NCBI GenBank assembly: GCA_016872675.1
Contig: VGZG01000001.1
Span: 10,770 to 74,769, forward strand
Length of the DNA: 64,000 bases
Direction: 5' to 3'
Source of the DNA: Planctomycetota bacterium
GTDB taxonomy: Bacteria; Planctomycetota; UBA1135; UBA2386
The number at the start of each line of letters is the position of its first letter. The first letter of the stretch is position 1. The notes below the pieces were generated by a model. The model did not search any database. It was not told the DNA's origin and was given only the letters and a program-made list of their open reading frames with translations. A program made the position numbers and the translations under genes. Positions 1 to 64,000 of this stretch are shown in pieces.

Positions 1-815
1 GCGCGCGTGCGCAGCCCGGCGACCCGCAGCACGACGTCGCCGGGCGCGTGTGCCGCGCGGCGGGCCGTCGCCAGCTTGCGGCCGACCATCAGGCCGACCA
101 GCGCTTCGTGGGTGATCGCGTCGCGGCTCAGCTCGCCGCTGTTGCGGCCGTCGCGCAGGCCGACGACGCGGTCGGCGAGTTCCTTCACCTCGCCGAGCCG
201 GTGCGAGATGTAGACCACGCCGACGCCCTGGCCGCGCAGTTCGCGCACGACCGCGTACAGGCGCGCGGTCTCAGCCATGGTCAGGCTCGACGTCGGCTCG
301 TCCATGATCAGCACGCGCGCCTGCGCCCGCAGCGCGCGGGCAATCTCCAGCAGCTGTTTCTGCCCGGGCGCGAGCGCGCTAACCGGCGTGTCGGCGTCGA
401 CCTGCAGGCCGACGCGGTCGAGCCACTTCGCCGCCTGCGCGCGCATCGCGCCCAAGCGCAGAAACGGGCCGCGGCGCAGCTCAGCGCCGAGGAACAGCGC
501 GCCAGCGACGGTCAGGTTGTCGCACAGGCTCAGTTCCTGGTGGATCAATGCGATGCCGGCGCTCAGGGCGTCGGCCGGACCAGCGAGACGGACCGGCGCG
601 CCAGCCAGCAGGATCTGGCCGGCGTGCGGCTGGACGACGCCGGCGAGCGCCTTCATCAGCGTGCTCTTGCCGGCGCCGTTCTCGCCGACCAGCGCCACGA
701 CTTCGCCGGCGCGCACCGTGAAGTCGACCTGCGACAGCGCGCGGACGCCGGGGTAGTCCTTGCAGACGCCGCGGGCCTGCAGCAGCGGCGGAACGGCGGC
801 AGCCCCCGTCGTCAT
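1..815 (-). CDS. Sugar (ribose/xylose-type) ABC transporter ATP-binding protein, N-terminal part only (gene runs off the left edge)
   Basis: My own minus-strand translation from the ATG at 815. It is absent from the ORF track because no stop lies inside the window. Sequence: MTTGAAAVPPLLQARGVCKDYPGVRALSQVDFTVRAGEVVALVGENGAGKSTLMK... Walker A is GENGAGKST and Walker B is RVLIMDEPTSSL. The gene begins 4 nt after the stop of the binding-protein gene. Confidence 0.8.
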   Translation of the reverse strand, partial: MTTGAAAVPPLLQARGVCKDYPGVRALSQVDFTVRAGEVVALVGENGAGKSTLMKALAGVVQPHAGQILLAGAPVRLAGPADALSAGIALIHQELSLCDNLTVAGALFLGAELRRGPFLRLGAMRAQAAKWLDRVGLQVDADTPVSALAPGQKQLLEIARALRAQARVLIMDEPTSSLTMAETARLYAVVRELRGQGVGVVYISHRLGEVKELADRVVGLRDGRNSGELSRDAITHEALVGLMVGRKLATARRAAHAPGDVVLRVAGLRTR

Positions 816-819
816 GGCG

Positions 820-1845
820 TCACTTGCGCCCCGTCTTCTGCTTCAAGTCGGCCCAGAACGCCTCGACGTTGGCCTTGGTGATCGCCCGCGCCGGGATGTC
901 GAGGAAGCGGTCCTTGGGCAGCAGTTCCTCGCGCTTCTTCGAATCGGTCTCGCGCAGCAGACTCGCCAGCAACTCCAGCGACTTGCGGCCGTACTCGTAG
1001 GGATTCTGCACCACCGTGCCATGCACGTGGCCATCGACGATGCCCTGCAGCGTCGCGTCATTCTCGTCGAAGCCGACGACCTTGACCTTGCCCAGGCGGT
1101 TCGCCGACTTGACCGCCTCGAGCAGCAGCGGCGGCTCGTACTCGAACAGCCCCACCATCGCGCCGACGTCGCTCCAGCGCGCCAGCGCGTCCTGCGCCGC
1201 CGCCTTGCCCTTCTGGCGGTCGAACTGGTCGGTGAACGTGGCGCGGATCTCGTACTTGCCGGCTTTGAGCACAGCGTCCTGCTTGTCGAAGCGCGACGGG
1301 TCGCGCGACCGGTCGAGCAACTCGTCGACGACGCCCTGGCGGCGACGGCGGGCGTTGTCCTGGTCGAGGTTGCCGACGAACAGCACGACGGCGCCGCCGT
1401 CGGGCAGCGCTTCCTTGACCAGTTGGCCGCACATGCGGCCGGCGTCGTAGTTGTCCATGCCGACGTAGCACAGCCGCTTGCTCTTCGGCGCGTCGGAGTC
1501 GTGCGTGACCAGCAGCGCGCGGCCGGCGACCTTGTCGAGCAACGCGGTCATGTTCTCCGGGTCCTTCGGCGACACCGCGATGCCCTGCACGCCCTTGGCG
1601 AGCAGGTCCTCGAGGATGCGCTTCTGCTCCTCGGCGGTGCCGTTGGCCGGCATGCGCACGACGGCGTCGACGCCGAACTCGGCCTTGGCCGCCTCGACGC
1701 CGAAGCTGCCGACGGTCCAGAACTCCGCGACGCAGTTGGTGACGAACGCGAGGCGCGGCTTCTTCGGCGCGTCCTGGCCGACGGCCAGGGCGGCCAACAG
1801 CAGCGCGGAAAGGAACGCAAACAGGGCGCGGCGTGGCATGGTCAT
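820..1845 (-). CDS. Periplasmic sugar-binding protein of an ABC transporter (type I PBP fold)
   Basis: Track ORF 820..2937 trimmed to the in-frame ATG that gives MTMPRRALFAFLSALLLAALAVGQ (signal peptide). The rest reads as a sugar-binding PBP (LAFVTN, GIAVSP, VVGFDENDATLQGIVDGHVHGTVVQNPYEYG). The upstream 1.1 kb of the track ORF is Arg-rich shadow sequence overlapping the SDR gene in another frame. Confidence 0.85.
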   Translation of the reverse strand: MTMPRRALFAFLSALLLAALAVGQDAPKKPRLAFVTNCVAEFWTVGSFGVEAAKAEFGVDAVVRMPANGTAEEQKRILEDLLAKGVQGIAVSPKDPENMTALLDKVAGRALLVTHDSDAPKSKRLCYVGMDNYDAGRMCGQLVKEALPDGGAVVLFVGNLDQDNARRRRQGVVDELLDRSRDPSRFDKQDAVLKAGKYEIRATFTDQFDRQKGKAAAQDALARWSDVGAMVGLFEYEPPLLLEAVKSANRLGKVKVVGFDENDATLQGIVDGHVHGTVVQNPYEYGRKSLELLASLLRETDSKKREELLPKDRFLDIPARAITKANVEAFWADLKQKTGRK

Positions 1846-1853
1846 GGCTCCTC

Positions 1854-2672
1854 TCAGGTCACCGTCATGCCGCCGTTGACGGCGATGTCCTGACCGGTGA
1901 TGAACGCGGCGGCGTCCCCGGCGAGGAACGCGCACACGCCGCCGACGTCGGCCGGCACGCCCCACCGGCGCATCGGGATCAGCGCCTTGTAGGCGTCCTT
2001 CTGCTCCTTGGGGTCGTCCTTGTGGCGCTCGACCGGGATCCATCCCGGGCAGACGATGTTGACGGTGATGTTCCAGGGCGCCAGTTCGGTCGCCATGCTG
2101 CGCGTCCAGCCGGCCTGCGCGCCCTTGGCGGCGACGTACGGCGCGAAGTTCGGCACGCCGCGGCGAAACACCTCGCTGCCGATGTTGAGGATGCGGCCGT
2201 GGCGGCGCTGCTTCATGCCCGGCAACACGCAGCGCGTCAGCAGGAACGGCGACTTGACGAAGAAGTCGAGCATCTGCTGGTGGAACGCCCAGTCGTACAG
2301 TTCGAACGGCTTCTGCGGTTGGGCCGGCGTGGCGTTGGCGACGACGATGTCGATCGGGCCGAGGCGCTTCTCGACGGCGTGGCACATCTTGGCGACGTGC
2401 TTCTCGTCGGTCACGTCGGCGCGCACCAACATGCCTTCGTAGCCCCGCGCCGCGAACTCGGCGAAGGTCGCCTCGGCGGTCTCCTGGCCATGGGCGAAGT
2501 TGATCGCGACCTTGGCGCCGGCGTTGGCCAGCGCGAAAGCGATCGACTTGCCGAGTCCCTTGCTGCTGCCGGTGACCAACGCGGTGCGACCAGCGAGGGT
2601 GAACGGACGCGGCTCGTGGTCGAGCTTCGGATCGGGCGTACGGGACGTCGTGGCGCGGGCGACTTTCTTCAT
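1854..2672 (-). CDS. Short-chain dehydrogenase/reductase (FabG-like SDR)
   Basis: 272-aa ORF with the Rossmann motif VTGSSKGLG, NIGS, and the catalytic YVAAK. It is the first gene of the SDR / binding protein / ATPase string. Confidence 0.9.
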   Translation of the reverse strand: MKKVARATTSRTPDPKLDHEPRPFTLAGRTALVTGSSKGLGKSIAFALANAGAKVAINFAHGQETAEATFAEFAARGYEGMLVRADVTDEKHVAKMCHAVEKRLGPIDIVVANATPAQPQKPFELYDWAFHQQMLDFFVKSPFLLTRCVLPGMKQRRHGRILNIGSEVFRRGVPNFAPYVAAKGAQAGWTRSMATELAPWNITVNIVCPGWIPVERHKDDPKEQKDAYKALIPMRRWGVPADVGGVCAFLAGDAAAFITGQDIAVNGGMTVT

Positions 2673-2738
2673 GGCGTGCGAAGTCGTGACAAGCTAGCCG
2701 GTTGGCGACCCTCCGGCGACCATCTACAAAAACAGTGT

Positions 2739-5339
2739 ATGGGTCCGCTTCTCGCGCACGCGCTGCGGCACACCGTCGTCGCCCTGACGGCCGGCGTCGC
2801 CGCCACACAGGTGCCGCCACCGGTCGACGCCGGCGAATTCGCGCAACGGCGCGCGACGCACTGGGCCTGGCAACCGCTGCGCGACGACGCGCCGCCGACC
2901 GCGGGCCAGCCTGCCACCGGCCATCCGGTCGACGCATTCGTCGACCATGCGCTCGCTGCCGCCGCTCTGCGCCGCGCGCCGCCGGCGCCGCCGCACGTGC
3001 AACTGCGCCGGCTGTGGTTCGACCTCGTCGGCCTGCCGCCGCCGCCCGACGCGGTGGCCCGCTTCACTGCTGATCCGAGCGACGCCGCGTGGGAACGCGA
3101 AGTCGACGCCTTGCTCGCCAGCGCCCACTACGCCGAACGGCAAGCCCGGCACTGGCTCGACCTCGTGCGTTACGCCGAGACCCTCGGCCACGAGTACGAC
3201 TTCGAAGTGCCCAATGCGTGGCGTTACCGGGATTACGTCATCCGCGCCTTCCGCGACGACGTGCCGTTCGACCAGTTCGTGCGCGAGCACGTCGCCGGCG
3301 ATCTGCTGACGCCGCCGCGCCTGGACGACGGCGGCGCCAATGAGAGCGTGCAGGCGACCGCGGCGTACTGGTTCTGCGAGCAGACGCACTCGCCAGTCGA
3401 CGCCGGCAAACACGAAGCCGACCGCGTCGACAACCAGGTCGACGTGCTCGGCAAGGCGTTCCTCGGCCTGACGATCGCGTGCGCGCGCTGCCACGACCAC
3501 AAGTTCGACGCCATCCGCGCCGCCGACTACTACGCCTTCGCCGGCTTCGTGCAGAGTTCGCGCTACGCGCAGGCGCCGCTCCGTCCGGCCGACGTGCAGG
3601 GCGCGCCGTTCCAGCGCGCGCTCACGGCCCAGCGGGAACTCGCCGCCGCCTGGCAGGACGCGCTCGCGCCCATCGAACCGCCACCACCGCCGCCACCGCC
3701 GCGCGACGGCGATCGCGTCGTCGCCAGCGCCGAGGATCTCGCCGCCGGCTGGATCCTCACCAACGACGGCTTCGGGCCGCAGCCGTGGCACGGGCCGCTG
3801 TGCCTCGATCCGACCGCGACCGCGCCGGAACTGCGCCAACTGCCCGGCGCGTTCTGGCACAGCGCCGTCGCCGGGCGGCAACGCGAAGGCACGCTGGCGT
3901 CACCGACCTTCCCGCTGACCGCGCGCTACGTGCACGTCCGCGCGGCCGGCCAGCACGCGCGGATCAAGGTCATCGTCGACGGCTTCCATCTCGTGCGCGA
4001 CCCCATCTACGGCGAGTTGCACAAGGAAGTCGGCAACCCCGACGCGCACTGGCTGACGTTCGACTGCGGCGCCTGGGCCAACCGACCAGCGTTCGTGCAG
4101 GCGATCGACCAGCGCACGCACGACCTCGCCGATCCCAAACGCGAACGCAAGTCCTGGCCGGACGACGGCTGGCTCGCCGTGCAGTCGGTCGTGCTGTCGC
4201 CGCACCGCGAACCACCGCCGGCCGCCGCGGCGCCGCCGGTGCCGCCGCATGCGTGGACCGAGCCACCGACGGCCGTCGCCGCAGCGCTGGGCCGGCTGCA
4301 CGAAGCCTGCGCCGCCGTGCCGGTCTCCCCGACGTTGCCGGCGATGGTCGATGGCACCGGCCGCGACCTCGCCGTCGCCCAGCGCGGCGACCACCGCCGC
4401 CCCGGTGAGCCGGCGCCCCGCCGGTTCCTGCAGGCGCTCGCGCGCGAGGGCGCGCTGGCGACCGGCCCCGGCAGCGGTCGCCTGCAACTCGCCGAGGCGA
4501 TGACGGCCGAAGGCGCGCCGCTGCTGGCGCGCGTGCTGCTCAACCGGCTGTGGCGGCAGTTGTTCGACCGCGGCATCGCGCGCAGCGTCGACAACCTGGG
4601 CGCGCTCGGCGACCCTCCGACGCATCCCGCGCTGCTCGACTGGCTCGCCGCGGACTTCTTGCGCCACGGCTGGTCGGTGAAGCGCGCTCTGCGGCAGCTG
4701 GTCACGTCGGCGACCTACCGCCAGGACAGTCGCCGGCGCGCCGCCGCCGAGGCCATCGATCCCGCCAACCTACTGCTGCACCGGCAAAACGTGCAGCGCC
4801 TCGACGCCGAGTCGGTGCGCGACGCGCTGCTGGCGATCAGCGGCCGACTCGACCCAACGTTATTCGGACCGCCGGTCGAGTTGCCGCGCGAAACGATCGT
4901 CAAGGCGCGCGGCCAACCCGACCGCCATGGTCCGCTCGACGGCGACGGCCGCCGCAGCATCTACCTCGCCGTCCGCCGCAACTTCCTGCCGGCGATGCTG
5001 CTGGCGTTCGACCTGCCGACGCCGTTCGCGACCGTCGGCATGCGCAACGTCTCCAACGTGCCGGCGCAGGCGTTGACGCTCGCCAACGACCCCTTCGTGC
5101 ACCAGCAATGCGCGACGTGGGCCAATGCGCTGCTCGCCGCCGGCGTCGCCAGCGGCGCCGACGCCGACGTCCGACTCACAGCACAGGTAGACGCCGCGTT
5201 CGTGCGCGCGTTCGCCCGCCCACCGGCGGCAGACGAAGTGGCGCTGTGCCGCGACTTCCTCGCCACCGGCGGCGCCTCGGCATGGCCCGACCTACTGCAC
5301 GGTCTCGTGCAGGCGCAGGAGTTCCTGTACCTGCGATGA
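2739..5339 (+). CDS. DUF1549/DUF1553 (PSCyt2/PSD1) domain protein
   Basis: Track ORF 1833..5339 trimmed to residue 303 (MGPLLAHALRH...). It contains the family-typical CARCHDHKFD motif and a long C-terminal DUF1553-like region (...RQNVQRLDAESVRDALLAISGRLD..., ...VPAQALTLANDPF...). A run of 8 Pro codons lies at 3678-3701. The stop overlaps the next start (ATGA). Confidence 0.85.
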   Translation: MGPLLAHALRHTVVALTAGVAATQVPPPVDAGEFAQRRATHWAWQPLRDDAPPTAGQPATGHPVDAFVDHALAAAALRRAPPAPPHVQLRRLWFDLVGLPPPPDAVARFTADPSDAAWEREVDALLASAHYAERQARHWLDLVRYAETLGHEYDFEVPNAWRYRDYVIRAFRDDVPFDQFVREHVAGDLLTPPRLDDGGANESVQATAAYWFCEQTHSPVDAGKHEADRVDNQVDVLGKAFLGLTIACARCHDHKFDAIRAADYYAFAGFVQSSRYAQAPLRPADVQGAPFQRALTAQRELAAAWQDALAPIEPPPPPPPPRDGDRVVASAEDLAAGWILTNDGFGPQPWHGPLCLDPTATAPELRQLPGAFWHSAVAGRQREGTLASPTFPLTARYVHVRAAGQHARIKVIVDGFHLVRDPIYGELHKEVGNPDAHWLTFDCGAWANRPAFVQAIDQRTHDLADPKRERKSWPDDGWLAVQSVVLSPHREPPPAAAAPPVPPHAWTEPPTAVAAALGRLHEACAAVPVSPTLPAMVDGTGRDLAVAQRGDHRRPGEPAPRRFLQALAREGALATGPGSGRLQLAEAMTAEGAPLLARVLLNRLWRQLFDRGIARSVDNLGALGDPPTHPALLDWLAADFLRHGWSVKRALRQLVTSATYRQDSRRRAAAEAIDPANLLLHRQNVQRLDAESVRDALLAISGRLDPTLFGPPVELPRETIVKARGQPDRHGPLDGDGRRSIYLAVRRNFLPAMLLAFDLPTPFATVGMRNVSNVPAQALTLANDPFVHQQCATWANALLAAGVASGADADVRLTAQVDAAFVRAFARPPAADEVALCRDFLATGGASAWPDLLHGLVQAQEFLYLR

Positions 5340-6721
5340 ACGCCAACCACATCATGTCGCCGACGCGGCGCACGTTCTTGCAGCGGGCCTGGAACGGCTT
5401 CGCGACGCTGCCGTTGGCCAGCCTCTTTGGCGGCGGCGGCGCGCAGACGCGCCACCACGCGCCGCGGGCGAGGTCGGTGATCTTCCTCTACATGGACGGC
5501 GGGCCGAGTGGGCAGGACCTGCTCGACTACAAGCCGCGCCTCGTCGCCGACCACGGCAAGCCGTTCCCGCTGCCGATGGAGCCAACGCAGTTCAACGACA
5601 ACGGCAACACGCTCGGCCCGTGCGCGAAGTTCGCGCAGCGCGGCGCCAGCGGCCAGTGGATCAGCGACCTGTTGCCACACCTGGCGGGCCAGGCCGACCG
5701 TCTCTGCGTCGTACGTTCGATGGTCGCCGACTTCAGCGAGCACACCAACGCCAACTACTTCCTGCACACCGGCCACGGCCTGCAGGGCCGCCCAGGCATT
5801 GGCGCCTGGATCGCATACGGGCTCGGCTGCGAGGCCTCGAACCTGCCGGCGTACGTCGTGCTCAACGGCGGCCTCATCCCGCCCGGCGGCGTCGATTGCT
5901 TCCACAGCGGCTTCCTGCCAGCGCACAGCCAGGGCTCGGTCTTCCAGCTGCGCGGCGACGCGGTCGCCAACATCGCGCCGTGCGAGCGCGACCCGCAGCA
6001 GCAGCGCCGCAAGCTGCGGTTCGGCCGCGCGCTCGACGAGGCCGCGCGCCGCCGTGACGGCGCCGACGCCGCCATCGACGCCGCCGTCGCCAACGCCGAG
6101 CTCGCCTTCCGTATGCAGGCAGCAGTGCCGGAGCTGACCGCGCTCGACGGCGAATCGGCGGCCCTGCGGGCGATGTACGGCTGCGACGACGAGTACGAGC
6201 AGACGCGCACGTTCGCGCGGCAGTGCTTGCTGGCGCGCCGGCTCGTCGAGCGCGGCGTCCGCTTCGTGCAGCTGACCTGCGCCGACACGCGCAACGACCG
6301 CTGGGACCAGCACGGCGACCTGCCCAAGGGCCTCGCCGACAACTGCCGCATGGTCGATCGCCCGATCGCGGCGCTGCTCGCCGACCTCGACGCCCGCGGT
6401 CTGCTCGACGACACGATCGTGTTGTGGGGCGGCGAGTTCGGCCGCACGCCGTTCATGCAGGGCGACTCGGGCCGCGACCACAATCCATTCGGCTTTTCGA
6501 TGTGGGTCGCCGGCGGCGGCTTCAAGGCCGGCCACAGCCACGGCGCCACCGACGAATACGGCTACAAGGCCGTCCTCGATCCTGTGACCGTGCACGATCT
6601 GCACGCGACGATCCTCTGGCAGCTCGGCATCGACCACGAGCGCTTCACCTACCGCTTCGGCGGCCGCGACCTGCGGCTGACCGACGTCTACGGCAAGGTG
6701 CAGAAGGCCCTGCTGGCCTGA
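5336..6721 (+). CDS. DUF1501 (sulfatase-fold) protein with Tat-type signal
   Basis: Track ORF 4550..6721 trimmed to MNANHIMSPTRRTFLQRAW (twin-arginine RRTFLQ). Family-typical motifs are IFLYMDGGPS, DRWDQHGD, VLWGGEFGRTP and GRDHNPFGF. It shows the canonical pairing with the upstream DUF1549/1553 gene through a 4-nt overlap. Confidence 0.9.
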   Translation: MNANHIMSPTRRTFLQRAWNGFATLPLASLFGGGGAQTRHHAPRARSVIFLYMDGGPSGQDLLDYKPRLVADHGKPFPLPMEPTQFNDNGNTLGPCAKFAQRGASGQWISDLLPHLAGQADRLCVVRSMVADFSEHTNANYFLHTGHGLQGRPGIGAWIAYGLGCEASNLPAYVVLNGGLIPPGGVDCFHSGFLPAHSQGSVFQLRGDAVANIAPCERDPQQQRRKLRFGRALDEAARRRDGADAAIDAAVANAELAFRMQAAVPELTALDGESAALRAMYGCDDEYEQTRTFARQCLLARRLVERGVRFVQLTCADTRNDRWDQHGDLPKGLADNCRMVDRPIAALLADLDARGLLDDTIVLWGGEFGRTPFMQGDSGRDHNPFGFSMWVAGGGFKAGHSHGATDEYGYKAVLDPVTVHDLHATILWQLGIDHERFTYRFGGRDLRLTDVYGKVQKALLA

Positions 6722-6729
6722 GGCGCGCC

Positions 6730-7866
6730 ATGTCGCTCCTGGTCGCCGCGATCGCCGCCACAACCGCGCTGCTGCCGCCGCAGGAGCCCGCCATCCAGGC
6801 AGCGCCCGCCCCCGCCGACGCCGAAGCTTGGTTCGACAAGGACGCCGCCGCGCGCTGTACGAAGGCCGCCGATCGCGGCCTGCAGTGGCTCAAACGCCAG
6901 CAGTCGGCAGTCGGCTGTTGGCTCGGCTATGTCGGCCACAAGATCGGCGACGACTACGAACTCCTGGCGCAGGCGCTCCCGCCCGACGCGCAAGCGGCGC
7001 TCGGCCGCGGCCACCTCGGCGTAACCGCCCTGTGCGGCATGGCCTTCCTGGCCGGCGGCAGCCTGCCCGACCGCGGCCCGCACGCCGACATCGTGCAGCG
7101 CACGATCGCCTACGTGCAGGGCACGGCGCAGGAGAACGGCTACCTGAGCGACGCCGGCACGCGCATGTACAGCCACGCCTTCGCCACGCTGTTCCTCGCC
7201 GAAGTCTACGGCGCCGACGCGACGGCGAAGACCAAGGACGCGCTCGAGCGCGCGGTCAATCTCATCGTCGACTGCCAGAACGACCTCGGTGGCTGGCGCT
7301 ACAACCCGTTCGACAGCGAACTCGACCTGTCGGTGACCGTCTGCCAGTTGCAGGCGCTGCGCGCGGCCCGCAACATCGGCATCCGCGTGCCGACCGGAAC
7401 GATCGACAAGGCGCTCGCGTACGTGCGCGCCAGCCGGGTGCCGCGCGGCCCGTACGCCGGACTCTACTACTACAAGATCCACGGCCGCGGTCAGTTCGAG
7501 AAGCCGGCCGACTACGCCATCAACGCCGCCGCGCTGACCGCGCTGCGCAGCGCCGGCGTCCACGACGACGACCTGACCGACCCGGTGCTGACCTTCCTCG
7601 AGGCCGAGTACCCGCGCCTGCAGGACTGGTACGGCGGCCACTACTTCTACTGGTACGGCAACTACTACGCCGCGCAGGCCTTCTACCAGAGCGGCGGCCC
7701 GCGACTGCGCCGGTGGTTCGCCCGCCTGTCGGCCGACCTGATTGCCAGCCAGGAAGCGGATGGCCGCTGGCGCAACCGGACCGGCCCCGGCGACGCCTTT
7801 GCCACCGCCGTCGCCTGCGTGCTGCTGCAGATGCCCAAGCAGTATTTGCCGATCTTCCAGCGCTGA
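6730..7866 (+). CDS. Prenyltransferase/squalene-oxidase-repeat (alpha/alpha toroid) protein, secreted
   Basis: Track ORF 6223..7866 trimmed to MSLLVAAIAATTALL (hydrophobic N-terminus). QW-like repeat motifs are present (CQNDLGGWRY, SQEADGRWRN, LKRQQSAVGCW). It starts 8 nt after the DUF1501 stop. Confidence 0.75.
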   Translation: MSLLVAAIAATTALLPPQEPAIQAAPAPADAEAWFDKDAAARCTKAADRGLQWLKRQQSAVGCWLGYVGHKIGDDYELLAQALPPDAQAALGRGHLGVTALCGMAFLAGGSLPDRGPHADIVQRTIAYVQGTAQENGYLSDAGTRMYSHAFATLFLAEVYGADATAKTKDALERAVNLIVDCQNDLGGWRYNPFDSELDLSVTVCQLQALRAARNIGIRVPTGTIDKALAYVRASRVPRGPYAGLYYYKIHGRGQFEKPADYAINAAALTALRSAGVHDDDLTDPVLTFLEAEYPRLQDWYGGHYFYWYGNYYAAQAFYQSGGPRLRRWFARLSADLIASQEADGRWRNRTGPGDAFATAVACVLLQMPKQYLPIFQR

Positions 7867-7989
7867 GCCTGCCCACGCGGCGGCGCCGCCGGCGGCGGCA
7901 AGCCGCCCGTGCGGCGGGCACATTGCCCTTGAATCCGTTGGACCGCAGGCCACGATCCGGCTTGGTCAACCACGGTCAGATCAGGGCGT

Positions 7990-9060
7990 ATGCGCTACAT
8001 CAACGCACGATTCCTTCTCGGTGTGAGCCTGCTCGTCGCCAGCGCGACGGCGCAAGCCACCTTCTCCTCCCCGTCGCGCAGCGGCGCCAGCCGCTTCGAC
8101 ACTCCGACGTACGCGGATGCTTACGGCCTGTCCACGGCCAGCGCCCCGCAGGGTGACGTCGACTACTCGCTGCGAGGTCAGTTCCTCGTCAATCACGGCG
8201 AGTTCATGGACCGGCGCCAGCGCTACACGCCCGACGTGTCGATCGGCGCGTCATTGCTGCCCAACGCGCGCATCAACAACGAAGACGGCGGCTTCGACAT
8301 GCTCGACGGCAACTTCGACGCGACCTTCCGGCCACTGGTGTCGACGGACGGCTACCTGACCTTTGGCGCCTACTACAAGCAACGGCGCTACGTGACGTCG
8401 AGCACGTTCGGCGATGGCGGCGCGAACGGCGACAACGGCTTTGGCGACGAGTCGCTCTACGGCATGGGCGCCAAGTTCGGCTTCGGCGTGTTCTTCTCCG
8501 ACAACGTGCTGCTCGAGGTCGAGACGCATCCGGGCGTCTGGTCGGACATCGACAGCACGCTGCACCACGAGGACTTCGACTTCCCGTCGTTCGGGATGTT
8601 GACCGTCCGCGCGCTCGACAACTTCTTCTTCAAGATCGGCGCGCGCTACAACCAGGTCTACGAAGACGCCCCGTGGCTGCCGATCCTCGGCTTCAGCTGG
8701 GAGCTGTCGGAAGGGTTGCGCATGGACGTGCTCGCGCCCCAAGCCATCGAGCTCTCGCTGTGGCCCAGCGAGAGCTTCGGCATCCTGTTCGGCGGCTTCG
8801 TCCAGGGCGCCGAGTACCACGTGCACATGCCGCGCACGTCGCCGGAGAACGGCGAGCGCGCCAACTCGCGCGTCCAGGAGGCCATTTGCTACCTCGGCTT
8901 CATGGCGCGCATGACCGACAGCGTGTCGCTCATGGCGCGCGGCGGCATCGTCGTCGCCGGCGACTACAGCTTGACGACCGGCGCGACGGGCTTCGATCCG
9001 ATCGACGGCCCGATCGACCAGACGGTGTACGCCGAGATCTCGCTGGGCGTCAGCTTCTGA
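7990..9060 (+). CDS. Hypothetical outer-membrane beta-barrel protein
   Basis: 356-aa ORF with the signal peptide MRYINARFLLGVSLLVASATAQA. It has alternating hydrophobic beta-strand patterns rich in Gly/aromatic residues and a C-terminal ...YAEISLGVSF ending in Phe, as is typical for OMPs. Confidence 0.7.
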   Translation: MRYINARFLLGVSLLVASATAQATFSSPSRSGASRFDTPTYADAYGLSTASAPQGDVDYSLRGQFLVNHGEFMDRRQRYTPDVSIGASLLPNARINNEDGGFDMLDGNFDATFRPLVSTDGYLTFGAYYKQRRYVTSSTFGDGGANGDNGFGDESLYGMGAKFGFGVFFSDNVLLEVETHPGVWSDIDSTLHHEDFDFPSFGMLTVRALDNFFFKIGARYNQVYEDAPWLPILGFSWELSEGLRMDVLAPQAIELSLWPSESFGILFGGFVQGAEYHVHMPRTSPENGERANSRVQEAICYLGFMARMTDSVSLMARGGIVVAGDYSLTTGATGFDPIDGPIDQTVYAEISLGVSF

Positions 9061-9155
9061 TTTTTGGTCACCGCGGCATCCGGCCGCGGGCAGATCGGAG
9101 CAACCAGCCTGCGGCGGCGGCTGCAGCCGCAGGCGCTGGCCGCCTGGTAACCGCC

Positions 9156-9181
9156 GGTTCGTCGGCGCGCCGCGGCGAACC
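9156..9181. terminator. Inverted repeat between convergent OMP and arginase genes
   Basis: GGTTCGTCG...CGGCGAACC forms about 9 bp including one G-U pair. A second hairpin, CCGCGGC-ATCCG-GCCGCGG, lies at 9071-9089. Confidence 0.25.
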
Positions 9182-9306
9182 AGCTGCGGCGGACAAGCCG
9201 CGGTCAACGTGCCATGGCGCGCGACCAGCGATGGCCTCCCGGTGGCGCGCGTCATCGGGCGCTGGCACACCAACCGGCTGGCGCGGCAGCGACCTCGGGC
9301 AGAGCC

Positions 9307-10233
9307 CTAAAGGATGCGCTTGCCGAAAGCGCTGAGGATCACGTCGACCGCGACCTCGCCCGACTGGTTCTTGACGTCGAGGATCGGGTTGAGCTCGGTG
9401 ATCTCGAGGCTGGTCATGCGGCCGGAGTCGCTGACCATCTCCATCAGCAGGTTCGCTTCGCGCCAGCTGATGCCGCCCTTGACCGGCGTGCCGGTGCCCG
9501 GCACGTCGCGTGGATCCATGCCGTCGAGGTCGAACGACACGTGGAAGCCGGCGGTGCCCGCGGCGGCAAAGCCGACGCACTCCTCCATGATCGCGCGCAT
9601 GCCGCGCTCGTCGACGTCGCGCATGGTGTAGGCGTGGATGCCCGACGCGCGGATGTTGCGGCGCTCGCCCTCGTCAACGTCGCGGATGCCGATCAGGCAG
9701 ACGTTGGCGGGATCGACCTTGGGCCAGAAGCCGCCCATCTGCACCAGCAACGGATGGCCCATGCCGAGCGTCGCGGCGAGCGGCATGCCGTGCACGTTGC
9801 CGGTCGGCGAGCTGTCCGGCGTGTTCATGTCGCCGTGCGCGTCGACCCAGATCAAGCCGACCTTCTGGCCCTTCTCGCGGAAGTGCTCGCTGACGCCGGC
9901 GACCGTGCCGATGGCGATGCTGTGGTCGCCGCCGAGCACGACCGGGATCTCGCCCTGGTCGAGCGAGCGGCGAACGCGCAGGCGCAGACGGTTGCAGACG
10001 TGGTAGATCGGCTCGAGGTAGCGCACGCGCTCGTCGCCCGGCGCGCGCGACTCAGGCGCTGGCACGCCGACGTCGCCGTCATCCTCGACGCGGAAGCCGA
10101 GGTCTTGCAGGCCCTGCGTGACGCCGGCGATGCGGATCGCCGACGGGCCCATATCGACGCCGCGGCGGCCGGAGCCGAGGTCCATCGGCACGCCGACGAG
10201 GCGAACGGTCATCGACGGCGAGAGCGGCGTCAT
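9307..10233 (-). CDS. rocF: Arginase (ureohydrolase family)
   Basis: 308-aa ORF with the motifs GGDHSIAIG, VDAHGDMNTP, GNVHGMPLA and SFDLDGMDP (Mn-binding His/Asp set). An alternative start MTVRLVGVPMDLG lies at 10212. Confidence 0.9.
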   Translation of the reverse strand: MTPLSPSMTVRLVGVPMDLGSGRRGVDMGPSAIRIAGVTQGLQDLGFRVEDDGDVGVPAPESRAPGDERVRYLEPIYHVCNRLRLRVRRSLDQGEIPVVLGGDHSIAIGTVAGVSEHFREKGQKVGLIWVDAHGDMNTPDSSPTGNVHGMPLAATLGMGHPLLVQMGGFWPKVDPANVCLIGIRDVDEGERRNIRASGIHAYTMRDVDERGMRAIMEECVGFAAAGTAGFHVSFDLDGMDPRDVPGTGTPVKGGISWREANLLMEMVSDSGRMTSLEITELNPILDVKNQSGEVAVDVILSAFGKRIL

Positions 10234-10473
10234 GGCAGGTGGCGGCGGTTGGCGGACATTCCTGGAGTGGTTTCGTCCGTTCGCAGGGCTCCGGTGTAGG
10301 CCCCGGCGGGCTCCGCGCCAAGCGCGTCATCCGTCCCCTGCCATGGGCGCTTGCGGCCCGACACGACCACGCCGTACCTGCGTCCCGGCGACCATCCGCT
10401 GCCTCGCTGCAGCCAGCGCCGACGCTGGCGCGCTCCTGGTCAGCCTGCCGTGGCTCGGCTCGCTCTGTCGGTC

Positions 10474-10503
10474 GCGCGCGCCGTTGGCGCCGCTGGCGCG
10501 CGC
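10474..10503 (-). terminator. GC hairpin downstream of the phosphomannomutase gene
   Basis: GCGCGCGCC-12 nt-GGCGCGCGC is a 9-bp stem located 20 nt after the stop at 10523. There is no U-tract. Confidence 0.3.
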
Positions 10504-10522
10504 GGCGAGTCCTCCCGACCGC

Positions 10523-11860
10523 CTAGTGGTCGACCGGGTGGCCGAGGATGGCGAACAGCTGGTCGCGCTTCTGCTCCATCAAGGCCTTGGTGTCGGCCTC
10601 GAGGCACAGGCGCAGGAATGGCTCGGTGTTGCTCGGTCGCACGTTCACCCACCAGTCGGGGTACGTCACCGTGATGCCATCGAGCCAGTCGATCATGGCG
10701 CCCTGGAACGTGCGCTCGATCTGCTTCATCAGGCCGTCCTTGTCGGCGACCTTGAAGTTGACCTCGCCGGTGCCGAAGTACTTGCGCAACGGGTCGGCCG
10801 CCTGCTTGAGCGACTTCTTCTCGGCGCTCAGCTGGTTGAGCACCAGCACCGCCGCCAGCACGCCGCAGTCGGTGTAGAAGTTCTCGGCGAAGTAGAAGTG
10901 GCCCGACAGCTCGCCGCCGCCGATGCAGTCGGTCTTGCGCATCGTCTCCTTCATGAAGGAGTGGCCGACGCGCTCGCGCACCGGGCGACCGCCGAGCTTG
11001 ACGATCTCTTCGGGCACGACCTTGCTGCTGCGCAGATCGTAGATGATGCCCTTGCCCGGGTGACGCTGCAGCATGCCGCGCGCCAGCAGCACCGTGATCA
11101 GGTCGGCATGCACCGTCCGCCCCTCCTCGTCGACGAAGGCGCAGCGGTCGGCGTCGCCGTCGAACGACAGGCCGAGCGCCGCCTTGTGCTTCTTCACCGC
11201 CGCGCGCAGGTCGTCGAGGTTCGACTCCTTGAGCGGGTTGGCCTCGTGGTTGGGGAAGGTGCCGTCCAGCGTGTCGTAGAGCGGAATGACCTTCAGCCCA
11301 GGGATCTTGCCGAAGATCTGCGGCGACTCGTTGGCGCCCATGCCGTTGGCGTAGTCGACGCACACGGTCATCGGCGCGATGCCCTTCTGGAAGCCGGCGA
11401 TGTGCTCGATCCAGTCCTTCTTGACGTCGACGAAGTCACGCTTGCCCTTGTTGGCCGCCTGCTGGCAGCCGCCCTGCTTGACCAGCCGCTCGATGTCCTT
11501 GATGCCGGTGTCGGCCGACATCGGCCGCGCTTCCTTCTTGCACAGCTTGAAGCCGATGTACTGCTTGGGATTGTGCGACGCGGTCACGGCGAGGCCGCCG
11601 TCGCACGGAATCTTGCCGATGGCGTAGTAGACCATCGGCGTGCTGGCGAGGCCGATGTCGACCACGTCGCAGCCCATCGACAGCATGCCCTCGATGACGG
11701 CGTCCTGGATCTCGGGCGCCATCGTGCGCATGTCGCGGCCGACGACGAGGCGTTTGGCGGAGAGGAACTGCACCATCGACGCGCCGATCGCGAACGCCGT
11801 CTTGGCGTCGATCTGGTCTGGGTATGTGCCGCGGATGTCGTAGGCCTTGAAGATGCTCAC
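10523..11860 (-). CDS. Phosphomannomutase/phosphoglucomutase
   Basis: Track ORF 10523..12205 trimmed to the GTG giving VSIFKAYDIRGTYP. The active-site loop is TASHNP and the metal loop is SFDGDADR. It also has GGELSGH and a C-terminal VRPSNTEP. Confidence 0.9.
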   Translation of the reverse strand: MSIFKAYDIRGTYPDQIDAKTAFAIGASMVQFLSAKRLVVGRDMRTMAPEIQDAVIEGMLSMGCDVVDIGLASTPMVYYAIGKIPCDGGLAVTASHNPKQYIGFKLCKKEARPMSADTGIKDIERLVKQGGCQQAANKGKRDFVDVKKDWIEHIAGFQKGIAPMTVCVDYANGMGANESPQIFGKIPGLKVIPLYDTLDGTFPNHEANPLKESNLDDLRAAVKKHKAALGLSFDGDADRCAFVDEEGRTVHADLITVLLARGMLQRHPGKGIIYDLRSSKVVPEEIVKLGGRPVRERVGHSFMKETMRKTDCIGGGELSGHFYFAENFYTDCGVLAAVLVLNQLSAEKKSLKQAADPLRKYFGTGEVNFKVADKDGLMKQIERTFQGAMIDWLDGITVTYPDWWVNVRPSNTEPFLRLCLEADTKALMEQKRDQLFAILGHPVDH

Positions 11861-11906
11861 TGGTCGCTCGGATGTGGGACGGTTCGAAGAGCGCGGAAGG
11901 ATACGG

Positions 11907-12938
11907 TCACGCCGGCCGGAAGGCCCGCGCCGCCAACAGGCAGCGGTCGACGGCGGCATCGTCGAGGTCGCGGTGCAACACGAAGCGCAACCGCCGCGGG
12001 CCCGCCTTGGCGGCCAGCACGCCGTAGTCGCGCAGGTGCGCCACCAACGCCTCGGGCGCGCCATGGCGCAGGTTGCACATGACGATGTTGCTCTCGGTGG
12101 CGGCGACATCGACGTCGGCCCATGGCTGCTCCGCCAGTCCCTGCGCCAGCAACCGCGCGCGGGCATGGTCGGCGGCGAGCAACTCAGGCCCTTCGCGCAG
12201 CGCAATCAACCCGGCGGCGGCGAGCACGCCGGCCTGCCGCATGCCACCGCCGAAGGCCTTGCGGGCGCGGCGTGCTGCGGCGACGAACGCAACGCTGCCA
12301 GCGACCAGCGAGCCGACCGGCGCGCCGAGGCCCTTGCTCAGGCACAGCGTCGTGGTGTCGAGCGGCGCCACCAGGTCCGCCGGCGCGCAGCCGAGCGCGA
12401 CCGCGGCGTTGGCCAGCCGCGCGCCATCGCAGTGCACCAGCAGGCCGTGCCGACGCGCCGCCGCCACCATCGCCGCGACGCGCGCAGGCGCCGCGACGCG
12501 GCCGCCGGCCATGTTGTGCGTGTTCTCGACCACCAAGAGCCGGCTCTTCGGAAAGTGCGGGTCGTCGACGCGCACCGCCGCCTCGATCTGCTCCGGCGAC
12601 GGCAGGCCGTCGGCGGCCGTGAGCAGCCGGACCGATGCGCCGGACCACCGGGCGATGCCGCCGGCCTCGTAGTAGTAGACGTGGCTGCGCTCCTCGCAGA
12701 CGACCTCGTCGCCGGGCCGACAGTGCACGTGGATGGCGATCTGGTTGGCCATCGTGCCGGACGGGGTGAACAGCGCCGCCGCCGTGCCGAGCCACGCCGC
12801 GCCTTCCTCCTCCAGCGCACGCACTGTCGGATCCTCGCCCCAGACGTCGTCGCCCACCTCGGCCGCGGCCATCGCTGCGCGCATCGCCGGCGTCGGCCTC
12901 GTCATCGTGTCACTGCGAAAGTCGGCGAGCCCGTGCAT
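11907..12938 (-). CDS. ltaE: Low-specificity L-threonine aldolase
   Basis: Track ORF 11907..13511 trimmed to [39 protein letters not shown], the canonical LtaE N-terminus. The PLP lysine context is [13 protein letters not shown]. Confidence 0.88.
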
Positions 12939-13031
12939 GGCCGAGCGAGGATGCCATCGCGGCCGCCGAATGCAAGGCGAGCGCAGTTGCCCGCCGGCCC
13001 AACTTCTGCGAGCCTGCGCGCTCTGGACGAC

Positions 13032-14279
13032 ATGCGCCGACAACTGCTGCGCCTGCGCGCATTCGCCGCGCTGACGTACCCGTTCGCCTGCGTGCCGTTC
13101 CTGTTCCTGTACTTCCGCGATCACGGCATGTCCGAGGCCCAATACGGCGAGATCGTCGGGGCCTACTACGTCGCGATGTTCATCGCCGAGGTGCCAACCG
13201 GGATACTGGCCGACCGCATCGGACCGAAGACGATGATGGTCGCCGGTCCGCTGCTGCTCGCCGGCGGTTTCCTGTCGCTGCTGGTCTGGCCGGAGTATCC
13301 GGGTTTCGTGCTCGCCGAGGTGCTGCTCGGCTTCGCGCACGCGGTGCTGTCCGGTCCGCCGGTGACGATCCTGTACGAAACGCTCGAACGCGCCGGCCAG
13401 GCGCACCGTTTCCTGCGCGAGGAATCGCTGCTCAGCTCGCTGCGCATGCTTGGCACCGGCGGCGCGTTTCTGATCGGCGGCGCCATCGCCCGCTGGGGCG
13501 CGCCAACGCACGACGCGTGGGCGCCGACAATCGTCGCCACGGCCAGCTTGTGCACGGTCGCCGCCGCGGTCGCCACGACGCTGCGCGGCGGTCCGCCGCG
13601 GGCGCAGCTGCGGTTACCGGTGTTCGTGCGCGGCGTCGTGAACGAGGTGCGGCGGCCGGCGGTGCTGTGGCTGCTGGGTTACTGGGTCGTGCTGTTCGCG
13701 TTGCTGCGTTTCCCCTTCCACGACTACCAGCCGTACCTGCGCGAAGCTGGCGACATCGAGCCGCTGTTCCACGACCCGCTGATCGTCGGGCTGCTGTTCG
13801 CGCTGATGAACCTCGCGGCGGCGCCGTTCGGCGCACTGACGCCGCGGCTGGTCGAGCGCGTCGGCCGCCGGCCGCTGTTCTGGGGCATGCCGCTGTTGCT
13901 GTGCGGCTCGATGGCGGTCATGGCATGGGAACGGACCGTAGACACCGGCGCGGCCGGCGGCGGCTCGCGCGCGCTGGCGTGGCTCGGCGTGGGGATGTTC
14001 TTCCTGCAACAGATCCCGTTCGGCATGCACTGGGCGCTGCTGCAGGAGTTCGTCAACCACCGCATCGGCGGCGCCACGCGCACCACGGTGTTGTCGGCGC
14101 TGTCGCTCGGCGCGCGCGCGGTCTACGCCGTGCTCAACGTGGCGTTGTTCCGCCTACAGGACGGACAGGGACTCGGCGCCGCAATGGCGACGGTCGCCGG
14201 CGTCGGCGCGGTCGCGACGTGCGCGACGATGCTGACTCGACCGAAGGGACTGCTGCGCGGCGCCGGCCCGCTGGCCTGA
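13032..14279 (+). CDS. MFS transporter
   Basis: Track ORF 11847..14279 trimmed to [11 protein letters not shown]. It encodes 415 aa with about 12 hydrophobic segments and an MFS-like loop [10 protein letters not shown]. It is divergent from ltaE across a 93-nt spacer. Confidence 0.8.
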
Positions 14280-14298
14280 CGACTGCGCGCGACGCGGC

Positions 14299-15867
14299 TC
14301 AGCGACCGAGGTCGACGAACACGCCGCCGTTCTCCTCGGCCAGCTTCTTGAGGAAGTCCTTGGTGAAGTCGCCGATGGCGATCGTGTGAATCACCATGCG
14401 GAAGGCTTCGTTGTGCTTCCTGACCTCCTTCAGGATCTCGAGCGGCTCGATCAGCTTGCCGACCGACGGCCGACCGTCGCTGAGGAAGTAGACGGTGTCG
14501 AGCGGCGACTTGATGGCGTTCTTGTCGAAGCCAGTGACCACCGGCTTGACCGGCTTGTCCGGGTCGACGCCGAAGGCGTACAGCAACGCCTTGAGGGTGT
14601 TGGTCTTGCCCGCCTCCAGGTTGGCGGCGCCGACCAGCCCCGACATGGCGGTGTTCTGGTCCTCGGTGCCGCCGATCGGCTTCAGCGACTTCACGTGCTG
14701 CTTGGCGGCGTCCCTGTTGACGACGTTCGCCGGCACCAATCGCTTTTTCCACGCGCTGATGTCGGTGGCGAACGACAGGATGTCGAAGTTGGTGTCCGGC
14801 GTCAGCGAGTCGATCGCGCTGAGCAACTCGGCCTGCACGATCGTGAAGCGCCGTCGATCGCGATACCCCTGGAACTTCTCGACCTCGCCGACGAGGTCGT
14901 CCATCGAGCCGGAGACGTCGATGATGAACAGTAGGTTCGTCGACGTCGTCGGAATACTGGCGAACTCCTTGCGCTCCTCCTTCTTGCCATAGAACGCGTC
15001 GGTCTTCTTGCGGCTCTCGGCCTTCTTCGCCAGTTCCTCATCCGTCGGGATACGCCAGCCCTGGATCGTCATCAGCTGGTTCCATTGCTCCTGCCAGCGC
15101 TCAGGATCGACGCCGAAGTCGAAGCCGGTGACCCGGAACAACGCCTCGGCGCACTCGGTGCGCATACGGCCCTCCTTGCGCATCAGGTCGATCAGCGGTT
15201 GCACGGCCTCCTGCGGACGGATCTGCCCGCACGCGGCGACGGCAGCCGCCTGCACCTGCCACTCGGGCGCCGTCAGCAGCGCCGTCGCCGCCTTGCCGTG
15301 CTCGACGCGCTTGAGCGCGCCCACTGCGTCCAGCGCGGCGATCCGCACCTGCGGCTCCTTGTCGGCGAGCAATGCGCCCAGCAACCCCTTGCCGCCGGCA
15401 TCGCCGATGCCGTGCAGCGCCCGTGCGCTCTCGTACTTCAGCACGATCGAAGCCTTCGGATCGAGTCCAACGGCCTCGATCGCCGGCACGGCGTCCTTAA
15501 CCTTGGCGGCGCCCAGCACCTTGACGATCACCGCCTGCTGCTCGGGGTCCTTCGACTTCGGCAAATCGGCGATCCACGTCGCGTAGGTCTTCGGGTCGTT
15601 GTACGTCGCCAGCACTGTCATCGCCGCCTGCTGCACCGCGGCGGCAGGATGCTTGAGCAGCTTGATCAGCTCCTCGGCGGCCGGCGCGCACTCGTTGCCC
15701 TTGAGGTGCGTGAGGATCGCCTCGACCTGCAGCGCCTCGGACTTCTCCTTGCGGAAGAATCGCTGGAACTCCTTCACCGCGTCGAGCTTGGCGGCATCGT
15801 CCTGCGCGCCGAGCGGCGCGACCAACGACAGGGCGACAGAGAGCAACCAGTTGAGGCTTCGACGCAT
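14299..15867 (-). CDS. Secreted HEAT-repeat + von Willebrand factor A (vWA) domain protein
   Basis: Track ORF 14299..15942 trimmed to MRRSLNWLLSVALSLVAPLGAQ (signal peptide). The N-terminal half has HEAT/ARM-like helical repeats (PAAEELIKLLKHP, EPQVRIAALDAVGAL). The C-terminal vWA domain has an intact MIDAS (LLFIIDVSGSM). Confidence 0.8.
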   Translation of the reverse strand: MRRSLNWLLSVALSLVAPLGAQDDAAKLDAVKEFQRFFRKEKSEALQVEAILTHLKGNECAPAAEELIKLLKHPAAAVQQAAMTVLATYNDPKTYATWIADLPKSKDPEQQAVIVKVLGAAKVKDAVPAIEAVGLDPKASIVLKYESARALHGIGDAGGKGLLGALLADKEPQVRIAALDAVGALKRVEHGKAATALLTAPEWQVQAAAVAACGQIRPQEAVQPLIDLMRKEGRMRTECAEALFRVTGFDFGVDPERWQEQWNQLMTIQGWRIPTDEELAKKAESRKKTDAFYGKKEERKEFASIPTTSTNLLFIIDVSGSMDDLVGEVEKFQGYRDRRRFTIVQAELLSAIDSLTPDTNFDILSFATDISAWKKRLVPANVVNRDAAKQHVKSLKPIGGTEDQNTAMSGLVGAANLEAGKTNTLKALLYAFGVDPDKPVKPVVTGFDKNAIKSPLDTVYFLSDGRPSVGKLIEPLEILKEVRKHNEAFRMVIHTIAIGDFTKDFLKKLAEENGGVFVDLGR

Positions 15868-15905
15868 ACGGGGGGTCTCGGCGGGCGATGGACGCGCCGC
15901 GGAGT

Positions 15906-16487
15906 CTATCCGTTCGCCTTCACGCCCGCATGGCGCCACCACGACAGCTTGCTGTCGCGCTCGATCGCGCGGCGGAGCACGTCGACGTCGAGGTCGGCGT
16001 CACGAACTTCCTCAATGGGCACGGCCCCGCCGGCGTGGCGGGGCTTGAGCACGAACGCGAGGTGGTGCTGGTAGGCGACCTCGACGACCCAGTGCAGCCG
16101 GGTCGCGCCCGCCGACAGCAGCAGCGACTTTGCCAGGTTCTCCAGCTGGACCAGCGACTCGGATGACGTCACGCCGAGCTCGACGAACGGCAGTGTGCGC
16201 GCGCCGATGTCGCCGGCGCCGGACGCGCGCACGCAGAGGCCGGGCAGACGCTCGAGCGCGCGGACCAGCGGCCAGACGCCGACGGCGACGCCGCGCTGGC
16301 GCGCCTCGTCGGCGTCGTGCAGCGACTCGACCGCGCGCAGCTCGCCGAAGCGCGCGAAGCACAGTCCGCATTCGTGCACGGGCGCGCCGTCGACGACGCG
16401 CACCTTCATGTCATGGTTGCCGCACTCCGGACAGGTCTGCACGTTGCGGACGATACCGTCAGCGCCCGTCGCAGCCGGCGCAATCAC
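15906..16487 (-). CDS. Hypothetical protein with N-terminal 4-Cys zinc ribbon
   Basis: Track ORF 15906..16562 trimmed to a GTG that overlaps the upstream stop (GTGA at 16484-16487). The ribbon is TCPECGNHDMKVRVVDGAPVHECGLCFARFG. I cannot assign the C-terminal 140 aa to any family. Confidence 0.6.
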   Translation of the reverse strand: MIAPAATGADGIVRNVQTCPECGNHDMKVRVVDGAPVHECGLCFARFGELRAVESLHDADEARQRGVAVGVWPLVRALERLPGLCVRASGAGDIGARTLPFVELGVTSSESLVQLENLAKSLLLSAGATRLHWVVEVAYQHHLAFVLKPRHAGGAVPIEEVRDADLDVDVLRRAIERDSKLSWWRHAGVKANG

Positions 16488-18082
16488 TTGCCGTCGGCCT
16501 TCGGCGACTTTCTCTCGGCCGACTTGGCGCCGACCTCGCGCTCCGCCAGCTTGCGCACCCAATCGTTCTCCTCGGTCGTGGTGCCCAGGCGCACGCCTTC
16601 GCCCTGCGAGCCAGCGACTACCTCGCCCACCACCGAGCGCGGCAGGATCACGCGGTTACTGCGGAACTCGAGCACGACGTGATCGTCGGCGATCTGGCTG
16701 AGGATGCCGCCCACCAGCTTGTTGCTGTTGGTCAGGCGGACGAAGCCGTCGGTCGCCTTCTGCAGCGCCGCGTAGTCGGCCGAGCCGAGGCCGGTCAGGC
16801 GCTTCAGTTCGGCCCTTTCCAGCGTGACCTCGCCCTCCGACGTGCGCAGCGTGACCTGCGCGGCGTCGACCGACTTGACGCTGCCGATGAAGAAGTTGCC
16901 GTTGTGCAGCTGCGCGAAGGCCTTGACGCCCGGGATCACACCGTCGACGACGCGCCGCTCGCCGGCGCTGACATCGGCTTCGCCTAGCATGGTGTCGTCG
17001 CCGACGCGGATCAGCGTGCCGAGCGGCTTGCGCGCGTTGGGCGGCCTCGCGCCAGCGTTGCCGCGAGCGACCGGCCAAGCGACCATGGGCGCCGCCGCGG
17101 ACACGTCCGCGACCGGCGTCGGCTCGGGCTTGGTCGTCGCGCTAGGCGCCGTAGCCAGTGGGACGGGCGTCGCCGGCGCGACCACGGGCTCGTCGACCGC
17201 CGGCGTCGGCTCCGGCGTCGTGGTCGCGACCGTCGCGGGCGACGGCGGCTGTGTCGCCGGCTCGACCGCAACCGGCGCGACCTGCGGCACGACCACGGCG
17301 ACGGCCGCGGGCGGCTGCAGTTCGACCTTGACGTGTGGCCGATCGACCTTTGCGACCGCGATGCGCCGCGTCTTCTGGTCAGGGATGCCAACCCACTGCG
17401 GCCGCAGCGCCGCGACGGCCGCGGCGGCGACGATCGTCAGCGTCGCGGCCGCCGACGCGAGCATGACGCCCCAACGCATGCCCGGCGCGGGATTGGCGAG
17501 AACCGGCGCGATGACGTCGTCCGCCTCGACGGTGGCGATGGGCGCGGCGAAGCCCTCGACCTCGTCGGTCGCAGGTTCGCTCGCGAGTTCCTCCGACTCC
17601 GCCAGTGGCTGGGCCGCTGTGAGGCCCAGGAAGTCATCGGGCGCCAACTCACTGACTTCGACGGCATCGCCCTCGTCGCTCTGCGGCTCGGCCTCGCCGT
17701 TCCACGTCGCGCCTTCATCGAGCGTGAACTCGGCGGGCGCATCGTCGGCGTCGACTGGCGGCGTCAGCGAGGCCGGCGTCGTGCTCGGATCGTCGAGTTC
17801 GAGTTCGTTGCCGTTCCAGCTCGACGGCGCGTCCTCGGCGAATTGCGGCTGGTCGGCGCCAAACGTCACGCTCGGCGCCACCTCGGCGCCGTGGTCAGCG
17901 AACAGCGCTGCCTCGGCGGCTTCGTCCACAAGCGCAGGCGCCGATGCTGCCGGCGCGGCCTCTGGCGGCAGCGCGAACAACTGGTCGAGATCGTCCTGCG
18001 GCACATTGTCCGCCAGACCTTCCACCACGAACACATCGTCGAGGAAGTCAGGATCGTCGTCGTTGCATTGGTCGCCGCCCAT
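16484..18082 (-). CDS. Hypothetical single-pass membrane protein: poly-acidic N-terminus, Pro-rich linker, repeated C-terminal beta-type segments
   Basis: 532-aa ORF with GGAG 5-6 nt upstream of the ATG. Residues 1-200 contain 50 D/E and no K/R (hand count). The TM helix is WGVMLASAAATLTIVAAAAVAAL. A P/A/T/V-rich stretch spans aa 256-335. Two related segments follow (NGNFFIGSVKSVDAAQVTL... / NSNKLVGGILSQIADDHVVL...). Confidence 0.7.
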   Translation of the reverse strand: MGGDQCNDDDPDFLDDVFVVEGLADNVPQDDLDQLFALPPEAAPAASAPALVDEAAEAALFADHGAEVAPSVTFGADQPQFAEDAPSSWNGNELELDDPSTTPASLTPPVDADDAPAEFTLDEGATWNGEAEPQSDEGDAVEVSELAPDDFLGLTAAQPLAESEELASEPATDEVEGFAAPIATVEADDVIAPVLANPAPGMRWGVMLASAAATLTIVAAAAVAALRPQWVGIPDQKTRRIAVAKVDRPHVKVELQPPAAVAVVVPQVAPVAVEPATQPPSPATVATTTPEPTPAVDEPVVAPATPVPLATAPSATTKPEPTPVADVSAAAPMVAWPVARGNAGARPPNARKPLGTLIRVGDDTMLGEADVSAGERRVVDGVIPGVKAFAQLHNGNFFIGSVKSVDAAQVTLRTSEGEVTLERAELKRLTGLGSADYAALQKATDGFVRLTNSNKLVGGILSQIADDHVVLEFRSNRVILPRSVVGEVVAGSQGEGVRLGTTTEENDWVRKLAEREVGAKSAERKSPKADGK

Positions 18083-18288
18083 GGCATCTCCGGTTCCGAT
18101 CGTGGGTTACCGGGATATCGGCAGGACCAACCACCGCCATGAGGTGGACCCGAGCGCTGCCAGCGCCCGCGCGCAACCGCCGATGCCGCCGGCTGCACCG
18201 CCGAAGCCGGCCGCTGGCTCAGAGCGAGAGAAACCAGCGGTCGCTGCGGGCAATCGGAGTGCCCGTAGGGTGACTGCTTCTCCGACTG

Positions 18289-20238
18289 TCAGCCCGACTG
18301 GCTCTCGCGCGCCAGTTCGCGGGCGAGATCGGACGATGGCAGCAGTCGGCGCACGCCGCCGCGCAGCACCGTCAGACCGAGCGCGTCGACATACTCGAGC
18401 AACGGGATCAGGTACTTGCGGCTGGTATCGAGCTTGTCGCGCAGGGCCGGGATGTCGAGGACCTCGGCGTGGGCGAGGCAGTTGTCGCGGATCGCGCGCA
18501 GCACAATGCGCACGACCGACGCCCCGTAGAAGTGGTCGCCGACCTTGTCGATGCGGCCTTCGTCCTGCGCGCGATCGAGCAGCGACAGCAGCGCGTCGCC
18601 CTGCATGCCCACCACCGATTCGAGCTCGGCGAGTTCCGGCGGCCGGAAGCCCCGCAGCTCGCACTCGCCGACCAACTTGTCGAAACGCTGTTGCTGCGGC
18701 GATGGCAACGGCCGCAGCCGGTCGACGAACAGCGCCTGCCCCTGCCGCCCCATGCGCACCCGGCCTTGCGCCTGCAACCGATCGAACACGCAGTCGACGA
18801 GCGGCTGCGGCAACGTCTTGGTCGTGCGGATCGCCGCGCGCTTGACCGACGCCGCCTCGGCGCGCTTCTGCAGCATCTTGTCGACCGACTGCAGCAACTC
18901 CTGCTCGCCGGCGATGACGTGCTCGCCGAGGAAGGCGCGCATCGCCCGCTCGTGCAGCGCCACTACCGGCATGGCGCGCAGCAGCGCGACCGCCTGCTCA
19001 TCGGCGAGTCCGAGCGCGCGCGAGATCTCGTCGACCGGCAGGCCGTCCGGCCCGGCCTGCCGCAGTTCGTGCTCGACGCGCGCCTCGGGTCGGTCGCCGG
19101 CGACCAGGATGCCGACCAGTTCCTCGCCGAGGTCCTTGCGACGGTAGCGGCCGGACCTGGACAGGCGGATCACCTTGCCGCCGCCGATCGTCGCGGCCGG
19201 GTTCTGCAGGCGCAGCAGGAAGCGATCGCCGGCGGCGCAGCAGACGTCCTCGTCGAGTTCGACGCGCGCAACGACCGAATCGCCGGGTCCGGCGTCGTCG
19301 CGGTCGAGCAGCAGCAATTGGCCGCGAACCTCAACGGTGCCGACATGGAAGCGGATCGGCGCTCGGTGGCTCAGGCGCGGCGAACGCCTGGTCAGCGTCA
19401 GATCGACGTCGACGGCGTCGCCGGCGGCGAACGCGCCGGGAGCGCACGCCACCATGCCGCGATGCACGCCGGACTCCTTGGCTTCGGGCACCGACAGCGC
19501 CGTGCTGTGGCCGGCGACCGCCTCGTCGACCTTGCCGCCGTAGGCGTGGATGCCGCGCACCTTGAGGCGCTCGCCGATTGGCAGGACCTCGATCTCGGCG
19601 CCCGGCTGGATCGCGCCGGCGATCGGGATGCCGGTGACGACCGTGCCGATGCCCGCCAGCGAGAACACGCGCTGGATCGGCATGCGGAACGGTCCCTGGC
19701 TCGTCCTCGGCGGCACCGCCAGCGCGAGAGCCTCGAGCCTCTGCTTGAGCTCGGGGATGCCTTCGCCAGTGAGCGAACTGACGCGCACGACCTCGGCATC
19801 GGCGAGCGGCGTGCCGCGCACGAGCTTGCGCGCCTCCTCCGCCGCCATGTCGGCCAGCGCCTTGTCCACCATGTCGACCTTGGTCAGCACGATCAGGCCG
19901 CCGCGAACCTGCAAAAGGTCGAGGATGTCGACGTGTTCGATCGTCTGCGGCATGACGCCGTCGTCGGCGGCGACAACGAGCATGGCGAGGTCGAGGCCAG
20001 TGCAGCCGGCGACCATGTTGCGCACGAAGCGCTCGTGGCCGGGGACGTCGACGAGGCCGAGCCAGCGGCCGTCGGCCAGCCGCATGCGGGCGAAGCCGAG
20101 GTCGATCGTCAACCCGCGCTCCTTCTCCTCCTTGAGGCGGTCCGGATCGATGCCGGTCAACGCCTTCACCAAGCTGCTCTTGCCGTGGTCGATATGGCCG
20201 GCGGTGCCGACGACGATCGGGTGGATGGATCGCGCCAT
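18289..20238 (-). CDS. selB: Selenocysteine-specific translation elongation factor SelB
   Basis: Track ORF 18289..21396 trimmed to [50 protein letters not shown], the SelB-type N-terminus. G3 is DVPGHERF and G4 is LTKVD. The protein is 649 aa with a long C-terminal winged-helix-like extension. Confidence 0.9.
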
Positions 20239-20279
20239 GGCGGACGGCCGCGCGATGCGGCCCGCAAAGGAGTCGACGG

Positions 20280-20978
20280 CTAGATGTGGAGAATGCGCTG
20301 GCAACTGCCGCAGCGCACGATGGTCGAGCCGCCCATCAGCTTCGACATGTCGTTCATCGTGATCTTGTTGTAGCAGCCCTGGCAGTACGCGGCCTGCACC
20401 GGGGCGACGGCGAGGTTCTGCCGCGTCTTGTACAGGCCATCGTACTCGCGCAGCAGGTCCGGCGGCACGCCGGCGGTCATCGCCTGCCGGCGGCCGCGGG
20501 CCTCGCCGACCGCGCCAGCGCGCGACTTGCGCAGCGCGTCCGCTTCGCCGAGGAACTCGTCGAACACCTTCTTTTCCCCGTCGTACGCGGCCTGCGCTGC
20601 GGCGACCGCCGCCTGGTGAACGTCGAGCGACTCGATGAGCTTGAGGCACTCGTCCTGGGTCACGTCGCGGGCCTTGCGCACCGCCTCGATCTGGAACAAC
20701 GTCGCCTGGTACTCGGCGTTGTTGCGAACGATGTTGAGGCGCTCGTTGAGCCGCTTGATCTCGTCGTCGTTGCCACGGACCGCCTTGTCGAGCGCACGAG
20801 AGTCCAGTTCTGCCTTCTGCTGCAGCAACTTCTTCTCGTTCAGGGCGCGCTCCAGGTCCTCCAGCTTGCGCTTGCGTTTCTGCTCCTCGGCGGGCAACGC
20901 GTCGATGTCGCGCGTCAACGAGGAGATCTCCTGGTCGACCTTCTGCAGCTCCAACAGCTTCTTGACGTGTGGATGCAC
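20280..20978 (-). CDS. Coiled-coil protein with C-terminal C4 zinc ribbon (COG1579/DUF164-like)
   Basis: Track ORF 20280..21131 trimmed to a GTG ([18 protein letters not shown]) with AAGGA about 11 nt upstream. It has a long heptad-like K/E/L-rich region, then CQGCYNKI...CGSCQRIL. Confidence 0.8.
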
Positions 20979-21049
20979 TCTCGGGGTCCTTGCGAGGTTT
21001 GGCGTCAGCGCGATGTGGGGCGAAGAGTCTAGCTGCCCCCCCGCCGCGC

Positions 21050-21396
21050 TCAAGGACACGACGGCGCGGACTGCCAGCGCATGCGGTGAGCGGCGCCCCG
21101 GCCCACCGGCGCCGACGACTCGCCGTCGCACAGCAATGCGCCGTCCTCGGCGCGCAGCAACGCCTGCAGGGCGAGTTTGGCGCCCGGCGCGACCGGGTGG
21201 GAATCAGCGCACGTCGTCGACCCCGGCGCTGGCCGAAGGCTGCCCATGGCGGCGGCGCCGGCGGCACCACCAAGGCGGCGGCGAGCGCGCCGGGCGCGAC
21301 GCCCGGCGGCACGCGCAGCTCATCCGCCGCCTCGGAGAGACCGCGCTGGTCGCCGGTCGCGCCGAGCAGGCTGGGCGCCAGCTTGCCGACAGCCAA
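21050..21396 (-). pseudogene. Possible frameshifted or decayed small gene (function unknown)
   Basis: A protein-like translation with high GC3 runs in one minus frame from 21396 to about 21250 (LAVGKLAPSLLGATGDQRGLSEAADELRVPPGVAPGALAAALVVPP). It then switches to another minus frame from about 21250 to 21050 (ADSHPVAPGAKLALQALLRAEDGALLCDGESSAPVGRGAAH...SCP-TGA). There is no ATG or SD. See findings. Confidence 0.25.
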
Positions 21397-21439
21397 CTGC
21401 CAGTTTGGTCGAACACCGGCGCAGGGCCGCGCGGCTGAA

Positions 21440-21455
21440 CGCGCCGCACGGCGCG
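21440..21455 (-). terminator. Short GC hairpin right after msrB
   Basis: On the minus strand, CGCGCC-GTGC-GGCGCG is followed by TT, 5 nt after the msrB TAG. Confidence 0.25.
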
Positions 21456-21459
21456 CCGG

Positions 21460-21993
21460 CTACTTGGCCTTGCGCACGATCTTCGCCGGCAGTTCCTTGC
21501 CGGCCGGCACGAAGCGCATCGACACCGAGTTGACGCAGTGGCGCGTGTTCTTCTCGGTCATGCGCTCGCCGTCGAACACGTGGCCGAGGTGGCCATTGCA
21601 GTTGGCACAGACGATCTCCGTGCGCACCATGCCGTGGCTGAAGTCGCGGTTCCGCTTGATCGCGCCAGCGATCTCGTCGTCGAAGCTCGGCCAGCCGCAG
21701 CCGGAATGGAACTTGTCCTGCGAGCGGTAGAGCGCCGCATTGCACTGCCGGCAGACGTACGTGCCGTCGGCGCTGTGGTCGGTGAACTCGCCGGTGAAAG
21801 CGCGCTCCGTGCCCTTCTTGAGTATGACGTCGGACTCGAACGCGTTGAGCGGGTTGTAGTCGGGCATGGCGGCGGAAGCGGTCGGACTGGTCGCGGTCGG
21901 CGAAGCCCCGGTCGGCGGCGCCGGCGCGGGGCCGGCGTCATTGCCGGCGCACGCGCCGAGGGCGAAGAAGAACGACAGAGTGGCGCGGCGCAT
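21460..21993 (-). CDS. msrB: Peptide-methionine (R)-S-oxide reductase MsrB with lipoprotein signal
   Basis: Track ORF 21460..22251 trimmed to [15 protein letters not shown] (lipobox). It has two Zn CxxC pairs (CRQC, CANC), HLGHVF, and the catalytic RHCVNS, which is Cys and not a TGA codon. Confidence 0.9.
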
Positions 21994-22058
21994 GGCGATG
22001 CCCAGGGTTCGTAGCCCGCCGCCGACTGGATGCCGACGGCTTGGGGACCGCAGCGCGT

Positions 22059-23498
22059 TCACGCCTTCTCCAGACGCGCGCCCTGCGGCGTGTCGACGAT
22101 CTTCCAACCGGCGGCGGCAACGCGCTGGCGGATGGCGTCGGCGGTTGCCCAGTCCTTGGCCTTCTTCGCGGCGTCGCGCTGCGGCAGCAGCGCCACCAAT
22201 TCGGCGGGCGCGTCGGCGCCAGCGTCGGCCTTCGGTTCGGGGCCAAAGCACCCGAGCACGTCTTCGAAGCGCACGAACGCCGCCAGCGCCGCCGCCGCGC
22301 CAGCCGCGGTCGGTTGCGCCTTGTTGGCGACGCCGACGAAATCGAACACCGCCGCCAACGCTTCGCTGACGTTGAGGTCGTCGGCCATCGCCGCAGCGAA
22401 CGCCGCCTGCGCCGTCGCCGTCGCGGTTGCGAGGTCGGCGGCGCCCGCCGGCTCGGCGCCGTCACGGACGCGCGCCAGCCGCTGCCGGCACTGCTGCACG
22501 CGACCGATCGCCGCGCGCGCCTCGTCGAGACCCTTGAGCGTGAAGTTGAGCGACTGCCGGTACTGCACGCGGATCAGCGCGTAGCGCAATTCGAGCCCGG
22601 AGTAGCCCTTCTTCAGCACGTCCTCGACGGTGAAGAAGTTGCCCAGACTCTTGCTCATCTTGGTGCCGTCGACGAGCAGGTGCCGCGCGTGCATCCACAG
22701 GCCGACGAATGGCTCGCCGGTGTGCGCTTCGGTCTGCGCGATCTCGCACTCATGGTGCGGGAACATGTTGTCCTCACCGCCGGTGTGGATGTCGATCTGC
22801 GGGCCGAGGTAGTGCATCGACATCGCCGAGCACTCGATGTGCCAGCCGGGGAAGCCGCGCGCGCCGTCGCGGAACGGCGCGTCCCACTGCATCTGGTGCT
22901 TATGGTCGACCTTCCACAGCGCGAAGTCGCGCGGATCCTTCTTCTCGTCGTTCACGGCGACGCGCGCGCCGGCCTCGAGCTCGTCGAGCACTTTGCCCGA
23001 AAGCTTGCCGTAGCCGGGGAAGCGCGCCACTTCGAAGTAGACGTTGCCGTTGCGCTGGTAGGCGACGCCCTTGTGCAGCAGGTCGTCGATGATCGCCCCC
23101 ATCTGGGCGATGAACTCGGTCGCGCGCGGCATGTGGTGCGGCAGGCGCACGAACAGCTTGCGCTGGCAGTCGTGGAACTCGTCCTCGTAGCGCTTGGCGA
23201 TGTCCCATGCGGTGACGCCGGCCTTGCGCGCCGCGACTTCCATCTTGTCCTCGCCGCCCTCGATGTCGTCGAGCGTGAGGTGACCGACGTCGGTGATGTT
23301 CATCACCTGCGTCACCGTGAAACCCTGGTCCTCGAGGAAGCGCCGCAGCACGTCGGCGAACAGGAAGCTGCGGAAGTTGCCGATGTGTGGCGAGCTGTAG
23401 ACCGTCGGCCCGCAGTGGTACATCGTCACGCGGCCGGGCACGCGCGGCCGGAAGTCAACGAGGCTCTTGCTGAGCGAGTTGTGGAAGCGGATCGGCAT
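22059..23498 (-). CDS. cysS: Cysteine--tRNA ligase
   Basis: Track ORF trimmed to [10 protein letters not shown]. The class I motifs are HIGN (HIGH-type) and KMSKS, plus GWHIECSAM. The protein is 479 aa. Confidence 0.93.
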
Positions 23499-23578
23499 GC
23501 GGCGAAGCCGTAGCGTCGCAGAGCGGCAGCGACGGCGCAACGCCGCAGCGGCGCGGGCTGCGCGGGTTCAACGGCCCG

Positions 23579-24226
23579 ATGCGCGTGCTGATCAGAATCG
23601 CTACAACACTCGCCGCCACGGACGCCGCCAATCCGAGCCCACCACCCCGCGCCGCCCCCGGCGCCCCGTGGATGCGCGCCCTGGTCGCCAGCCGCTTCGA
23701 GCTGCTGCAGGAACTCGGCTGCGGCAGCTCCGGCACGGTGCTGCGGGCGCGCCTCGTGCAGCCCTACGGCGAACTGGCCGCTGGCGCCGAGGTCGCGATC
23801 AAGTTCCTGCGCAGCGAGCTCGACGACGACGAACGCGCAGGCGAGGCGTTCAAGCGGGCGGTCGCGCTCGCCAAGGCGGGCGACGACCGGCTCGGCGAGC
23901 CGATGGCGCGCGGCTACCTCGTGCGCCTGGGCGCCGACGATCCGTCGCTGCCGGCCTTCGTCGACGAACTAGCGCTGTCTTCGCGGCGCGGCAACCTGCT
24001 GCTCGCGCACGCCGGCCGCGGCACGCTCGACGACGCCGGTCGCGCGGCGCAGCTCGCGCTGCTGGCCGCGACCGACCTGCCGCTGTCGCTGCGCCTACGC
24101 ACGCTGGCCGCGCTCGACCGGCCGGCTTCGGCGCGCGCCTTGGTGCGCACGATCGCCCTCCGCTTCGCCCACCGCGCCGCCCGCCGACGGTTCCTCGGCT
24201 TCTGGCACGACGGGTACCGCGTCTAG
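23579..24226 (+). CDS. Hypothetical protein resembling only the N-lobe of a Ser/Thr protein kinase
   Basis: 215-aa ORF, with an alternative ATG at 23672 (MRALVASRFELLQELGCGSSGTV). It has the glycine loop GCGSSGTV and the VAIKFL lysine. No HRD, DFG or APE motifs follow. Confidence 0.55.
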   Translation: MRVLIRIATTLAATDAANPSPPPRAAPGAPWMRALVASRFELLQELGCGSSGTVLRARLVQPYGELAAGAEVAIKFLRSELDDDERAGEAFKRAVALAKAGDDRLGEPMARGYLVRLGADDPSLPAFVDELALSSRRGNLLLAHAGRGTLDDAGRAAQLALLAATDLPLSLRLRTLAALDRPASARALVRTIALRFAHRAARRRFLGFWHDGYRV

Positions 24227-24393
24227 GCCGCCCGACCAGCGCCGCTGACGCCGTGCGTCCGATGGCATCGCGCCGTCCGCAGTGACCGACAGCCGAACCA
24301 CCCAGGGCGACGAGAATGCGACAGGTCCGCGGGCCGGCGGCGCGCCCGCCGCGCCATCGCACGCATATCCTGCTGGCTCGTCACCGTACCCGC

Positions 24394-27300
24394 ATGCTCC
24401 CATTGCTCGCCGTGTCGACGGTCATCGCCGTCGCGTTCACTCCGCCTGCCGACCAGGAACAGACGCCTCCGACTCCAACGACCACATCGGCAGCGGAACC
24501 GCCGACGCGAGCCGCCGCGGCGACGGCGGCCCAGGAACCTGCGGTTCCATCGACCAGCCCGTTCTCCGAGCAACTGGTCGCCAACCTCGCGTGGCGCCAC
24601 CTCGGCCCCGCCAATCCGATGGGCCGGATGACCGACATCGCCGTGCACCCGGCGCGGCAGAGCACATGGTTCGTCGGCACCGCTGGCGGCGGCCTGTGGA
24701 AGACCGACAACGCCGGCACGACGTGGTCATGCGTCAGCGCGCGCCTTGGCTCAGTGTCGATTGGCGACGTCGCCATCGCGCCGAGCAATCCCGACATCGT
24801 GTGGATCGGCGCCGGCGAAGAGAACGCGCGCAATTCGGTGCAATGGGGCGACGGCGTCTACAAGTCGACCGACGGCGGCGCGTCGTGGACGCACATGGGG
24901 CTGCGCGAGACGTTCCAGATCGGCCACGTCGAGATCCACCCGACCAATCCCGACGTCGTCTACGTCGCCGCGCTCGGCCGGCTCTGGGGCGACAACGCCG
25001 AACGCGGCGTCTACCGCACGAAGGACGGCGGCGCGTCGTGGGAGCGCGTGCTGCACCTCGACGAACGCACCGGCTGCATCGACGTGCGCCTGCACCCGAC
25101 CGATCCGACGACCGTGTTCGCATGCCTGTACGAACGCAAACGCGACGGCTTCGACGGCAACGACCCGAGCGTGCGCTTCGGCAAGAAGAACGGCCTCTAC
25201 AAGAGCGTCGACGGCGGCGACAACTGGCGGCAGCTGACCAACGGCTTGCCGACCAACCTCTGGGGCCGCAGCGGCATCGATCTGCTCGCGTCGCGCCCGG
25301 ACACGATGTTTGCGATCGTCGAGTCCGAGCGCAGCGGCTGGGCCAAGGGCGACCGCAAGGACCTGCTGCCCGGCGAGGGCCAATCCGCGCGCGGCGGCAA
25401 CCGCGGCGGCGAAGCGCGCGCGGCCGGCTCCGATGGCGGCTTACTGCCGCCCAACCCCGCGCTCCAGCAGCAGGAAGAAGGCGAGCAACCGCGCAACGAG
25501 GCCCCCGCCGGCGAGCGGTCGGCCGCGCCGCAAGGCCAGAACCCGGCGGCGGGCGGCCGCGTGCGCCGCGGCGCCGAACTCGGCGTCGGCAGCGACGGCG
25601 GCGACGGCACGGCCGACGCGCCCGGCGCGATCCTGCGCGCGATCACCGACGGCGGCCCGGCGGCGCAAGCCGGCCTGCTCATCGGCGACCGCGTGACCAA
25701 GGTCGGCGACGAAGCGGTGAAGACGTTCGCCGACCTCGCCGAGATCGTGCGCGACGCGACGCCCGGCGCGAAGGCGACGCTGACGTTCGTACGCGACACC
25801 GAGACGAAGACCGCCGAGGTGACCTGGGGCCAGCGCCAGCCAGGCGCCTTCCAGCAGATCGCCGGTCGGCCCAGCGGCCCGTACAGCGGCCGGCTGTTCG
25901 GCCAGGACGCCAACAAACAGAAGGAACAGGGCGAACTTGGCTTCGAGTGCGGCGGCGTCTACCGCAGCGATGACCGCGGCGAGAACTGGCGGCGCGTCAA
26001 CAGCCTGACCGAGCGGCCGTTCTACTACTCGGTGATCCGCGTCGATCCGCGCTCGGACCAGAACGTCTACTGCGTCGGCACGACGCTGTGGGGCACGCGC
26101 GACGGCGGCGAGAAGTTCGCGGCGATCAACCAGGGCATCCACGTCGACTTCCACGGCATTTGGGTCGACCCCGACGACTCCGACCACCTTGTCGCGATCT
26201 GCGACGGCGGCGTCAACGAGACCTTCGACCGTGGCGCCAGCTGGCAGGTGCACCGCGGCTTCAGCGCCGCGCAGTACTACGACGCCGTCGCCGACAACAG
26301 CGTGCCGTACAACGTGATCGGCGGCCTGCAGGACAACGGCACATGGGTGGTGCCCTCGCGCACGCGCTTCCGCGACGGCGTCGGAACAACCGACTGCTTC
26401 ACCATCTACGGCGGCGACGGCTTCGGCGCGCAGACCGACCCGGCCGAGCCGTGGATCGCCTACGCCACCAGCCAGAACGGCGCGCTCGGCGTCGTCGACC
26501 TGCGCAGCGGCGCGCAGACACGCATCAGCCGCGAGCGGCTGGCCGACGGCCAGACCGCTCGCTTCAACTGGGACGCGCCGTTCACGCTGTCGCCGCACAA
26601 CCGGCTGACCCTCTACCACGCTGGCAACTTCGTCTGGCGCGGCGAACGCCACGCCCACCTCGACAACCGCGCGACGCGGCCGGGCCAGGGCCCCGTGCGC
26701 GCTGACGGCCTGCGCATGCGCAAGGTCTCGCCAGCGCTAGGCCGCACGCCGGAGGGCACGGCGGTGGCGCTGGCCGAGAGTCCGCGCGTGCAGGGCCTGC
26801 TGTACGTCGGCACCGACGACGGCGCGCTGTGGCGCACCGACGACGGCGGCGCCAACTGGCAGCGGCTCGAGCAGAACCTGCCGCTGCCGGGGCCGCGCTA
26901 CGTCAGCGACCTCGTGCCATCGTTCTTCGCCGACGACCGCGTCTACCTGACCGTCGACGGCCACCGCTCGGACGACTTCGCCACCTACGTGTTCGTGTCA
27001 AACGACCGCGGCGCTTCGTGGCGCGACCTCGGCATTGAGTTGCCGTCGCGCGAGCCGTGCTACGCGGTCATGGAAGATCCGCGCAACGAGGACCTGCTCT
27101 ACCTCGGCACCGAGTACGGCGCGTACGCGTCGTTCGACCGCGGCGAGCGCTGGTTCCCGCTCGGCGCCGAGCTGCCGACGGTCGCGGTGCGCGACCTGTT
27201 CGTGCAGGACCGCGACAGCGACCTGATCGCGGCGACACACGGCCGCGGCGTCTTCACGCTCGACGTCGAGGCGCTGCGCCAGGTCACCCGCGCCGTCGCG

Positions 27301-27693
27301 CGCAAGCCCGCCCACCTGTTCGCCATTGAGCCGGCGATCCTGTGGCGCATGCAGTCGCGCGGCTGGCAGGGCCAGAAGAACTGGCACGCCAAGAACCCGC
27401 CGTACGGCGCGACCTTCCACGTCTGGCTGGCCGAGGCGCCGAAGGACAAGCCCGTGCTGACCGTGCACGACGTCACCGGCGCCGAGATCGCGCGCGTCGA
27501 GGGCAAAGCCGAGGCCGGTCTGCAGGCGATCCAATGGGACGCCCGCGTCGGTCGCAACCAGCTGGCGACACCGGGAACGTATGCGGTGCGCTGGCAGGGC
27601 ATGAAGGACGTCGACGCCCGCGCCTTCCAGCTGCTGCCCGATCCCGCCACCACCGCCGTCGACGGCGCCGAAGCCGCGAGCGCGAAGGAGTGA
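24394..27693 (+). CDS. Sortilin/VPS10-like BNR (Asp-box) beta-propeller protein with inserted low-complexity + PDZ module
   Basis: Track ORF 24316..27693 trimmed to MLPLLAVSTVIAVAF. It has at least 10 Asp-box motifs (KSTDGGASW, RTKDGGASW, KSVDGGDNW, RSDDRGENW, RTDDGGANW, VSNDRGASW...). The PDZ-like insert is ELGVGS...GPAAQAGLLIGDRVTKVGDEAV...ATLTFVRD (about nt 25564-25830). The C-terminal domain is Ig/FlgD-like. Confidence 0.85.
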   Translation: MLPLLAVSTVIAVAFTPPADQEQTPPTPTTTSAAEPPTRAAAATAAQEPAVPSTSPFSEQLVANLAWRHLGPANPMGRMTDIAVHPARQSTWFVGTAGGGLWKTDNAGTTWSCVSARLGSVSIGDVAIAPSNPDIVWIGAGEENARNSVQWGDGVYKSTDGGASWTHMGLRETFQIGHVEIHPTNPDVVYVAALGRLWGDNAERGVYRTKDGGASWERVLHLDERTGCIDVRLHPTDPTTVFACLYERKRDGFDGNDPSVRFGKKNGLYKSVDGGDNWRQLTNGLPTNLWGRSGIDLLASRPDTMFAIVESERSGWAKGDRKDLLPGEGQSARGGNRGGEARAAGSDGGLLPPNPALQQQEEGEQPRNEAPAGERSAAPQGQNPAAGGRVRRGAELGVGSDGGDGTADAPGAILRAITDGGPAAQAGLLIGDRVTKVGDEAVKTFADLAEIVRDATPGAKATLTFVRDTETKTAEVTWGQRQPGAFQQIAGRPSGPYSGRLFGQDANKQKEQGELGFECGGVYRSDDRGENWRRVNSLTERPFYYSVIRVDPRSDQNVYCVGTTLWGTRDGGEKFAAINQGIHVDFHGIWVDPDDSDHLVAICDGGVNETFDRGASWQVHRGFSAAQYYDAVADNSVPYNVIGGLQDNGTWVVPSRTRFRDGVGTTDCFTIYGGDGFGAQTDPAEPWIAYATSQNGALGVVDLRSGAQTRISRERLADGQTARFNWDAPFTLSPHNRLTLYHAGNFVWRGERHAHLDNRATRPGQGPVRADGLRMRKVSPALGRTPEGTAVALAESPRVQGLLYVGTDDGALWRTDDGGANWQRLEQNLPLPGPRYVSDLVPSFFADDRVYLTVDGHRSDDFATYVFVSNDRGASWRDLGIELPSREPCYAVMEDPRNEDLLYLGTEYGAYASFDRGERWFPLGAELPTVAVRDLFVQDRDSDLIAATHGRGVFTLDVEALRQVTRAVARKPAHLFAIEPAILWRMQSRGWQGQKNWHAKNPPYGATFHVWLAEAPKDKPVLTVHDVTGAEIARVEGKAEAGLQAIQWDARVGRNQLATPGTYAVRWQGMKDVDARAFQLLPDPATTAVDGAEAASAKE

Positions 27694-27697
27694 TGCC

Positions 27698-30514
27698 ATG
27701 AACCTCGCCATGACGATCCGCCTCGCGGGCCTGCTGCCCCTCCTCGCCGCCGCCGTCGCGGCGCAAGCCACCGATCAGGAACACGCCCGCACCAATGTCT
27801 TCGCGCAGATGAAGTGGCGCGAACTCGGCCCGGTGATGAGCGGCGGCCGCATCGTCGACATCGCCGTGCACCCAACGAAGCCGCAGGTGTTCTGGCTGGC
27901 CGCCGGCAGCGGCGGCCTGTGGAAGACCGAGAACGGCGGCCTGCGCTTCACGCCGCAGTTCCAGGACGCCTATACGACGTCGATCGGCGACGTAGCCGTG
28001 GCGCCGAGCAACGGCGACGTGCTGTACGTCGGCACGGGCGAAGGCAACAACCAGCGCAGCTCGTACTGGGGCAACGGCGTGCACAAGTCGACCGACGGCG
28101 GCAAAACCTGGCGCCACGTCGGCCTCGACGGCGCCGACCACATCGGCCGCGTCGTCGTGCATCCGGCCAACGCCGACGTCTGCTACGTCGCCGCGCTCGG
28201 CGCGCTGTACACGACAAACGACCAGCGCGGTCTCTACAAGACCACCGACGGCGGCGCCACGTGGTCGCGCATCCACCACCTCGGCCCGGACGTCGGCTGC
28301 GTCGACGTCGCGCTCGATCCGACCAACCCTGATGTCGTCTACGCCGCCAGCTACGAACGCCGCCGCCGCGCCTGGAACTTCACCGAGGGCGGCCAGGGCT
28401 CGCGGTTGTGGAAGTCGACCGACGCCGGCGCGACCTGGAACCGACTCAACAAGGGCCTGCCCGAAGGCGTGCTCGGCCGCATCGGTCTCGACCTCGCCGC
28501 CGACGGCAAGACGCTGTACGCGACGATCGAGAACTGCAACCCGCGGGCCGACAAGGCCGCGGCCGAGCCCGAGAAGCCGACCGAGACGGAGTCGTCCGAG
28601 CCCGACAGTGAACTGCTCGCCGATGGCGTCGCGTTCGCCGAGCACGAGCGCAAGGTCGCGCAGGCACAGGACCCGGTTCGCCGCAGCCGCCGCAGCACGA
28701 TCGGCGGCGAGGTCTACCGCAGCGACGATGGCGGCGCGTCATGGCGCAAGACGCACGGCGACGACGTCAGCGTCGGCGGCGACCCCGGCTACTACTACGG
28801 CCAGGTGCGCGTCGATCCGACCGACAAGGAGACGGTCTACGTGCTGTCGGTGCCGGTGTACCGTTCGAGCGACGGCGGCAAGTCCTGGACGCCGGGCCGC
28901 GGCCGCGGCGGCGCCGCGTTCCACGGCAACTTGCATGTCGACCACCACGCGCTGTGGATCGACCCGAAGGACGGCAAGCACGCGCTGCTCGGCAACGACG
29001 GCGGCGTCGCCGTCACCTGGGACGGCGGCGCTTCGTGGGACCACCTGACGCACCTGCCGATCACGCAGTACTACGCGATCGCCGCCGACGACCGGCCGGT
29101 CTACCGCGTCTACGGCGGCCTGCAGGACAACGGCTCGTGGGGCTTCCCCATCCTCGGTCCGACCGGCGCCGGCCTGCGCGCGACCGACGCCTTCCGCATC
29201 GACGGCGGCGACGGCTTCTACGTCTGCGTCGATCCCAGCGATCCTGACGTTGTCTACAGCGAGTCGCAGTTCGGCGGCATGAGCCGGCAGGACCTGCGCA
29301 CCGGCGCGCGCAAGAGCATCAAGCCGACGGCGCAGAAGGGCGAGCAGCCGCTGCGTTTCAACTGGCAGACGCCACTGCTGCTATCGCCGCACGCGCCGCA
29401 CACGGTCTACACCGGCAGCCAGTTCGTCCACCGCTCGCGTGATCGTGGCGACAGTTGGCGCACGATCAGTCCGGACCTGACGACCAACGACCCAGACAAG
29501 AAGAAGGGCAACGTCCCACATTGCACGATCACGACGCTCGCCGAGTCGCCGCGCCAGGACGGCTGGCTCATGGTCGGCACTGACGACGGGCGCATATGGA
29601 GCACGAAGGACGGCGGCGGCCGCTGGACCGAGCTCACTGACCGCTTCCCGGCGGCGGTGAAAGGCCTGTGGGTCTCGCGCGTCGAAGCGTCGCCGCACGC
29701 CGACGGCACGGCGTTCGTGTCGTTCACCGGCTACCGCGAGGACGTGCGCGCTCCGTTCGTGTTCCGGACCGACGACGCCGGCGAGACCTGGACGGCGATC
29801 GCCAACGACCTGCCGCAGGAGCCGGTCAACGTCGTGCGCCAGCACCCGCGCAACCGTGCCGTGCTGCTGGTCGGCACCGAGATGGGCGTGTACGCGTCGC
29901 TCGACGACGGCGCCCACTGGCACCCGCTCGGCAGTGGTCTGCCGCGCACGGCCGTGCACGACCTCGTCGTGCAGCCGCGCCACGGCCACGTTCTGGTCGG
30001 CACCCATGGCCGCGGCGTCTTCGCGCTCGACGCCAAGGCGCTCGACGAGCTGACGGTGGAGAAGACGACCGCTGCCTTCACAGCGCTGCCGCCTAGCGAC
30101 GGCGCGCTGCTGCGCCGCGGCTTCAGCGAGGGCAACACGGGCGCCCGCGGTTGGTCGACGCCGAACCCGTTCGTGACGCCGACCTTCCGCTACGTGCTCG
30201 GCCAAGACGGCGGCGCCAAGGTGACGATCGAGGTGCTCGACGCTGCCGGCGCGGTGGTCTGGCGCAAGGACGGCCCGACTGCCGCCGGCTACCACGAGAT
30301 CGCCTGGGCCACGGAGCGCAACCAGGCCTTCGGCTTCGGCGGGCGCGGTGGCGGCAACGGTGGGCCGCGTTCCGGTCAGTTCGCGGTGCGCATCAGCCGC
30401 GGCGACCAGAGCCGCACGCAGGCGTTCACCGTGCACGACCGCCGCGGCCCAGGCAGCGGGCCTGACGTTCGCGGCGACGAAGGCGACGAGGGTGAGTTGG
30501 GCGACGATCGATAG
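27698..30514 (+). CDS. Sortilin/VPS10-like BNR (Asp-box) beta-propeller protein (paralog, no PDZ)
   Basis: 938-aa ORF with AAGGAG 7 nt upstream, inside the end of the previous gene. The signal peptide is MNLAMTIRLAGLLPLLAAAVAAQA. Its Asp-boxes (KSTDGGKTW, KTTDGGATW, KSTDAGATW, RSDDGGASW, RSSDGGKSW, STKDGGGRW, RTDDAGETW) are collinear with the upstream paralog. Confidence 0.88.
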   Translation: MNLAMTIRLAGLLPLLAAAVAAQATDQEHARTNVFAQMKWRELGPVMSGGRIVDIAVHPTKPQVFWLAAGSGGLWKTENGGLRFTPQFQDAYTTSIGDVAVAPSNGDVLYVGTGEGNNQRSSYWGNGVHKSTDGGKTWRHVGLDGADHIGRVVVHPANADVCYVAALGALYTTNDQRGLYKTTDGGATWSRIHHLGPDVGCVDVALDPTNPDVVYAASYERRRRAWNFTEGGQGSRLWKSTDAGATWNRLNKGLPEGVLGRIGLDLAADGKTLYATIENCNPRADKAAAEPEKPTETESSEPDSELLADGVAFAEHERKVAQAQDPVRRSRRSTIGGEVYRSDDGGASWRKTHGDDVSVGGDPGYYYGQVRVDPTDKETVYVLSVPVYRSSDGGKSWTPGRGRGGAAFHGNLHVDHHALWIDPKDGKHALLGNDGGVAVTWDGGASWDHLTHLPITQYYAIAADDRPVYRVYGGLQDNGSWGFPILGPTGAGLRATDAFRIDGGDGFYVCVDPSDPDVVYSESQFGGMSRQDLRTGARKSIKPTAQKGEQPLRFNWQTPLLLSPHAPHTVYTGSQFVHRSRDRGDSWRTISPDLTTNDPDKKKGNVPHCTITTLAESPRQDGWLMVGTDDGRIWSTKDGGGRWTELTDRFPAAVKGLWVSRVEASPHADGTAFVSFTGYREDVRAPFVFRTDDAGETWTAIANDLPQEPVNVVRQHPRNRAVLLVGTEMGVYASLDDGAHWHPLGSGLPRTAVHDLVVQPRHGHVLVGTHGRGVFALDAKALDELTVEKTTAAFTALPPSDGALLRRGFSEGNTGARGWSTPNPFVTPTFRYVLGQDGGAKVTIEVLDAAGAVVWRKDGPTAAGYHEIAWATERNQAFGFGGRGGGNGGPRSGQFAVRISRGDQSRTQAFTVHDRRGPGSGPDVRGDEGDEGELGDDR

Positions 30515-30701
30515 CTCGTTGCCGGTGGCACGAGCACACTCACGTTTCCGGCGCCTCCGGCGCCGGCGCTGGTCGGCAGCGCGCTGTCAACGCAGGCGCT
30601 GTCGCTGTCGCTCGCCAATTCGTTCGGCCTCGCGGCGCGCAATGGCCTGCGACTGCAAGTCGGCCAAGGTTATTGACGAACTAGCGGCGGACGGCGCCGT
30701 C

Positions 30702-30732
30702 CACTCACGGTCAGGGCCCCTGACCGTCAGTG
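30702..30732. terminator. Long GC-rich inverted repeat between convergent genes (candidate bidirectional terminator)
   Basis: ACGGTCAGGG-C-CCCTGACCGT is a perfect 10-bp arm (30707-30727), extendable with one mismatch to about 15 bp. It lies about 30 nt beyond the stop of the clpS-operon last gene. There is no U-tract. Confidence 0.4.
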
Positions 30733-30757
30733 CCACGGGCCGCCCGAGATCTGGCCG

Positions 30758-31270
30758 TCACAGATCGAGGTCGGTGATCGATCCGCACGACTCCACCGGC
30801 GCGTCGCCCAGCAGCACCGACTGCATCTCCGCCATCAAGTGGATGCTGTCGATCGCCTGCTGCTGCTGCGGCGTCGCCGGCTCCTCGCTGTCCAACTCCA
30901 TGTGGGCGGCATTGAGGTCGTTGAGGCAGTAGAGCGCCAATCGCGCGGCGTTGAGCGCCGCCAGCCACGCGCTGGCGTGCTGGTTGGTGATCAACAGCAG
31001 CAGCTTGCCGCCGCTCTTCATCGGCCGCATCGCGGCGAGGTCGCGGCCGACCAACGTCGAGCGCGACGCGAACAGGCGCTCGAGCTCAGGCACTGCGTGC
31101 TGGCGCCAATCGGCCTCGTGGCCAACGTCGTCGAGCGTCTCAGGCAGCAGACGCGCGCGCACGCGCGGGTCTTCGCTCTCGAGGAGCATCGGCACACCCT
31201 TGAGGATCTCGGCGGTGCGCGGCGACAGGTCGCCGAACAGCCAGCCTTCGTCGACGCGCGCGACCCACAT
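30758..31270 (-). CDS. Hypothetical protein downstream of clpS (DUF2017-like by recollection)
   Basis: 170-aa ORF, 30 nt after the clpS stop. The sequence MWVARVDEGWLFGDLSPRTAEILKGV...RARLLPETLDDVGHEADWRQHAVPEL resembles the ClpS-linked DUF2017 family known from Actinobacteria. This family call rests on memory, not on a search. Confidence 0.6.
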   Translation of the reverse strand: MWVARVDEGWLFGDLSPRTAEILKGVPMLLESEDPRVRARLLPETLDDVGHEADWRQHAVPELERLFASRSTLVGRDLAAMRPMKSGGKLLLLITNQHASAWLAALNAARLALYCLNDLNAAHMELDSEEPATPQQQQAIDSIHLMAEMQSVLLGDAPVESCGSITDLDL

Positions 31271-31300
31271 GATCAGCAGTCTCCGCAGGCGCAGATCGTC

Positions 31301-31597
31301 TCAGTCATCGACGATCTCCAGCGTGGTCAGCAGGTGATGCGCCTGCAGCTTCTGCGCGTAGAGCTCGGCCTGCTCCCGCCCACCGGTCCAGACGATCGAG
31401 CGGCCGGTCTTGTGCACCTCCATCATCAGCGTGCGCGCCTTGCTCTCGGCGTAAGCGAAGACCTGCATCAGAACCTTGGTGACGTAAGTCATCAGCGTGA
31501 CCGGGTCGTCGTGGACGATGACGTTCCACGGCCGCGACAACTGCGTCTCGGGACGCGTCTTGGTCTCGGTCTCGACCGCGGTTTTCACGCGCGCCAT
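31301..31597 (-). CDS. clpS: ATP-dependent Clp protease adaptor ClpS
   Basis: Track ORF 31301..31927 trimmed to MARVKTAVETETKTRPETQLSRPWNVIVHDDPVTLMTYVTKVLMQVF...EVHKTGRSIVWTGGREQAELY. The protein is 98 aa with a ClpS core. Confidence 0.88.
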   Translation of the reverse strand: MARVKTAVETETKTRPETQLSRPWNVIVHDDPVTLMTYVTKVLMQVFAYAESKARTLMMEVHKTGRSIVWTGGREQAELYAQKLQAHHLLTTLEIVDD

Positions 31598-31610
31598 GGG
31601 GGCAAGCACT

Positions 31611-32504
31611 CTAACGCGGAACGCCCGCGCCGGTAGCGGCGCCGGGGAGCGACACGACCTCGAGCCGATCGGCGGCGAACACGGGCGCCAGCAAGCGGCC
31701 GCGCACGGCGTCCAGCGCGAGGTCCCCCGCCTCGATCGGCGCGCCCGGCAGACGCTGTACGCCGCCCTTGGCGTCGAAGCGATAGAGGCACTTGCCGGCC
31801 CGTGACGCCGCGATCCAACCAACGCCGCTGACGTCTTCGACGCGCGCGAGTCCGGCGAGCAGCGCCGTCGGCGCCGTCGCCAGTTCGGTGCGCACGCCGC
31901 GGTAGTCGATCTGCGCGAACGTGCCATCGCGCCAACTGGCGACGTAGAGCCCTTGCGGCCGGGCGACCAGCGCCGACGGCTGACCGAGCGCGACGCCCTT
32001 CGCCAGCGCCGTCAACACGCCGTCCGGCGCAATGCGCCAGATCGCGTCCGATCCAGTCGCCGCCCAGGCGCCATCGCAGCCGCGGTCGGTGACGTAGACG
32101 CTGCCGTCCGGCCCGACCGCGAGGTCGTCGAGGAAGCTGGCGCCGGGAATCGCAATCTCGCCGCGCGGCGCGCCGCTCGCCGCGTCGAAGCGACGGACGC
32201 CGTCGATGTCGGCGACGTGCAGGACGCCGGCGTGGATCGCCATGCCCTTGGGCGCGTGCAGCATGACGCCGCCAACGCCTGAGCGGAGCCAATGCCGCTC
32301 CATGGCCCCGTCGGGCCGGACGCGACTGATGTAGCCGTTGCCGTCCTTGGCGAGCGGCTGGCCATTGACGTTGCTGACGAGATACATGTCGGCGACGACG
32401 TCGTGCAGCGCTGACCACGGGCCATCGAAGCCAGGCGGCTCGGCCGGCGCGCAACCTGCCGCCAGCGCGCCGACGCACGCGAGGATGGCGCGGACGGAGC
32501 TCAC
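31611..32504 (-). CDS. Lipoprotein with SMP-30/gluconolactonase/NHL-like beta-propeller
   Basis: Track ORF 31611..33551 trimmed to the second GTG after GAAGGAG, with 5 nt spacing. The N-terminus VSSVRAILACVGALAAGC carries a lipobox. Repeated blades are present (GMAIHAGVLHVADI, GPDGSVYVTDRG, PQGLYVASW). The start overlaps the EVE gene stop (GTGA). Confidence 0.72.
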   Translation of the reverse strand: MSSVRAILACVGALAAGCAPAEPPGFDGPWSALHDVVADMYLVSNVNGQPLAKDGNGYISRVRPDGAMERHWLRSGVGGVMLHAPKGMAIHAGVLHVADIDGVRRFDAASGAPRGEIAIPGASFLDDLAVGPDGSVYVTDRGCDGAWAATGSDAIWRIAPDGVLTALAKGVALGQPSALVARPQGLYVASWRDGTFAQIDYRGVRTELATAPTALLAGLARVEDVSGVGWIAASRAGKCLYRFDAKGGVQRLPGAPIEAGDLALDAVRGRLLAPVFAADRLEVVSLPGAATGAGVPR

Positions 32505-32998
32505 CACGACTCCTTCTGGCCGCCGAGCGCGAGGATCGCTCGCCATTCCGCGGCAGCAACCGGCTGCACCGACAGGCGGCTGCCGGCGCGCAGCAGCATC
32601 ATGTCGGCGAGCGCCGGCTCCTGCTTCATCGCCTCGCGCGTCACCGGCGCGCGCATCGGGCCGACGCAAGCGATGTCGACCATGAACCAAGTCGGGTCGG
32701 ACGGATCGCTGTCCGCGTCGTAGTAGGCATGCTTCGGCTCGAACGCCGTGTGATCCGGGTAGCCGGCCTTGACGACCTTGGCGACGCCGACGACGGCCAT
32801 TGGCTTGGCGTTGCTGTGGTAGAACAGGACGCCGTCGCCGACCTTGATGGCGTCGCGCAACAGGTTGCGCGCCTCGTAGTTGCGCACGCCGTGCCAAAAG
32901 GTGCGCCCGTCGCGCTCGAACTGCTCGAAGCGGTAGGCCTCGGGCTCGGACTTGAACAGCCAGTAACGGCGTCCGGCGGCTTGCTTGTTGGTCGCCAT
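32501..32998 (-). CDS. EVE (PUA-like) domain protein
   Basis: 165-aa ORF with the EVE-family hallmarks RYWLFKSEPEAYRFEQFERDGRTFWHGVRNYEARNLLRDAIKVGDGVLFYHS. Confidence 0.85.
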   Translation of the reverse strand: MATNKQAAGRRYWLFKSEPEAYRFEQFERDGRTFWHGVRNYEARNLLRDAIKVGDGVLFYHSNAKPMAVVGVAKVVKAGYPDHTAFEPKHAYYDADSDPSDPTWFMVDIACVGPMRAPVTREAMKQEPALADMMLLRAGSRLSVQPVAAAEWRAILALGGQKESW

Positions 32999-33034
32999 GC
33001 GAAACGGCGACGATAGCCGGCAGGCAGGCGACCG

Positions 33035-34795
33035 CTACTGCCAGAGCGCGCGCAGTTCGCGGCTCTGGCGGGTCGACAGTTCGAACGCGACGGCGGCGCG
33101 CTCGCCCGACTGCACGGTCAATGGCCGGTCGGCGGCGTCCTCGAACACGCGCAGCGCGCCGAGTTCGTCGCCGTTGACGCGCAACAAACGGAGAGTCCAG
33201 TCGGGCGCATCGAAGCGCGCGCCGCGGGCGTCGACGGCCTTGGCGGCAACAAGGTCGCGCAACTCGTCCTGCGCGAACTCGCCAACCTCGGGCCGCGCGC
33301 CGTCGGCGCCGACCAAGCGCCAGCGACCGTCCTCGATCCGGAAACTGCGAGCGCGACCGTCCCTGTGCGCGAGATCGAGGCGTTCGAGGGTCGCGGACTG
33401 CGTGAACACGCGCTTGCTGACGTAGTCGAGCCAAGGCCGGCGCAGCACGGTGACCGAGCCGACCGGCACCAGCGCGATGGTGTCCGGCTCGTCGACGCGA
33501 CAGGCGTGCACGACCGCTTCCTCGCCGTGGCGAGCGTCGGCCCCGAACCACAATGTCGTCGCCTTGGTCTCACGGGCGGTGCGCGTCGAAAGCGCCGTAC
33601 GACCCGCCTGCAGGCCGTAGCGGGGATCCTCGACGCGCGGCCGCGGACCGTCCTTGTCGTCGCAGAACTCCACCGCCGTCAACAGCTGGATCGCCTCGAT
33701 CAACTCATTGCACGGCGTCGGCGCCGCCGCCCACTGCACCGGCTCAACCAGCCGCCAGTCGCCGCTCGCTGATTCGCGCACGATGCGAAGCCGGTCGTTG
33801 TCCCGACCCTGGCCCGGATCGACAACGATGTCGACCAACTCGGCGAAGGCGGTTTGGTCGAACGGCAGCAGGATGCGGGCGCGCAAGTTCTCGGCGGCGT
33901 TGTCGAAGATCTGCGCGTACTGCAGGCTGCTGCTGGTGAACGCGAGCTGGCGGCCGGGCAGCGAGCCGAAGAGCTCGCGGCGCTCGTCCCACAGCGACAG
34001 TCGCTCCTCGCCGAACGCGCCAACGACGGTCACGCGCACGCGCGGCTCGCGGTCCGGAAAGCGCACGACGCCCGGCAGGAAGTCGTCAACGCGCAATGAC
34101 AGAACGGCTGTCACGAAGCGCTGCGTGGCATTCGGATCGGCGCGCCCATCGAGCGGCGCCAGCAGCCGCCAGCCGGTCGCCGCCAGCTTCAGGTGCAGGG
34201 TCTCCTTATTGCCTGAGTCGAGCAGGTGCTCGACGCGCACTTCGCTCGCCTGGGCGAAGGCGTTGCGGAACACCGCCTTCTCGCGCAGGTCATCGGGGTT
34301 GGCGCGCATGCTCTCGAGCAGCGCCTGACCGCCTTCCCAGATGGCGCCATGGCTGCGCAGGAAGCGCGTCGTGCCGAGCGGGCCCTCGGCGCCGACCTCG
34401 ACGCGGATCTCGTGGCCATCAGCGAAGCGCGCCAGGAATTCCAGCTGCGGTTCGACGAGGCCCGCCTTCTGCCGACCGTCGGCGTCGTCGGCGAGCGGCG
34501 CCTTGCGCATCTGGGCGCTGTCCCACGCGTCGCAGATCTGCTTCATGTGCGCCGCTGAGGCCAGGTCGACAAGGGGCTCGCGCATTTGGAAGCGACCATC
34601 GGGGCCGCGGCCCAGCTCGATCGGCGGCCGCTCGCGGAACTGCCAGCGGATCATCGCGGCGTCGGCGAGCGAGCGGCCCTCGAGCACCGCCGTTTCGGCC
34701 TGCTTCTTCACCTCGACGGTCTGGTCAGTAAGCAGCAGCAGGGCGCCGAGACTGGCGCACAACAGGAGCAGAACGACGATGCCGCGCGTGCCCAT
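33035..34795 (-). CDS. DUF4340 domain protein (4th gene of the ABC-2/GldG-type operon)
   Basis: 586-aa ORF with the N-terminal anchor MGTRGIVVLLLLCASLGALLLL. Its ATG abuts the TAG of the GldG-like gene (34796-34798). The family call rests on the canonical gene order and repeated beta-rich segments. Confidence 0.7.
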   Translation of the reverse strand: MGTRGIVVLLLLCASLGALLLLTDQTVEVKKQAETAVLEGRSLADAAMIRWQFRERPPIELGRGPDGRFQMREPLVDLASAAHMKQICDAWDSAQMRKAPLADDADGRQKAGLVEPQLEFLARFADGHEIRVEVGAEGPLGTTRFLRSHGAIWEGGQALLESMRANPDDLREKAVFRNAFAQASEVRVEHLLDSGNKETLHLKLAATGWRLLAPLDGRADPNATQRFVTAVLSLRVDDFLPGVVRFPDREPRVRVTVVGAFGEERLSLWDERRELFGSLPGRQLAFTSSSLQYAQIFDNAAENLRARILLPFDQTAFAELVDIVVDPGQGRDNDRLRIVRESASGDWRLVEPVQWAAAPTPCNELIEAIQLLTAVEFCDDKDGPRPRVEDPRYGLQAGRTALSTRTARETKATTLWFGADARHGEEAVVHACRVDEPDTIALVPVGSVTVLRRPWLDYVSKRVFTQSATLERLDLAHRDGRARSFRIEDGRWRLVGADGARPEVGEFAQDELRDLVAAKAVDARGARFDAPDWTLRLLRVNGDELGALRVFEDAADRPLTVQSGERAAVAFELSTRQSRELRALWQ

Positions 34796-36379
34796 CTACT
34801 GCCTCCGACGCCAAACGACGAACAAGCCGAGCAACAGGAATGCGCCAGGCACGCCCCACACGACGAACCAGCCGACGCGGTCGAGCTGCTGCGGCTGCAA
34901 CGACAGGTGCTTGGCCTCGTAGCCCGGCGCCTTCAGGTCCAGCAGCGCCCGACGCTCGGCCATCCAGTTGCAGACGTTGAGCCCGAAGTCACCAAAGGCG
35001 GCGAGCCCGGCGTTGTTGCAGAAGACGCCGCCGACGACGACGGCGAAACCGCTCTTCGGTCCGTCCGGGCGCACGGCGTCGGGCGCAACGTCGAGCTCGA
35101 GCGCCATCGCGACGTCGAACGGTTGCAACTGCACGTTGGGCGCGCGGTAGTCGGGATAGCCGTCGGGGCCGACGACGCCGAGCCACCCCTGCTCGCCGGT
35201 GCGCAGCAGCGCCTCGCGGCGGACCGACGGCGGCGCGCCGGCGCGCTCACGCACGCCGCGCGCCATCGCCACCTCGAGCGGCCGGCCCGACTGCGCGATG
35301 CGCCGCGTCGTCGGATGCAGCGGGTTGACGAACATCTCCAGCTTGGCGACCGCCGGGTCGCCGTCGAGGCCGCGACCGGCCGTGCGGCCGCGAAGCTCGC
35401 GGATCCGGTGAAACACCGGCTGGGCGCTGAGCTCGTAGCCGAGCAGTTCGCCGAGCTTGCCGCCGTCCGGGTTGGCGTCGGGCTGCGGGTTCCAGGCGTA
35501 GTTGAGCAACACGCGGCCGCCGCGGCGCAGGTACTCGTGGATCGCCTGCGCCGTGCGGTCGGGAAACTCGGACGTCGGCTCGAGCACGAGCACCAGCGCC
35601 GCGTCCTCGGGCACGCCGGCCGACTGACTGATGCGCCACTCGCGCACCTCGAAGCCGCTCTTGCCGAGCGCGGCGAGGAAGCCGCTGTAACCGTACGCGG
35701 TCTCGCCGAGGCTGAGCAGCGGCGAGAAGTCGCGCATCAGGTAGACGACCGGCGTGCCCTCGACCAGCAGGCTCTTGAGCGCCGAACTGATCTGCTCCTC
35801 GCCAACGAAGCGCTTGAGCACCGGCAGGCTGACGCGGCTCATCGGCCCCCCGCCCTGGTTGGAGCGTTCGATCTGGCCAAGGTCGAGCGGCAGGGACAGC
35901 TTGCGGAATCGCCGCTCCTTGCCGGGCATGCGCACGGCGACGACGAGCACGTCGGTCTCGGCGTCGGTGTAGCCGAAGGCCTGCGCGTCCTCGCGCGTCT
36001 TCTGCGCGTCGGCGTAGAAGTCGTGCGCGACGATCTTGACGCTTTCGCCACCGAGGAACTGGTAGCGCACCAGCAGGAGGCGCGTCAGCTCGCGCAAGCG
36101 TTCGCGGATGCGGAACTCCTGGCGCTTCCAGTCATCGGCCGCCTCGCCGGCGTACGGCGGGTAGAAGAGGTGGAACTCGATCGCGGCCTTGCGCCCACGC
36201 AAGTCGACGAGCAGTTCCTCGCTGACCGGGTCGACCGAGTTGACCTGTTGCGGGGTCAGGTCGATCAGCGCCTTGAGCGCCGGGCGCGCCGACGCCCACA
36301 CGAGGAGCGCCCAGAAAACCAGCAGCAGCGCGCCGCCGACGATCAGTTGCAGCCAAAGGCCGAAGCGACGCGACCTCAT
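34796..36379 (-). CDS. GldG-like ABC-type uncharacterized transport system auxiliary protein
   Basis: Track ORF trimmed to MRSRRFGLWLQLIVGGALLLVFWALLVW, whose ATG overlaps the permease stop (ATGA). It has a C-terminal TM (VGWFVVWGVPGAFLLLGLFVVW) and a large extracytoplasmic middle, as in GldG. Confidence 0.75.
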   Translation of the reverse strand: MRSRRFGLWLQLIVGGALLLVFWALLVWASARPALKALIDLTPQQVNSVDPVSEELLVDLRGRKAAIEFHLFYPPYAGEAADDWKRQEFRIRERLRELTRLLLVRYQFLGGESVKIVAHDFYADAQKTREDAQAFGYTDAETDVLVVAVRMPGKERRFRKLSLPLDLGQIERSNQGGGPMSRVSLPVLKRFVGEEQISSALKSLLVEGTPVVYLMRDFSPLLSLGETAYGYSGFLAALGKSGFEVREWRISQSAGVPEDAALVLVLEPTSEFPDRTAQAIHEYLRRGGRVLLNYAWNPQPDANPDGGKLGELLGYELSAQPVFHRIRELRGRTAGRGLDGDPAVAKLEMFVNPLHPTTRRIAQSGRPLEVAMARGVRERAGAPPSVRREALLRTGEQGWLGVVGPDGYPDYRAPNVQLQPFDVAMALELDVAPDAVRPDGPKSGFAVVVGGVFCNNAGLAAFGDFGLNVCNWMAERRALLDLKAPGYEAKHLSLQPQQLDRVGWFVVWGVPGAFLLLGLFVVWRRRQ

Positions 36380-37143
36380 CCGATCCTCCGCGCCGCGAGA
36401 CTGATGCCACATAGGCAGAGAAAGAACGCGATGCCGCCGACGTAGAACGCGACCTGGCTAGTGTCGATCAACCCGCGCGCGAACCACTCGCTGAAGTTCC
36501 GCATCACGTCGAACTTGTCGAGCAGCTCGCGCACGCGCCAGTCCTGCGCCGCCTCGCCGAGCAGGCCGGCGATCTGCCGGGGCAGCGTCAGCAGACCGTA
36601 GTCGAACATGATCGTCAGCAGCGCGGCCAACAGCACGTTGTCGGTCAAGCTGCTAGCGAAGCAGCCAAACGCGAGCAGCATGCCAGCAAGCAGGAACATG
36701 CCGAGGTAGGCGGCGAACACCGGGCCGAACGCGAGGTCAGCAGCGAGGAACGGGCCGTACTCGAGGACGTGCAGCACGAGCACGCTAGGCAGCCACAGCA
36801 GCGAGTAGAACGCCGTCGCCGCCGCCCACTTGCCGAGGATCACTTCGCCGTCGCGCACCGGCGCGGTCAACAGCGTCTCCAGCGAGCCGGTGCGCCGCTC
36901 CTCGGCGAAGCTGCGCATCGTCAGCAGGCCGGGCACCAGCACGACCATCAGGAAGGTGCTGCCGAGCGAGTAGGTCTGCGGCGGCAGCAATTCCTGGTCG
37001 ACGCGGTAGCGCGCGAAGTAGTCGACCAAGGCGCGCAGCTCGAGGCCGCGCCACCAGTAGAACAGCACGCCGACGATCCAGCTGACCGGGCTGACGCAGT
37101 ACGACAGCAGTTCCTTGCGGAAGGTCACCAGCGCCCCGTTCAT
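36376..37143 (-). CDS. ABC-2 type transporter permease
   Basis: Track ORF trimmed to MNGALVTFRKELLSYCVSP, whose ATG overlaps the ATPase stop (ATGA). It has 6 hydrophobic segments and the ABC-2 motif FAEERRTGSLETLLTAP. Confidence 0.85.
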   Translation of the reverse strand: MNGALVTFRKELLSYCVSPVSWIVGVLFYWWRGLELRALVDYFARYRVDQELLPPQTYSLGSTFLMVVLVPGLLTMRSFAEERRTGSLETLLTAPVRDGEVILGKWAAATAFYSLLWLPSVLVLHVLEYGPFLAADLAFGPVFAAYLGMFLLAGMLLAFGCFASSLTDNVLLAALLTIMFDYGLLTLPRQIAGLLGEAAQDWRVRELLDKFDVMRNFSEWFARGLIDTSQVAFYVGGIAFFLCLCGISLAARRIG

Positions 37144-38105
37144 CGCCCCGCCTCCTGCGCTGCCGCGGCGGCTTCCTCGCCGCGGTCGGCGCCTTCGGTG
37201 ACGGCGTGGAACCACTCCTCGAGGGTTGGCAGTTCGACGCGCAGTTCGTGCACCGGCAGCGCGCGCGCCGCCAGCGCCGCGGCCAGCGCCGGCACCGGAT
37301 CGGCGCCGGCAGGCAGCTCGGCGACCGCGCTGGCGAGGCCGTCGCCAACGACGACATCGGCGGCGATGCCGCCGGCGGCCAACGCCGACGCGAGCGCACC
37401 CGGCTCGCCGCGCACGGCAACGCGCAGCCGGCGGCTGGCGCCGCGCGCGACCAGCTCGGCGGGCGAACCGTCGGCGCGCAGCACGCCGCGGTGGATCACC
37501 AGCACGCGCGACGTCACTTCCTGCACCTCGCCGAGGATATGGCTGCTGAACAGCACGGTGTGCTCGTTGGCGAGGTCGCGCACGACCTGCTTGATACGGC
37601 GCCGCTGGTTGGGATCGAGACCCGACGTCGGCTCGTCGAGGATGAGGATCGGCGGATTGGCGACGAGCGCATCGGCGAGACCGACGCGCTGGCGATAGCC
37701 GTGGCTGACGTGACCGACGAGCTTGTGGCCGACGTCGACGATGCCAGCTTTGTCCATCGCGCGCGCGACGGCGCCGGCGCGCGCCTTTGCCGGCACGCCC
37801 TTGAGCGCGGCGCGGTAGCGCAGGTACTCGATGACGCGCAGATCCGGGTAGATCGGCACCTCCTGCGGCAGGTAACCGAGTTGGCGCCGGACGCCGAGCG
37901 AATCGCTGGCGACGTTCATGCCGGCGAGCTCGGCCGTGCCGGACGTCGCCGGTTGGAAGCCGGTCAGCACGCGGAGGGTCGTCGTCTTGCCAGCGCCGTT
38001 GGGGCCGAGGAAGCCGACGATCTCGCCGCGGCCGACTTCGAACGACAGACGTTCGACGGCCACGAAGCTGCCGTAGCGCTTGGTCAGGTCACGGACGCGG
38101 ATCAT
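37140..38105 (-). CDS. ABC transporter ATP-binding protein (ABC-2 subfamily)
   Basis: Track ORF trimmed to MIRVRDLTKRYG. Walker A is GPNGAGKTT, the signature is SHGYRQR and Walker B is ILILDEPTSGLD. Confidence 0.9.
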   Translation of the reverse strand: MIRVRDLTKRYGSFVAVERLSFEVGRGEIVGFLGPNGAGKTTTLRVLTGFQPATSGTAELAGMNVASDSLGVRRQLGYLPQEVPIYPDLRVIEYLRYRAALKGVPAKARAGAVARAMDKAGIVDVGHKLVGHVSHGYRQRVGLADALVANPPILILDEPTSGLDPNQRRRIKQVVRDLANEHTVLFSSHILGEVQEVTSRVLVIHRGVLRADGSPAELVARGASRRLRVAVRGEPGALASALAAGGIAADVVVGDGLASAVAELPAGADPVPALAAALAARALPVHELRVELPTLEEWFHAVTEGADRGEEAAAAAQEAGR

Positions 38106-38265
38106 GCGAGCAGGGCGATAGCGCGGCCGGCCGGGGGGCGTAACAGCGTCCCGGATCAGGGGATCCGAAACGCTCGCCGGACGCGGCGGCAAAGGCTAGG
38201 GATCGCCGTCGCAAAGGCAAAAGCGAGCTGCGCGCGGGCGGCTTGGACGGCCACCGGGGGCGGCT

Positions 38266-40161
<1,896 letters not shown>

Positions 40162-40291
40162 GGGATCTCCTGCTCACCCGCGCCGAGGCGGGACGTTTGC
40201 GAACGAATCGCCGCGACCACCCCAACCTTCGGAGCGCCGCGGCCGGTGCGCGCTCGTCAAATGCCATGCCCACCAACCAGGCCGCTGCTAG

Positions 40292-40320
40292 CTCTATAAA
40301 AACAACGACTTACGCATAAG
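40292..40320 (-). promoter_or_regulatory. AT-rich island upstream of dnaK (candidate promoter -10 region and/or terminator tail of the MATE gene)
   Basis: The minus strand reads CTTATGCGTAAGTCGTTGTTTTTATAGAGCTAGC. It is the only clearly AT-rich patch I noticed in the window, and contains TATAGA about 130 nt upstream of the dnaK ATG. I saw no CIRCE or HAIR element. Confidence 0.3.
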
Positions 40321-40352
40321 CACGCGCCTGTTTCGCTGCCATTCCGGCAGTC

Positions 40353-41753
40353 TCATGGTGTCGCCCCGCTGCCATTCTGACGCTCCAACGGATCGGTCCA
40401 CCGCCCCCACTGCACCAACCCGAGGTGGATCGCCGCCACCGCCGCCATGCCGACGACCAACCCGCTGTAGAGCGCCCCGGCAGCGGTCGCCGTCTGCGCC
40501 GTCACGGCCAAGGCGCCGTAGACCAGCACGAAGCCGACGACGTCGCCGACGAGCGGCAACCGCATGCGGCCAGCGCCCTGCAGCGCGCCCATGGCGCCGA
40601 GCGCAATCGCGCCGAGCGCCTGCGCCCACGACGCCGTGCCGAAGTAGTCGACGGCCGCGTCGACGACGCCGTCCGGCGGCGCTGGCAGGCAGAGCGTCAC
40701 GAGCCACGGCGCGCCGCCATTCATCGCCGCGACGAAGGCGACGCCGAGCAGGCCGCCGAAGACGCCGGCCCACCACCCGGCCGCGCGTGCCGCGGCGGCA
40801 CGACCTGCCACCACCGCGCGCGCGGCGTAGGCGGTGGCGGCGTTGGCGAAGCCGAGCGCAGCGAACAGCACGATGGTGTCAAAGCGCGTGGTGATGCCGA
40901 GCGCGACCAGCGCTGGTTCGCCGTCAAGTCGACGCGCGAGCGGCGTCAGCACGAGCACGAGACCGGCGCGCAGCACGATCTGCAGCGCCTGCGGCCAGGC
41001 GTCGACGAACAACGGCCGGGCGACGGCCGGGGCGGCCGCAGGCGCCGGGCCACGCAGCGTCAGCGCATGGCTCCGCCGGCACAGCCACCACACTCCGACC
41101 GCGGCGGCGACCGCGCGTGCGGCGACGGCAGCCACGGCGGCGCCGACGACGCCGATCGGCTCCCAGCCGACGGCGTCCCAGCCGAACAACAGCGGCACGG
41201 CGAACGCGAGGTTCAGCACGTTGGCGCCCAGCAGCAGCAGCAGCGGCATCGACGCCTCGCCGGCGGCGCGCATCGCCGCGGTCGTCTGCATCAGCACGAA
41301 CATCGGCAGGCAGCCGAGATTGCTGACCACCAGGTAGGCGATGGCGCCGCTGCGCGCCGCCCCCTCGACGCCCATCAGGTCGGCCATCGGCGCCGCCGGC
41401 AGCGCCGATGCCGCGCCGAGCAGCAGGCCGAGCCAGAGCATCAGCCACTGCGCGCGGCGGTTGAACGCGCGCGCGCCGTCGACGTCGCCGGCGCCGAGCC
41501 GACGGGACGCCTGCGCCAGCAGCGCGGTCGATACGCAGTTGCCGACGATCATCGGCAGGAAGTTCCAGGTCGAGCCGACATGCGCAGCCTGCACCGCGTC
41601 GCCGCCGAGCCTGCCAACCATGGCGAGGTCGACGAGGTTGATCGCAGCGTGCGAGGCGAGGCCGAACGCCAGCGGCAGGCCCTGGCCGAGCACCGCGCGC
41701 CACGGCCGGCGCGCCAGCATGGGATCGTCGAGGGGCGGCGTCGCGCCAGTCAC
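40353..41753 (-). CDS. MATE family efflux transporter
   Basis: 466-aa ORF with 12 hydrophobic segments. The N-terminus (GLPLAFGLASHAAINLVDLAMVGRLGGDAVQAAHVG) is typical of MATE proteins. Confidence 0.8.
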   Translation of the reverse strand: MTGATPPLDDPMLARRPWRAVLGQGLPLAFGLASHAAINLVDLAMVGRLGGDAVQAAHVGSTWNFLPMIVGNCVSTALLAQASRRLGAGDVDGARAFNRRAQWLMLWLGLLLGAASALPAAPMADLMGVEGAARSGAIAYLVVSNLGCLPMFVLMQTTAAMRAAGEASMPLLLLLGANVLNLAFAVPLLFGWDAVGWEPIGVVGAAVAAVAARAVAAAVGVWWLCRRSHALTLRGPAPAAAPAVARPLFVDAWPQALQIVLRAGLVLVLTPLARRLDGEPALVALGITTRFDTIVLFAALGFANAATAYAARAVVAGRAAAARAAGWWAGVFGGLLGVAFVAAMNGGAPWLVTLCLPAPPDGVVDAAVDYFGTASWAQALGAIALGAMGALQGAGRMRLPLVGDVVGFVLVYGALAVTAQTATAAGALYSGLVVGMAAVAAIHLGLVQWGRWTDPLERQNGSGATP

Positions 41754-41786
41754 CGCCGCAGCCTAGCGCAGCGCGGGCCGGCGGCG

Positions 41787-42158
41787 TCAGTTCGACAGCA
41801 TCTGGCGCACGAGGTCGAGGATGCGGCTCGGGCTGAACGGCTTGGTCAGGTGTTCGGTCGCGCCGGCCTCCTTGCCGTCAGCCTTGTCGCCTTCCTGGCC
41901 GCGCGCAGTCAGCAGCACGATCTTGACCGCGTCGAGCGCGGCGTCGGCGCGGACCTGCTTGGTCACGCCGAAGCCGTCGAGCTTGGGCATCATCACGTCG
42001 AGGAACACGAGGTCCGGCTTCTGCGCGCGGATCATCGCCAAGCCTTCCTCGCCGTCGCGCGCCTCAAGGACACGGTAATCGCCCTTGCGCAGGATGTAGG
42101 TCAACGAGCGACAGATGAATGGTTCGTCGTCCACCACCAGGATCGTGCGCTGCGTCAT
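41787..42158 (-). CDS. Stand-alone response-regulator receiver (CheY-like)
   Basis: 123-aa ORF with ILVVDDEP, the phospho-acceptor context DLVFLDVMMP, LLTA and TKPF. Its ATG overlaps the stop of the phosphatase gene (ATGA). Confidence 0.9.
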   Translation of the reverse strand: MTQRTILVVDDEPFICRSLTYILRKGDYRVLEARDGEEGLAMIRAQKPDLVFLDVMMPKLDGFGVTKQVRADAALDAVKIVLLTARGQEGDKADGKEAGATEHLTKPFSPSRILDLVRQMLSN

Positions 42159-43726
42159 CGTTGCGTCCCTCCGCCCTGCGTGCCTTGGAAGCGGACCACC
42201 ACCGCCGTGACGTCGTCGGCGTTGGCAGCGCCACCACGCCAGTTCTCGAGTTCGGTCGCGAGGCCATCGACGACCCGCTGCGCCGATCGGTTGGGCGCCA
42301 ACTGCGCGAACACCGCCGCCAATCGCTCCTCGCCGAACATCTGGCCGTCGCAGTCCGTCGCCTCGGTGATGCCGTCGGTGTAGAGCAGCAGGCAGTCGCC
42401 CGCCTGCAGGCGCAGCGACCGCGCCTCGTATGCGACGTCCGGCAGGAAACCAAGGATGGTGCCGTCGCTCGGCACGCGCTCGACGCGGTCGCCGTCGGCG
42501 CGGTAGATCATCAGTTCGTTGTGGCCGGCGCAGACATACTCGACGGCGCCATCGGCCGGCCGCAGCGCAACTGCGGCCGCGCTGAGGAACCGCTCGGTGC
42601 GCTGCAGGTCATCGTGCATCAGCCGCGCCATTGCCGAGAACAGCGTCGCCGGGCAACCGTGGACGCTCGCCAGCGTGCGCAGCGTCGCGCGCGCCGAGAC
42701 CATGACCATGCCCGACGCGAGGTTGTGCCCGGAGACGTCGGCGACAGCCACCAGCGTGCGGCCATCGACCAGCGGCGCGTATTCGAAGTAGTCGCCGCCG
42801 ACCGCGCCGCAGGCCTCGTAGCGGGCCGCCACGTCGTAGCCGGCGATCGTCGCCAGCCGTTCGGGCAGGACCTGCCGTTGGATCGTGCGCGCCGTGCTCA
42901 TCTCCTTGCCGAGCGCGACGGTCTTGCGGGCGCCGAGGACGGCGCCGAGCATCGCGCCGAAGGCGACGGCGAAATCGATCTCCCACGAGCCGAGGTCGCC
43001 GCGACTGGCCGCGCTGCCGGCGACGCGGTCGATCAGCGCCAGCACACCGAGCGGAATGCGCTTCTCGGCCGAACCGTAGGTCACCGGCACGCCGAGCACG
43101 ATGCGTTCGGCCAGACGCTCTGGGCTGCCGGGTTCGCCGAGCCGGCGGCCTGCCGGCACGGCGCGCACGATCGGCACGCCGCCGGCGAGCACGTCGCCGA
43201 GGAAGCCTTCCGCCGGCACGAACGGCTCGAGTTCGCCGCGGCCGGGACCGACGAGGTCGCCGTTGTCCGCTGCCAGCACGCAGCCGCCCTTGTCCTGCCG
43301 GTACTCGAAGTAGACGACGTGACGCACGCCGGCGGCGCGTCGGCAGGCCTCGACCGCCTGCCTGGCGATCGCTGCGTCGCTCTCGCCGCCGGACAACTGC
43401 GGCAACGTCTCGGTGTACATCGCGACCTGCTCCAGAAGGCTCATGGAACGGTCGTTCATGCTCTCCATGTCCGCCTCGAGCCGCTCGCGCTCCTTCACCA
43501 CACCGAGCAACGCCTGCACGAGCGCCTGGGCCTCTGGGCACGCGGTGGCGATGTCGGCCACGACGGCGCCATCGGGCAGGTCAGCGCGCACCGATGTGTG
43601 CGACGCGGCCGCGGCGCCAAACTGTGCGGCCGGCGCGCCACCCTGGTCGAACACGGTCACGGCGACCCCGTCGATCGCCCGCGGGATCGCCGCCAGGAGT
43701 TCGCTCGAATCCTGGTGGATCGTCAC
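42155..43726 (-). CDS. GAF-like sensor + PP2C-type (SpoIIE/RsbU family) serine phosphatase
   Basis: 523-aa ORF. The C-terminal SpoIIE motifs are ARTIQRQVLP, GGDYFEY, VADVSGHN, LLLYTDGITEA and DDVTAVVV. The N-terminal roughly 250 aa look like a GAF-like sensory region. Confidence 0.85.
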   Translation of the reverse strand: MTIHQDSSELLAAIPRAIDGVAVTVFDQGGAPAAQFGAAAASHTSVRADLPDGAVVADIATACPEAQALVQALLGVVKERERLEADMESMNDRSMSLLEQVAMYTETLPQLSGGESDAAIARQAVEACRRAAGVRHVVYFEYRQDKGGCVLAADNGDLVGPGRGELEPFVPAEGFLGDVLAGGVPIVRAVPAGRRLGEPGSPERLAERIVLGVPVTYGSAEKRIPLGVLALIDRVAGSAASRGDLGSWEIDFAVAFGAMLGAVLGARKTVALGKEMSTARTIQRQVLPERLATIAGYDVAARYEACGAVGGDYFEYAPLVDGRTLVAVADVSGHNLASGMVMVSARATLRTLASVHGCPATLFSAMARLMHDDLQRTERFLSAAAVALRPADGAVEYVCAGHNELMIYRADGDRVERVPSDGTILGFLPDVAYEARSLRLQAGDCLLLYTDGITEATDCDGQMFGEERLAAVFAQLAPNRSAQRVVDGLATELENWRGGAANADDVTAVVVRFQGTQGGGTQR

Positions 43727-43733
43727 AGTCGCC

Positions 43734-44177
43734 TCACGTGTTGGCGACGACGCGGGCGTACTTCGTCAGTTGAAGGGTGTTCCAGCCGTCGGCGCGGGAG
43801 TACTCCACCCGGTCCATGACCTGCCGGACGATGTGGATGCCGAAGCCGCCGACCTCGGTCGGCATCGCCTCGGGGTCGGCGTGGCTCGGGCCCGCGTGCT
43901 GCAGCGGGTCGAACGCCGGGCCGCGGTCGCGCAGCGTGACGCGGAACGAGTCGCCTTGGAGCTCGAACGCGACCTCGACCGGACTCGCTGCATCGAGTTG
44001 GTAGCCGTGGCGCAGGACGTTGGTCACCACCTCCTGCAACGCGACCAGCACGTTGTACCGCGTGCCTTCCGGGTCCTCGTCGAACTGGACGCCGTTCAGC
44101 AAGGTCTCCCCCGTCTGCCAGACGAGGCGGAGGTGGTCGACGGGGCCGATCAGCTTGAGGGCGACCTGTGCGAACAT
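43734..44177 (-). CDS. Anti-sigma-factor-type Ser kinase (RsbW/SpoIIAB-like HATPase)
   Basis: Track ORF 43734..45500 trimmed to MFAQVALKLIGP, with GGGAGAA upstream. The N-box is EVVTNVLRHG, G1 is DRGPAFD and G2 is GGFGIHIV. The protein is 147 aa. Confidence 0.8.
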   Translation of the reverse strand: MFAQVALKLIGPVDHLRLVWQTGETLLNGVQFDEDPEGTRYNVLVALQEVVTNVLRHGYQLDAASPVEVAFELQGDSFRVTLRDRGPAFDPLQHAGPSHADPEAMPTEVGGFGIHIVRQVMDRVEYSRADGWNTLQLTKYARVVANT

Positions 44178-44384
44178 GGGTTCTCCCGACTGCCTGCGTC
44201 TATCGACCGAAGTCCGGCCTTTACTGAGCGGGGCCGTCGCGGCGCCGGCGCCGGGCCGACAGGGCGCCCCTCGCCGCAGCGGCCACGCCACCGGCAAAGG
44301 ACGTTGGCATCGGAGCTTGCGCTCAGCTAGGCTGCCGGCCTGCGGACCTGGCCACCGGTCGGTGTCAGGTCGCGGGAGGGCTTC

Positions 44385-45446
44385 GTGAATATGTTCCACA
44401 TCGCGCGCAACCCGCACTCTGGCTTCTGGTTGCACGCCCTGACCATCACGGCCATCGGTCTGCTCGCCGGTTGCCGCGGCGTCGCCCCGCCCAAGCAGCT
44501 GGCGTTCCAGCCGCCGACCGTAGTGTCGAAGGCCGTGACCTTCGCGCCCGCGGCGATGGCGCCGGACACCGAGATCGAGTTGCTGTCGCGCACCAAGACG
44601 CCGCCGGCGCTGCTGCGCGTCGCGTGGCTCGAACTGCAGCAGAAGCGCGCGCAGAACGTCCTCGACACGACCGCCGAAGTGCTCTACGGCACGAAGAAGC
44701 CGTCGGCGCACGAGGAGTCGTTCGCGCGCTATTTGCGCGCCGAAGCGTTCGACCTCTCGGGGCAGGGCGACCGCGGCGCCTACGATCGCAACCTCGCCAA
44801 CCAGCTCGCCATCGACGGCGACCTGCGCAAGCTGATCGCCGGCAAGCTGCGCAAGGGCGCGCCGGTCGAGGCGGCCGCGCCGGCGGCCATCGACGTCGCG
44901 GTCCGACCACGTTCGGCCTGGGGCGCCACCGCGCCCGATCGCTCGAACGTCGAGCCGATGCAGCCGATCGACCGCGTGACGATCCACCACTCGGCGATCT
45001 ACTTCCGCGACACGCGGCCGAGCACCTGCGGCTCGCAGATCGCCGGCATCCAGCGCCAGCACATGAGCAAGAACCGCTGGGGCGACATCGGCTACCACTT
45101 CCTGATCGACCCGTCCGGTCGCATCTGGCAGGGCCGCGAACTGCGCTACCAGGGCGCCCACGCCGGCGGCGACAGCAACATCGGCAACGTCGGCATCTGC
45201 CTGCTCGGCAACTTCATGCGCAAGAAGGGCCAGGAGCCGACGCCGGCGCAGGTGCAGTCGATGCGGCAACTGGTCGCCGAACTGATGCGCGTTAACCGCT
45301 TCGGACCCGACGCCATCTTCTGCCACCACGACTTCAAGGACACCGAGTGCCCCGGCGAGTTGATGACGCCGATCGTCAACCAGATGGCGCGCGACTTCCG
45401 CCGCGCGGGCCTCGGCCGCGCTCACAACGCCGCCGCCGAGCAGTAG
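44385..45446 (+). CDS. N-acetylmuramoyl-L-alanine amidase (Amidase_2/PGRP fold) lipoprotein
   Basis: 353-aa ORF with GGAGG 5 nt before the GTG. The lipobox is ITAIGLLAGC. The amidase motifs are VTIHHSA, GDIGYHFLIDPSGRIWQGR, HAGG..NIGNVGICLLGNF and HHDFKDTECPG. Confidence 0.85.
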   Translation: MNMFHIARNPHSGFWLHALTITAIGLLAGCRGVAPPKQLAFQPPTVVSKAVTFAPAAMAPDTEIELLSRTKTPPALLRVAWLELQQKRAQNVLDTTAEVLYGTKKPSAHEESFARYLRAEAFDLSGQGDRGAYDRNLANQLAIDGDLRKLIAGKLRKGAPVEAAAPAAIDVAVRPRSAWGATAPDRSNVEPMQPIDRVTIHHSAIYFRDTRPSTCGSQIAGIQRQHMSKNRWGDIGYHFLIDPSGRIWQGRELRYQGAHAGGDSNIGNVGICLLGNFMRKKGQEPTPAQVQSMRQLVAELMRVNRFGPDAIFCHHDFKDTECPGELMTPIVNQMARDFRRAGLGRAHNAAAEQ

Positions 45447-45574
45447 CGCCCAGCCGGTCGGCTCACCTCCGCAGCCCGCGCCGGCCGACACCCCAGACAT
45501 GCCCGCGGGCCAGGAGCCTTCGTGGCGGCAACTTCTCGCCCGTAACGGCGACCAACGGGCCTACTATTGCGACC

Positions 45575-46702
45575 ATGCATCGGACCGTTCTGCTGCTGCC
45601 ACTCCTCGTCGGCCTCGCCTGCCGCGACGAGTGTGCCCCCGCCGCGCCAACCGCGACGCCGTCAGCCGCCACGGCGCCGCTGACCCTGGAACACGACTTC
45701 GGCATCATCCCGCACGGCGAGCGGCGCGCCCACGAGTTCCCGCTCGACCTGCAGCGCCTGGGCGGCGGCTATGTGCCAATGCGCGTGCACCTCGACTGCT
45801 CGTGCGGCCACGCCGATCTCCGGCTGCGCGGTCCGGACGGCACGGAACGCTTTGTCGACGGCGCCGGCACAGCGACGAGCCTGCCGGCGGCCGGCGAGAC
45901 GCTGGTGCTGCGCGTCGAGATCGACACGGCGCGCAAGGAGGCCGCCGACCTCAAGCCGACGCAGAGCCGCGGCTTCGTCGTGCTGCAGGCGCTCGACGAC
46001 CCGACCGGCGGCTCGCGCGCGCAGTGGCCGGTGGTCGTGCGCTTTGGCGTCGACGCGCCAGTCGAGCTGCGGCCGCTGGCGACGCTCGACTTCGGGCGCG
46101 TCGCCGCGTCGCAGCGCGGCTTCCTCGCCACCACGCTGCGCGGCGACGAGCGCCACCGCGACGCCGTCTTCGGCCCAGCGACCGCGATCGATCCGCGCGT
46201 CGCCCTCGAGCTCGCGCACAACGGCGACCACTGGCTGCTGCGCGCCCGCGTCGAACCGGGCCCGTTCGGCAACCACCGCGCACAGGTCACGGTGGCAACG
46301 ACGATCCCCGGCTACCAGCTGACGCTCGACGCGGTCTGGAAGTCGATCCCCGACCTCGAGGCCGTGCCGCTCGACAAGCTGTCATTCCGCGCCGCGCTCG
46401 ACCGCGAGCAGACCGAGGCCGAGGCCGCCGGGCAGTTCCTGGTCATCGTCGACCACGATACGCGGCGGCCCGTGGAGTTCGCCGTGCGCCAACTCGTCGA
46501 CGGCCAGGGCCGCGACCTGAGCCGCCACTTCGCCGTCCGCTTCGACACCATGCCCGACGCCCCTCGCCGCCTGCGCATGCACGTCCGCTACCTCGGCGGT
46601 CTCGCCGCGACCGTGCGGGCTACCCTGATGCTGAGCAAGGACGACGACCGCGGCCCGTTCCTGCCCATCGAGTTGGTACTGTTGGCCCGCAAGGACGCAT
46701 GA
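45575..46702 (+). CDS. DUF1573-like (Ig/PapD-like) lipoprotein
   Basis: Track ORF 45347..46702 trimmed to MHRTVLLLPLLVGLAC (lipobox). The DUF1573-type start is LEHDFGIIPHGERRAHEFPL...HLDCSCGHA, with a second similar module (LDFGRVAASQRGFLATTL). The stop overlaps the next start (ATGA). Confidence 0.7.
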   Translation: MHRTVLLLPLLVGLACRDECAPAAPTATPSAATAPLTLEHDFGIIPHGERRAHEFPLDLQRLGGGYVPMRVHLDCSCGHADLRLRGPDGTERFVDGAGTATSLPAAGETLVLRVEIDTARKEAADLKPTQSRGFVVLQALDDPTGGSRAQWPVVVRFGVDAPVELRPLATLDFGRVAASQRGFLATTLRGDERHRDAVFGPATAIDPRVALELAHNGDHWLLRARVEPGPFGNHRAQVTVATTIPGYQLTLDAVWKSIPDLEAVPLDKLSFRAALDREQTEAEAAGQFLVIVDHDTRRPVEFAVRQLVDGQGRDLSRHFAVRFDTMPDAPRRLRMHVRYLGGLAATVRATLMLSKDDDRGPFLPIELVLLARKDA

Positions 46703-48156
46703 AGCCCACCCGCCCGGCGGCACTGGCCGCGCTCGCTCTCGTCCTCTCGACGCTCGTCGCATCGCTCGCGCAATGCAGCCAGGGCAAGGCCGCCGCGCCG
46801 ATCGGCCAGGAGCCCAAGCCCGCCGTCCAGGCGCCGCCCGCCGACCGCATCCGCATGCTGATCAGCGGCTCGATGCAAGGCCGCCTCGAGCCGTGCGGCT
46901 GCGCCAGCGGCCAACTCGGCGGCCTCGCGCGCCGCATGCAGCACGTCGGCGAACAGGGCAACTACGACCTGCTGATCGAAGGCGGCGGCGTCGTCGACGG
47001 CGACACCCCGCTCGACGCCATGAAGCTGCTGACGGCGTCGCAGGTGCTGTTCGCGATGAAGTGGCGCTACGACGCGCTCGGCGTCGGCGGCAAGGACCTG
47101 CTGCTGCCGCGCGCCGACTGGAGCATGTTCCTCGCCGGCGCGCCGGTCGTCGCTTCGGACCTCGTGAGCGACGCCGCCGACTGGCCGGCCCAGCCGTTCG
47201 TGCAGAAGGAGGTCCGCGGCGTCGCGCTGCGCGTCGCCGCGCTGCTGCTCGATCCGCCGGCCGCAGCGCTCGCCGGGGCGACTGCCGTGAAGCACCTGCC
47301 ACCGGCAGCAGGCTGGCAACGGGCGCTCGAAGGCGCTGCGCCGACGACCCGCCGCATCCTGCTCGTGCACGGCGACGACGCGGCCATCCGCAGGCTCGTG
47401 CCGACGCTGCAGCCAGCGCCCGACCTCGTCGTCGGCGTCGACCGCGGCTACGACGCGCCCACCGCCGCGCCGAGCCGCGTCGGCGACGTGCCGCTGGTGT
47501 TCGCCGGCTCGCGCGGCCGCGTGCTGCTCGACTGCTGGCTGCACCGCGACGCCCAAGGCGGCCAGATCGCGTGCGAACTCGTGCCGCTCGCCGCTAGCCG
47601 GACCGTGCCGGGCGGCGGCGGCGACCCGCAGGTGAAGGACGTGATCCTCGCGCACCGCAACGACGTGAAGGCGCAGGGCATCCTGGCGCAGATGGCCGAG
47701 CAGCGGCCGACGGCCAGCGGCGCGACCTACGTCGGCTCGGCGACGTGCGGCGCGTGCCACCCGACGGCGATGGCCGACTGGCAGAAGTCCAAGCACGCCC
47801 ACGCGTGGCAGACGCTGGTCGACGCCGAGAAGGACCCCAAGCGCTACGGCTGGCCGGTGACGGCCTACCCCGACTGCGTCAGCTGCCACGTCGTCGGCTA
47901 CGGCGAGCGCAGCGGCTTCCGCTCGTTCGAGGAGACGCCGCAGCACGCTGACGTCGGCTGCGAACGCTGCCATGGCCCGGGCTCGGAGCACGTCGCCGCC
48001 GGCGGCAAGAAGCCGCTCGGCCTGCTCAGCGGCGCGCAGGCCTCGCAGTTGTGCACGCAGTGCCACGACTACGAGCAGTCGCCGACGTTCGTCTACGGCG
48101 AGAAGTGGGCCGCGATTCGCCACGGCCGCGAAGCGCACCAGCAGCCGAAGAAGTGA
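46699..48156 (+). CDS. Tetraheme c-type cytochrome fused to a degenerate metallophosphatase-like N-domain
   Basis: Track ORF 45499..48156 trimmed to MKPTRPAALAALALVLSTLVASLAQC. Four CxxCH sites are present (CGACH, CVSCH, CERCH, CTQCH) in a cytochrome c554/multiheme context (W..SKHAHAW, CERCHGPGSEHV). The N-domain has an EPCGC...QLGGLARR motif but lacks the DxH/GNHE metal ligands. Confidence 0.82.
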   Translation: MKPTRPAALAALALVLSTLVASLAQCSQGKAAAPIGQEPKPAVQAPPADRIRMLISGSMQGRLEPCGCASGQLGGLARRMQHVGEQGNYDLLIEGGGVVDGDTPLDAMKLLTASQVLFAMKWRYDALGVGGKDLLLPRADWSMFLAGAPVVASDLVSDAADWPAQPFVQKEVRGVALRVAALLLDPPAAALAGATAVKHLPPAAGWQRALEGAAPTTRRILLVHGDDAAIRRLVPTLQPAPDLVVGVDRGYDAPTAAPSRVGDVPLVFAGSRGRVLLDCWLHRDAQGGQIACELVPLAASRTVPGGGGDPQVKDVILAHRNDVKAQGILAQMAEQRPTASGATYVGSATCGACHPTAMADWQKSKHAHAWQTLVDAEKDPKRYGWPVTAYPDCVSCHVVGYGERSGFRSFEETPQHADVGCERCHGPGSEHVAAGGKKPLGLLSGAQASQLCTQCHDYEQSPTFVYGEKWAAIRHGREAHQQPKK

Positions 48157-48201
48157 ACAGTTCGTTACCTACGCCGGCGCGGGCGGCCCAGGGCGGCGGC
48201 T

Positions 48202-49569
48202 ATGGTGCGCGCCACCATGGCATCCGGTTCCTCACGTCGTGACTTCCTCGTCGGCAGCGCCGCCGCAGCGGCCGCCGGCCGCTTCGCCCATCCCGGCTTC
48301 GCCGCCGCGCCGCTGCGCCGGCTGTCGCCCAACGAACGGCTGCGTATCGGCGCCGTCGGCTGCGGTGGCAAGGGCCTGTCCGACATCCAGGCCTGCGCCA
48401 AGAACCACGACGTCATCGCGCTGTGCGACGTCGACCTCGGCAAGGCCAAGCAGGTGCGCGAGGAGAACCCGAAGGCGGCGTTCTACGAGGACTGGCGCGA
48501 CATGCTCGACATCGAGAAGCTCGACGCGCTGACCGTCAGCACGCCCGACCACCTGCACGCCGGCCCGGCGCTGGCGGCGATGGCGCGCGGCATCCACGTC
48601 TTCGTGCAGAAGCCGCTGTCGCACACGGTCGAGGAGGCCCGCTTGCTGCTGCAGGCCGCGCGCAAGACCAAGGTCATCACGTCGATGGGCAACCAGGGCA
48701 CCTGCCTCGATGGCTTCCGCACCGCCACCGAGTGCGTGCGCGGCGACGTCATCGGCAACGTCACCGAGGTGCACGTCTGGACCAACCGACCGATCTGGCC
48801 GCAGGGCATCGGCCGGCCCAAGCACGTCGATGCGATCCCGGCGACGTTCCGCTGGGACCTGTGGCTCGGGCCGGCAGCGTGGCGACCGTACGCCACCGGC
48901 CGCAAGGACGGCGAGTTCAAGGGCTACGCGCCGTTCCAGTGGCGCGCGTGGTGGGACTTCGGCACCGGCGCGCTCGGCGACATGGCCTGCCACGTCGCCA
49001 ACATGCCGTTCTACGCGCTCGAACTCGACGCCCCGACGTCGGTCGAGGCGGTCGCCGACAGCCGCAACGACGAGACGGCGCCCAAGCGCAGCACGATCAA
49101 CTTCCAGTTCGCGGCCCGCGGCGCGCGCGGCCCGATCAAGATGGTCTGGTACGACGGCGGCGACCTGCCGCCGACGACGCTCCTGCCGGGCGTGAAGTGG
49201 CACAGCGGCGGCTTCCTGCTGGTCGGCGACAAGGGCATCCTCTACTCGCCCACCGACTACGGCGAGTCGTTCCACATCTACGACAAGGCCGGCAACCCGC
49301 TGCAGTACACGGCGCCGACGCCGACGCTGCCGCGCTCGCCCGGCATCCACGAGGAGTGGCTGCAGGGCATCCTGACCAAGACGCAGCCGATGGCGAACTT
49401 CGAGTACGCCGCCCCGTTCACCGAGGCGATGCTGCTCGGCAACCTGGCGCTGCGCACCGGCGAGCGCATCGAATGGGACGCCGCCGCGATGAAGGTCACC
49501 AACTCGGCGGCCGCGCAGGCGATGATCAGCAAGACCTACCGCCGCGGCTTCGAGCTGACGAAGGTCTGA
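48202..49569 (+). CDS. Gfo/Idh/MocA family oxidoreductase with Tat signal
   Basis: 455-aa ORF with the twin-arginine signal SRRDFLVGSAAAAAAG. The Rossmann motif is IGAVGCGGKG, with EKPL-type VQKPLSHT. An alternative ATG lies at 48217. Confidence 0.88.
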   Translation: MVRATMASGSSRRDFLVGSAAAAAAGRFAHPGFAAAPLRRLSPNERLRIGAVGCGGKGLSDIQACAKNHDVIALCDVDLGKAKQVREENPKAAFYEDWRDMLDIEKLDALTVSTPDHLHAGPALAAMARGIHVFVQKPLSHTVEEARLLLQAARKTKVITSMGNQGTCLDGFRTATECVRGDVIGNVTEVHVWTNRPIWPQGIGRPKHVDAIPATFRWDLWLGPAAWRPYATGRKDGEFKGYAPFQWRAWWDFGTGALGDMACHVANMPFYALELDAPTSVEAVADSRNDETAPKRSTINFQFAARGARGPIKMVWYDGGDLPPTTLLPGVKWHSGGFLLVGDKGILYSPTDYGESFHIYDKAGNPLQYTAPTPTLPRSPGIHEEWLQGILTKTQPMANFEYAAPFTEAMLLGNLALRTGERIEWDAAAMKVTNSAAAQAMISKTYRRGFELTKV

Positions 49570-49606
49570 GCAGGCGAGCCCGCCACCGCCAGCGCCCGGC
49601 GGCGCG

Positions 49607-52024
49607 TCAGCCGCCGGCGACGCAGTGCGCGTCGAGCCACGCGCACATCTCGGCGAGGCAGTGCAGCACGTTCTCGCGCGCGGCGTAGCCGTGGCTCTCG
49701 CTCGGCAGCATGCACAGCCGCGCGTGCCCGCCGTTGCCCTTGACCGCCGCGAACATGCGCTGGCTCTGCAGCGGGAAGGTGCCGGTGTTGTCGTCGTCGG
49801 CGCCGTGCACGAACAGGATCGGCTCCTGGATGCGGTGCGCGTGGCGGAACGGCGACATGGTGTCGTAGATCTCCGGCGCCTCCCAGTAGGTGCGGTCCTC
49901 GTTCTGGAAGCCAAAGGGCGTCAGCGTGCGGTTGAACGCGCCGGAACGGGCGATGCCGCAGCGGAACAGGTCGGTGTGCGCCAGCAGGTTGGCCGTCATG
50001 AAGGCGCCATAGCTGTGGCCAGCGACGGCGAGGCGCGCGGTGTCGACAGCGCCGTCCTTTGCGAGCGCCTCGACGGCGGCGCGAGCGTTCTGCTGCAACT
50101 GCGCCACGAACGTGTCGTTGGCCGAGCGCTGCGGGCCGACGATCGGCATCGACGCGTCGTCGAAGACCGCGTAGCCGGCGAGCAGCAGCGCCAGGTGCGA
50201 GCTGCCCGCCGGCCGCAGCCAGCGATTGGGCGTCGAGCGCACCTGGCCGGCATCGCTCGCCTGGGTGAACTCGACGGGGTAGGCCCAGACGAGGCACGGC
50301 AGGCGCTTCTGGCCGTCGTGGCCGGGGGGCAGGTACAGCGTGCCCGACATCTGCACGCCGTCCTCGCGCGCGTAGGTGAGGATGCGCTTCTGCGCGCCGC
50401 GCAGGGCCTCGCCAGCCGGGTCCTCGAACTGCCGCAGGATCGTGCGCTTGGCCGCGACGAGATCGACGACGACCAGCGCCGGCGGCAGATCGCGCGACTC
50501 GCTGCGCACCAGCAGCCGCAGGCCGCGCGCGTCGAGGAAGCCGAGGAACTGCTCGTGGCGGCTGGCATCGGCGTGGAACAAGCGCTCCTTGCGGCCGGTC
50601 GCGAGGTCCCAGCGATCGACGAACGGCCGGTTGCCCTGCGGCGAGGCGCCGTCGCCGGCGAGGAACACCGCGTCGCCGGCCATGCGCACGAGCGCGCGGC
50701 CGTCGGCCTGTCGCTCCACCACCGGGCTGCCCGGGTCGCCGTACGCGTCCTGCGTCGAGCGCTCGAGCAGCAGCACGCCGGGCTGGCCCGGCAGCTTGGC
50801 GTCGAAGCGCCACAAACGGGCGCGGCGCGAACGGCGATCGAACTCGCTCGCCAGCGCCAGCGCGCCGTCGCTGCCAAACTGCAGCCCGGCGGCGCGGTGC
50901 TCGGTGCGGAACCACACCTGCGGCTCGCCCGCCGGCTCGTCGAGCCGCCAGACGGCGTCGCGCAGCGGCACGTTGGCCTTCGGATCGCCGCCGTCGAGCG
51001 CTTCGGTCCACACCAGCGTGTGCGGCAGCGACGCCACCCAAGCAACCCCGCGCGGACCAGTCGGCACGCCGCCGATCGGCACCGTCTCCTGCAGCGGCGT
51101 GCGGGCGACGAGGCGCGCCGAGCGGCCTTCGAGGTCGAGCACTTCGACCACGCGCGGAAACGCGGCGCGCGGGTGCTGGTAGCTGTACGGCCGTTCGATG
51201 CGCGACGCCAGCAGCAGCGCGCCGTCCGGCGACGGCTCGGCGCGCTCCCACAGCGCCGGCGCGCCGACCAGCGCGCGGCCGCCCGCCGCCGGGTCGACGA
51301 TCGTCAGTTGGCTGCGCCCGAAGTGCTCGAATAGCAACTCGTCATGGGCGTCCTGCAGCAGGTCCTGGTAGGTGCGCGCCGGCGCCTTCTCGCCCGGCCG
51401 CGCCACCTGTATCTGCGGGCCGGTCGGCACGAGCGGCCGCTCCGGCGCCTGACCGGGCACGACGGCGAAGACCAGCAGCCGCCGCTGATCGGTCAGCCAC
51501 TGCGCGCCGCCGGCGAGCACGGCGTTGACGCGCACGCCGTCGACGCGACGCGGCGGCGCCGTCGCCGGATCGGCTACCCACAGCTCGCCGCCGCCGTCGG
51601 CGGCGCGCACCAGCGCATAAGCGCGGTCGTCGGCGCTCCACAGCGGGCCGGACCAGTGCCCTGGCGCGATCGGCACGGTGATTTCCGCGCCGTCGGCGAC
51701 GGCGCGCAGCACGAGCCCGGTCGTCTTCGTCGCCAACTCAGGGCCGTGCGCGACCGGATCGACGCGCGTGCCGGCGAGCTTGAGGTGCGGCCGCGCGACG
51801 ACGTCGAGGCCGGGCAGCGCTTCGCGCGCGCGCAGCGTCAACCACGTCCGCTGCGGCGACAACTGCGCATCGGGCGGCGGCGGCGCCTCGACGAGACGCG
51901 CAATGGCCTCGGATGGCCGCAGCCAGCCGGCGTCCGGCGGTGTTTGGGCGGCGAGCGGCGACAGCAGAGCCGCCAGTGCGGCAGCGGGGAGCGGAAGGCG
52001 CGGTGAAGCCATGCCGCACATCAT
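49607..52024 (-). CDS. S9 family serine peptidase (prolyl oligopeptidase/glutamyl endopeptidase-like), secreted
   Basis: 805-aa ORF. The likely start is MASPRLPLPAAALAALLSPLAAQ at 52012. It has an N-terminal beta-propeller-like region. The C-terminal alpha/beta hydrolase carries the nucleophile GHSYGA, then HGADDDN and SHGY. Confidence 0.85.
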   Translation of the reverse strand: MMCGMASPRLPLPAAALAALLSPLAAQTPPDAGWLRPSEAIARLVEAPPPPDAQLSPQRTWLTLRAREALPGLDVVARPHLKLAGTRVDPVAHGPELATKTTGLVLRAVADGAEITVPIAPGHWSGPLWSADDRAYALVRAADGGGELWVADPATAPPRRVDGVRVNAVLAGGAQWLTDQRRLLVFAVVPGQAPERPLVPTGPQIQVARPGEKAPARTYQDLLQDAHDELLFEHFGRSQLTIVDPAAGGRALVGAPALWERAEPSPDGALLLASRIERPYSYQHPRAAFPRVVEVLDLEGRSARLVARTPLQETVPIGGVPTGPRGVAWVASLPHTLVWTEALDGGDPKANVPLRDAVWRLDEPAGEPQVWFRTEHRAAGLQFGSDGALALASEFDRRSRRARLWRFDAKLPGQPGVLLLERSTQDAYGDPGSPVVERQADGRALVRMAGDAVFLAGDGASPQGNRPFVDRWDLATGRKERLFHADASRHEQFLGFLDARGLRLLVRSESRDLPPALVVVDLVAAKRTILRQFEDPAGEALRGAQKRILTYAREDGVQMSGTLYLPPGHDGQKRLPCLVWAYPVEFTQASDAGQVRSTPNRWLRPAGSSHLALLLAGYAVFDDASMPIVGPQRSANDTFVAQLQQNARAAVEALAKDGAVDTARLAVAGHSYGAFMTANLLAHTDLFRCGIARSGAFNRTLTPFGFQNEDRTYWEAPEIYDTMSPFRHAHRIQEPILFVHGADDDNTGTFPLQSQRMFAAVKGNGGHARLCMLPSESHGYAARENVLHCLAEMCAWLDAHCVAGG

Positions 52025-52050
52025 GCCGCAGGCGCGGCCGCGGCGCAGGC

Positions 52051-52467
52051 TCAGCGGTGCGCGATACGATCCAGCGACTCGCGATGCTTCTGCGCGAAGG
52101 TCTCGCGGAAGTCGGCGCCGTCGACGAAGTCGAGGCGCGAGTCGGTCGACCGTCGGCTCAGCAGCTCGGCGTCGATGAGGTTGAAGACGATCTCGCCGAA
52201 GTCGGACGACTTGTGGATGCCCCAGCGGTCGAACACCAGCGCGGCCATGGGCCCGAACTGCAGCGATGCATACTCCTTGATGCCGATCAGCAGCTCGCGG
52301 CCGCCGACGTGGCGATCCTCACCGCTCTTCTCCTCACGGCCGAGCTCGGCCATGGTCCAGTCGAGGGCGTCGAGGACGAAGTAGTAGGCGTGGCGCGAGT
52401 AGCGTCGATCGCGACGGCGCACCTTCTGGATCTTGTCTTCGAGCAGGTCCTGTTCAGCAGTTGCCAT
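52051..52467 (-). CDS. Minf_1886 family protein (PVC-restricted conserved hypothetical)
   Basis: Track ORF trimmed to MATAEQDLLEDKI, with AAGGA about 9 nt upstream. The family hallmarks as I remember them are RRDRRYSRHAYYFVLDAL...RHVGGRELL...FDRWGIHKSSDFGEIVFNLI. Confidence 0.78.
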   Translation of the reverse strand: MATAEQDLLEDKIQKVRRRDRRYSRHAYYFVLDALDWTMAELGREEKSGEDRHVGGRELLIGIKEYASLQFGPMAALVFDRWGIHKSSDFGEIVFNLIDAELLSRRSTDSRLDFVDGADFRETFAQKHRESLDRIAHR

Positions 52468-52617
52468 CGACACGGTTCCTTCGAGGACGCAGCGGCGGCG
52501 CGACGCCAGCGCTATCGACACTTTCGGAACCGCCCTTGAGCGCGGCGGGGTGACCAACCCGACGCGCCATCCAAGCCAAACCACGACGGTAACGGCCGAT
52601 CCCAACGGCCGCCCCGC

Positions 52618-53706
52618 TCACGTTGTGGAGAACGATGCAAGGCAGGCGACCAGCGCCTGCTCCGGCGGGATGAGCAGGTCGAGGTCCCGCTCCGTCGCCA
52701 AGGTTCGTTCGAGCCACGCCGTCCATGGTTCCGTGCGCGGCGCAGGGTAGGTAGCGTCCGCAGCGTCCGCAAGGGCGCATACGGCAGCGTGCAACTCGCG
52801 GCGCAGCAACCACAGAAAGTTCCGCGCCGCATCGACTTCCAGGTGCCGGCTGCGCGCACCGGCGAGCGCTTCGCGGGCCAGCGCGACGGGCCGCAACCGA
52901 ACGGGCTCGGCGAGCGCCTGACGCACAAGATGGTGTAGCTGTACCACCCGTTCGGTGCACGCCAGCAGCGCTTGGCCGAGGCTGCCGCCAGCCAGCCGTA
53001 CGGCGTCTTCGTGGTGTGGAGAACGTTCTGGAATTCGTGCGGAAAGTTCGCGACGCAGAACCGCCTCGGCCAGTGGCAGCACGCCCAGACGCTGCGCCCG
53101 CGAGTGGATCGTCGGCAGCAGATTCTCCGGCCGCGCGGCTTCGAGCAGCAGATACGTGCGCTCGCCAGGCTCCTCCAGCGTCTTCAGCAGCGCGTTCTGG
53201 CCCTCTTCGTCCATGCAGTCGGCATCGGCGATCACCAGTACGCGGGCGCGGCCCTCGACGGCGTGCCGCTGCAACGTCTCCTGCGCGCGGCGGATCTGGT
53301 CGACCTTGATGACGTAGAAGCTCTTCTTCCACTCGTCCTTGTCGTCCTCGTCGCGGGCACGATCAACGAGGTGCACGTCGGGGTGCATGCCGTTGGCGAC
53401 GCGCGTGCAGGTGCGACAGACGCCGCATGGCCCGGCGTCGTCGAGATCGGACGGGCACAGCAACGCCGCCGTCAACCACTGGATGACGGTGGTCTTGCCG
53501 GCGCCGCGCGCGCCGGCGACGACGAACGCATGCGGCAGCGCGCCGGTGCGCGCGAGCTTGAGCCAGCGGGCCAGCGCCTCGCCCTGGCCGAGCGGCGCGC
53601 ATAACCGCAGGACGCCATCGCGACCAACTTCAGACCCCCCGTCGGCAGCCATCGACTGGCTCGCCGACGGGATGCGCGCTTCCCGCACCCACTTGCCCGC
53701 GGTCAC
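52618..53706 (-). CDS. holB: DNA polymerase III delta' subunit (HolB-like AAA+ clamp-loader subunit)
   Basis: 362-aa ORF whose GTG start overlaps the tmk stop (GTGA). The motifs are HAFVVAGARGAGKT, the zinc module CGVCRTC, VLVIADADCMDEEGQNALLKTLEEP, and SRAQ (sensor). An alternative ATG lies at 53652. Confidence 0.82.
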   Translation of the reverse strand: MTAGKWVREARIPSASQSMAADGGSEVGRDGVLRLCAPLGQGEALARWLKLARTGALPHAFVVAGARGAGKTTVIQWLTAALLCPSDLDDAGPCGVCRTCTRVANGMHPDVHLVDRARDEDDKDEWKKSFYVIKVDQIRRAQETLQRHAVEGRARVLVIADADCMDEEGQNALLKTLEEPGERTYLLLEAARPENLLPTIHSRAQRLGVLPLAEAVLRRELSARIPERSPHHEDAVRLAGGSLGQALLACTERVVQLHHLVRQALAEPVRLRPVALAREALAGARSRHLEVDAARNFLWLLRRELHAAVCALADAADATYPAPRTEPWTAWLERTLATERDLDLLIPPEQALVACLASFSTT

Positions 53707-54320
53707 GCCAACAACCTCGTCAGCGCCGCGCGCAGGTCCTGCTGCACGGCGTCGAACGGCCGGCTAGCGTCGAGCAGATGCGCGCGCGGATCGAGCGCCG
53801 CAGCACGGCGATAGCCTTCGCGCACGCGCGCGTGGTAGTTCGCCGGCCGCGCCTCGATGCGGTCGCTCGCGCGCGCCGCGCGCCGCGCCAACGCGACGTC
53901 GGCGCCAACGTCGAGCACGAACACCGCGTCGGGCAGGCAGGCGCCGTGCACCGCGCGCGTGACGTCGAACACCCAGTCGGTTGGCAGGCCCGGCGACGTC
54001 GCCAGCGCCTGGTAGACCAGCGTCGACAGGTAGCCGCGTTCGGCGACGACGACCCCGCCGCGCGCCAGCGCCGGCGCCACCTGCTGCGCCACCAGTTCGG
54101 CGCGCGCGGCCGAGAACAGCAACGCCTCGGTGACCGGCTGTAGGTGTCCGGTCGCCGGCGCCAGCAGCAGATTACGCAGCGCTTCGCCGACCGGCGTCGA
54201 GCCGGGTTCGCGCACGTGCAGCGTCTCACGGCCCTGCGCGCGCAGCCACTCGACCAGCGCCTGCGCCTGCGACGACTTGCCGCAGCCGTCCGCGCCATCG
54301 AGTTGCACGTAGACGCTCAC
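53703..54320 (-). CDS. tmk: dTMP (thymidylate) kinase
   Basis: Track ORF 53703..54806 trimmed to a GTG overlapping the upstream stop (GTGA). The sequence is VSVYVQLDGADGCGKSSQAQAL...REPGSTPVGEALR... The protein is 205 aa. Confidence 0.85.
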   Translation of the reverse strand: MSVYVQLDGADGCGKSSQAQALVEWLRAQGRETLHVREPGSTPVGEALRNLLLAPATGHLQPVTEALLFSAARAELVAQQVAPALARGGVVVAERGYLSTLVYQALATSPGLPTDWVFDVTRAVHGACLPDAVFVLDVGADVALARRAARASDRIEARPANYHARVREGYRRAAALDPRAHLLDASRPFDAVQQDLRAALTRLLA

Positions 54321-55540
54321 TGGAGTTCCTCGAGCAGTTGCCGCAGTTCCGGCGACTTGGCCAGTTCTTCCTGCAGCGACAGCGCCATGTAGCTGACCGC
54401 GGCGCGCGTGCGGTTGCCGAGGAAACGACCGACCTCGCTGCCGGAAAGGCCGTTCTGCAGGCACAGCCAGGCCAGCGCCTTGCGCGCGCGGCTGATGGCG
54501 CGTCCCTGGCGCTTGCCCAGCAGTTCGGACGCCGGCGCCGCGAACTTCTCGGCGACGCGGTCGCGCAGGCGCGCGAACACGCGGCTCGGATCGATGAGCT
54601 CGAGGTACTTCGGCGGCAGGTGCGCGCCGCGCTGGCGCGCCCACGCCGCGCGCAGTTCGGGATAGCCGCCGACGACGCTCTGCGCCATCGACTCGATCTG
54701 GTTGGCGAGACCGTTGCGCGACGGCTTGCCCGCGAGCGCGCGCAGGTACCGCAGGCGCGCCATCGGGCCCGGCCGCTCGATCGCGGCAACGAAGCCAGCG
54801 AGGCACGACGACGCCAGCGTCGGATCGAGGTCGTGAACTTCGTGCGGATGCCAGCGCGACGCCAGCACCGTCGGCTGCCCCACCGCCTCACGAGCGCGCA
54901 GCACGCCGAGCACGAACTTCTGCAGCTTCGGCTTGCCGGCAATGCGGTGGAACTCGTCGAGGACCAGCGGCTTGTCCTGGGCCAGTTCCTCGAACAGCGC
55001 CGGCACGCGGTTCTCGTGGTGCGCCGACTGGAAGGCCTTGAGCAGGTCCGGCAACTCGAACCACAGGCACGGCGCGCCGGGCCGCCCGCCGCGCGGGCGA
55101 CCGTCTGACTGCTCGCGCCACCAACGCAACAAGAAGGTCTTGCCGACGCCGCTCGGACCGTGGAAGCAGAACAGGTTTGACGGCATCGGCTTGCCATCGC
55201 CGAGCGACTTCAGCACCAGCCAGGCGGTGCGGTTGCTGTCGTCGACGACCGGCTGCTGCGGCGAGACCTCGAGCTCGTCGAAGTTGCGCGACTCCGGGAT
55301 CTGCACCTCGACGGCGAGGTCGATGCCGAAGTCGCCGGACAGCACGTCCTGCAACAGCGGCTGGAACAACGCACGCACGCGATCGGCAGCCAACCGGTTC
55401 TGCGCCTCGAGATAGACGGTGCCGCGTTCGAGCAGGACCGGCCGGAGGCCCGCCAGCCATGCGTCATACGCAGCCGTGCCGGCCCGCTCCCGCAGGGCGG
55501 ACTGCACGCGCGACCAGCTTTCCTCGAGCATGGGGAGCAT
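54317..55540 (-). CDS. Divergent DnaA-family AAA+ protein (DnaA N-domain-like, AAA+, DnaA domain IV-like HTH)
   Basis: Track ORF trimmed to MLPMLEESWSRVQSAL. Walker A is FHGPSGVGKTFLL and Walker B-like is LVLDEFHRIAGKPKLQKF. VLASRWHP is equivalent to the DnaA 'SDRPP' region. The C-terminus KRQGRAISRARKALAWLCLQNGLSGSEVGRFLGNRTRAAVSY parallels DnaA domain IV. Confidence 0.75.
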   Translation of the reverse strand: MLPMLEESWSRVQSALRERAGTAAYDAWLAGLRPVLLERGTVYLEAQNRLAADRVRALFQPLLQDVLSGDFGIDLAVEVQIPESRNFDELEVSPQQPVVDDSNRTAWLVLKSLGDGKPMPSNLFCFHGPSGVGKTFLLRWWREQSDGRPRGGRPGAPCLWFELPDLLKAFQSAHHENRVPALFEELAQDKPLVLDEFHRIAGKPKLQKFVLGVLRAREAVGQPTVLASRWHPHEVHDLDPTLASSCLAGFVAAIERPGPMARLRYLRALAGKPSRNGLANQIESMAQSVVGGYPELRAAWARQRGAHLPPKYLELIDPSRVFARLRDRVAEKFAAPASELLGKRQGRAISRARKALAWLCLQNGLSGSEVGRFLGNRTRAAVSYMALSLQEELAKSPELRQLLEELQ

Positions 55541-55593
55541 GAAGCATTCGCGGCCGGGATCGCCCGGCCGGGGGAGCAAACGCTAGTGCCTCG

Positions 55594-58536
55594 TCACTTG
55601 CGACGCCACTCTGGCAGCAGCGTCGCCGCCTCGGCGGCGGCCGGCGCGCCCGCCGTCTCGCGGCCGATGCGCTCGAGCAGCGCCACGGCGCGCATGTCGT
55701 CCCCCAAGCCCTTGCGCAAGCGAGCCGCCCGCAGCCACAAGGCGGCGCGTTCGGCCGCGTCACCGGCAGCGTCCGGCCGCTCGCCGCCGCCGAGCACGAA
55801 CCTTCGGTCGAACTCCAGCAGCACCGCCGGCGCGACCTCGAATTCGCGCGCCGCATCGACCAGCTTGCCAAGGGCCTCGTACGCATCGCCGAGCCGGACG
55901 TGCAGCTCGCGATGGAACGGATCGATGCGGTTGCATTCGACGAGGTAGCGCGCTTCCTCGCGGCGGTCGCCCGCCTCGCGCGCCGCCGTCGCCAGCTCGT
56001 AGCGCGGCGCAAACGCGCGCGCCGAACGGCGGCAGTAGGCCTTGGTCTCGGCGAGCGCCTTGTCGGTCTCGTCGCGCTCGCGATGGAGCCGCGCCAGCAG
56101 CAGTTCCGGCGCGCTGCCGACCTCGGTGCACGCCGGCCAGCACGCCTTGGCCGCCTCCCACTGCGCGATCGCGCCCTTCTGGTCCTCGCGCGCCAGCAGC
56201 GCCTTGCCGCAGGCGATGCGCGAGTCGAAGTCGTCGGCGCCGCCAGCGAAGGCCTTCTCCCAGCACGCCACCGCCTCGTCAACGTCGCCGCGGCGCCGCA
56301 GCAGCTCGGCCCGCGCCAGCAGCACGCGGGGCGCATCAGGGGCAATGCGCACGGCCTCGGCGAGCCACCGCCCGGCGTCGACCGGATTGTCGCGCTGTAG
56401 ACAGCCCCACGCGAGGTCGATGCGAACGTCAGCGTTGCGCGACTCCTTCGTGGCTTGCGCGGCGAGGCGCGCCATCGCGTCCTGGTCGGGCCGCTTCTGT
56501 AGCCGCATGCCGGCCAACTTCTCCTGCTCGATCCACGCCAGGAACTCGGCGTCGAAGCGGCGCGAAGGCATGCCGAGCGCCTTCTCGAACGCCTCCTCGG
56601 TGTCGAGATCCTCGGCGAACGCGCGCAGCAGCTCCAGCGCCTTGGCGAAGCCGTGCTTCTGCGCGATCCACTCGACGATCAGGCCGCCCTGGTAGTAGCC
56701 GAACAGGATGCGAGGACCGCGGAACAGGCGGTTGAGCAGGTGGACCGGCGGGATGTCGCGATTGTGGAAGGCGTCGAACAGCTCGCGGTCCATGCCGCGC
56801 TCCCACGACGGGTCGCGCGCCCGCTCCTCGTAGACCGAGAAGCCCTCGGTCAGCCAACGCGGCACGCGGTTGTCACTGACGCCGAGCGTCAGCACGTGCG
56901 CGTACTCGTGCCACGCCGTCGCCTCCCACATGAAGTCGTTGCGGCGCAGGTCGGCGTCGACCGGCGAAACCAGCGTGATCAGGCGCCCGAAGCAGACGCC
57001 GAGCGCGGTGAAGCCGCGGAAGCCGATCGTGCGCACCGAGAAGTCGTCCCACGTGCGCAGCACCTCGATGCGCGTCGTGTCCTTGGGCCGCCACCCGTAC
57101 TTGGCGCCAAGAACTTCGGCCGCCTCGAGCTGGATCGGCAACAGGTAGGACTGCAGGACTTCGCTGTCCTGGCGGTGCAGTTGCACCTCGAACGGGCCGC
57201 TGGCGACCGTCACGTACTCGTCGTCGAGCAGGCGCTGGACCGCCAGCGCGTTGTTGCGCCACGGGTCGACCAGGCCGTCGGACAACTGCTTGGCGCGCTC
57301 GAGCAGCGCGCGCGCCTGCGCGCCGTCGCCAGTGCACACCAGGGCCTTGGCCATGCCCTGCAGCGTCGGCACGTCGTCGGGCGCCGCCTGCCGCGCGGCG
57401 GCGAAGAACGGCAATGCGTCGGCGAAGCGGTACAGCGCGCACAGATGCTCGGCCAGCACGCGGTCGCACTCGTGCCAACCCGGATCGCCAGCCAACGCGC
57501 GGGCGCGGAACGCCTGCCAGCCGGCCTCGTCCTTCAGCAGCCATGCGGCGGCGGCACGGTGGCAAAGCGCATCGCGGTCGTTGGGATCGATGGCCAGCGC
57601 CTCGTCGAACATGCGCGCGGCGTCGCGATAGCGCCGATCGTTTAGCACGGTGGCAGCGCGCTCGACCAGGGCCGGCACGCAGCGCTCGTTGCGCGCCAGC
57701 ACTCGCTGGAGGAACTGTTCGGTCTTGCCAGCGTCGAGCACCATGTTGCCGCTGCGTATGCGGTACATCGCCAGCAGCGCCTCTTCGTCGTCGACCTGCG
57801 CGGCGAGCGCCGCCTTGAAGTCCTTCTCGCCGCTCGGGAAGCCGCTGGCCTCGCCGTACGCCTCGAACTTGCACAGGCCCAGAGTGACGCGGGCTTCGCG
57901 CTGCTCGGGCTCGAGGTCGAGGGCGGCGACGAGCGCGCGGCTGGCGGCCTCGAGGTTGCGGCGGCCACCGAGCCGGTGCAACGAACGGCCGCGGAAGGCG
58001 TGGCCGCGCGCGTCCTTCGCCTCGGCGTCGGCGTTGGCCTGCCAGAGCCAGCGCGCCGCGGCGCGCTGGCCATCGGCCCAAAGCGCCACACCGAGCAGGT
58101 GCCGCGCCTCGAAGTCGTCCGGCTGCCGGTCGGCCAGCGCGCGCAGCAACGTCGCGGCGGCGCCTTGGTCGCCGACGCGCCGCAGCGCCTCGCTGCGCAA
58201 CAGCACGGCCTCGCGACGGTCGCGAAGGGCCGGATCGGCTTTGGCGATCGCGTCGCGCACCGACTCGTAGCGGCCGCGCCGCAGTTCGAGCTGCCAAAGC
58301 GACAAGTTGGCGGCGGCGACTAGGTCGAGCGGCCGATCCTTCTCGTCCTGCTCGGCCAGCGCGTCGAACAGTTCGTCGAGTTGCGCTTCGGCCGCCGACC
58401 ACTCGCCGCGGCGCAGCTTTTTCTGCGCCGCCTGCAACAGCGCGCCCAGGTCCTCGGGCGCGTCCTGCGCCGGCGCGGCGACGGCGATGAGGGCCGCGAA
58501 CGCGGCAAGGAGCAGCGAAGCCGGACGGCGGATCAT
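55594..58536 (-). CDS. Secreted TPR-repeat protein with embedded MA-clan zinc metallopeptidase domain
   Basis: Track ORF 55594..58689 trimmed to MIRRPASLLLAAFAALIAVAAPAQ. The central motif is WHEYAHVLTLGVSDNRVPRWLTEGFSVYEE (HExxH plus a downstream Glu). It is flanked on both sides by TPR-like helical repeats. The protein is 980 aa. Confidence 0.8.
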   Translation of the reverse strand: MIRRPASLLLAAFAALIAVAAPAQDAPEDLGALLQAAQKKLRRGEWSAAEAQLDELFDALAEQDEKDRPLDLVAAANLSLWQLELRRGRYESVRDAIAKADPALRDRREAVLLRSEALRRVGDQGAAATLLRALADRQPDDFEARHLLGVALWADGQRAAARWLWQANADAEAKDARGHAFRGRSLHRLGGRRNLEAASRALVAALDLEPEQREARVTLGLCKFEAYGEASGFPSGEKDFKAALAAQVDDEEALLAMYRIRSGNMVLDAGKTEQFLQRVLARNERCVPALVERAATVLNDRRYRDAARMFDEALAIDPNDRDALCHRAAAAWLLKDEAGWQAFRARALAGDPGWHECDRVLAEHLCALYRFADALPFFAAARQAAPDDVPTLQGMAKALVCTGDGAQARALLERAKQLSDGLVDPWRNNALAVQRLLDDEYVTVASGPFEVQLHRQDSEVLQSYLLPIQLEAAEVLGAKYGWRPKDTTRIEVLRTWDDFSVRTIGFRGFTALGVCFGRLITLVSPVDADLRRNDFMWEATAWHEYAHVLTLGVSDNRVPRWLTEGFSVYEERARDPSWERGMDRELFDAFHNRDIPPVHLLNRLFRGPRILFGYYQGGLIVEWIAQKHGFAKALELLRAFAEDLDTEEAFEKALGMPSRRFDAEFLAWIEQEKLAGMRLQKRPDQDAMARLAAQATKESRNADVRIDLAWGCLQRDNPVDAGRWLAEAVRIAPDAPRVLLARAELLRRRGDVDEAVACWEKAFAGGADDFDSRIACGKALLAREDQKGAIAQWEAAKACWPACTEVGSAPELLLARLHRERDETDKALAETKAYCRRSARAFAPRYELATAAREAGDRREEARYLVECNRIDPFHRELHVRLGDAYEALGKLVDAAREFEVAPAVLLEFDRRFVLGGGERPDAAGDAAERAALWLRAARLRKGLGDDMRAVALLERIGRETAGAPAAAEAATLLPEWRRK

Positions 58537-58616
58537 GACCAGGGACGATACTGCGGCGGGGCGGCGATGCGGTCGCCGTTCCTGGCAGCGCCCGCCTCGC
58601 CTAGAGTGGGCCGCGC

Positions 58617-59234
58617 ATGGCGGACACCCAAGCGGAGTACTACCGCGGCCTCGAGGCCGGCGGCCGCGCGGTTGCCGCTGTGGCGCCACCTGGCGACCCG
58701 GTCGCGCTGGCGGCGGCCGCGCACGCTGCTGGCGTCGAGCTGTTCGCCGCGACCGTCGACGCGCCGCCGCGCGCCTGCGCCGCCGGCTGCGCGCACTGCT
58801 GCCGCTTCCCCGTCGGCGTGCGTTTTGGCGAAGCGCTGCGGCTCGCGCGCGTGATCGCTGCGACGCCAGCGCTGGCCGACGCCATGCGGGCGGACGCGGC
58901 CGCGACTGCAGGCTTCGCCTGGGAACAACTGGTCGGCCGACCGTGTCCGCTGCTGCGCGACGAGCGATGCGCGACCTACGACGAGCGCCCGATGCCGTGC
59001 CGCGCGCTCGCCAGCGCCGACGCCACAGCCTGCCACGAAGCCCTCACCGGCGCGCTGCGCGGCCCCTTGCCGCGCGACGAGGCGGCGTGGTTTCGCGGCC
59101 TTGGGCTCGCCGCCGCGCTCGATGGCGCGTCGGTCGCTGGCGTGCGTGAACTGCGCAGTGCCGTCGCCGCCGTGTTGACCGCAGACGCCAGCGCCGCCGC
59201 CACTGCCTTCCTGGCCAGCCGGCCGGCGCCGTGA
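58617..59234 (+). CDS. YkgJ-family cysteine-cluster protein (CxxCxxCC)
   Basis: 205-aa ORF with CAAGCAHCC followed by later Cys residues (RPCPLL, RCATY, PCRAL). It is divergent from the TPR-peptidase gene across an 80-nt spacer. Confidence 0.65.
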   Translation: MADTQAEYYRGLEAGGRAVAAVAPPGDPVALAAAAHAAGVELFAATVDAPPRACAAGCAHCCRFPVGVRFGEALRLARVIAATPALADAMRADAAATAGFAWEQLVGRPCPLLRDERCATYDERPMPCRALASADATACHEALTGALRGPLPRDEAAWFRGLGLAAALDGASVAGVRELRSAVAAVLTADASAAATAFLASRPAP

Positions 59235-59266
59235 AATTAGCGGCGCTCGTGCCGCGGAGCTGACTC

Positions 59267-59665
59267 CTACCCGAGTTCCTCGAACGCCGCGATCCTCTCG
59301 CGCCACAGCGCCGGGATCGGACACGGCTTGAGATCGGCATCGACGAACACCAGCGCCACCGTCGCCGTCACCAAGACCTGCTCGCCGGCGCGCACCTCGT
59401 AGTCCATGTCGAAGCTCGACGTGCCGAGCCGGCTCGTGCGCGCAGCGACCTCGACGCGCATGCCCAACCGCCCGGGGCGCAGGAACTTGACGTTCGCTTC
59501 GGCGAGCACGAACGGCACCGCGTGGTCGTCCATCAACCCGAGGTGCGTGAAGTACAGGTAGCGCGCCTGCTCCAGCAGGCTCAGGTAGGTGGCGTTGTTG
59601 ACCACGCCGGCGCTGTCGACGTCGACCCAGCGCAGCGGCACCTCGGCGGCGAACCGGTAGAGCAT
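59267..59665 (-). CDS. Acyl-CoA thioesterase (hotdog fold, 4HBT/YbgC-like)
   Basis: Track ORF trimmed to MLYRFAAEVPLRWVDVDSAGVVNNATYLSLLEQAR. GGAGG lies 9 nt upstream of this ATG. The protein is 132 aa. Confidence 0.8.
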   Translation of the reverse strand: MLYRFAAEVPLRWVDVDSAGVVNNATYLSLLEQARYLYFTHLGLMDDHAVPFVLAEANVKFLRPGRLGMRVEVAARTSRLGTSSFDMDYEVRAGEQVLVTATVALVFVDADLKPCPIPALWRERIAAFEELG

Positions 59666-59787
59666 GGGCCCCATCCTCCGCGCCGAAGACCGCGCGCGCC
59701 ACCTCCCCGCCGGTGGCATCGGCCGGTCGGCGACGGGAGGGTTGCGCGCTGCCGACCGTTGCGATTCCCTAAGCGAAGTCCACCCCC

Positions 59788-61227
59788 ATGCGCCTTCCGT
59801 ACCGCCTCCTCGGCCTGTCCCTGCTGCTGCCGTCGCTCATCCAATCGGCTCGTCCGCAGGGCGGCCCGGGCCTCGTCGGCCGCAGTTCGCCGCTGCAGGT
59901 GGTCGAGCCCGACGAGAGCGACAAAGACCTGCGCACGACGCCAGTGGTCCGCGCCGTGCAGCGCGCCGCCGACTCAGTGGTCAGCATCTACCTGCAGAAC
60001 CAGCTGGCCGGCCGCGAGCCGCGCACCGAGGGCCAAGGTTCCGGCGTGATCCTCGACGCCTCTGGCCTCGTCATCACCAACTGGCACGTCGTCGCCACCA
60101 TCGTGCTCGGCGGCGACAGCCTCGAGGTCGAGGTCAAGTTGCGCGACGGCCGCTCGCGGCCGGCCCGCGTGCTGTCGTCGTCCGCCAAGCGCGACCTCGC
60201 CCTGCTACAGCTCCGGCTGCAGACCGACGACACGCTTAAGCCGATCGAGATCGGCCGCTCCGGCGACCTGATGGTCGGCGAGACCGTCATCGCCATCGGC
60301 AACCCGCAGGGCCACGCCAACACCGTGACCAGCGGCGTGCTGTCGGCGATCGACCGCTCGATCCGTGTGCGCACGCCCGACGGCGCCGTGCGCGAGTACA
60401 CCGGCCTACTGCAGACCGACGCCGCGATCAACCAGGGCAACAGCGGCGGCGCCCTGCTCGACATCACCGGCCGCCTCGTCGGCATCAATAGCGCCATGGC
60501 GGCTGGCGCTGAGAACATCGGCTTCGCCATCCCGATGGACACCGTGCGCGCCGAGTTCCAGCGCGAGTTGCTACAGAGCGGCAGCTTTGCCGCTAGTGAG
60601 GACGCAGCATGGCTCGGCATGGAGGTCGCCGATCGCGACGGCGCCGTCTTCGTCGAGAAGGTGATCGCCGGCGGCCCGGCCGCCGCCGCCGGCGTGCAGG
60701 CCGGCGACGCCCTCGCGCGCGTCGGCGACGTCGAGATCCGCTCTTCGATCGACTACCTACGGCAGGTCTTCGAAGCCCGCGCCGACGCGCCGGTGCTGCT
60801 GCTGCTGCGCCGCGCCGGCCGCGACGTGCGCGCAACCGCGCAGCGGCTGACAAGAACGCAGTGGCTACTGCAATCGACCATCGGCGCGCTGGCCGTGCAG
60901 GTCGACGTCGAGGCAGACCGCGAGTTCGTGCGCAAGGCGTCGCGGGCCTTCTGTCGCGGCGCCGGACTGCGGCGCGTGCAACTGTTCCCGGCGGTCGTGC
61001 GCCTGGACCGCATCGACCCGGACGGACCGGCTGCCGCCATCGGCCTAGCCGCTGGCGACGTCGTGCTGTCGGTGTTCGTGCGCCAAGCCATCGGCGAACG
61101 CGAGCTGCCAGTCACTTCGCTGCCCGACCTCGCTCGGCTGCTCGACGCCAACCGCGGCCGTAGTCTCAAGGTGTCGCTCCTGCGCGGCGACGAAAACCTC
61201 GTTGGCACGATCGAAGTGCGGCGCTGA
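59788..61227 (+). CDS. HtrA/DegP-family serine protease with two PDZ-like domains
   Basis: 479-aa ORF with a signal peptide. The catalytic triad contexts are TNWHVV, DLALLQL and GNSGGALLD. The first PDZ is FVEKVIAGGPAAAAGVQAGDALARVGDVEI. Confidence 0.9.
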   Translation: MRLPYRLLGLSLLLPSLIQSARPQGGPGLVGRSSPLQVVEPDESDKDLRTTPVVRAVQRAADSVVSIYLQNQLAGREPRTEGQGSGVILDASGLVITNWHVVATIVLGGDSLEVEVKLRDGRSRPARVLSSSAKRDLALLQLRLQTDDTLKPIEIGRSGDLMVGETVIAIGNPQGHANTVTSGVLSAIDRSIRVRTPDGAVREYTGLLQTDAAINQGNSGGALLDITGRLVGINSAMAAGAENIGFAIPMDTVRAEFQRELLQSGSFAASEDAAWLGMEVADRDGAVFVEKVIAGGPAAAAGVQAGDALARVGDVEIRSSIDYLRQVFEARADAPVLLLLRRAGRDVRATAQRLTRTQWLLQSTIGALAVQVDVEADREFVRKASRAFCRGAGLRRVQLFPAVVRLDRIDPDGPAAAIGLAAGDVVLSVFVRQAIGERELPVTSLPDLARLLDANRGRSLKVSLLRGDENLVGTIEVRR

Positions 61228-61281
61228 CCGATTGCGCGCGGCGCGTTCAGCGCCACGCCCATCGCTCGCCTTCCCAGGCGC

Positions 61282-61740
61282 TCAGTCAGCCCACTCGCTG
61301 CCAAACCACGTGCCGCCGTTGTCGAGCCAACGGCGGAAGCTGTCGTGGTACGGCGCCGTCAGTTCGACGCGCATCTCGCGCGCGTCCATCCAGCGCACGG
61401 CCAAGACCTCATGGCCGGCCTGCGGTTCGCCGCCTTCGACGTCAACCGCGAAGAAGAACGAGCGCCAGGCGTAAGCCGGCCGGCTGCGCCGCCGCCGCCG
61501 GCCATCCTGCACGAACAGGAACTGCGGCGTGCCGCGCACGCTGAGGCCGGTTTCCTCGCGCAGTTCGCGCGCCAGCGCTTCGTGCAGCAACTCGCCGGTC
61601 TCGACGCGACCGCCCGGTAGGTCCCATGTGCGCGTCAGGGCGCCGCCGATCCGGCGCTCGTTGCCGACGAACAGCGTGCGCTCGCCGCGGCGAACGACGC
61701 CGAACACGCCTAGGAAGTCAGCTCGCGACAGATCGGTCAT
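61282..61740 (-). CDS. NUDIX hydrolase
   Basis: Track ORF trimmed to MTDLSRADFLGV. The Nudix box is GGRVETGELLHEALARELREETGL. Confidence 0.82.
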   Translation of the reverse strand: MTDLSRADFLGVFGVVRRGERTLFVGNERRIGGALTRTWDLPGGRVETGELLHEALARELREETGLSVRGTPQFLFVQDGRRRRRSRPAYAWRSFFFAVDVEGGEPQAGHEVLAVRWMDAREMRVELTAPYHDSFRRWLDNGGTWFGSEWAD

Positions 61741-61780
61741 GGCACGACGGCGGCCCCGGCCGCCGGCGCGCAGGATCGCA

Positions 61781-62518
61781 TCACTGCGCCTGCCGGTCCA
61801 TGGCGAAGACGCCGCCGCCAATCAGCGTGCCGGCGGCAAAGACGCCATACTGGCCGGCCTCGACGCGCAACGGGCCGTATTGGCCATCGCCCTGCGCGCG
61901 CAGCGCGCCATCCGCGCTCTCGAAGAACACGCGATAGCCCGCGTCGTTGAATTCGTCGGCGTACCCGACGACCGCCACGCTCGGCTGGTCGACGGCGACG
62001 ATGGTGCCGGCGAGGCGCAGCACGCCCGACTCCAAGGTCATCTGCAGTTCGAGCGTGAACGGCAGCGGCAGAGCGCCTTCGCGGTACAGCGCGCCCGACC
62101 AGACACCGCTGAGGTCGACGATCACCGGCAAGGTGCGGATCCGGGTCGCCTGCCAGGAGCCGACGTCCGCGGCGCATGCGTAGGTGCCGATCATCGCGCT
62201 GGGCGCTGTGACCTCGCCGTTGAGCACTTGCTGGCCGCCGATGTGGGCTGTGAAGGCCGCGGGCGCCATCTGCAGCAGGAATGACATGCCGTCGATGCAC
62301 GGCAGGTCAGTCGCGATATGCAGGACCACCTCGCCGGCGAATTCCTGCACGCGCATGGTCAACTCGCCCGTCACGTCGCCGGCCGACGACGTCCACAGAC
62401 CGGTCCACTCACCGGCCAACGCCGGTGGCACGACCGTCGATTGCGACGGCATGTTGGTAGTGATCTCGCCGCAGGCGGCGGCCAGCACGAGCAGGAGGAC
62501 GGTGAAGAAGCGAGTCAT
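61781..62518 (-). CDS. Hypothetical lipoprotein with two lipocalin-like half-domains
   Basis: 245-aa ORF with the lipobox LLLVLAAAC. Two segments each open with a GxWxGxW-type motif (LAGEWTGLWTS... and LSGVWSGALY...). Its ATG overlaps the glycosyltransferase stop (ATGA). Confidence 0.65.
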   Translation of the reverse strand: MTRFFTVLLLVLAAACGEITTNMPSQSTVVPPALAGEWTGLWTSSAGDVTGELTMRVQEFAGEVVLHIATDLPCIDGMSFLLQMAPAAFTAHIGGQQVLNGEVTAPSAMIGTYACAADVGSWQATRIRTLPVIVDLSGVWSGALYREGALPLPFTLELQMTLESGVLRLAGTIVAVDQPSVAVVGYADEFNDAGYRVFFESADGALRAQGDGQYGPLRVEAGQYGVFAAGTLIGGGVFAMDRQAQ

Positions 62519-63690
62519 GTCGGCGCTTCGGCGCTGTCGCGTCTATCGACCGCGCCGCACGCCCGGCTGGTGCCAGCTTGGCGATAGATCGCCAGCAGGC
62601 GGTCGGCGACGGCGTCGGGACGGCAGACGTCGGCCAGTGGGCCTGCCAACGCGCCATGGGGCCGGCGCGTCGCGGCCACCATGGCCGCCGCCAGACCAGC
62701 GCCGCCGGTCCCCTCTCGGGCCAGTTCCCCCGCCGCGGCGGCGAGCGCATCGCTCGTTCCCGGAACGTCGAACCCAGCCACGGGCACGCCCGCGCGCGCG
62801 GCTTCGACGGCCACCAGCGGCAAGCCTTCGCGCTGGCTCGGCACGACGAGGCAGTCGTAGGCCCCGAGCAACTGTGCGACGTCCGGGCGCGAACCGAGGA
62901 AGCGGACGTTGGGTGGCGCGGCAGCCGCGAGCTCCGCCTGCAGCGGTCCGCTGCCGATCACGTCGCCGCGCCAGGTCGGCTGCGCCCGCAGCGCGTCGAG
63001 GAACAGCCGCACGCGCTTGATCGGCACGAGCCGACCAACGCAGACGGCGACCGGGCCGTCGACAGGCAGGCCGAGCGCGACGCGCGACGCCGCGCGCGAC
63101 AGCGGCGTTTCGACCGGCACGGCCGGCGGCACGACGGCAAAGCGCGCCCGCGGCGCGATGCCTAGCGCGGCGAGTTCATCGGCGCACGACGCGCTGACGG
63201 CGACCAACGCATGGGTCGCGGCCGCGAGCCGCCGTTCGAGCCGAGCCAACGCCCAACCGACCGGCCGCGGGAAGTAGTCGGCCAGCACATGGCCGTGGAA
63301 GGTGTGCACGACCATGACACCGCAGCCGCGCACGGCGAGCCGGCCGAGCCAACCCGCCTTGCTGGTGTGCGTGTGCACGACATCGGGCCGCCAGCCGCGC
63401 GCCAACGCCCGCAGCCGCCGGTACGCGGCGACATCGCGCCACGGCGCGATGCCGCGGCGCAGTTCGGGCAGCGCGAGCCAGCCGCCTCCCATCGCGCCGG
63501 CGAGCGCTGCGGCGAAGTCGATCCGCGGCACGCCGTGGGCGTCCGGTCGCAGTTCCTGTTCGCCGGGCGGCACCACGCCGGTGACCAGCAGGGTCGTGAC
63601 GCCGCGGGCGGCCATCGCATGCCAGAGCGCGATCGCTTGCCGCGTCGGCCCGCCCTCGTTGGGCCGCGTCAACACGCGCATCACGCGCAT
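62515..63690 (-). CDS. Glycosyltransferase family 4 (GT-B)
   Basis: 391-aa ORF beginning MRVMRVLTRPNEGGP..., with VHTHTSKAGWLG and the C-terminal motif VVPSQREGLPLVAVEAARAGVPV (the EX7E region). Confidence 0.85.
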   Translation of the reverse strand: MRVMRVLTRPNEGGPTRQAIALWHAMAARGVTTLLVTGVVPPGEQELRPDAHGVPRIDFAAALAGAMGGGWLALPELRRGIAPWRDVAAYRRLRALARGWRPDVVHTHTSKAGWLGRLAVRGCGVMVVHTFHGHVLADYFPRPVGWALARLERRLAAATHALVAVSASCADELAALGIAPRARFAVVPPAVPVETPLSRAASRVALGLPVDGPVAVCVGRLVPIKRVRLFLDALRAQPTWRGDVIGSGPLQAELAAAAPPNVRFLGSRPDVAQLLGAYDCLVVPSQREGLPLVAVEAARAGVPVAGFDVPGTSDALAAAAGELAREGTGGAGLAAAMVAATRRPHGALAGPLADVCRPDAVADRLLAIYRQAGTSRACGAVDRRDSAEAPT

Positions 63691-63777
63691 GAAGGCACCG
63701 ATGCGTTGACGGTTCCTGGGACGGTCCTCATCGCGGCCGCATCATGAGCGGCGGCCGCGGCGGCGTCACGGGACGAC

Positions 63778-64000
63778 CTACAGCATCTTGAGCAGGTACA
63801 GGTGCCAGCTGAGCAGCGCCGAATAGCTGAGCAACACCGCCCACAGGCCGTAACGCGCAGCAGTGAAGTTGCGCGTCATGGTCAGGAACATGCACGCTGC
63901 GCCGATGCCGAGCGTCTTCAGGACGACGAATGGCCACGGGTGCGACCCGAGGTCGAGCACGTACTGCACCAGTGGGTTCATCTCCTTGCCGCCGTACGAC
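63778..64000 (-). CDS. Small membrane protein (DUF5658-like), probably 5'-truncated by the window edge
   Basis: The track ORF is 63778..63981. The frame stays open upstream to the window end and reads ...SYGGKEMNPLVQYVLDLGSHPWPFVVLKTLGIG. The G..E.NPL motif normally sits inside this family, not at the N-terminus. Confidence 0.5.
   Translation of the reverse strand, partial: SYGGKEMNPLVQYVLDLGSHPWPFVVLKTLGIGAACMFLTMTRNFTAARYGLWAVLLSYSALLSWHLYLLKML

Follow-up and report, generated by a model that had tools for sequence, protein, structure and literature searches.

Immediately downstream of selB in the 64,000-nt stretch of planctomycete DNA analysed here (the window) lie three genes, A, B and C, and the question they raise is whether they work together and, if so, in what. 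The first-pass annotation had described them as three co-directional minus-strand genes, and the ORF coordinates and spacings match that description exactly, including the 206-nt spacer between A and the selB stop codon at 18289 and the 38-nt gap from the stop of B at 15906 to the ATG of C at 15867 (Table 1). It had also matched them to no described system, and our searches of Pfam, NCBIfam, PADLOC and the PDB likewise found none. A known anti-phage defence system was rejected, as PADLOC gave only a generic HEAT-ARM repeat match for C and nothing for A or B. Profile searches placed the proteins in part, naming HEAT_2 and vWA domains in C and pointing, below threshold, to a Zn-ribbon in B and, through distant relatives, to a TYW3-like domain, with no match for A. 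The trio is a lineage-restricted conserved-hypothetical cluster of uncultured Planctomycetota, its genes adjacent in most members of the clade.

Table 1. Features of the selB-proximal locus, in window positions and protein residues.
Feature	Residues	Position	Strand	Remarks
Gene A	532 aa	16484-18082	minus	ORF, ATG start
A, polyacidic disordered N-terminal region	1-~200	18082-17483	minus	
A, TM helix	~203-225	17476-17408	minus	
A, Pro/Ala/Thr/Val spacer	~226-378		minus	
A, small β-barrel 1	380-431	16945-16790	minus	
A, small β-barrel 2	444-490	16753-16613	minus	
A, C-terminal helix			minus	Acidic, conserved (TTEENDW...)
Gene B	193 or 178 aa	15906-16487	minus	ORF; 193 aa if started at GTG 16487, 178 aa at the more probable GTG 16442
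B, CxxC...CxxC Zn-ribbon	19-43	16433-16359	minus	
B, TYW3/Taw3-like α/β domain	~50-185	16340-15933	minus	Without catalytic motif
Gene C	522 aa	14299-15867	minus	ATG at 15867
C, Sec-type signal peptide	1-21	15867-15805	minus	Predicted
C, alphaRep/PBS-lyase-type HEAT repeats	~45-250	15735-15118	minus	Pfam and PDB sequence matches
C, vWA domain	~310-522	14940-14302	minus	Complete MIDAS; Pfam, conservation
selB-A spacer		18083-18288	minus	206 nt; selB stop at 18289
CGATA		18120-18116	minus	Candidate -10 element for A's own promoter; conserved upstream of A
GGAA		18097-18094	minus	Conserved block just upstream of A
CGGAG		18092-18088	minus	Shine-Dalgarno-like; candidate ribosome-binding site of A

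Start codons and a candidate promoter

The start of A is backed by the N-terminus conserved in its family (M..D..DFLDDDF). The GTGA overlap between A and B noted earlier is indeed present at 16487-16484, but a start codon lies exactly three codons before the first Cys of B in 31 of 31 loci (GTG 16442 in the window), and a start overlapping A by 4 nt is possible in only eight of them. The overlap is thus real but probably not a functional start, and B probably begins at GTG 16442. Spacing within the trio is tight, with the distance from the A stop to the first Cys of B (32-122 nt) short in every locus and the B-C gap mostly 28-60 nt.

When 15 selB-A spacers are aligned, the CGATA, GGAA and CGGAG blocks show little or no variation and the remainder cannot be aligned. 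Scans for consensus sigma-70 promoters and terminators found nothing on the minus strand. The conserved CGATA...GGAG element upstream of A suggests that the trio, which directly follows selB, probably has a promoter of its own, and the earlier proposal of a separate transcription unit thereby gains support.

Conservation of gene order

With searches seeded independently on B and on A, the order selB-A-B-C was found in about 45 loci. The three genes lie side by side in every B-seeded locus with sufficient flank except one (27 GTDB species loci and four other contigs) and in about 18 A-seeded metagenome loci, including the divergent L069 and L066; L069 keeps selB-A-B-C with SelB at 41%, RpoD at 62% and C at 47% identity. 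All three families were found in uncultured Planctomycetota only: 125 homologues for A and, for B, 99 word-search matches and 103 cluster representatives from 1.84 billion proteins searched, with C homologues confined likewise.

The co-conservation expected of the trio therefore holds widely, but it is broken in places. At least three lineages (L048, L053/L062 and L060) lack B between A and C, A is split from B and C in one or two genomes (L017/L038; MAG GCA_016794485.1), unrelated genes come after A in L058, and distant B homologues stand alone in five unrelated contexts, away from selB. An obligatory three-part cassette is thus not supported, and the survival of A-C adjacency after the loss of B points to A and C as the core pair.

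These same breaks, together with the stand-alone B homologues, speak for a rival reading in which the genes have no common function and are unrelated, lineage-specific genes kept side by side merely by collinearity of the region in a clade that is fairly shallow. The genes on either side are no less constant than the trio, within a block that reads rpoD/cysS, CT398-like, selB, A, B, C, MFS, threonine aldolase and PMM. Since gene order in the clade is collinear all the way from the CT398-like to the MFS gene, adjacency by itself is weak evidence. Rate covariation is also not specific to the trio, the residual values among A, B and C (0.46-0.53) being no higher than those with the MFS or CT398-like neighbours (0.35-0.68). 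Against this, the order persists in L069, at a depth where gene order is usually scrambled, and short gaps on one strand fit an operon. Moreover, changes occur at the edges of the block, where cysS replaces rpoD upstream, insertions follow the MFS gene, and the MFS gene is itself missing in L026, L048 and L053, and rearrangements inside the trio are rare by comparison. We consider fortuitous adjacency a rather doubtful account of the locus, albeit a serious one.

Gene C encodes a putative exported HEAT-vWA protein

The description of C as a secreted protein combining HEAT repeats with a vWA domain and an intact MIDAS (DVSGS) stands. Matches to Pfam HEAT_2 (three stretches; E 1.6e-17, 64 bits, cut-off 27.7), VWA_3 (31.6 bits, cut-off 27) and VWA (28.2 bits, cut-off 23.8) all exceed threshold, likening C to PBS-lyase/alphaRep-type repeat proteins and to vWA domains of the ITIH/VWA_3 type, and its PDB sequence matches are alphaRep designs (E 1.5e-18) and the vWA domain of ITIH4. 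Across 38 homologues the MIDAS residues D317, S319, S321, T422 (in GKTNT) and D464 (in LSDG) are invariant, as are a Cys pair (C60 and C239) and the C-terminal ...DLGR. A signal-peptide-like N-terminus, called from a simple hydrophobicity and charge pattern (basic n-region, hydrophobic h-region, small residues at -3 and -1), is present in 31 of the 38, each ending in (A/P)xA with Q following. Unlike the ITIH/VWA_3 type, the vWA domain of C carries an extra conserved insert (PIGG.E.Q ... GKTNT) and has no accompanying VIT domain, and we found no characterised protein that joins a signal peptide to HEAT repeats and a vWA domain.

The Bat (Bacteroides aerotolerance) operons combine genes for vWA membrane proteins, for proteins with helical repeats and for one with an SH3 domain, and with the trio they share the loose common theme of a vWA domain, an α-solenoid and a small β-barrel at the envelope. 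The trio nonetheless differs from them in having no MoxR ATPase or DUF58 gene, with no MoxR/AAA+ partner near C, in its HEAT rather than TPR repeats, and in C being soluble and exported where the vWA proteins of Bat are membrane-anchored. Its match to NCBIfam BatB was weak and not significant (E 0.084).

Gene A encodes a predicted bitopic membrane protein

The N-terminal polyacidic region of the A family spans 200-470 aa, contains conserved short motifs and has a median net charge of about -66. In the window's A there is a single strong hydrophobic helix, before which D/E make up 24% of residues and K/R 0%. Averaged over 120 homologues, the flank before the helix carries 3.2 K/R and 0.35 D/E and that after it 2.0 and 2.15, respectively, a positive-inside bias that favours an N-in, C-out orientation. 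The cytoplasmic N-terminus proposed in the earlier reading is thus backed by the family average, although the flanking charges are ambiguous in the window's A and ambiguous to reversed in the divergent L069 copy.

Conservation in A is highest in the predicted periplasmic part, where the best-conserved residues include NGN.FIG, ADDH.VLEFR.NR and, within the C-terminal helix, an invariant E and W. Barrel 1 is modelled by AF2 with pLDDT 90-95, and Foldseek aligns the barrel model to Sm/Hfq-like barrels (49 aa, rmsd 1.1-1.8 Å, E ~2e-3). The resemblance to the Sm/Hfq family is one of fold alone, and A has no match among Pfam families or PDB sequences; we treat the barrels as generic small β-barrels, not as relatives of Hfq, in a domain predicted to be periplasmic. 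Profile-profile comparison detects homology between barrels 1 and 2 (hhalign probability 77%, E 2e-5, 44 columns), which upholds the repeated C-terminal region reported earlier, whereas BLASTP sees no internal repeat.

In layout only, A resembles HubP/FimV, with one TM helix and a long acidic disordered cytoplasmic region but in reversed orientation, and TonB/FtsN/RodZ, in which a Pro-rich periplasmic spacer likewise leads to a small globular domain. No homology to any of these was detected, and Pfam and NCBIfam searches of A returned no TonB_C, TolA_III, SPOR, LysM or HTH domain. A role as a TonB/TolA force transducer was rejected on the missing TonB_C/TolA_III match and the lack of ExbBD/TolQR motor genes in the conserved neighbourhood.

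The broader possibility is that A is an envelope-spanning tether of the TonB/TolA/FtsN/RodZ style, resembling a force transducer and anchoring C or the cell wall, with a structural role in envelope organisation or division and not in signalling. Its succession of TM helix, ~150-aa Pro-rich spacer and C-terminal globular module would suit such a part, one A homologue was named 'TonB' by JGI, and small barrels of the SH3/Sm-like fold, to which the A barrels conform, often serve as binding modules in the periplasm. However, A has no known wall- or receptor-binding domain such as TonB_C, SPOR or LysM, motor genes of the ExbBD/TolQR type do not belong to the conserved neighbourhood, and a tether leaves the long, conserved, motif-bearing acidic cytoplasmic region unexplained. 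We judge this role unlikely.

A possible A-C scaffold or sensor

The earlier reading saw in the mix of parts a possible trans-envelope scaffold or signalling complex. Our preferred reading, to which we assign a probability of only about 0.35, is that A and C may act together as a scaffold or sensor across the membrane, B being a cytoplasmic accessory that they can do without. With A oriented N-in, C-out, as the family average favours, the barrels and conserved acidic C-terminal helix would share the periplasm with C. The MIDAS of vWA and integrin I-domains binds a ligand carboxylate, and C could use its metal-ion site or HEAT solenoid to dock on A. The polyacidic tail of A would be a platform on which partners in the cytoplasm dock or are sequestered. 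If A and C form a complex, with or without B, it would connect a metal-dependent adhesion domain in the periplasm with the cytoplasm in a new way. Little is understood of envelope biology in this phylum, all of whose members here are uncultured. Absent a complex, the trio is a typical conserved-hypothetical cluster.

Gene B combines a Zn-ribbon with a TYW3-like domain

The N-terminal CxxC...CxxC ribbon previously noticed in B is borne out by conservation, with C22, C40 and C43 invariant and C19 shared by 90% or more of the 47 family members. Its strands lie at residues 27-32, 35-40 and 46-48 of the AF2 model, and a match to Pfam Zn_ribbon_TFIIB falls below threshold. The domain of about 140 aa that follows had been called unassignable, and the window's B indeed does not match Pfam TYW3 (PF02676, gathering score 27 bits), but a remote assignment can be made. 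Foldseek searches with the AF2 model (pLDDT 92) gave as top three matches PH1069/Taw3 structures, with TM-scores of only 0.31-0.35. PH1069 (PDB 2IT2/2DRV) and SsTaw3 belong to TYW3/Taw3, the class-IX SAM-dependent tRNA-yW methyltransferases. The secondary structure of the model, two helices followed by (β-β-α)x2, matches the order in Taw3 of an N-terminal extension and a RAGNYA core (PMC5311493). Four of the 47 members match PF02676 at E <= 1, all below threshold, the best being the distant member P0387 (26.0 bits, E 6.9e-6, profile positions 3-52 of 211), which phmmer aligns to PH1069 across the SSCxG(R/H) motif; distant members align to both the TYW3 profile and PH1069 over 'D..I.PL...IN....T.SSC.G'. 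From model and sequence together, the α/β domain appears to be remotely related to TYW3/Taw3, and it lacks the signature residues.

That signature is (S/T)xSSCxGR together with two invariant residues, an Asp in the N-terminal extension and a His (PMC5311493). In the window's B the sequence is VAVGVWPLV...VRASGAGD, with other residues in place of the Asp, the Cys and the Arg, and B has no conserved His. Given these losses and the lack of a PF02676 match, a TYW3/Taw3 methyltransferase was rejected for the window's B, and we infer from RASGAGD in place of SSCxG(H/R), with the upstream Asp lost, that B is not an enzyme.

The TYW3/Taw3 fold family binds tRNA (PMC2034487, PMC5311493), and selB lies directly upstream of A wherever the flank suffices, including in the MAG with A detached from B and C. 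Both points would suit a tie to selenocysteine decoding or selenium handling, in which B keeps tRNA or RNA binding and A, C and the convergent MFS transporter act at the envelope. Such a tie is nevertheless very improbable, given the conserved promoter-like element between selB and A, the distant B homologues lying elsewhere than near selB, and the loss of the TYW3 catalytic residues from B. In addition, Pfam and NCBIfam searches found no selenium-related domain in A, B or C, and no tRNA-Sec or other RNA element was found in the window.

In the A-C scaffold or sensor that we favour, B would instead be a non-catalytic binding module on the cytoplasmic side, derived from an RNA-modifying enzyme. 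An extended version strikes us as improbable: here A would learn of a periplasmic or metal-dependent state from C, and its huge, nucleic-acid-mimicking tail would hold or release B as a pseudo-enzyme. B is near neutral (median pI 6.9) and so offers no obvious electrostatic match to the acidic tail. If true, the extended version would make the trio a trans-envelope module not described before and confined to a single lineage of Planctomycetota, with a new signalling logic and a first functional context for bacterial TYW3-like proteins.

B differs from TYW3/Taw3 in its N-terminal Zn-ribbon and its lack of the SHS2 insert, and its family is bacterial where TYW3 is archaeal and eukaryotic; it appears to be a bacterial, Zn-ribbon-fused offshoot of this enzyme class. 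A subset of distant, stand-alone members retains D...SSC(E/G)GH, and the presence of SSCxGH in these and its loss from the cassette copy provide a small, concrete lead on how the fold evolved.

Layout of the cluster and conservation of gene order

The genes for the acidic membrane protein (A), the Zn-ribbon protein (B) and the HEAT-vWA protein (C) lie on the minus strand at exactly the positions given in the first-pass annotation. G+C content is ~70% across the whole window and many long spurious ORFs overlap the trio, but large families of homologues exist for A, B and C alike, which indicates that all three are real genes. The cluster combines familiar domain types in a new way and is confined to uncultured Planctomycetota. 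Literature searches revealed no description of it, no match at the system level came from PADLOC or NCBIfam, and Rfam and tRNA scans of both the region and the whole window detected no RNA element.

Positions of the genes and sequence elements in the window
Feature	Position	Strand	Remarks
Gene C	14299-15867	-	522 aa from ATG 15867; 38 nt past the B stop
Gene B	15906-16487	-	193 aa if read from the GTG that overlaps the TGA of A at 16487-16484
Gene A	16484-18082	-	532-aa ORF
A spacer direct repeat	17088-17141 and 17175-17228		54 nt, 76% identical
A transmembrane helix	17408-17476
CGGAG	18092-18088	-	conserved in selB-A spacer alignment
GGAA	18097-18094	-	conserved in selB-A spacer alignment
CGATA	18120-18116	-	conserved in selB-A spacer alignment
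selB	18289-20238	-	206-nt spacer between its end (18289) and A
CT398/HP0958-like gene	20280-~20966	-	coiled-coil Zn-ribbon
cysS	22059-23540	-
Sortilin/Vps10-BNR gene 1	24316-27693	+	also PDZ and FlgD-Ig-like domains
Sortilin/Vps10-BNR gene 2	27698-30514	+
DUF4340 and ABC_transp_aux pair	33035-36412	-	GldG-like

Using B as a seed we collected loci from three metagenome/MAG contigs and 27 GTDB species representatives, and these displayed the order CT398-like gene, selB, A, B, C and a convergent MFS transporter gene wherever the contig extends. Independent seeding of metagenomes with the A C-terminus recovered ~18 more A-B-C loci, with the A-seeded set taking in low-GC marine contigs and two divergent loci, L066 and L069, the latter with identities of 62% for RpoD, 41% for SelB, 35% for A, 31% for B and 47% for C. 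Several loci depart from this order. At L048, L053/L062 and L060 C directly follows A with no trace of B, and L070 probably has the same arrangement. The block is divided between two contigs of MAG GCA_016794485.1: on L038, rpoD, the CT398-like gene, selB and A are followed by an unrelated gene, and on L017, B, C and the MFS gene come after ClpS and a 171-aa gene. At L058 a metallopeptidase gene and deoC come after A, and B homologues below ~37% identity (L032-L035 and one JGI contig) stand alone in five different contexts. Taken together, these loci show that A-C is the most persistent pairing, that B is dispensable at the locus and that the B family is older than the cassette.

In the window and its closest relatives, L005 and L007, cysS replaces rpoD/dnaG upstream of the CT398-like gene, whereas most clade members have dnaG-rpoD there, a difference that places a rearrangement breakpoint at one end of the conserved block. 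At the other edge there are insertions past the MFS gene, and no MFS gene is present in L026, L048 and L053. As the edges rearrange while the interior stays constant, this provides some evidence for selection on linkage, although not proof. The gene directly upstream of A is always selB, but tRNA-Sec, selA and selD are absent from the window, and a role of the cluster linked to selB or selenium is very unlikely. The CT398-like gene is always paired with selB, on its upstream side, and selB homologues carry the SelB-specific winged-helix domain.

Start of B and transcription

At 31 of 31 loci a start codon is found exactly three codons ahead of the first Cys of B (M/V-x-x-C), which in the window is GTG 16442, while a start overlapping the A stop (GTG 16487 in the window) is possible in just eight. 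This conservation suggests that the GTGA overlap is probably not the functional start of B and that GTG 16442 probably is, giving an A-B gap of 41 nt. A scan of the coding strand found no consensus sigma-70 promoter or intrinsic terminator, with two terminator-like sites from the same scan both located on the opposite strand. The selB-A spacers from 15 loci were unalignable save for three elements just 5' of the A ATG, which is how a -10-like element and a Shine-Dalgarno sequence would be expected to appear. These conserved elements upstream of A argue for the earlier proposal that the cluster forms its own transcription unit.

Gene A

All 125 matches to A are from uncultured Planctomycetota, and A has no sequence match in Pfam, NCBIfam or the PDB. 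Across the family, an N-terminal region of 115-477 aa with a median net charge of -66 and conserved short motifs (M..D..DFLDDDF.IED, DL..LF..P, S.WDG..LDLD, GPFVLDDG, EPGWEPLP and GHDIYAE) is followed by a single hydrophobic helix, a Pro-rich spacer of variable length and a very conserved C-terminal region of ~190 aa. In the window, the direct repeat within this spacer encodes ...PEPTP(A/V).D... units. The mean residue counts beside the helix are 3.2 K/R and 0.35 D/E on its N-terminal side versus 2.0 K/R and 2.15 D/E on its C-terminal side, a bias that favours an N-in, C-out orientation. We also know of no case in which an N-terminal tail of 200-470 aa is exported in the absence of a signal peptide, which is a further argument for this orientation. 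However, the bias is ambiguous in the A protein of the window (one K/R before the helix versus three after) and reversed in the L069 copy (5312-7528), so the topology stays a prediction.

In an AlphaFold2 model, residues ~379-444 of A form a five-stranded small barrel (pLDDT 90-95), which superposes on Sm/Hfq barrels over 49 residues with an rmsd of ~1.2 Å and which we regard as a barrel of generic SH3/Sm-like type. Conservation is even higher in the second module, 'RLTNNNRLVGGILS.IADDH.VLEFRSNRV.LP', but that module is modelled with low confidence. Comparing one half of the A C-terminus with the other using BLASTP found no repeat, yet profile-profile comparison of the two modules gave a probability of 77% (E 2e-5, 44 columns), and the repeated C-terminal region reported in the first-pass annotation is therefore real, though invisible to BLASTP.

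Gene C

In C, HEAT_2 (E 1.6e-17) and VWA_3/VWA exceed their Pfam cut-offs, and in PDB sequence searches the repeats align to alphaRep-type HEAT proteins and the vWA domain to that of the inter-alpha-trypsin-inhibitor heavy chain. Among 38 homologues the metal-ion site (MIDAS) residues D317, S319, S321, T422 and D464 are all invariant, as are C60, C239 and the extreme C-terminus ...DLGR, and 31 of the 38 have a signal-peptide-like N-terminus ending (A/P)xA|Q. C is also the slowest evolving of the trio, with 57-60% identity where B and the A C-terminal region show 40-45%. These features identify C as a strongly constrained exported protein.

Gene B and its relationship to TYW3

The most concrete new point of this analysis is the likely TYW3-like ancestry of B. 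The B family is small: a word-indexed search gave 99 matches, and a profile search across 1.84 billion proteins gave 103 cluster representatives. Of the four Zn-ribbon Cys residues, three are found in every member and the other in at least 90%; W133 is also invariant, and P100, D167 and a C-terminal L.WW motif are nearly so. The AlphaFold2 model of B (pLDDT 92) comprises the Zn-ribbon, two helices and then a beta-beta-alpha-beta-beta-alpha arrangement. PH1069 (2IT2/2DRV), a homologue of the archaeal/eukaryotic tRNA-yW methyltransferase Taw3/TYW3, takes the top three places in a Foldseek search of the PDB (E 9e-4 to 4e-3), albeit with low TM-scores of 0.31-0.35. The Taw3 fold consists of a two-helix N-terminal extension, a RAGNYA (beta-beta-alpha)x2 core and an SHS2 insert (PMC5311493, PMC2034487).

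PDB sequence and profile searches with A and B yielded nothing significant beyond Zn-ribbon noise. Among 47 divergent B-family members, four matched Pfam TYW3, all at profile positions ~3-52, the best being P0387, whose 26.0 bits (E 6.9e-6, or ~3e-4 once corrected for 47 queries) fall just short of the cut-off of 27. PH1069 is the sole notable PDB match of P0387, with 'nIDlEIwPLvkiINrl.ni.TfSSCgGHI' aligning to 'eVDeDIiPLlkkINsieNyfTtSSCsGRI', and the B family profile matches 2DRV at the same place (E 0.34). The structural matches to PH1069 and these independent sequence matches make it fairly likely that the B domain is remotely related to TYW3/Taw3, in shortened form. However, the residues that define TYW3, namely an Asp, (S/T)xSSCxGR and a His, are partly retained (D...SSCxGH) only in some distant stand-alone members, and cassette B, which reads 'VAVGVWPLV...RASGAGD', lacks them. 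Cassette B is thus not a TYW3 enzyme and, judged from its sequence, is most likely a binding module.

Stand-alone bacterial Zn-ribbon proteins of ~170-190 aa (loci L033-L035; proteins P0387, P0391, P0370, P0396, P0401 and P0402) retain a TYW3-like 'D..I.PLV..(I/L)N....(F/Y)SSC(E/G)GH' motif, occur in lower-GC organisms in unrelated gene contexts, and may form a bacterial branch of the TYW3/Taw3 enzymes that has so far gone undescribed. P0427 and P0412 were considered as B fusions and rejected, since both are frameshifted translations.

Functional relationship between A, B and C

The first-pass annotation had interpreted the cassette as a trans-envelope scaffold or signalling complex; the observation of the cassette was confirmed and sharpened, while the interpretation is supported only in part. 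The best-supported reading of the three genes together, to which we assign a probability of roughly 0.35, is that A and C would form a trans-membrane/periplasmic pair, with C docking via its MIDAS or HEAT solenoid onto the conserved periplasmic barrels and acidic C-terminal helix of A. The polyacidic, motif-rich cytoplasmic tail of A would act as a docking platform, and B would be a dispensable accessory in the cytoplasm whose ancestor was an RNA-modifying enzyme. An electrostatic pairing of a basic B with the tail of A is unsupported, as the B proteins of the cassette have a median pI of 6.9, close to neutrality.

We assessed rate covariation in 19 genomes in a mirror-tree style, using residuals of pairwise distances after regression on SelB. 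Residuals of A, B and C correlated mutually at 0.46-0.53, and with those of the CT398-like and MFS genes at 0.35-0.68, giving no A-B-C-specific covariation signal. Collinearity alone, with no shared function of the three genes, would be consistent with this result but less so with a constant interior between rearranging edges, and we consider it only slightly less probable than the A-C reading above. No described system matches the A-B-C cluster: its likeness to Bat operons, to TonB/FtsN/RodZ and to HubP/FimV is one of layout only, the defining features of each being absent. A structural envelope tether, which such a layout could also suggest, is improbable.

Other observations

Two adjoining, very large genes in the window encode Sortilin/Vps10-BNR repeat proteins, and a related Sortilin/BNR gene adjoins the detached gene A of L038. 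The DUF4340 and ABC_transp_aux genes are a typical ABC exporter accessory module and unrelated to A-B-C. A contig with a Planctomycetota A-B-C-MFS block (L025, JBERSB010000651.1) has been assigned to a MAG that carries the name Luminiphilus sp. (Gammaproteobacteria), probably through bin contamination, and several other loci bear inconsistent NCBI names (Brocadiaceae, Singulisphaera and Phycisphaerales).
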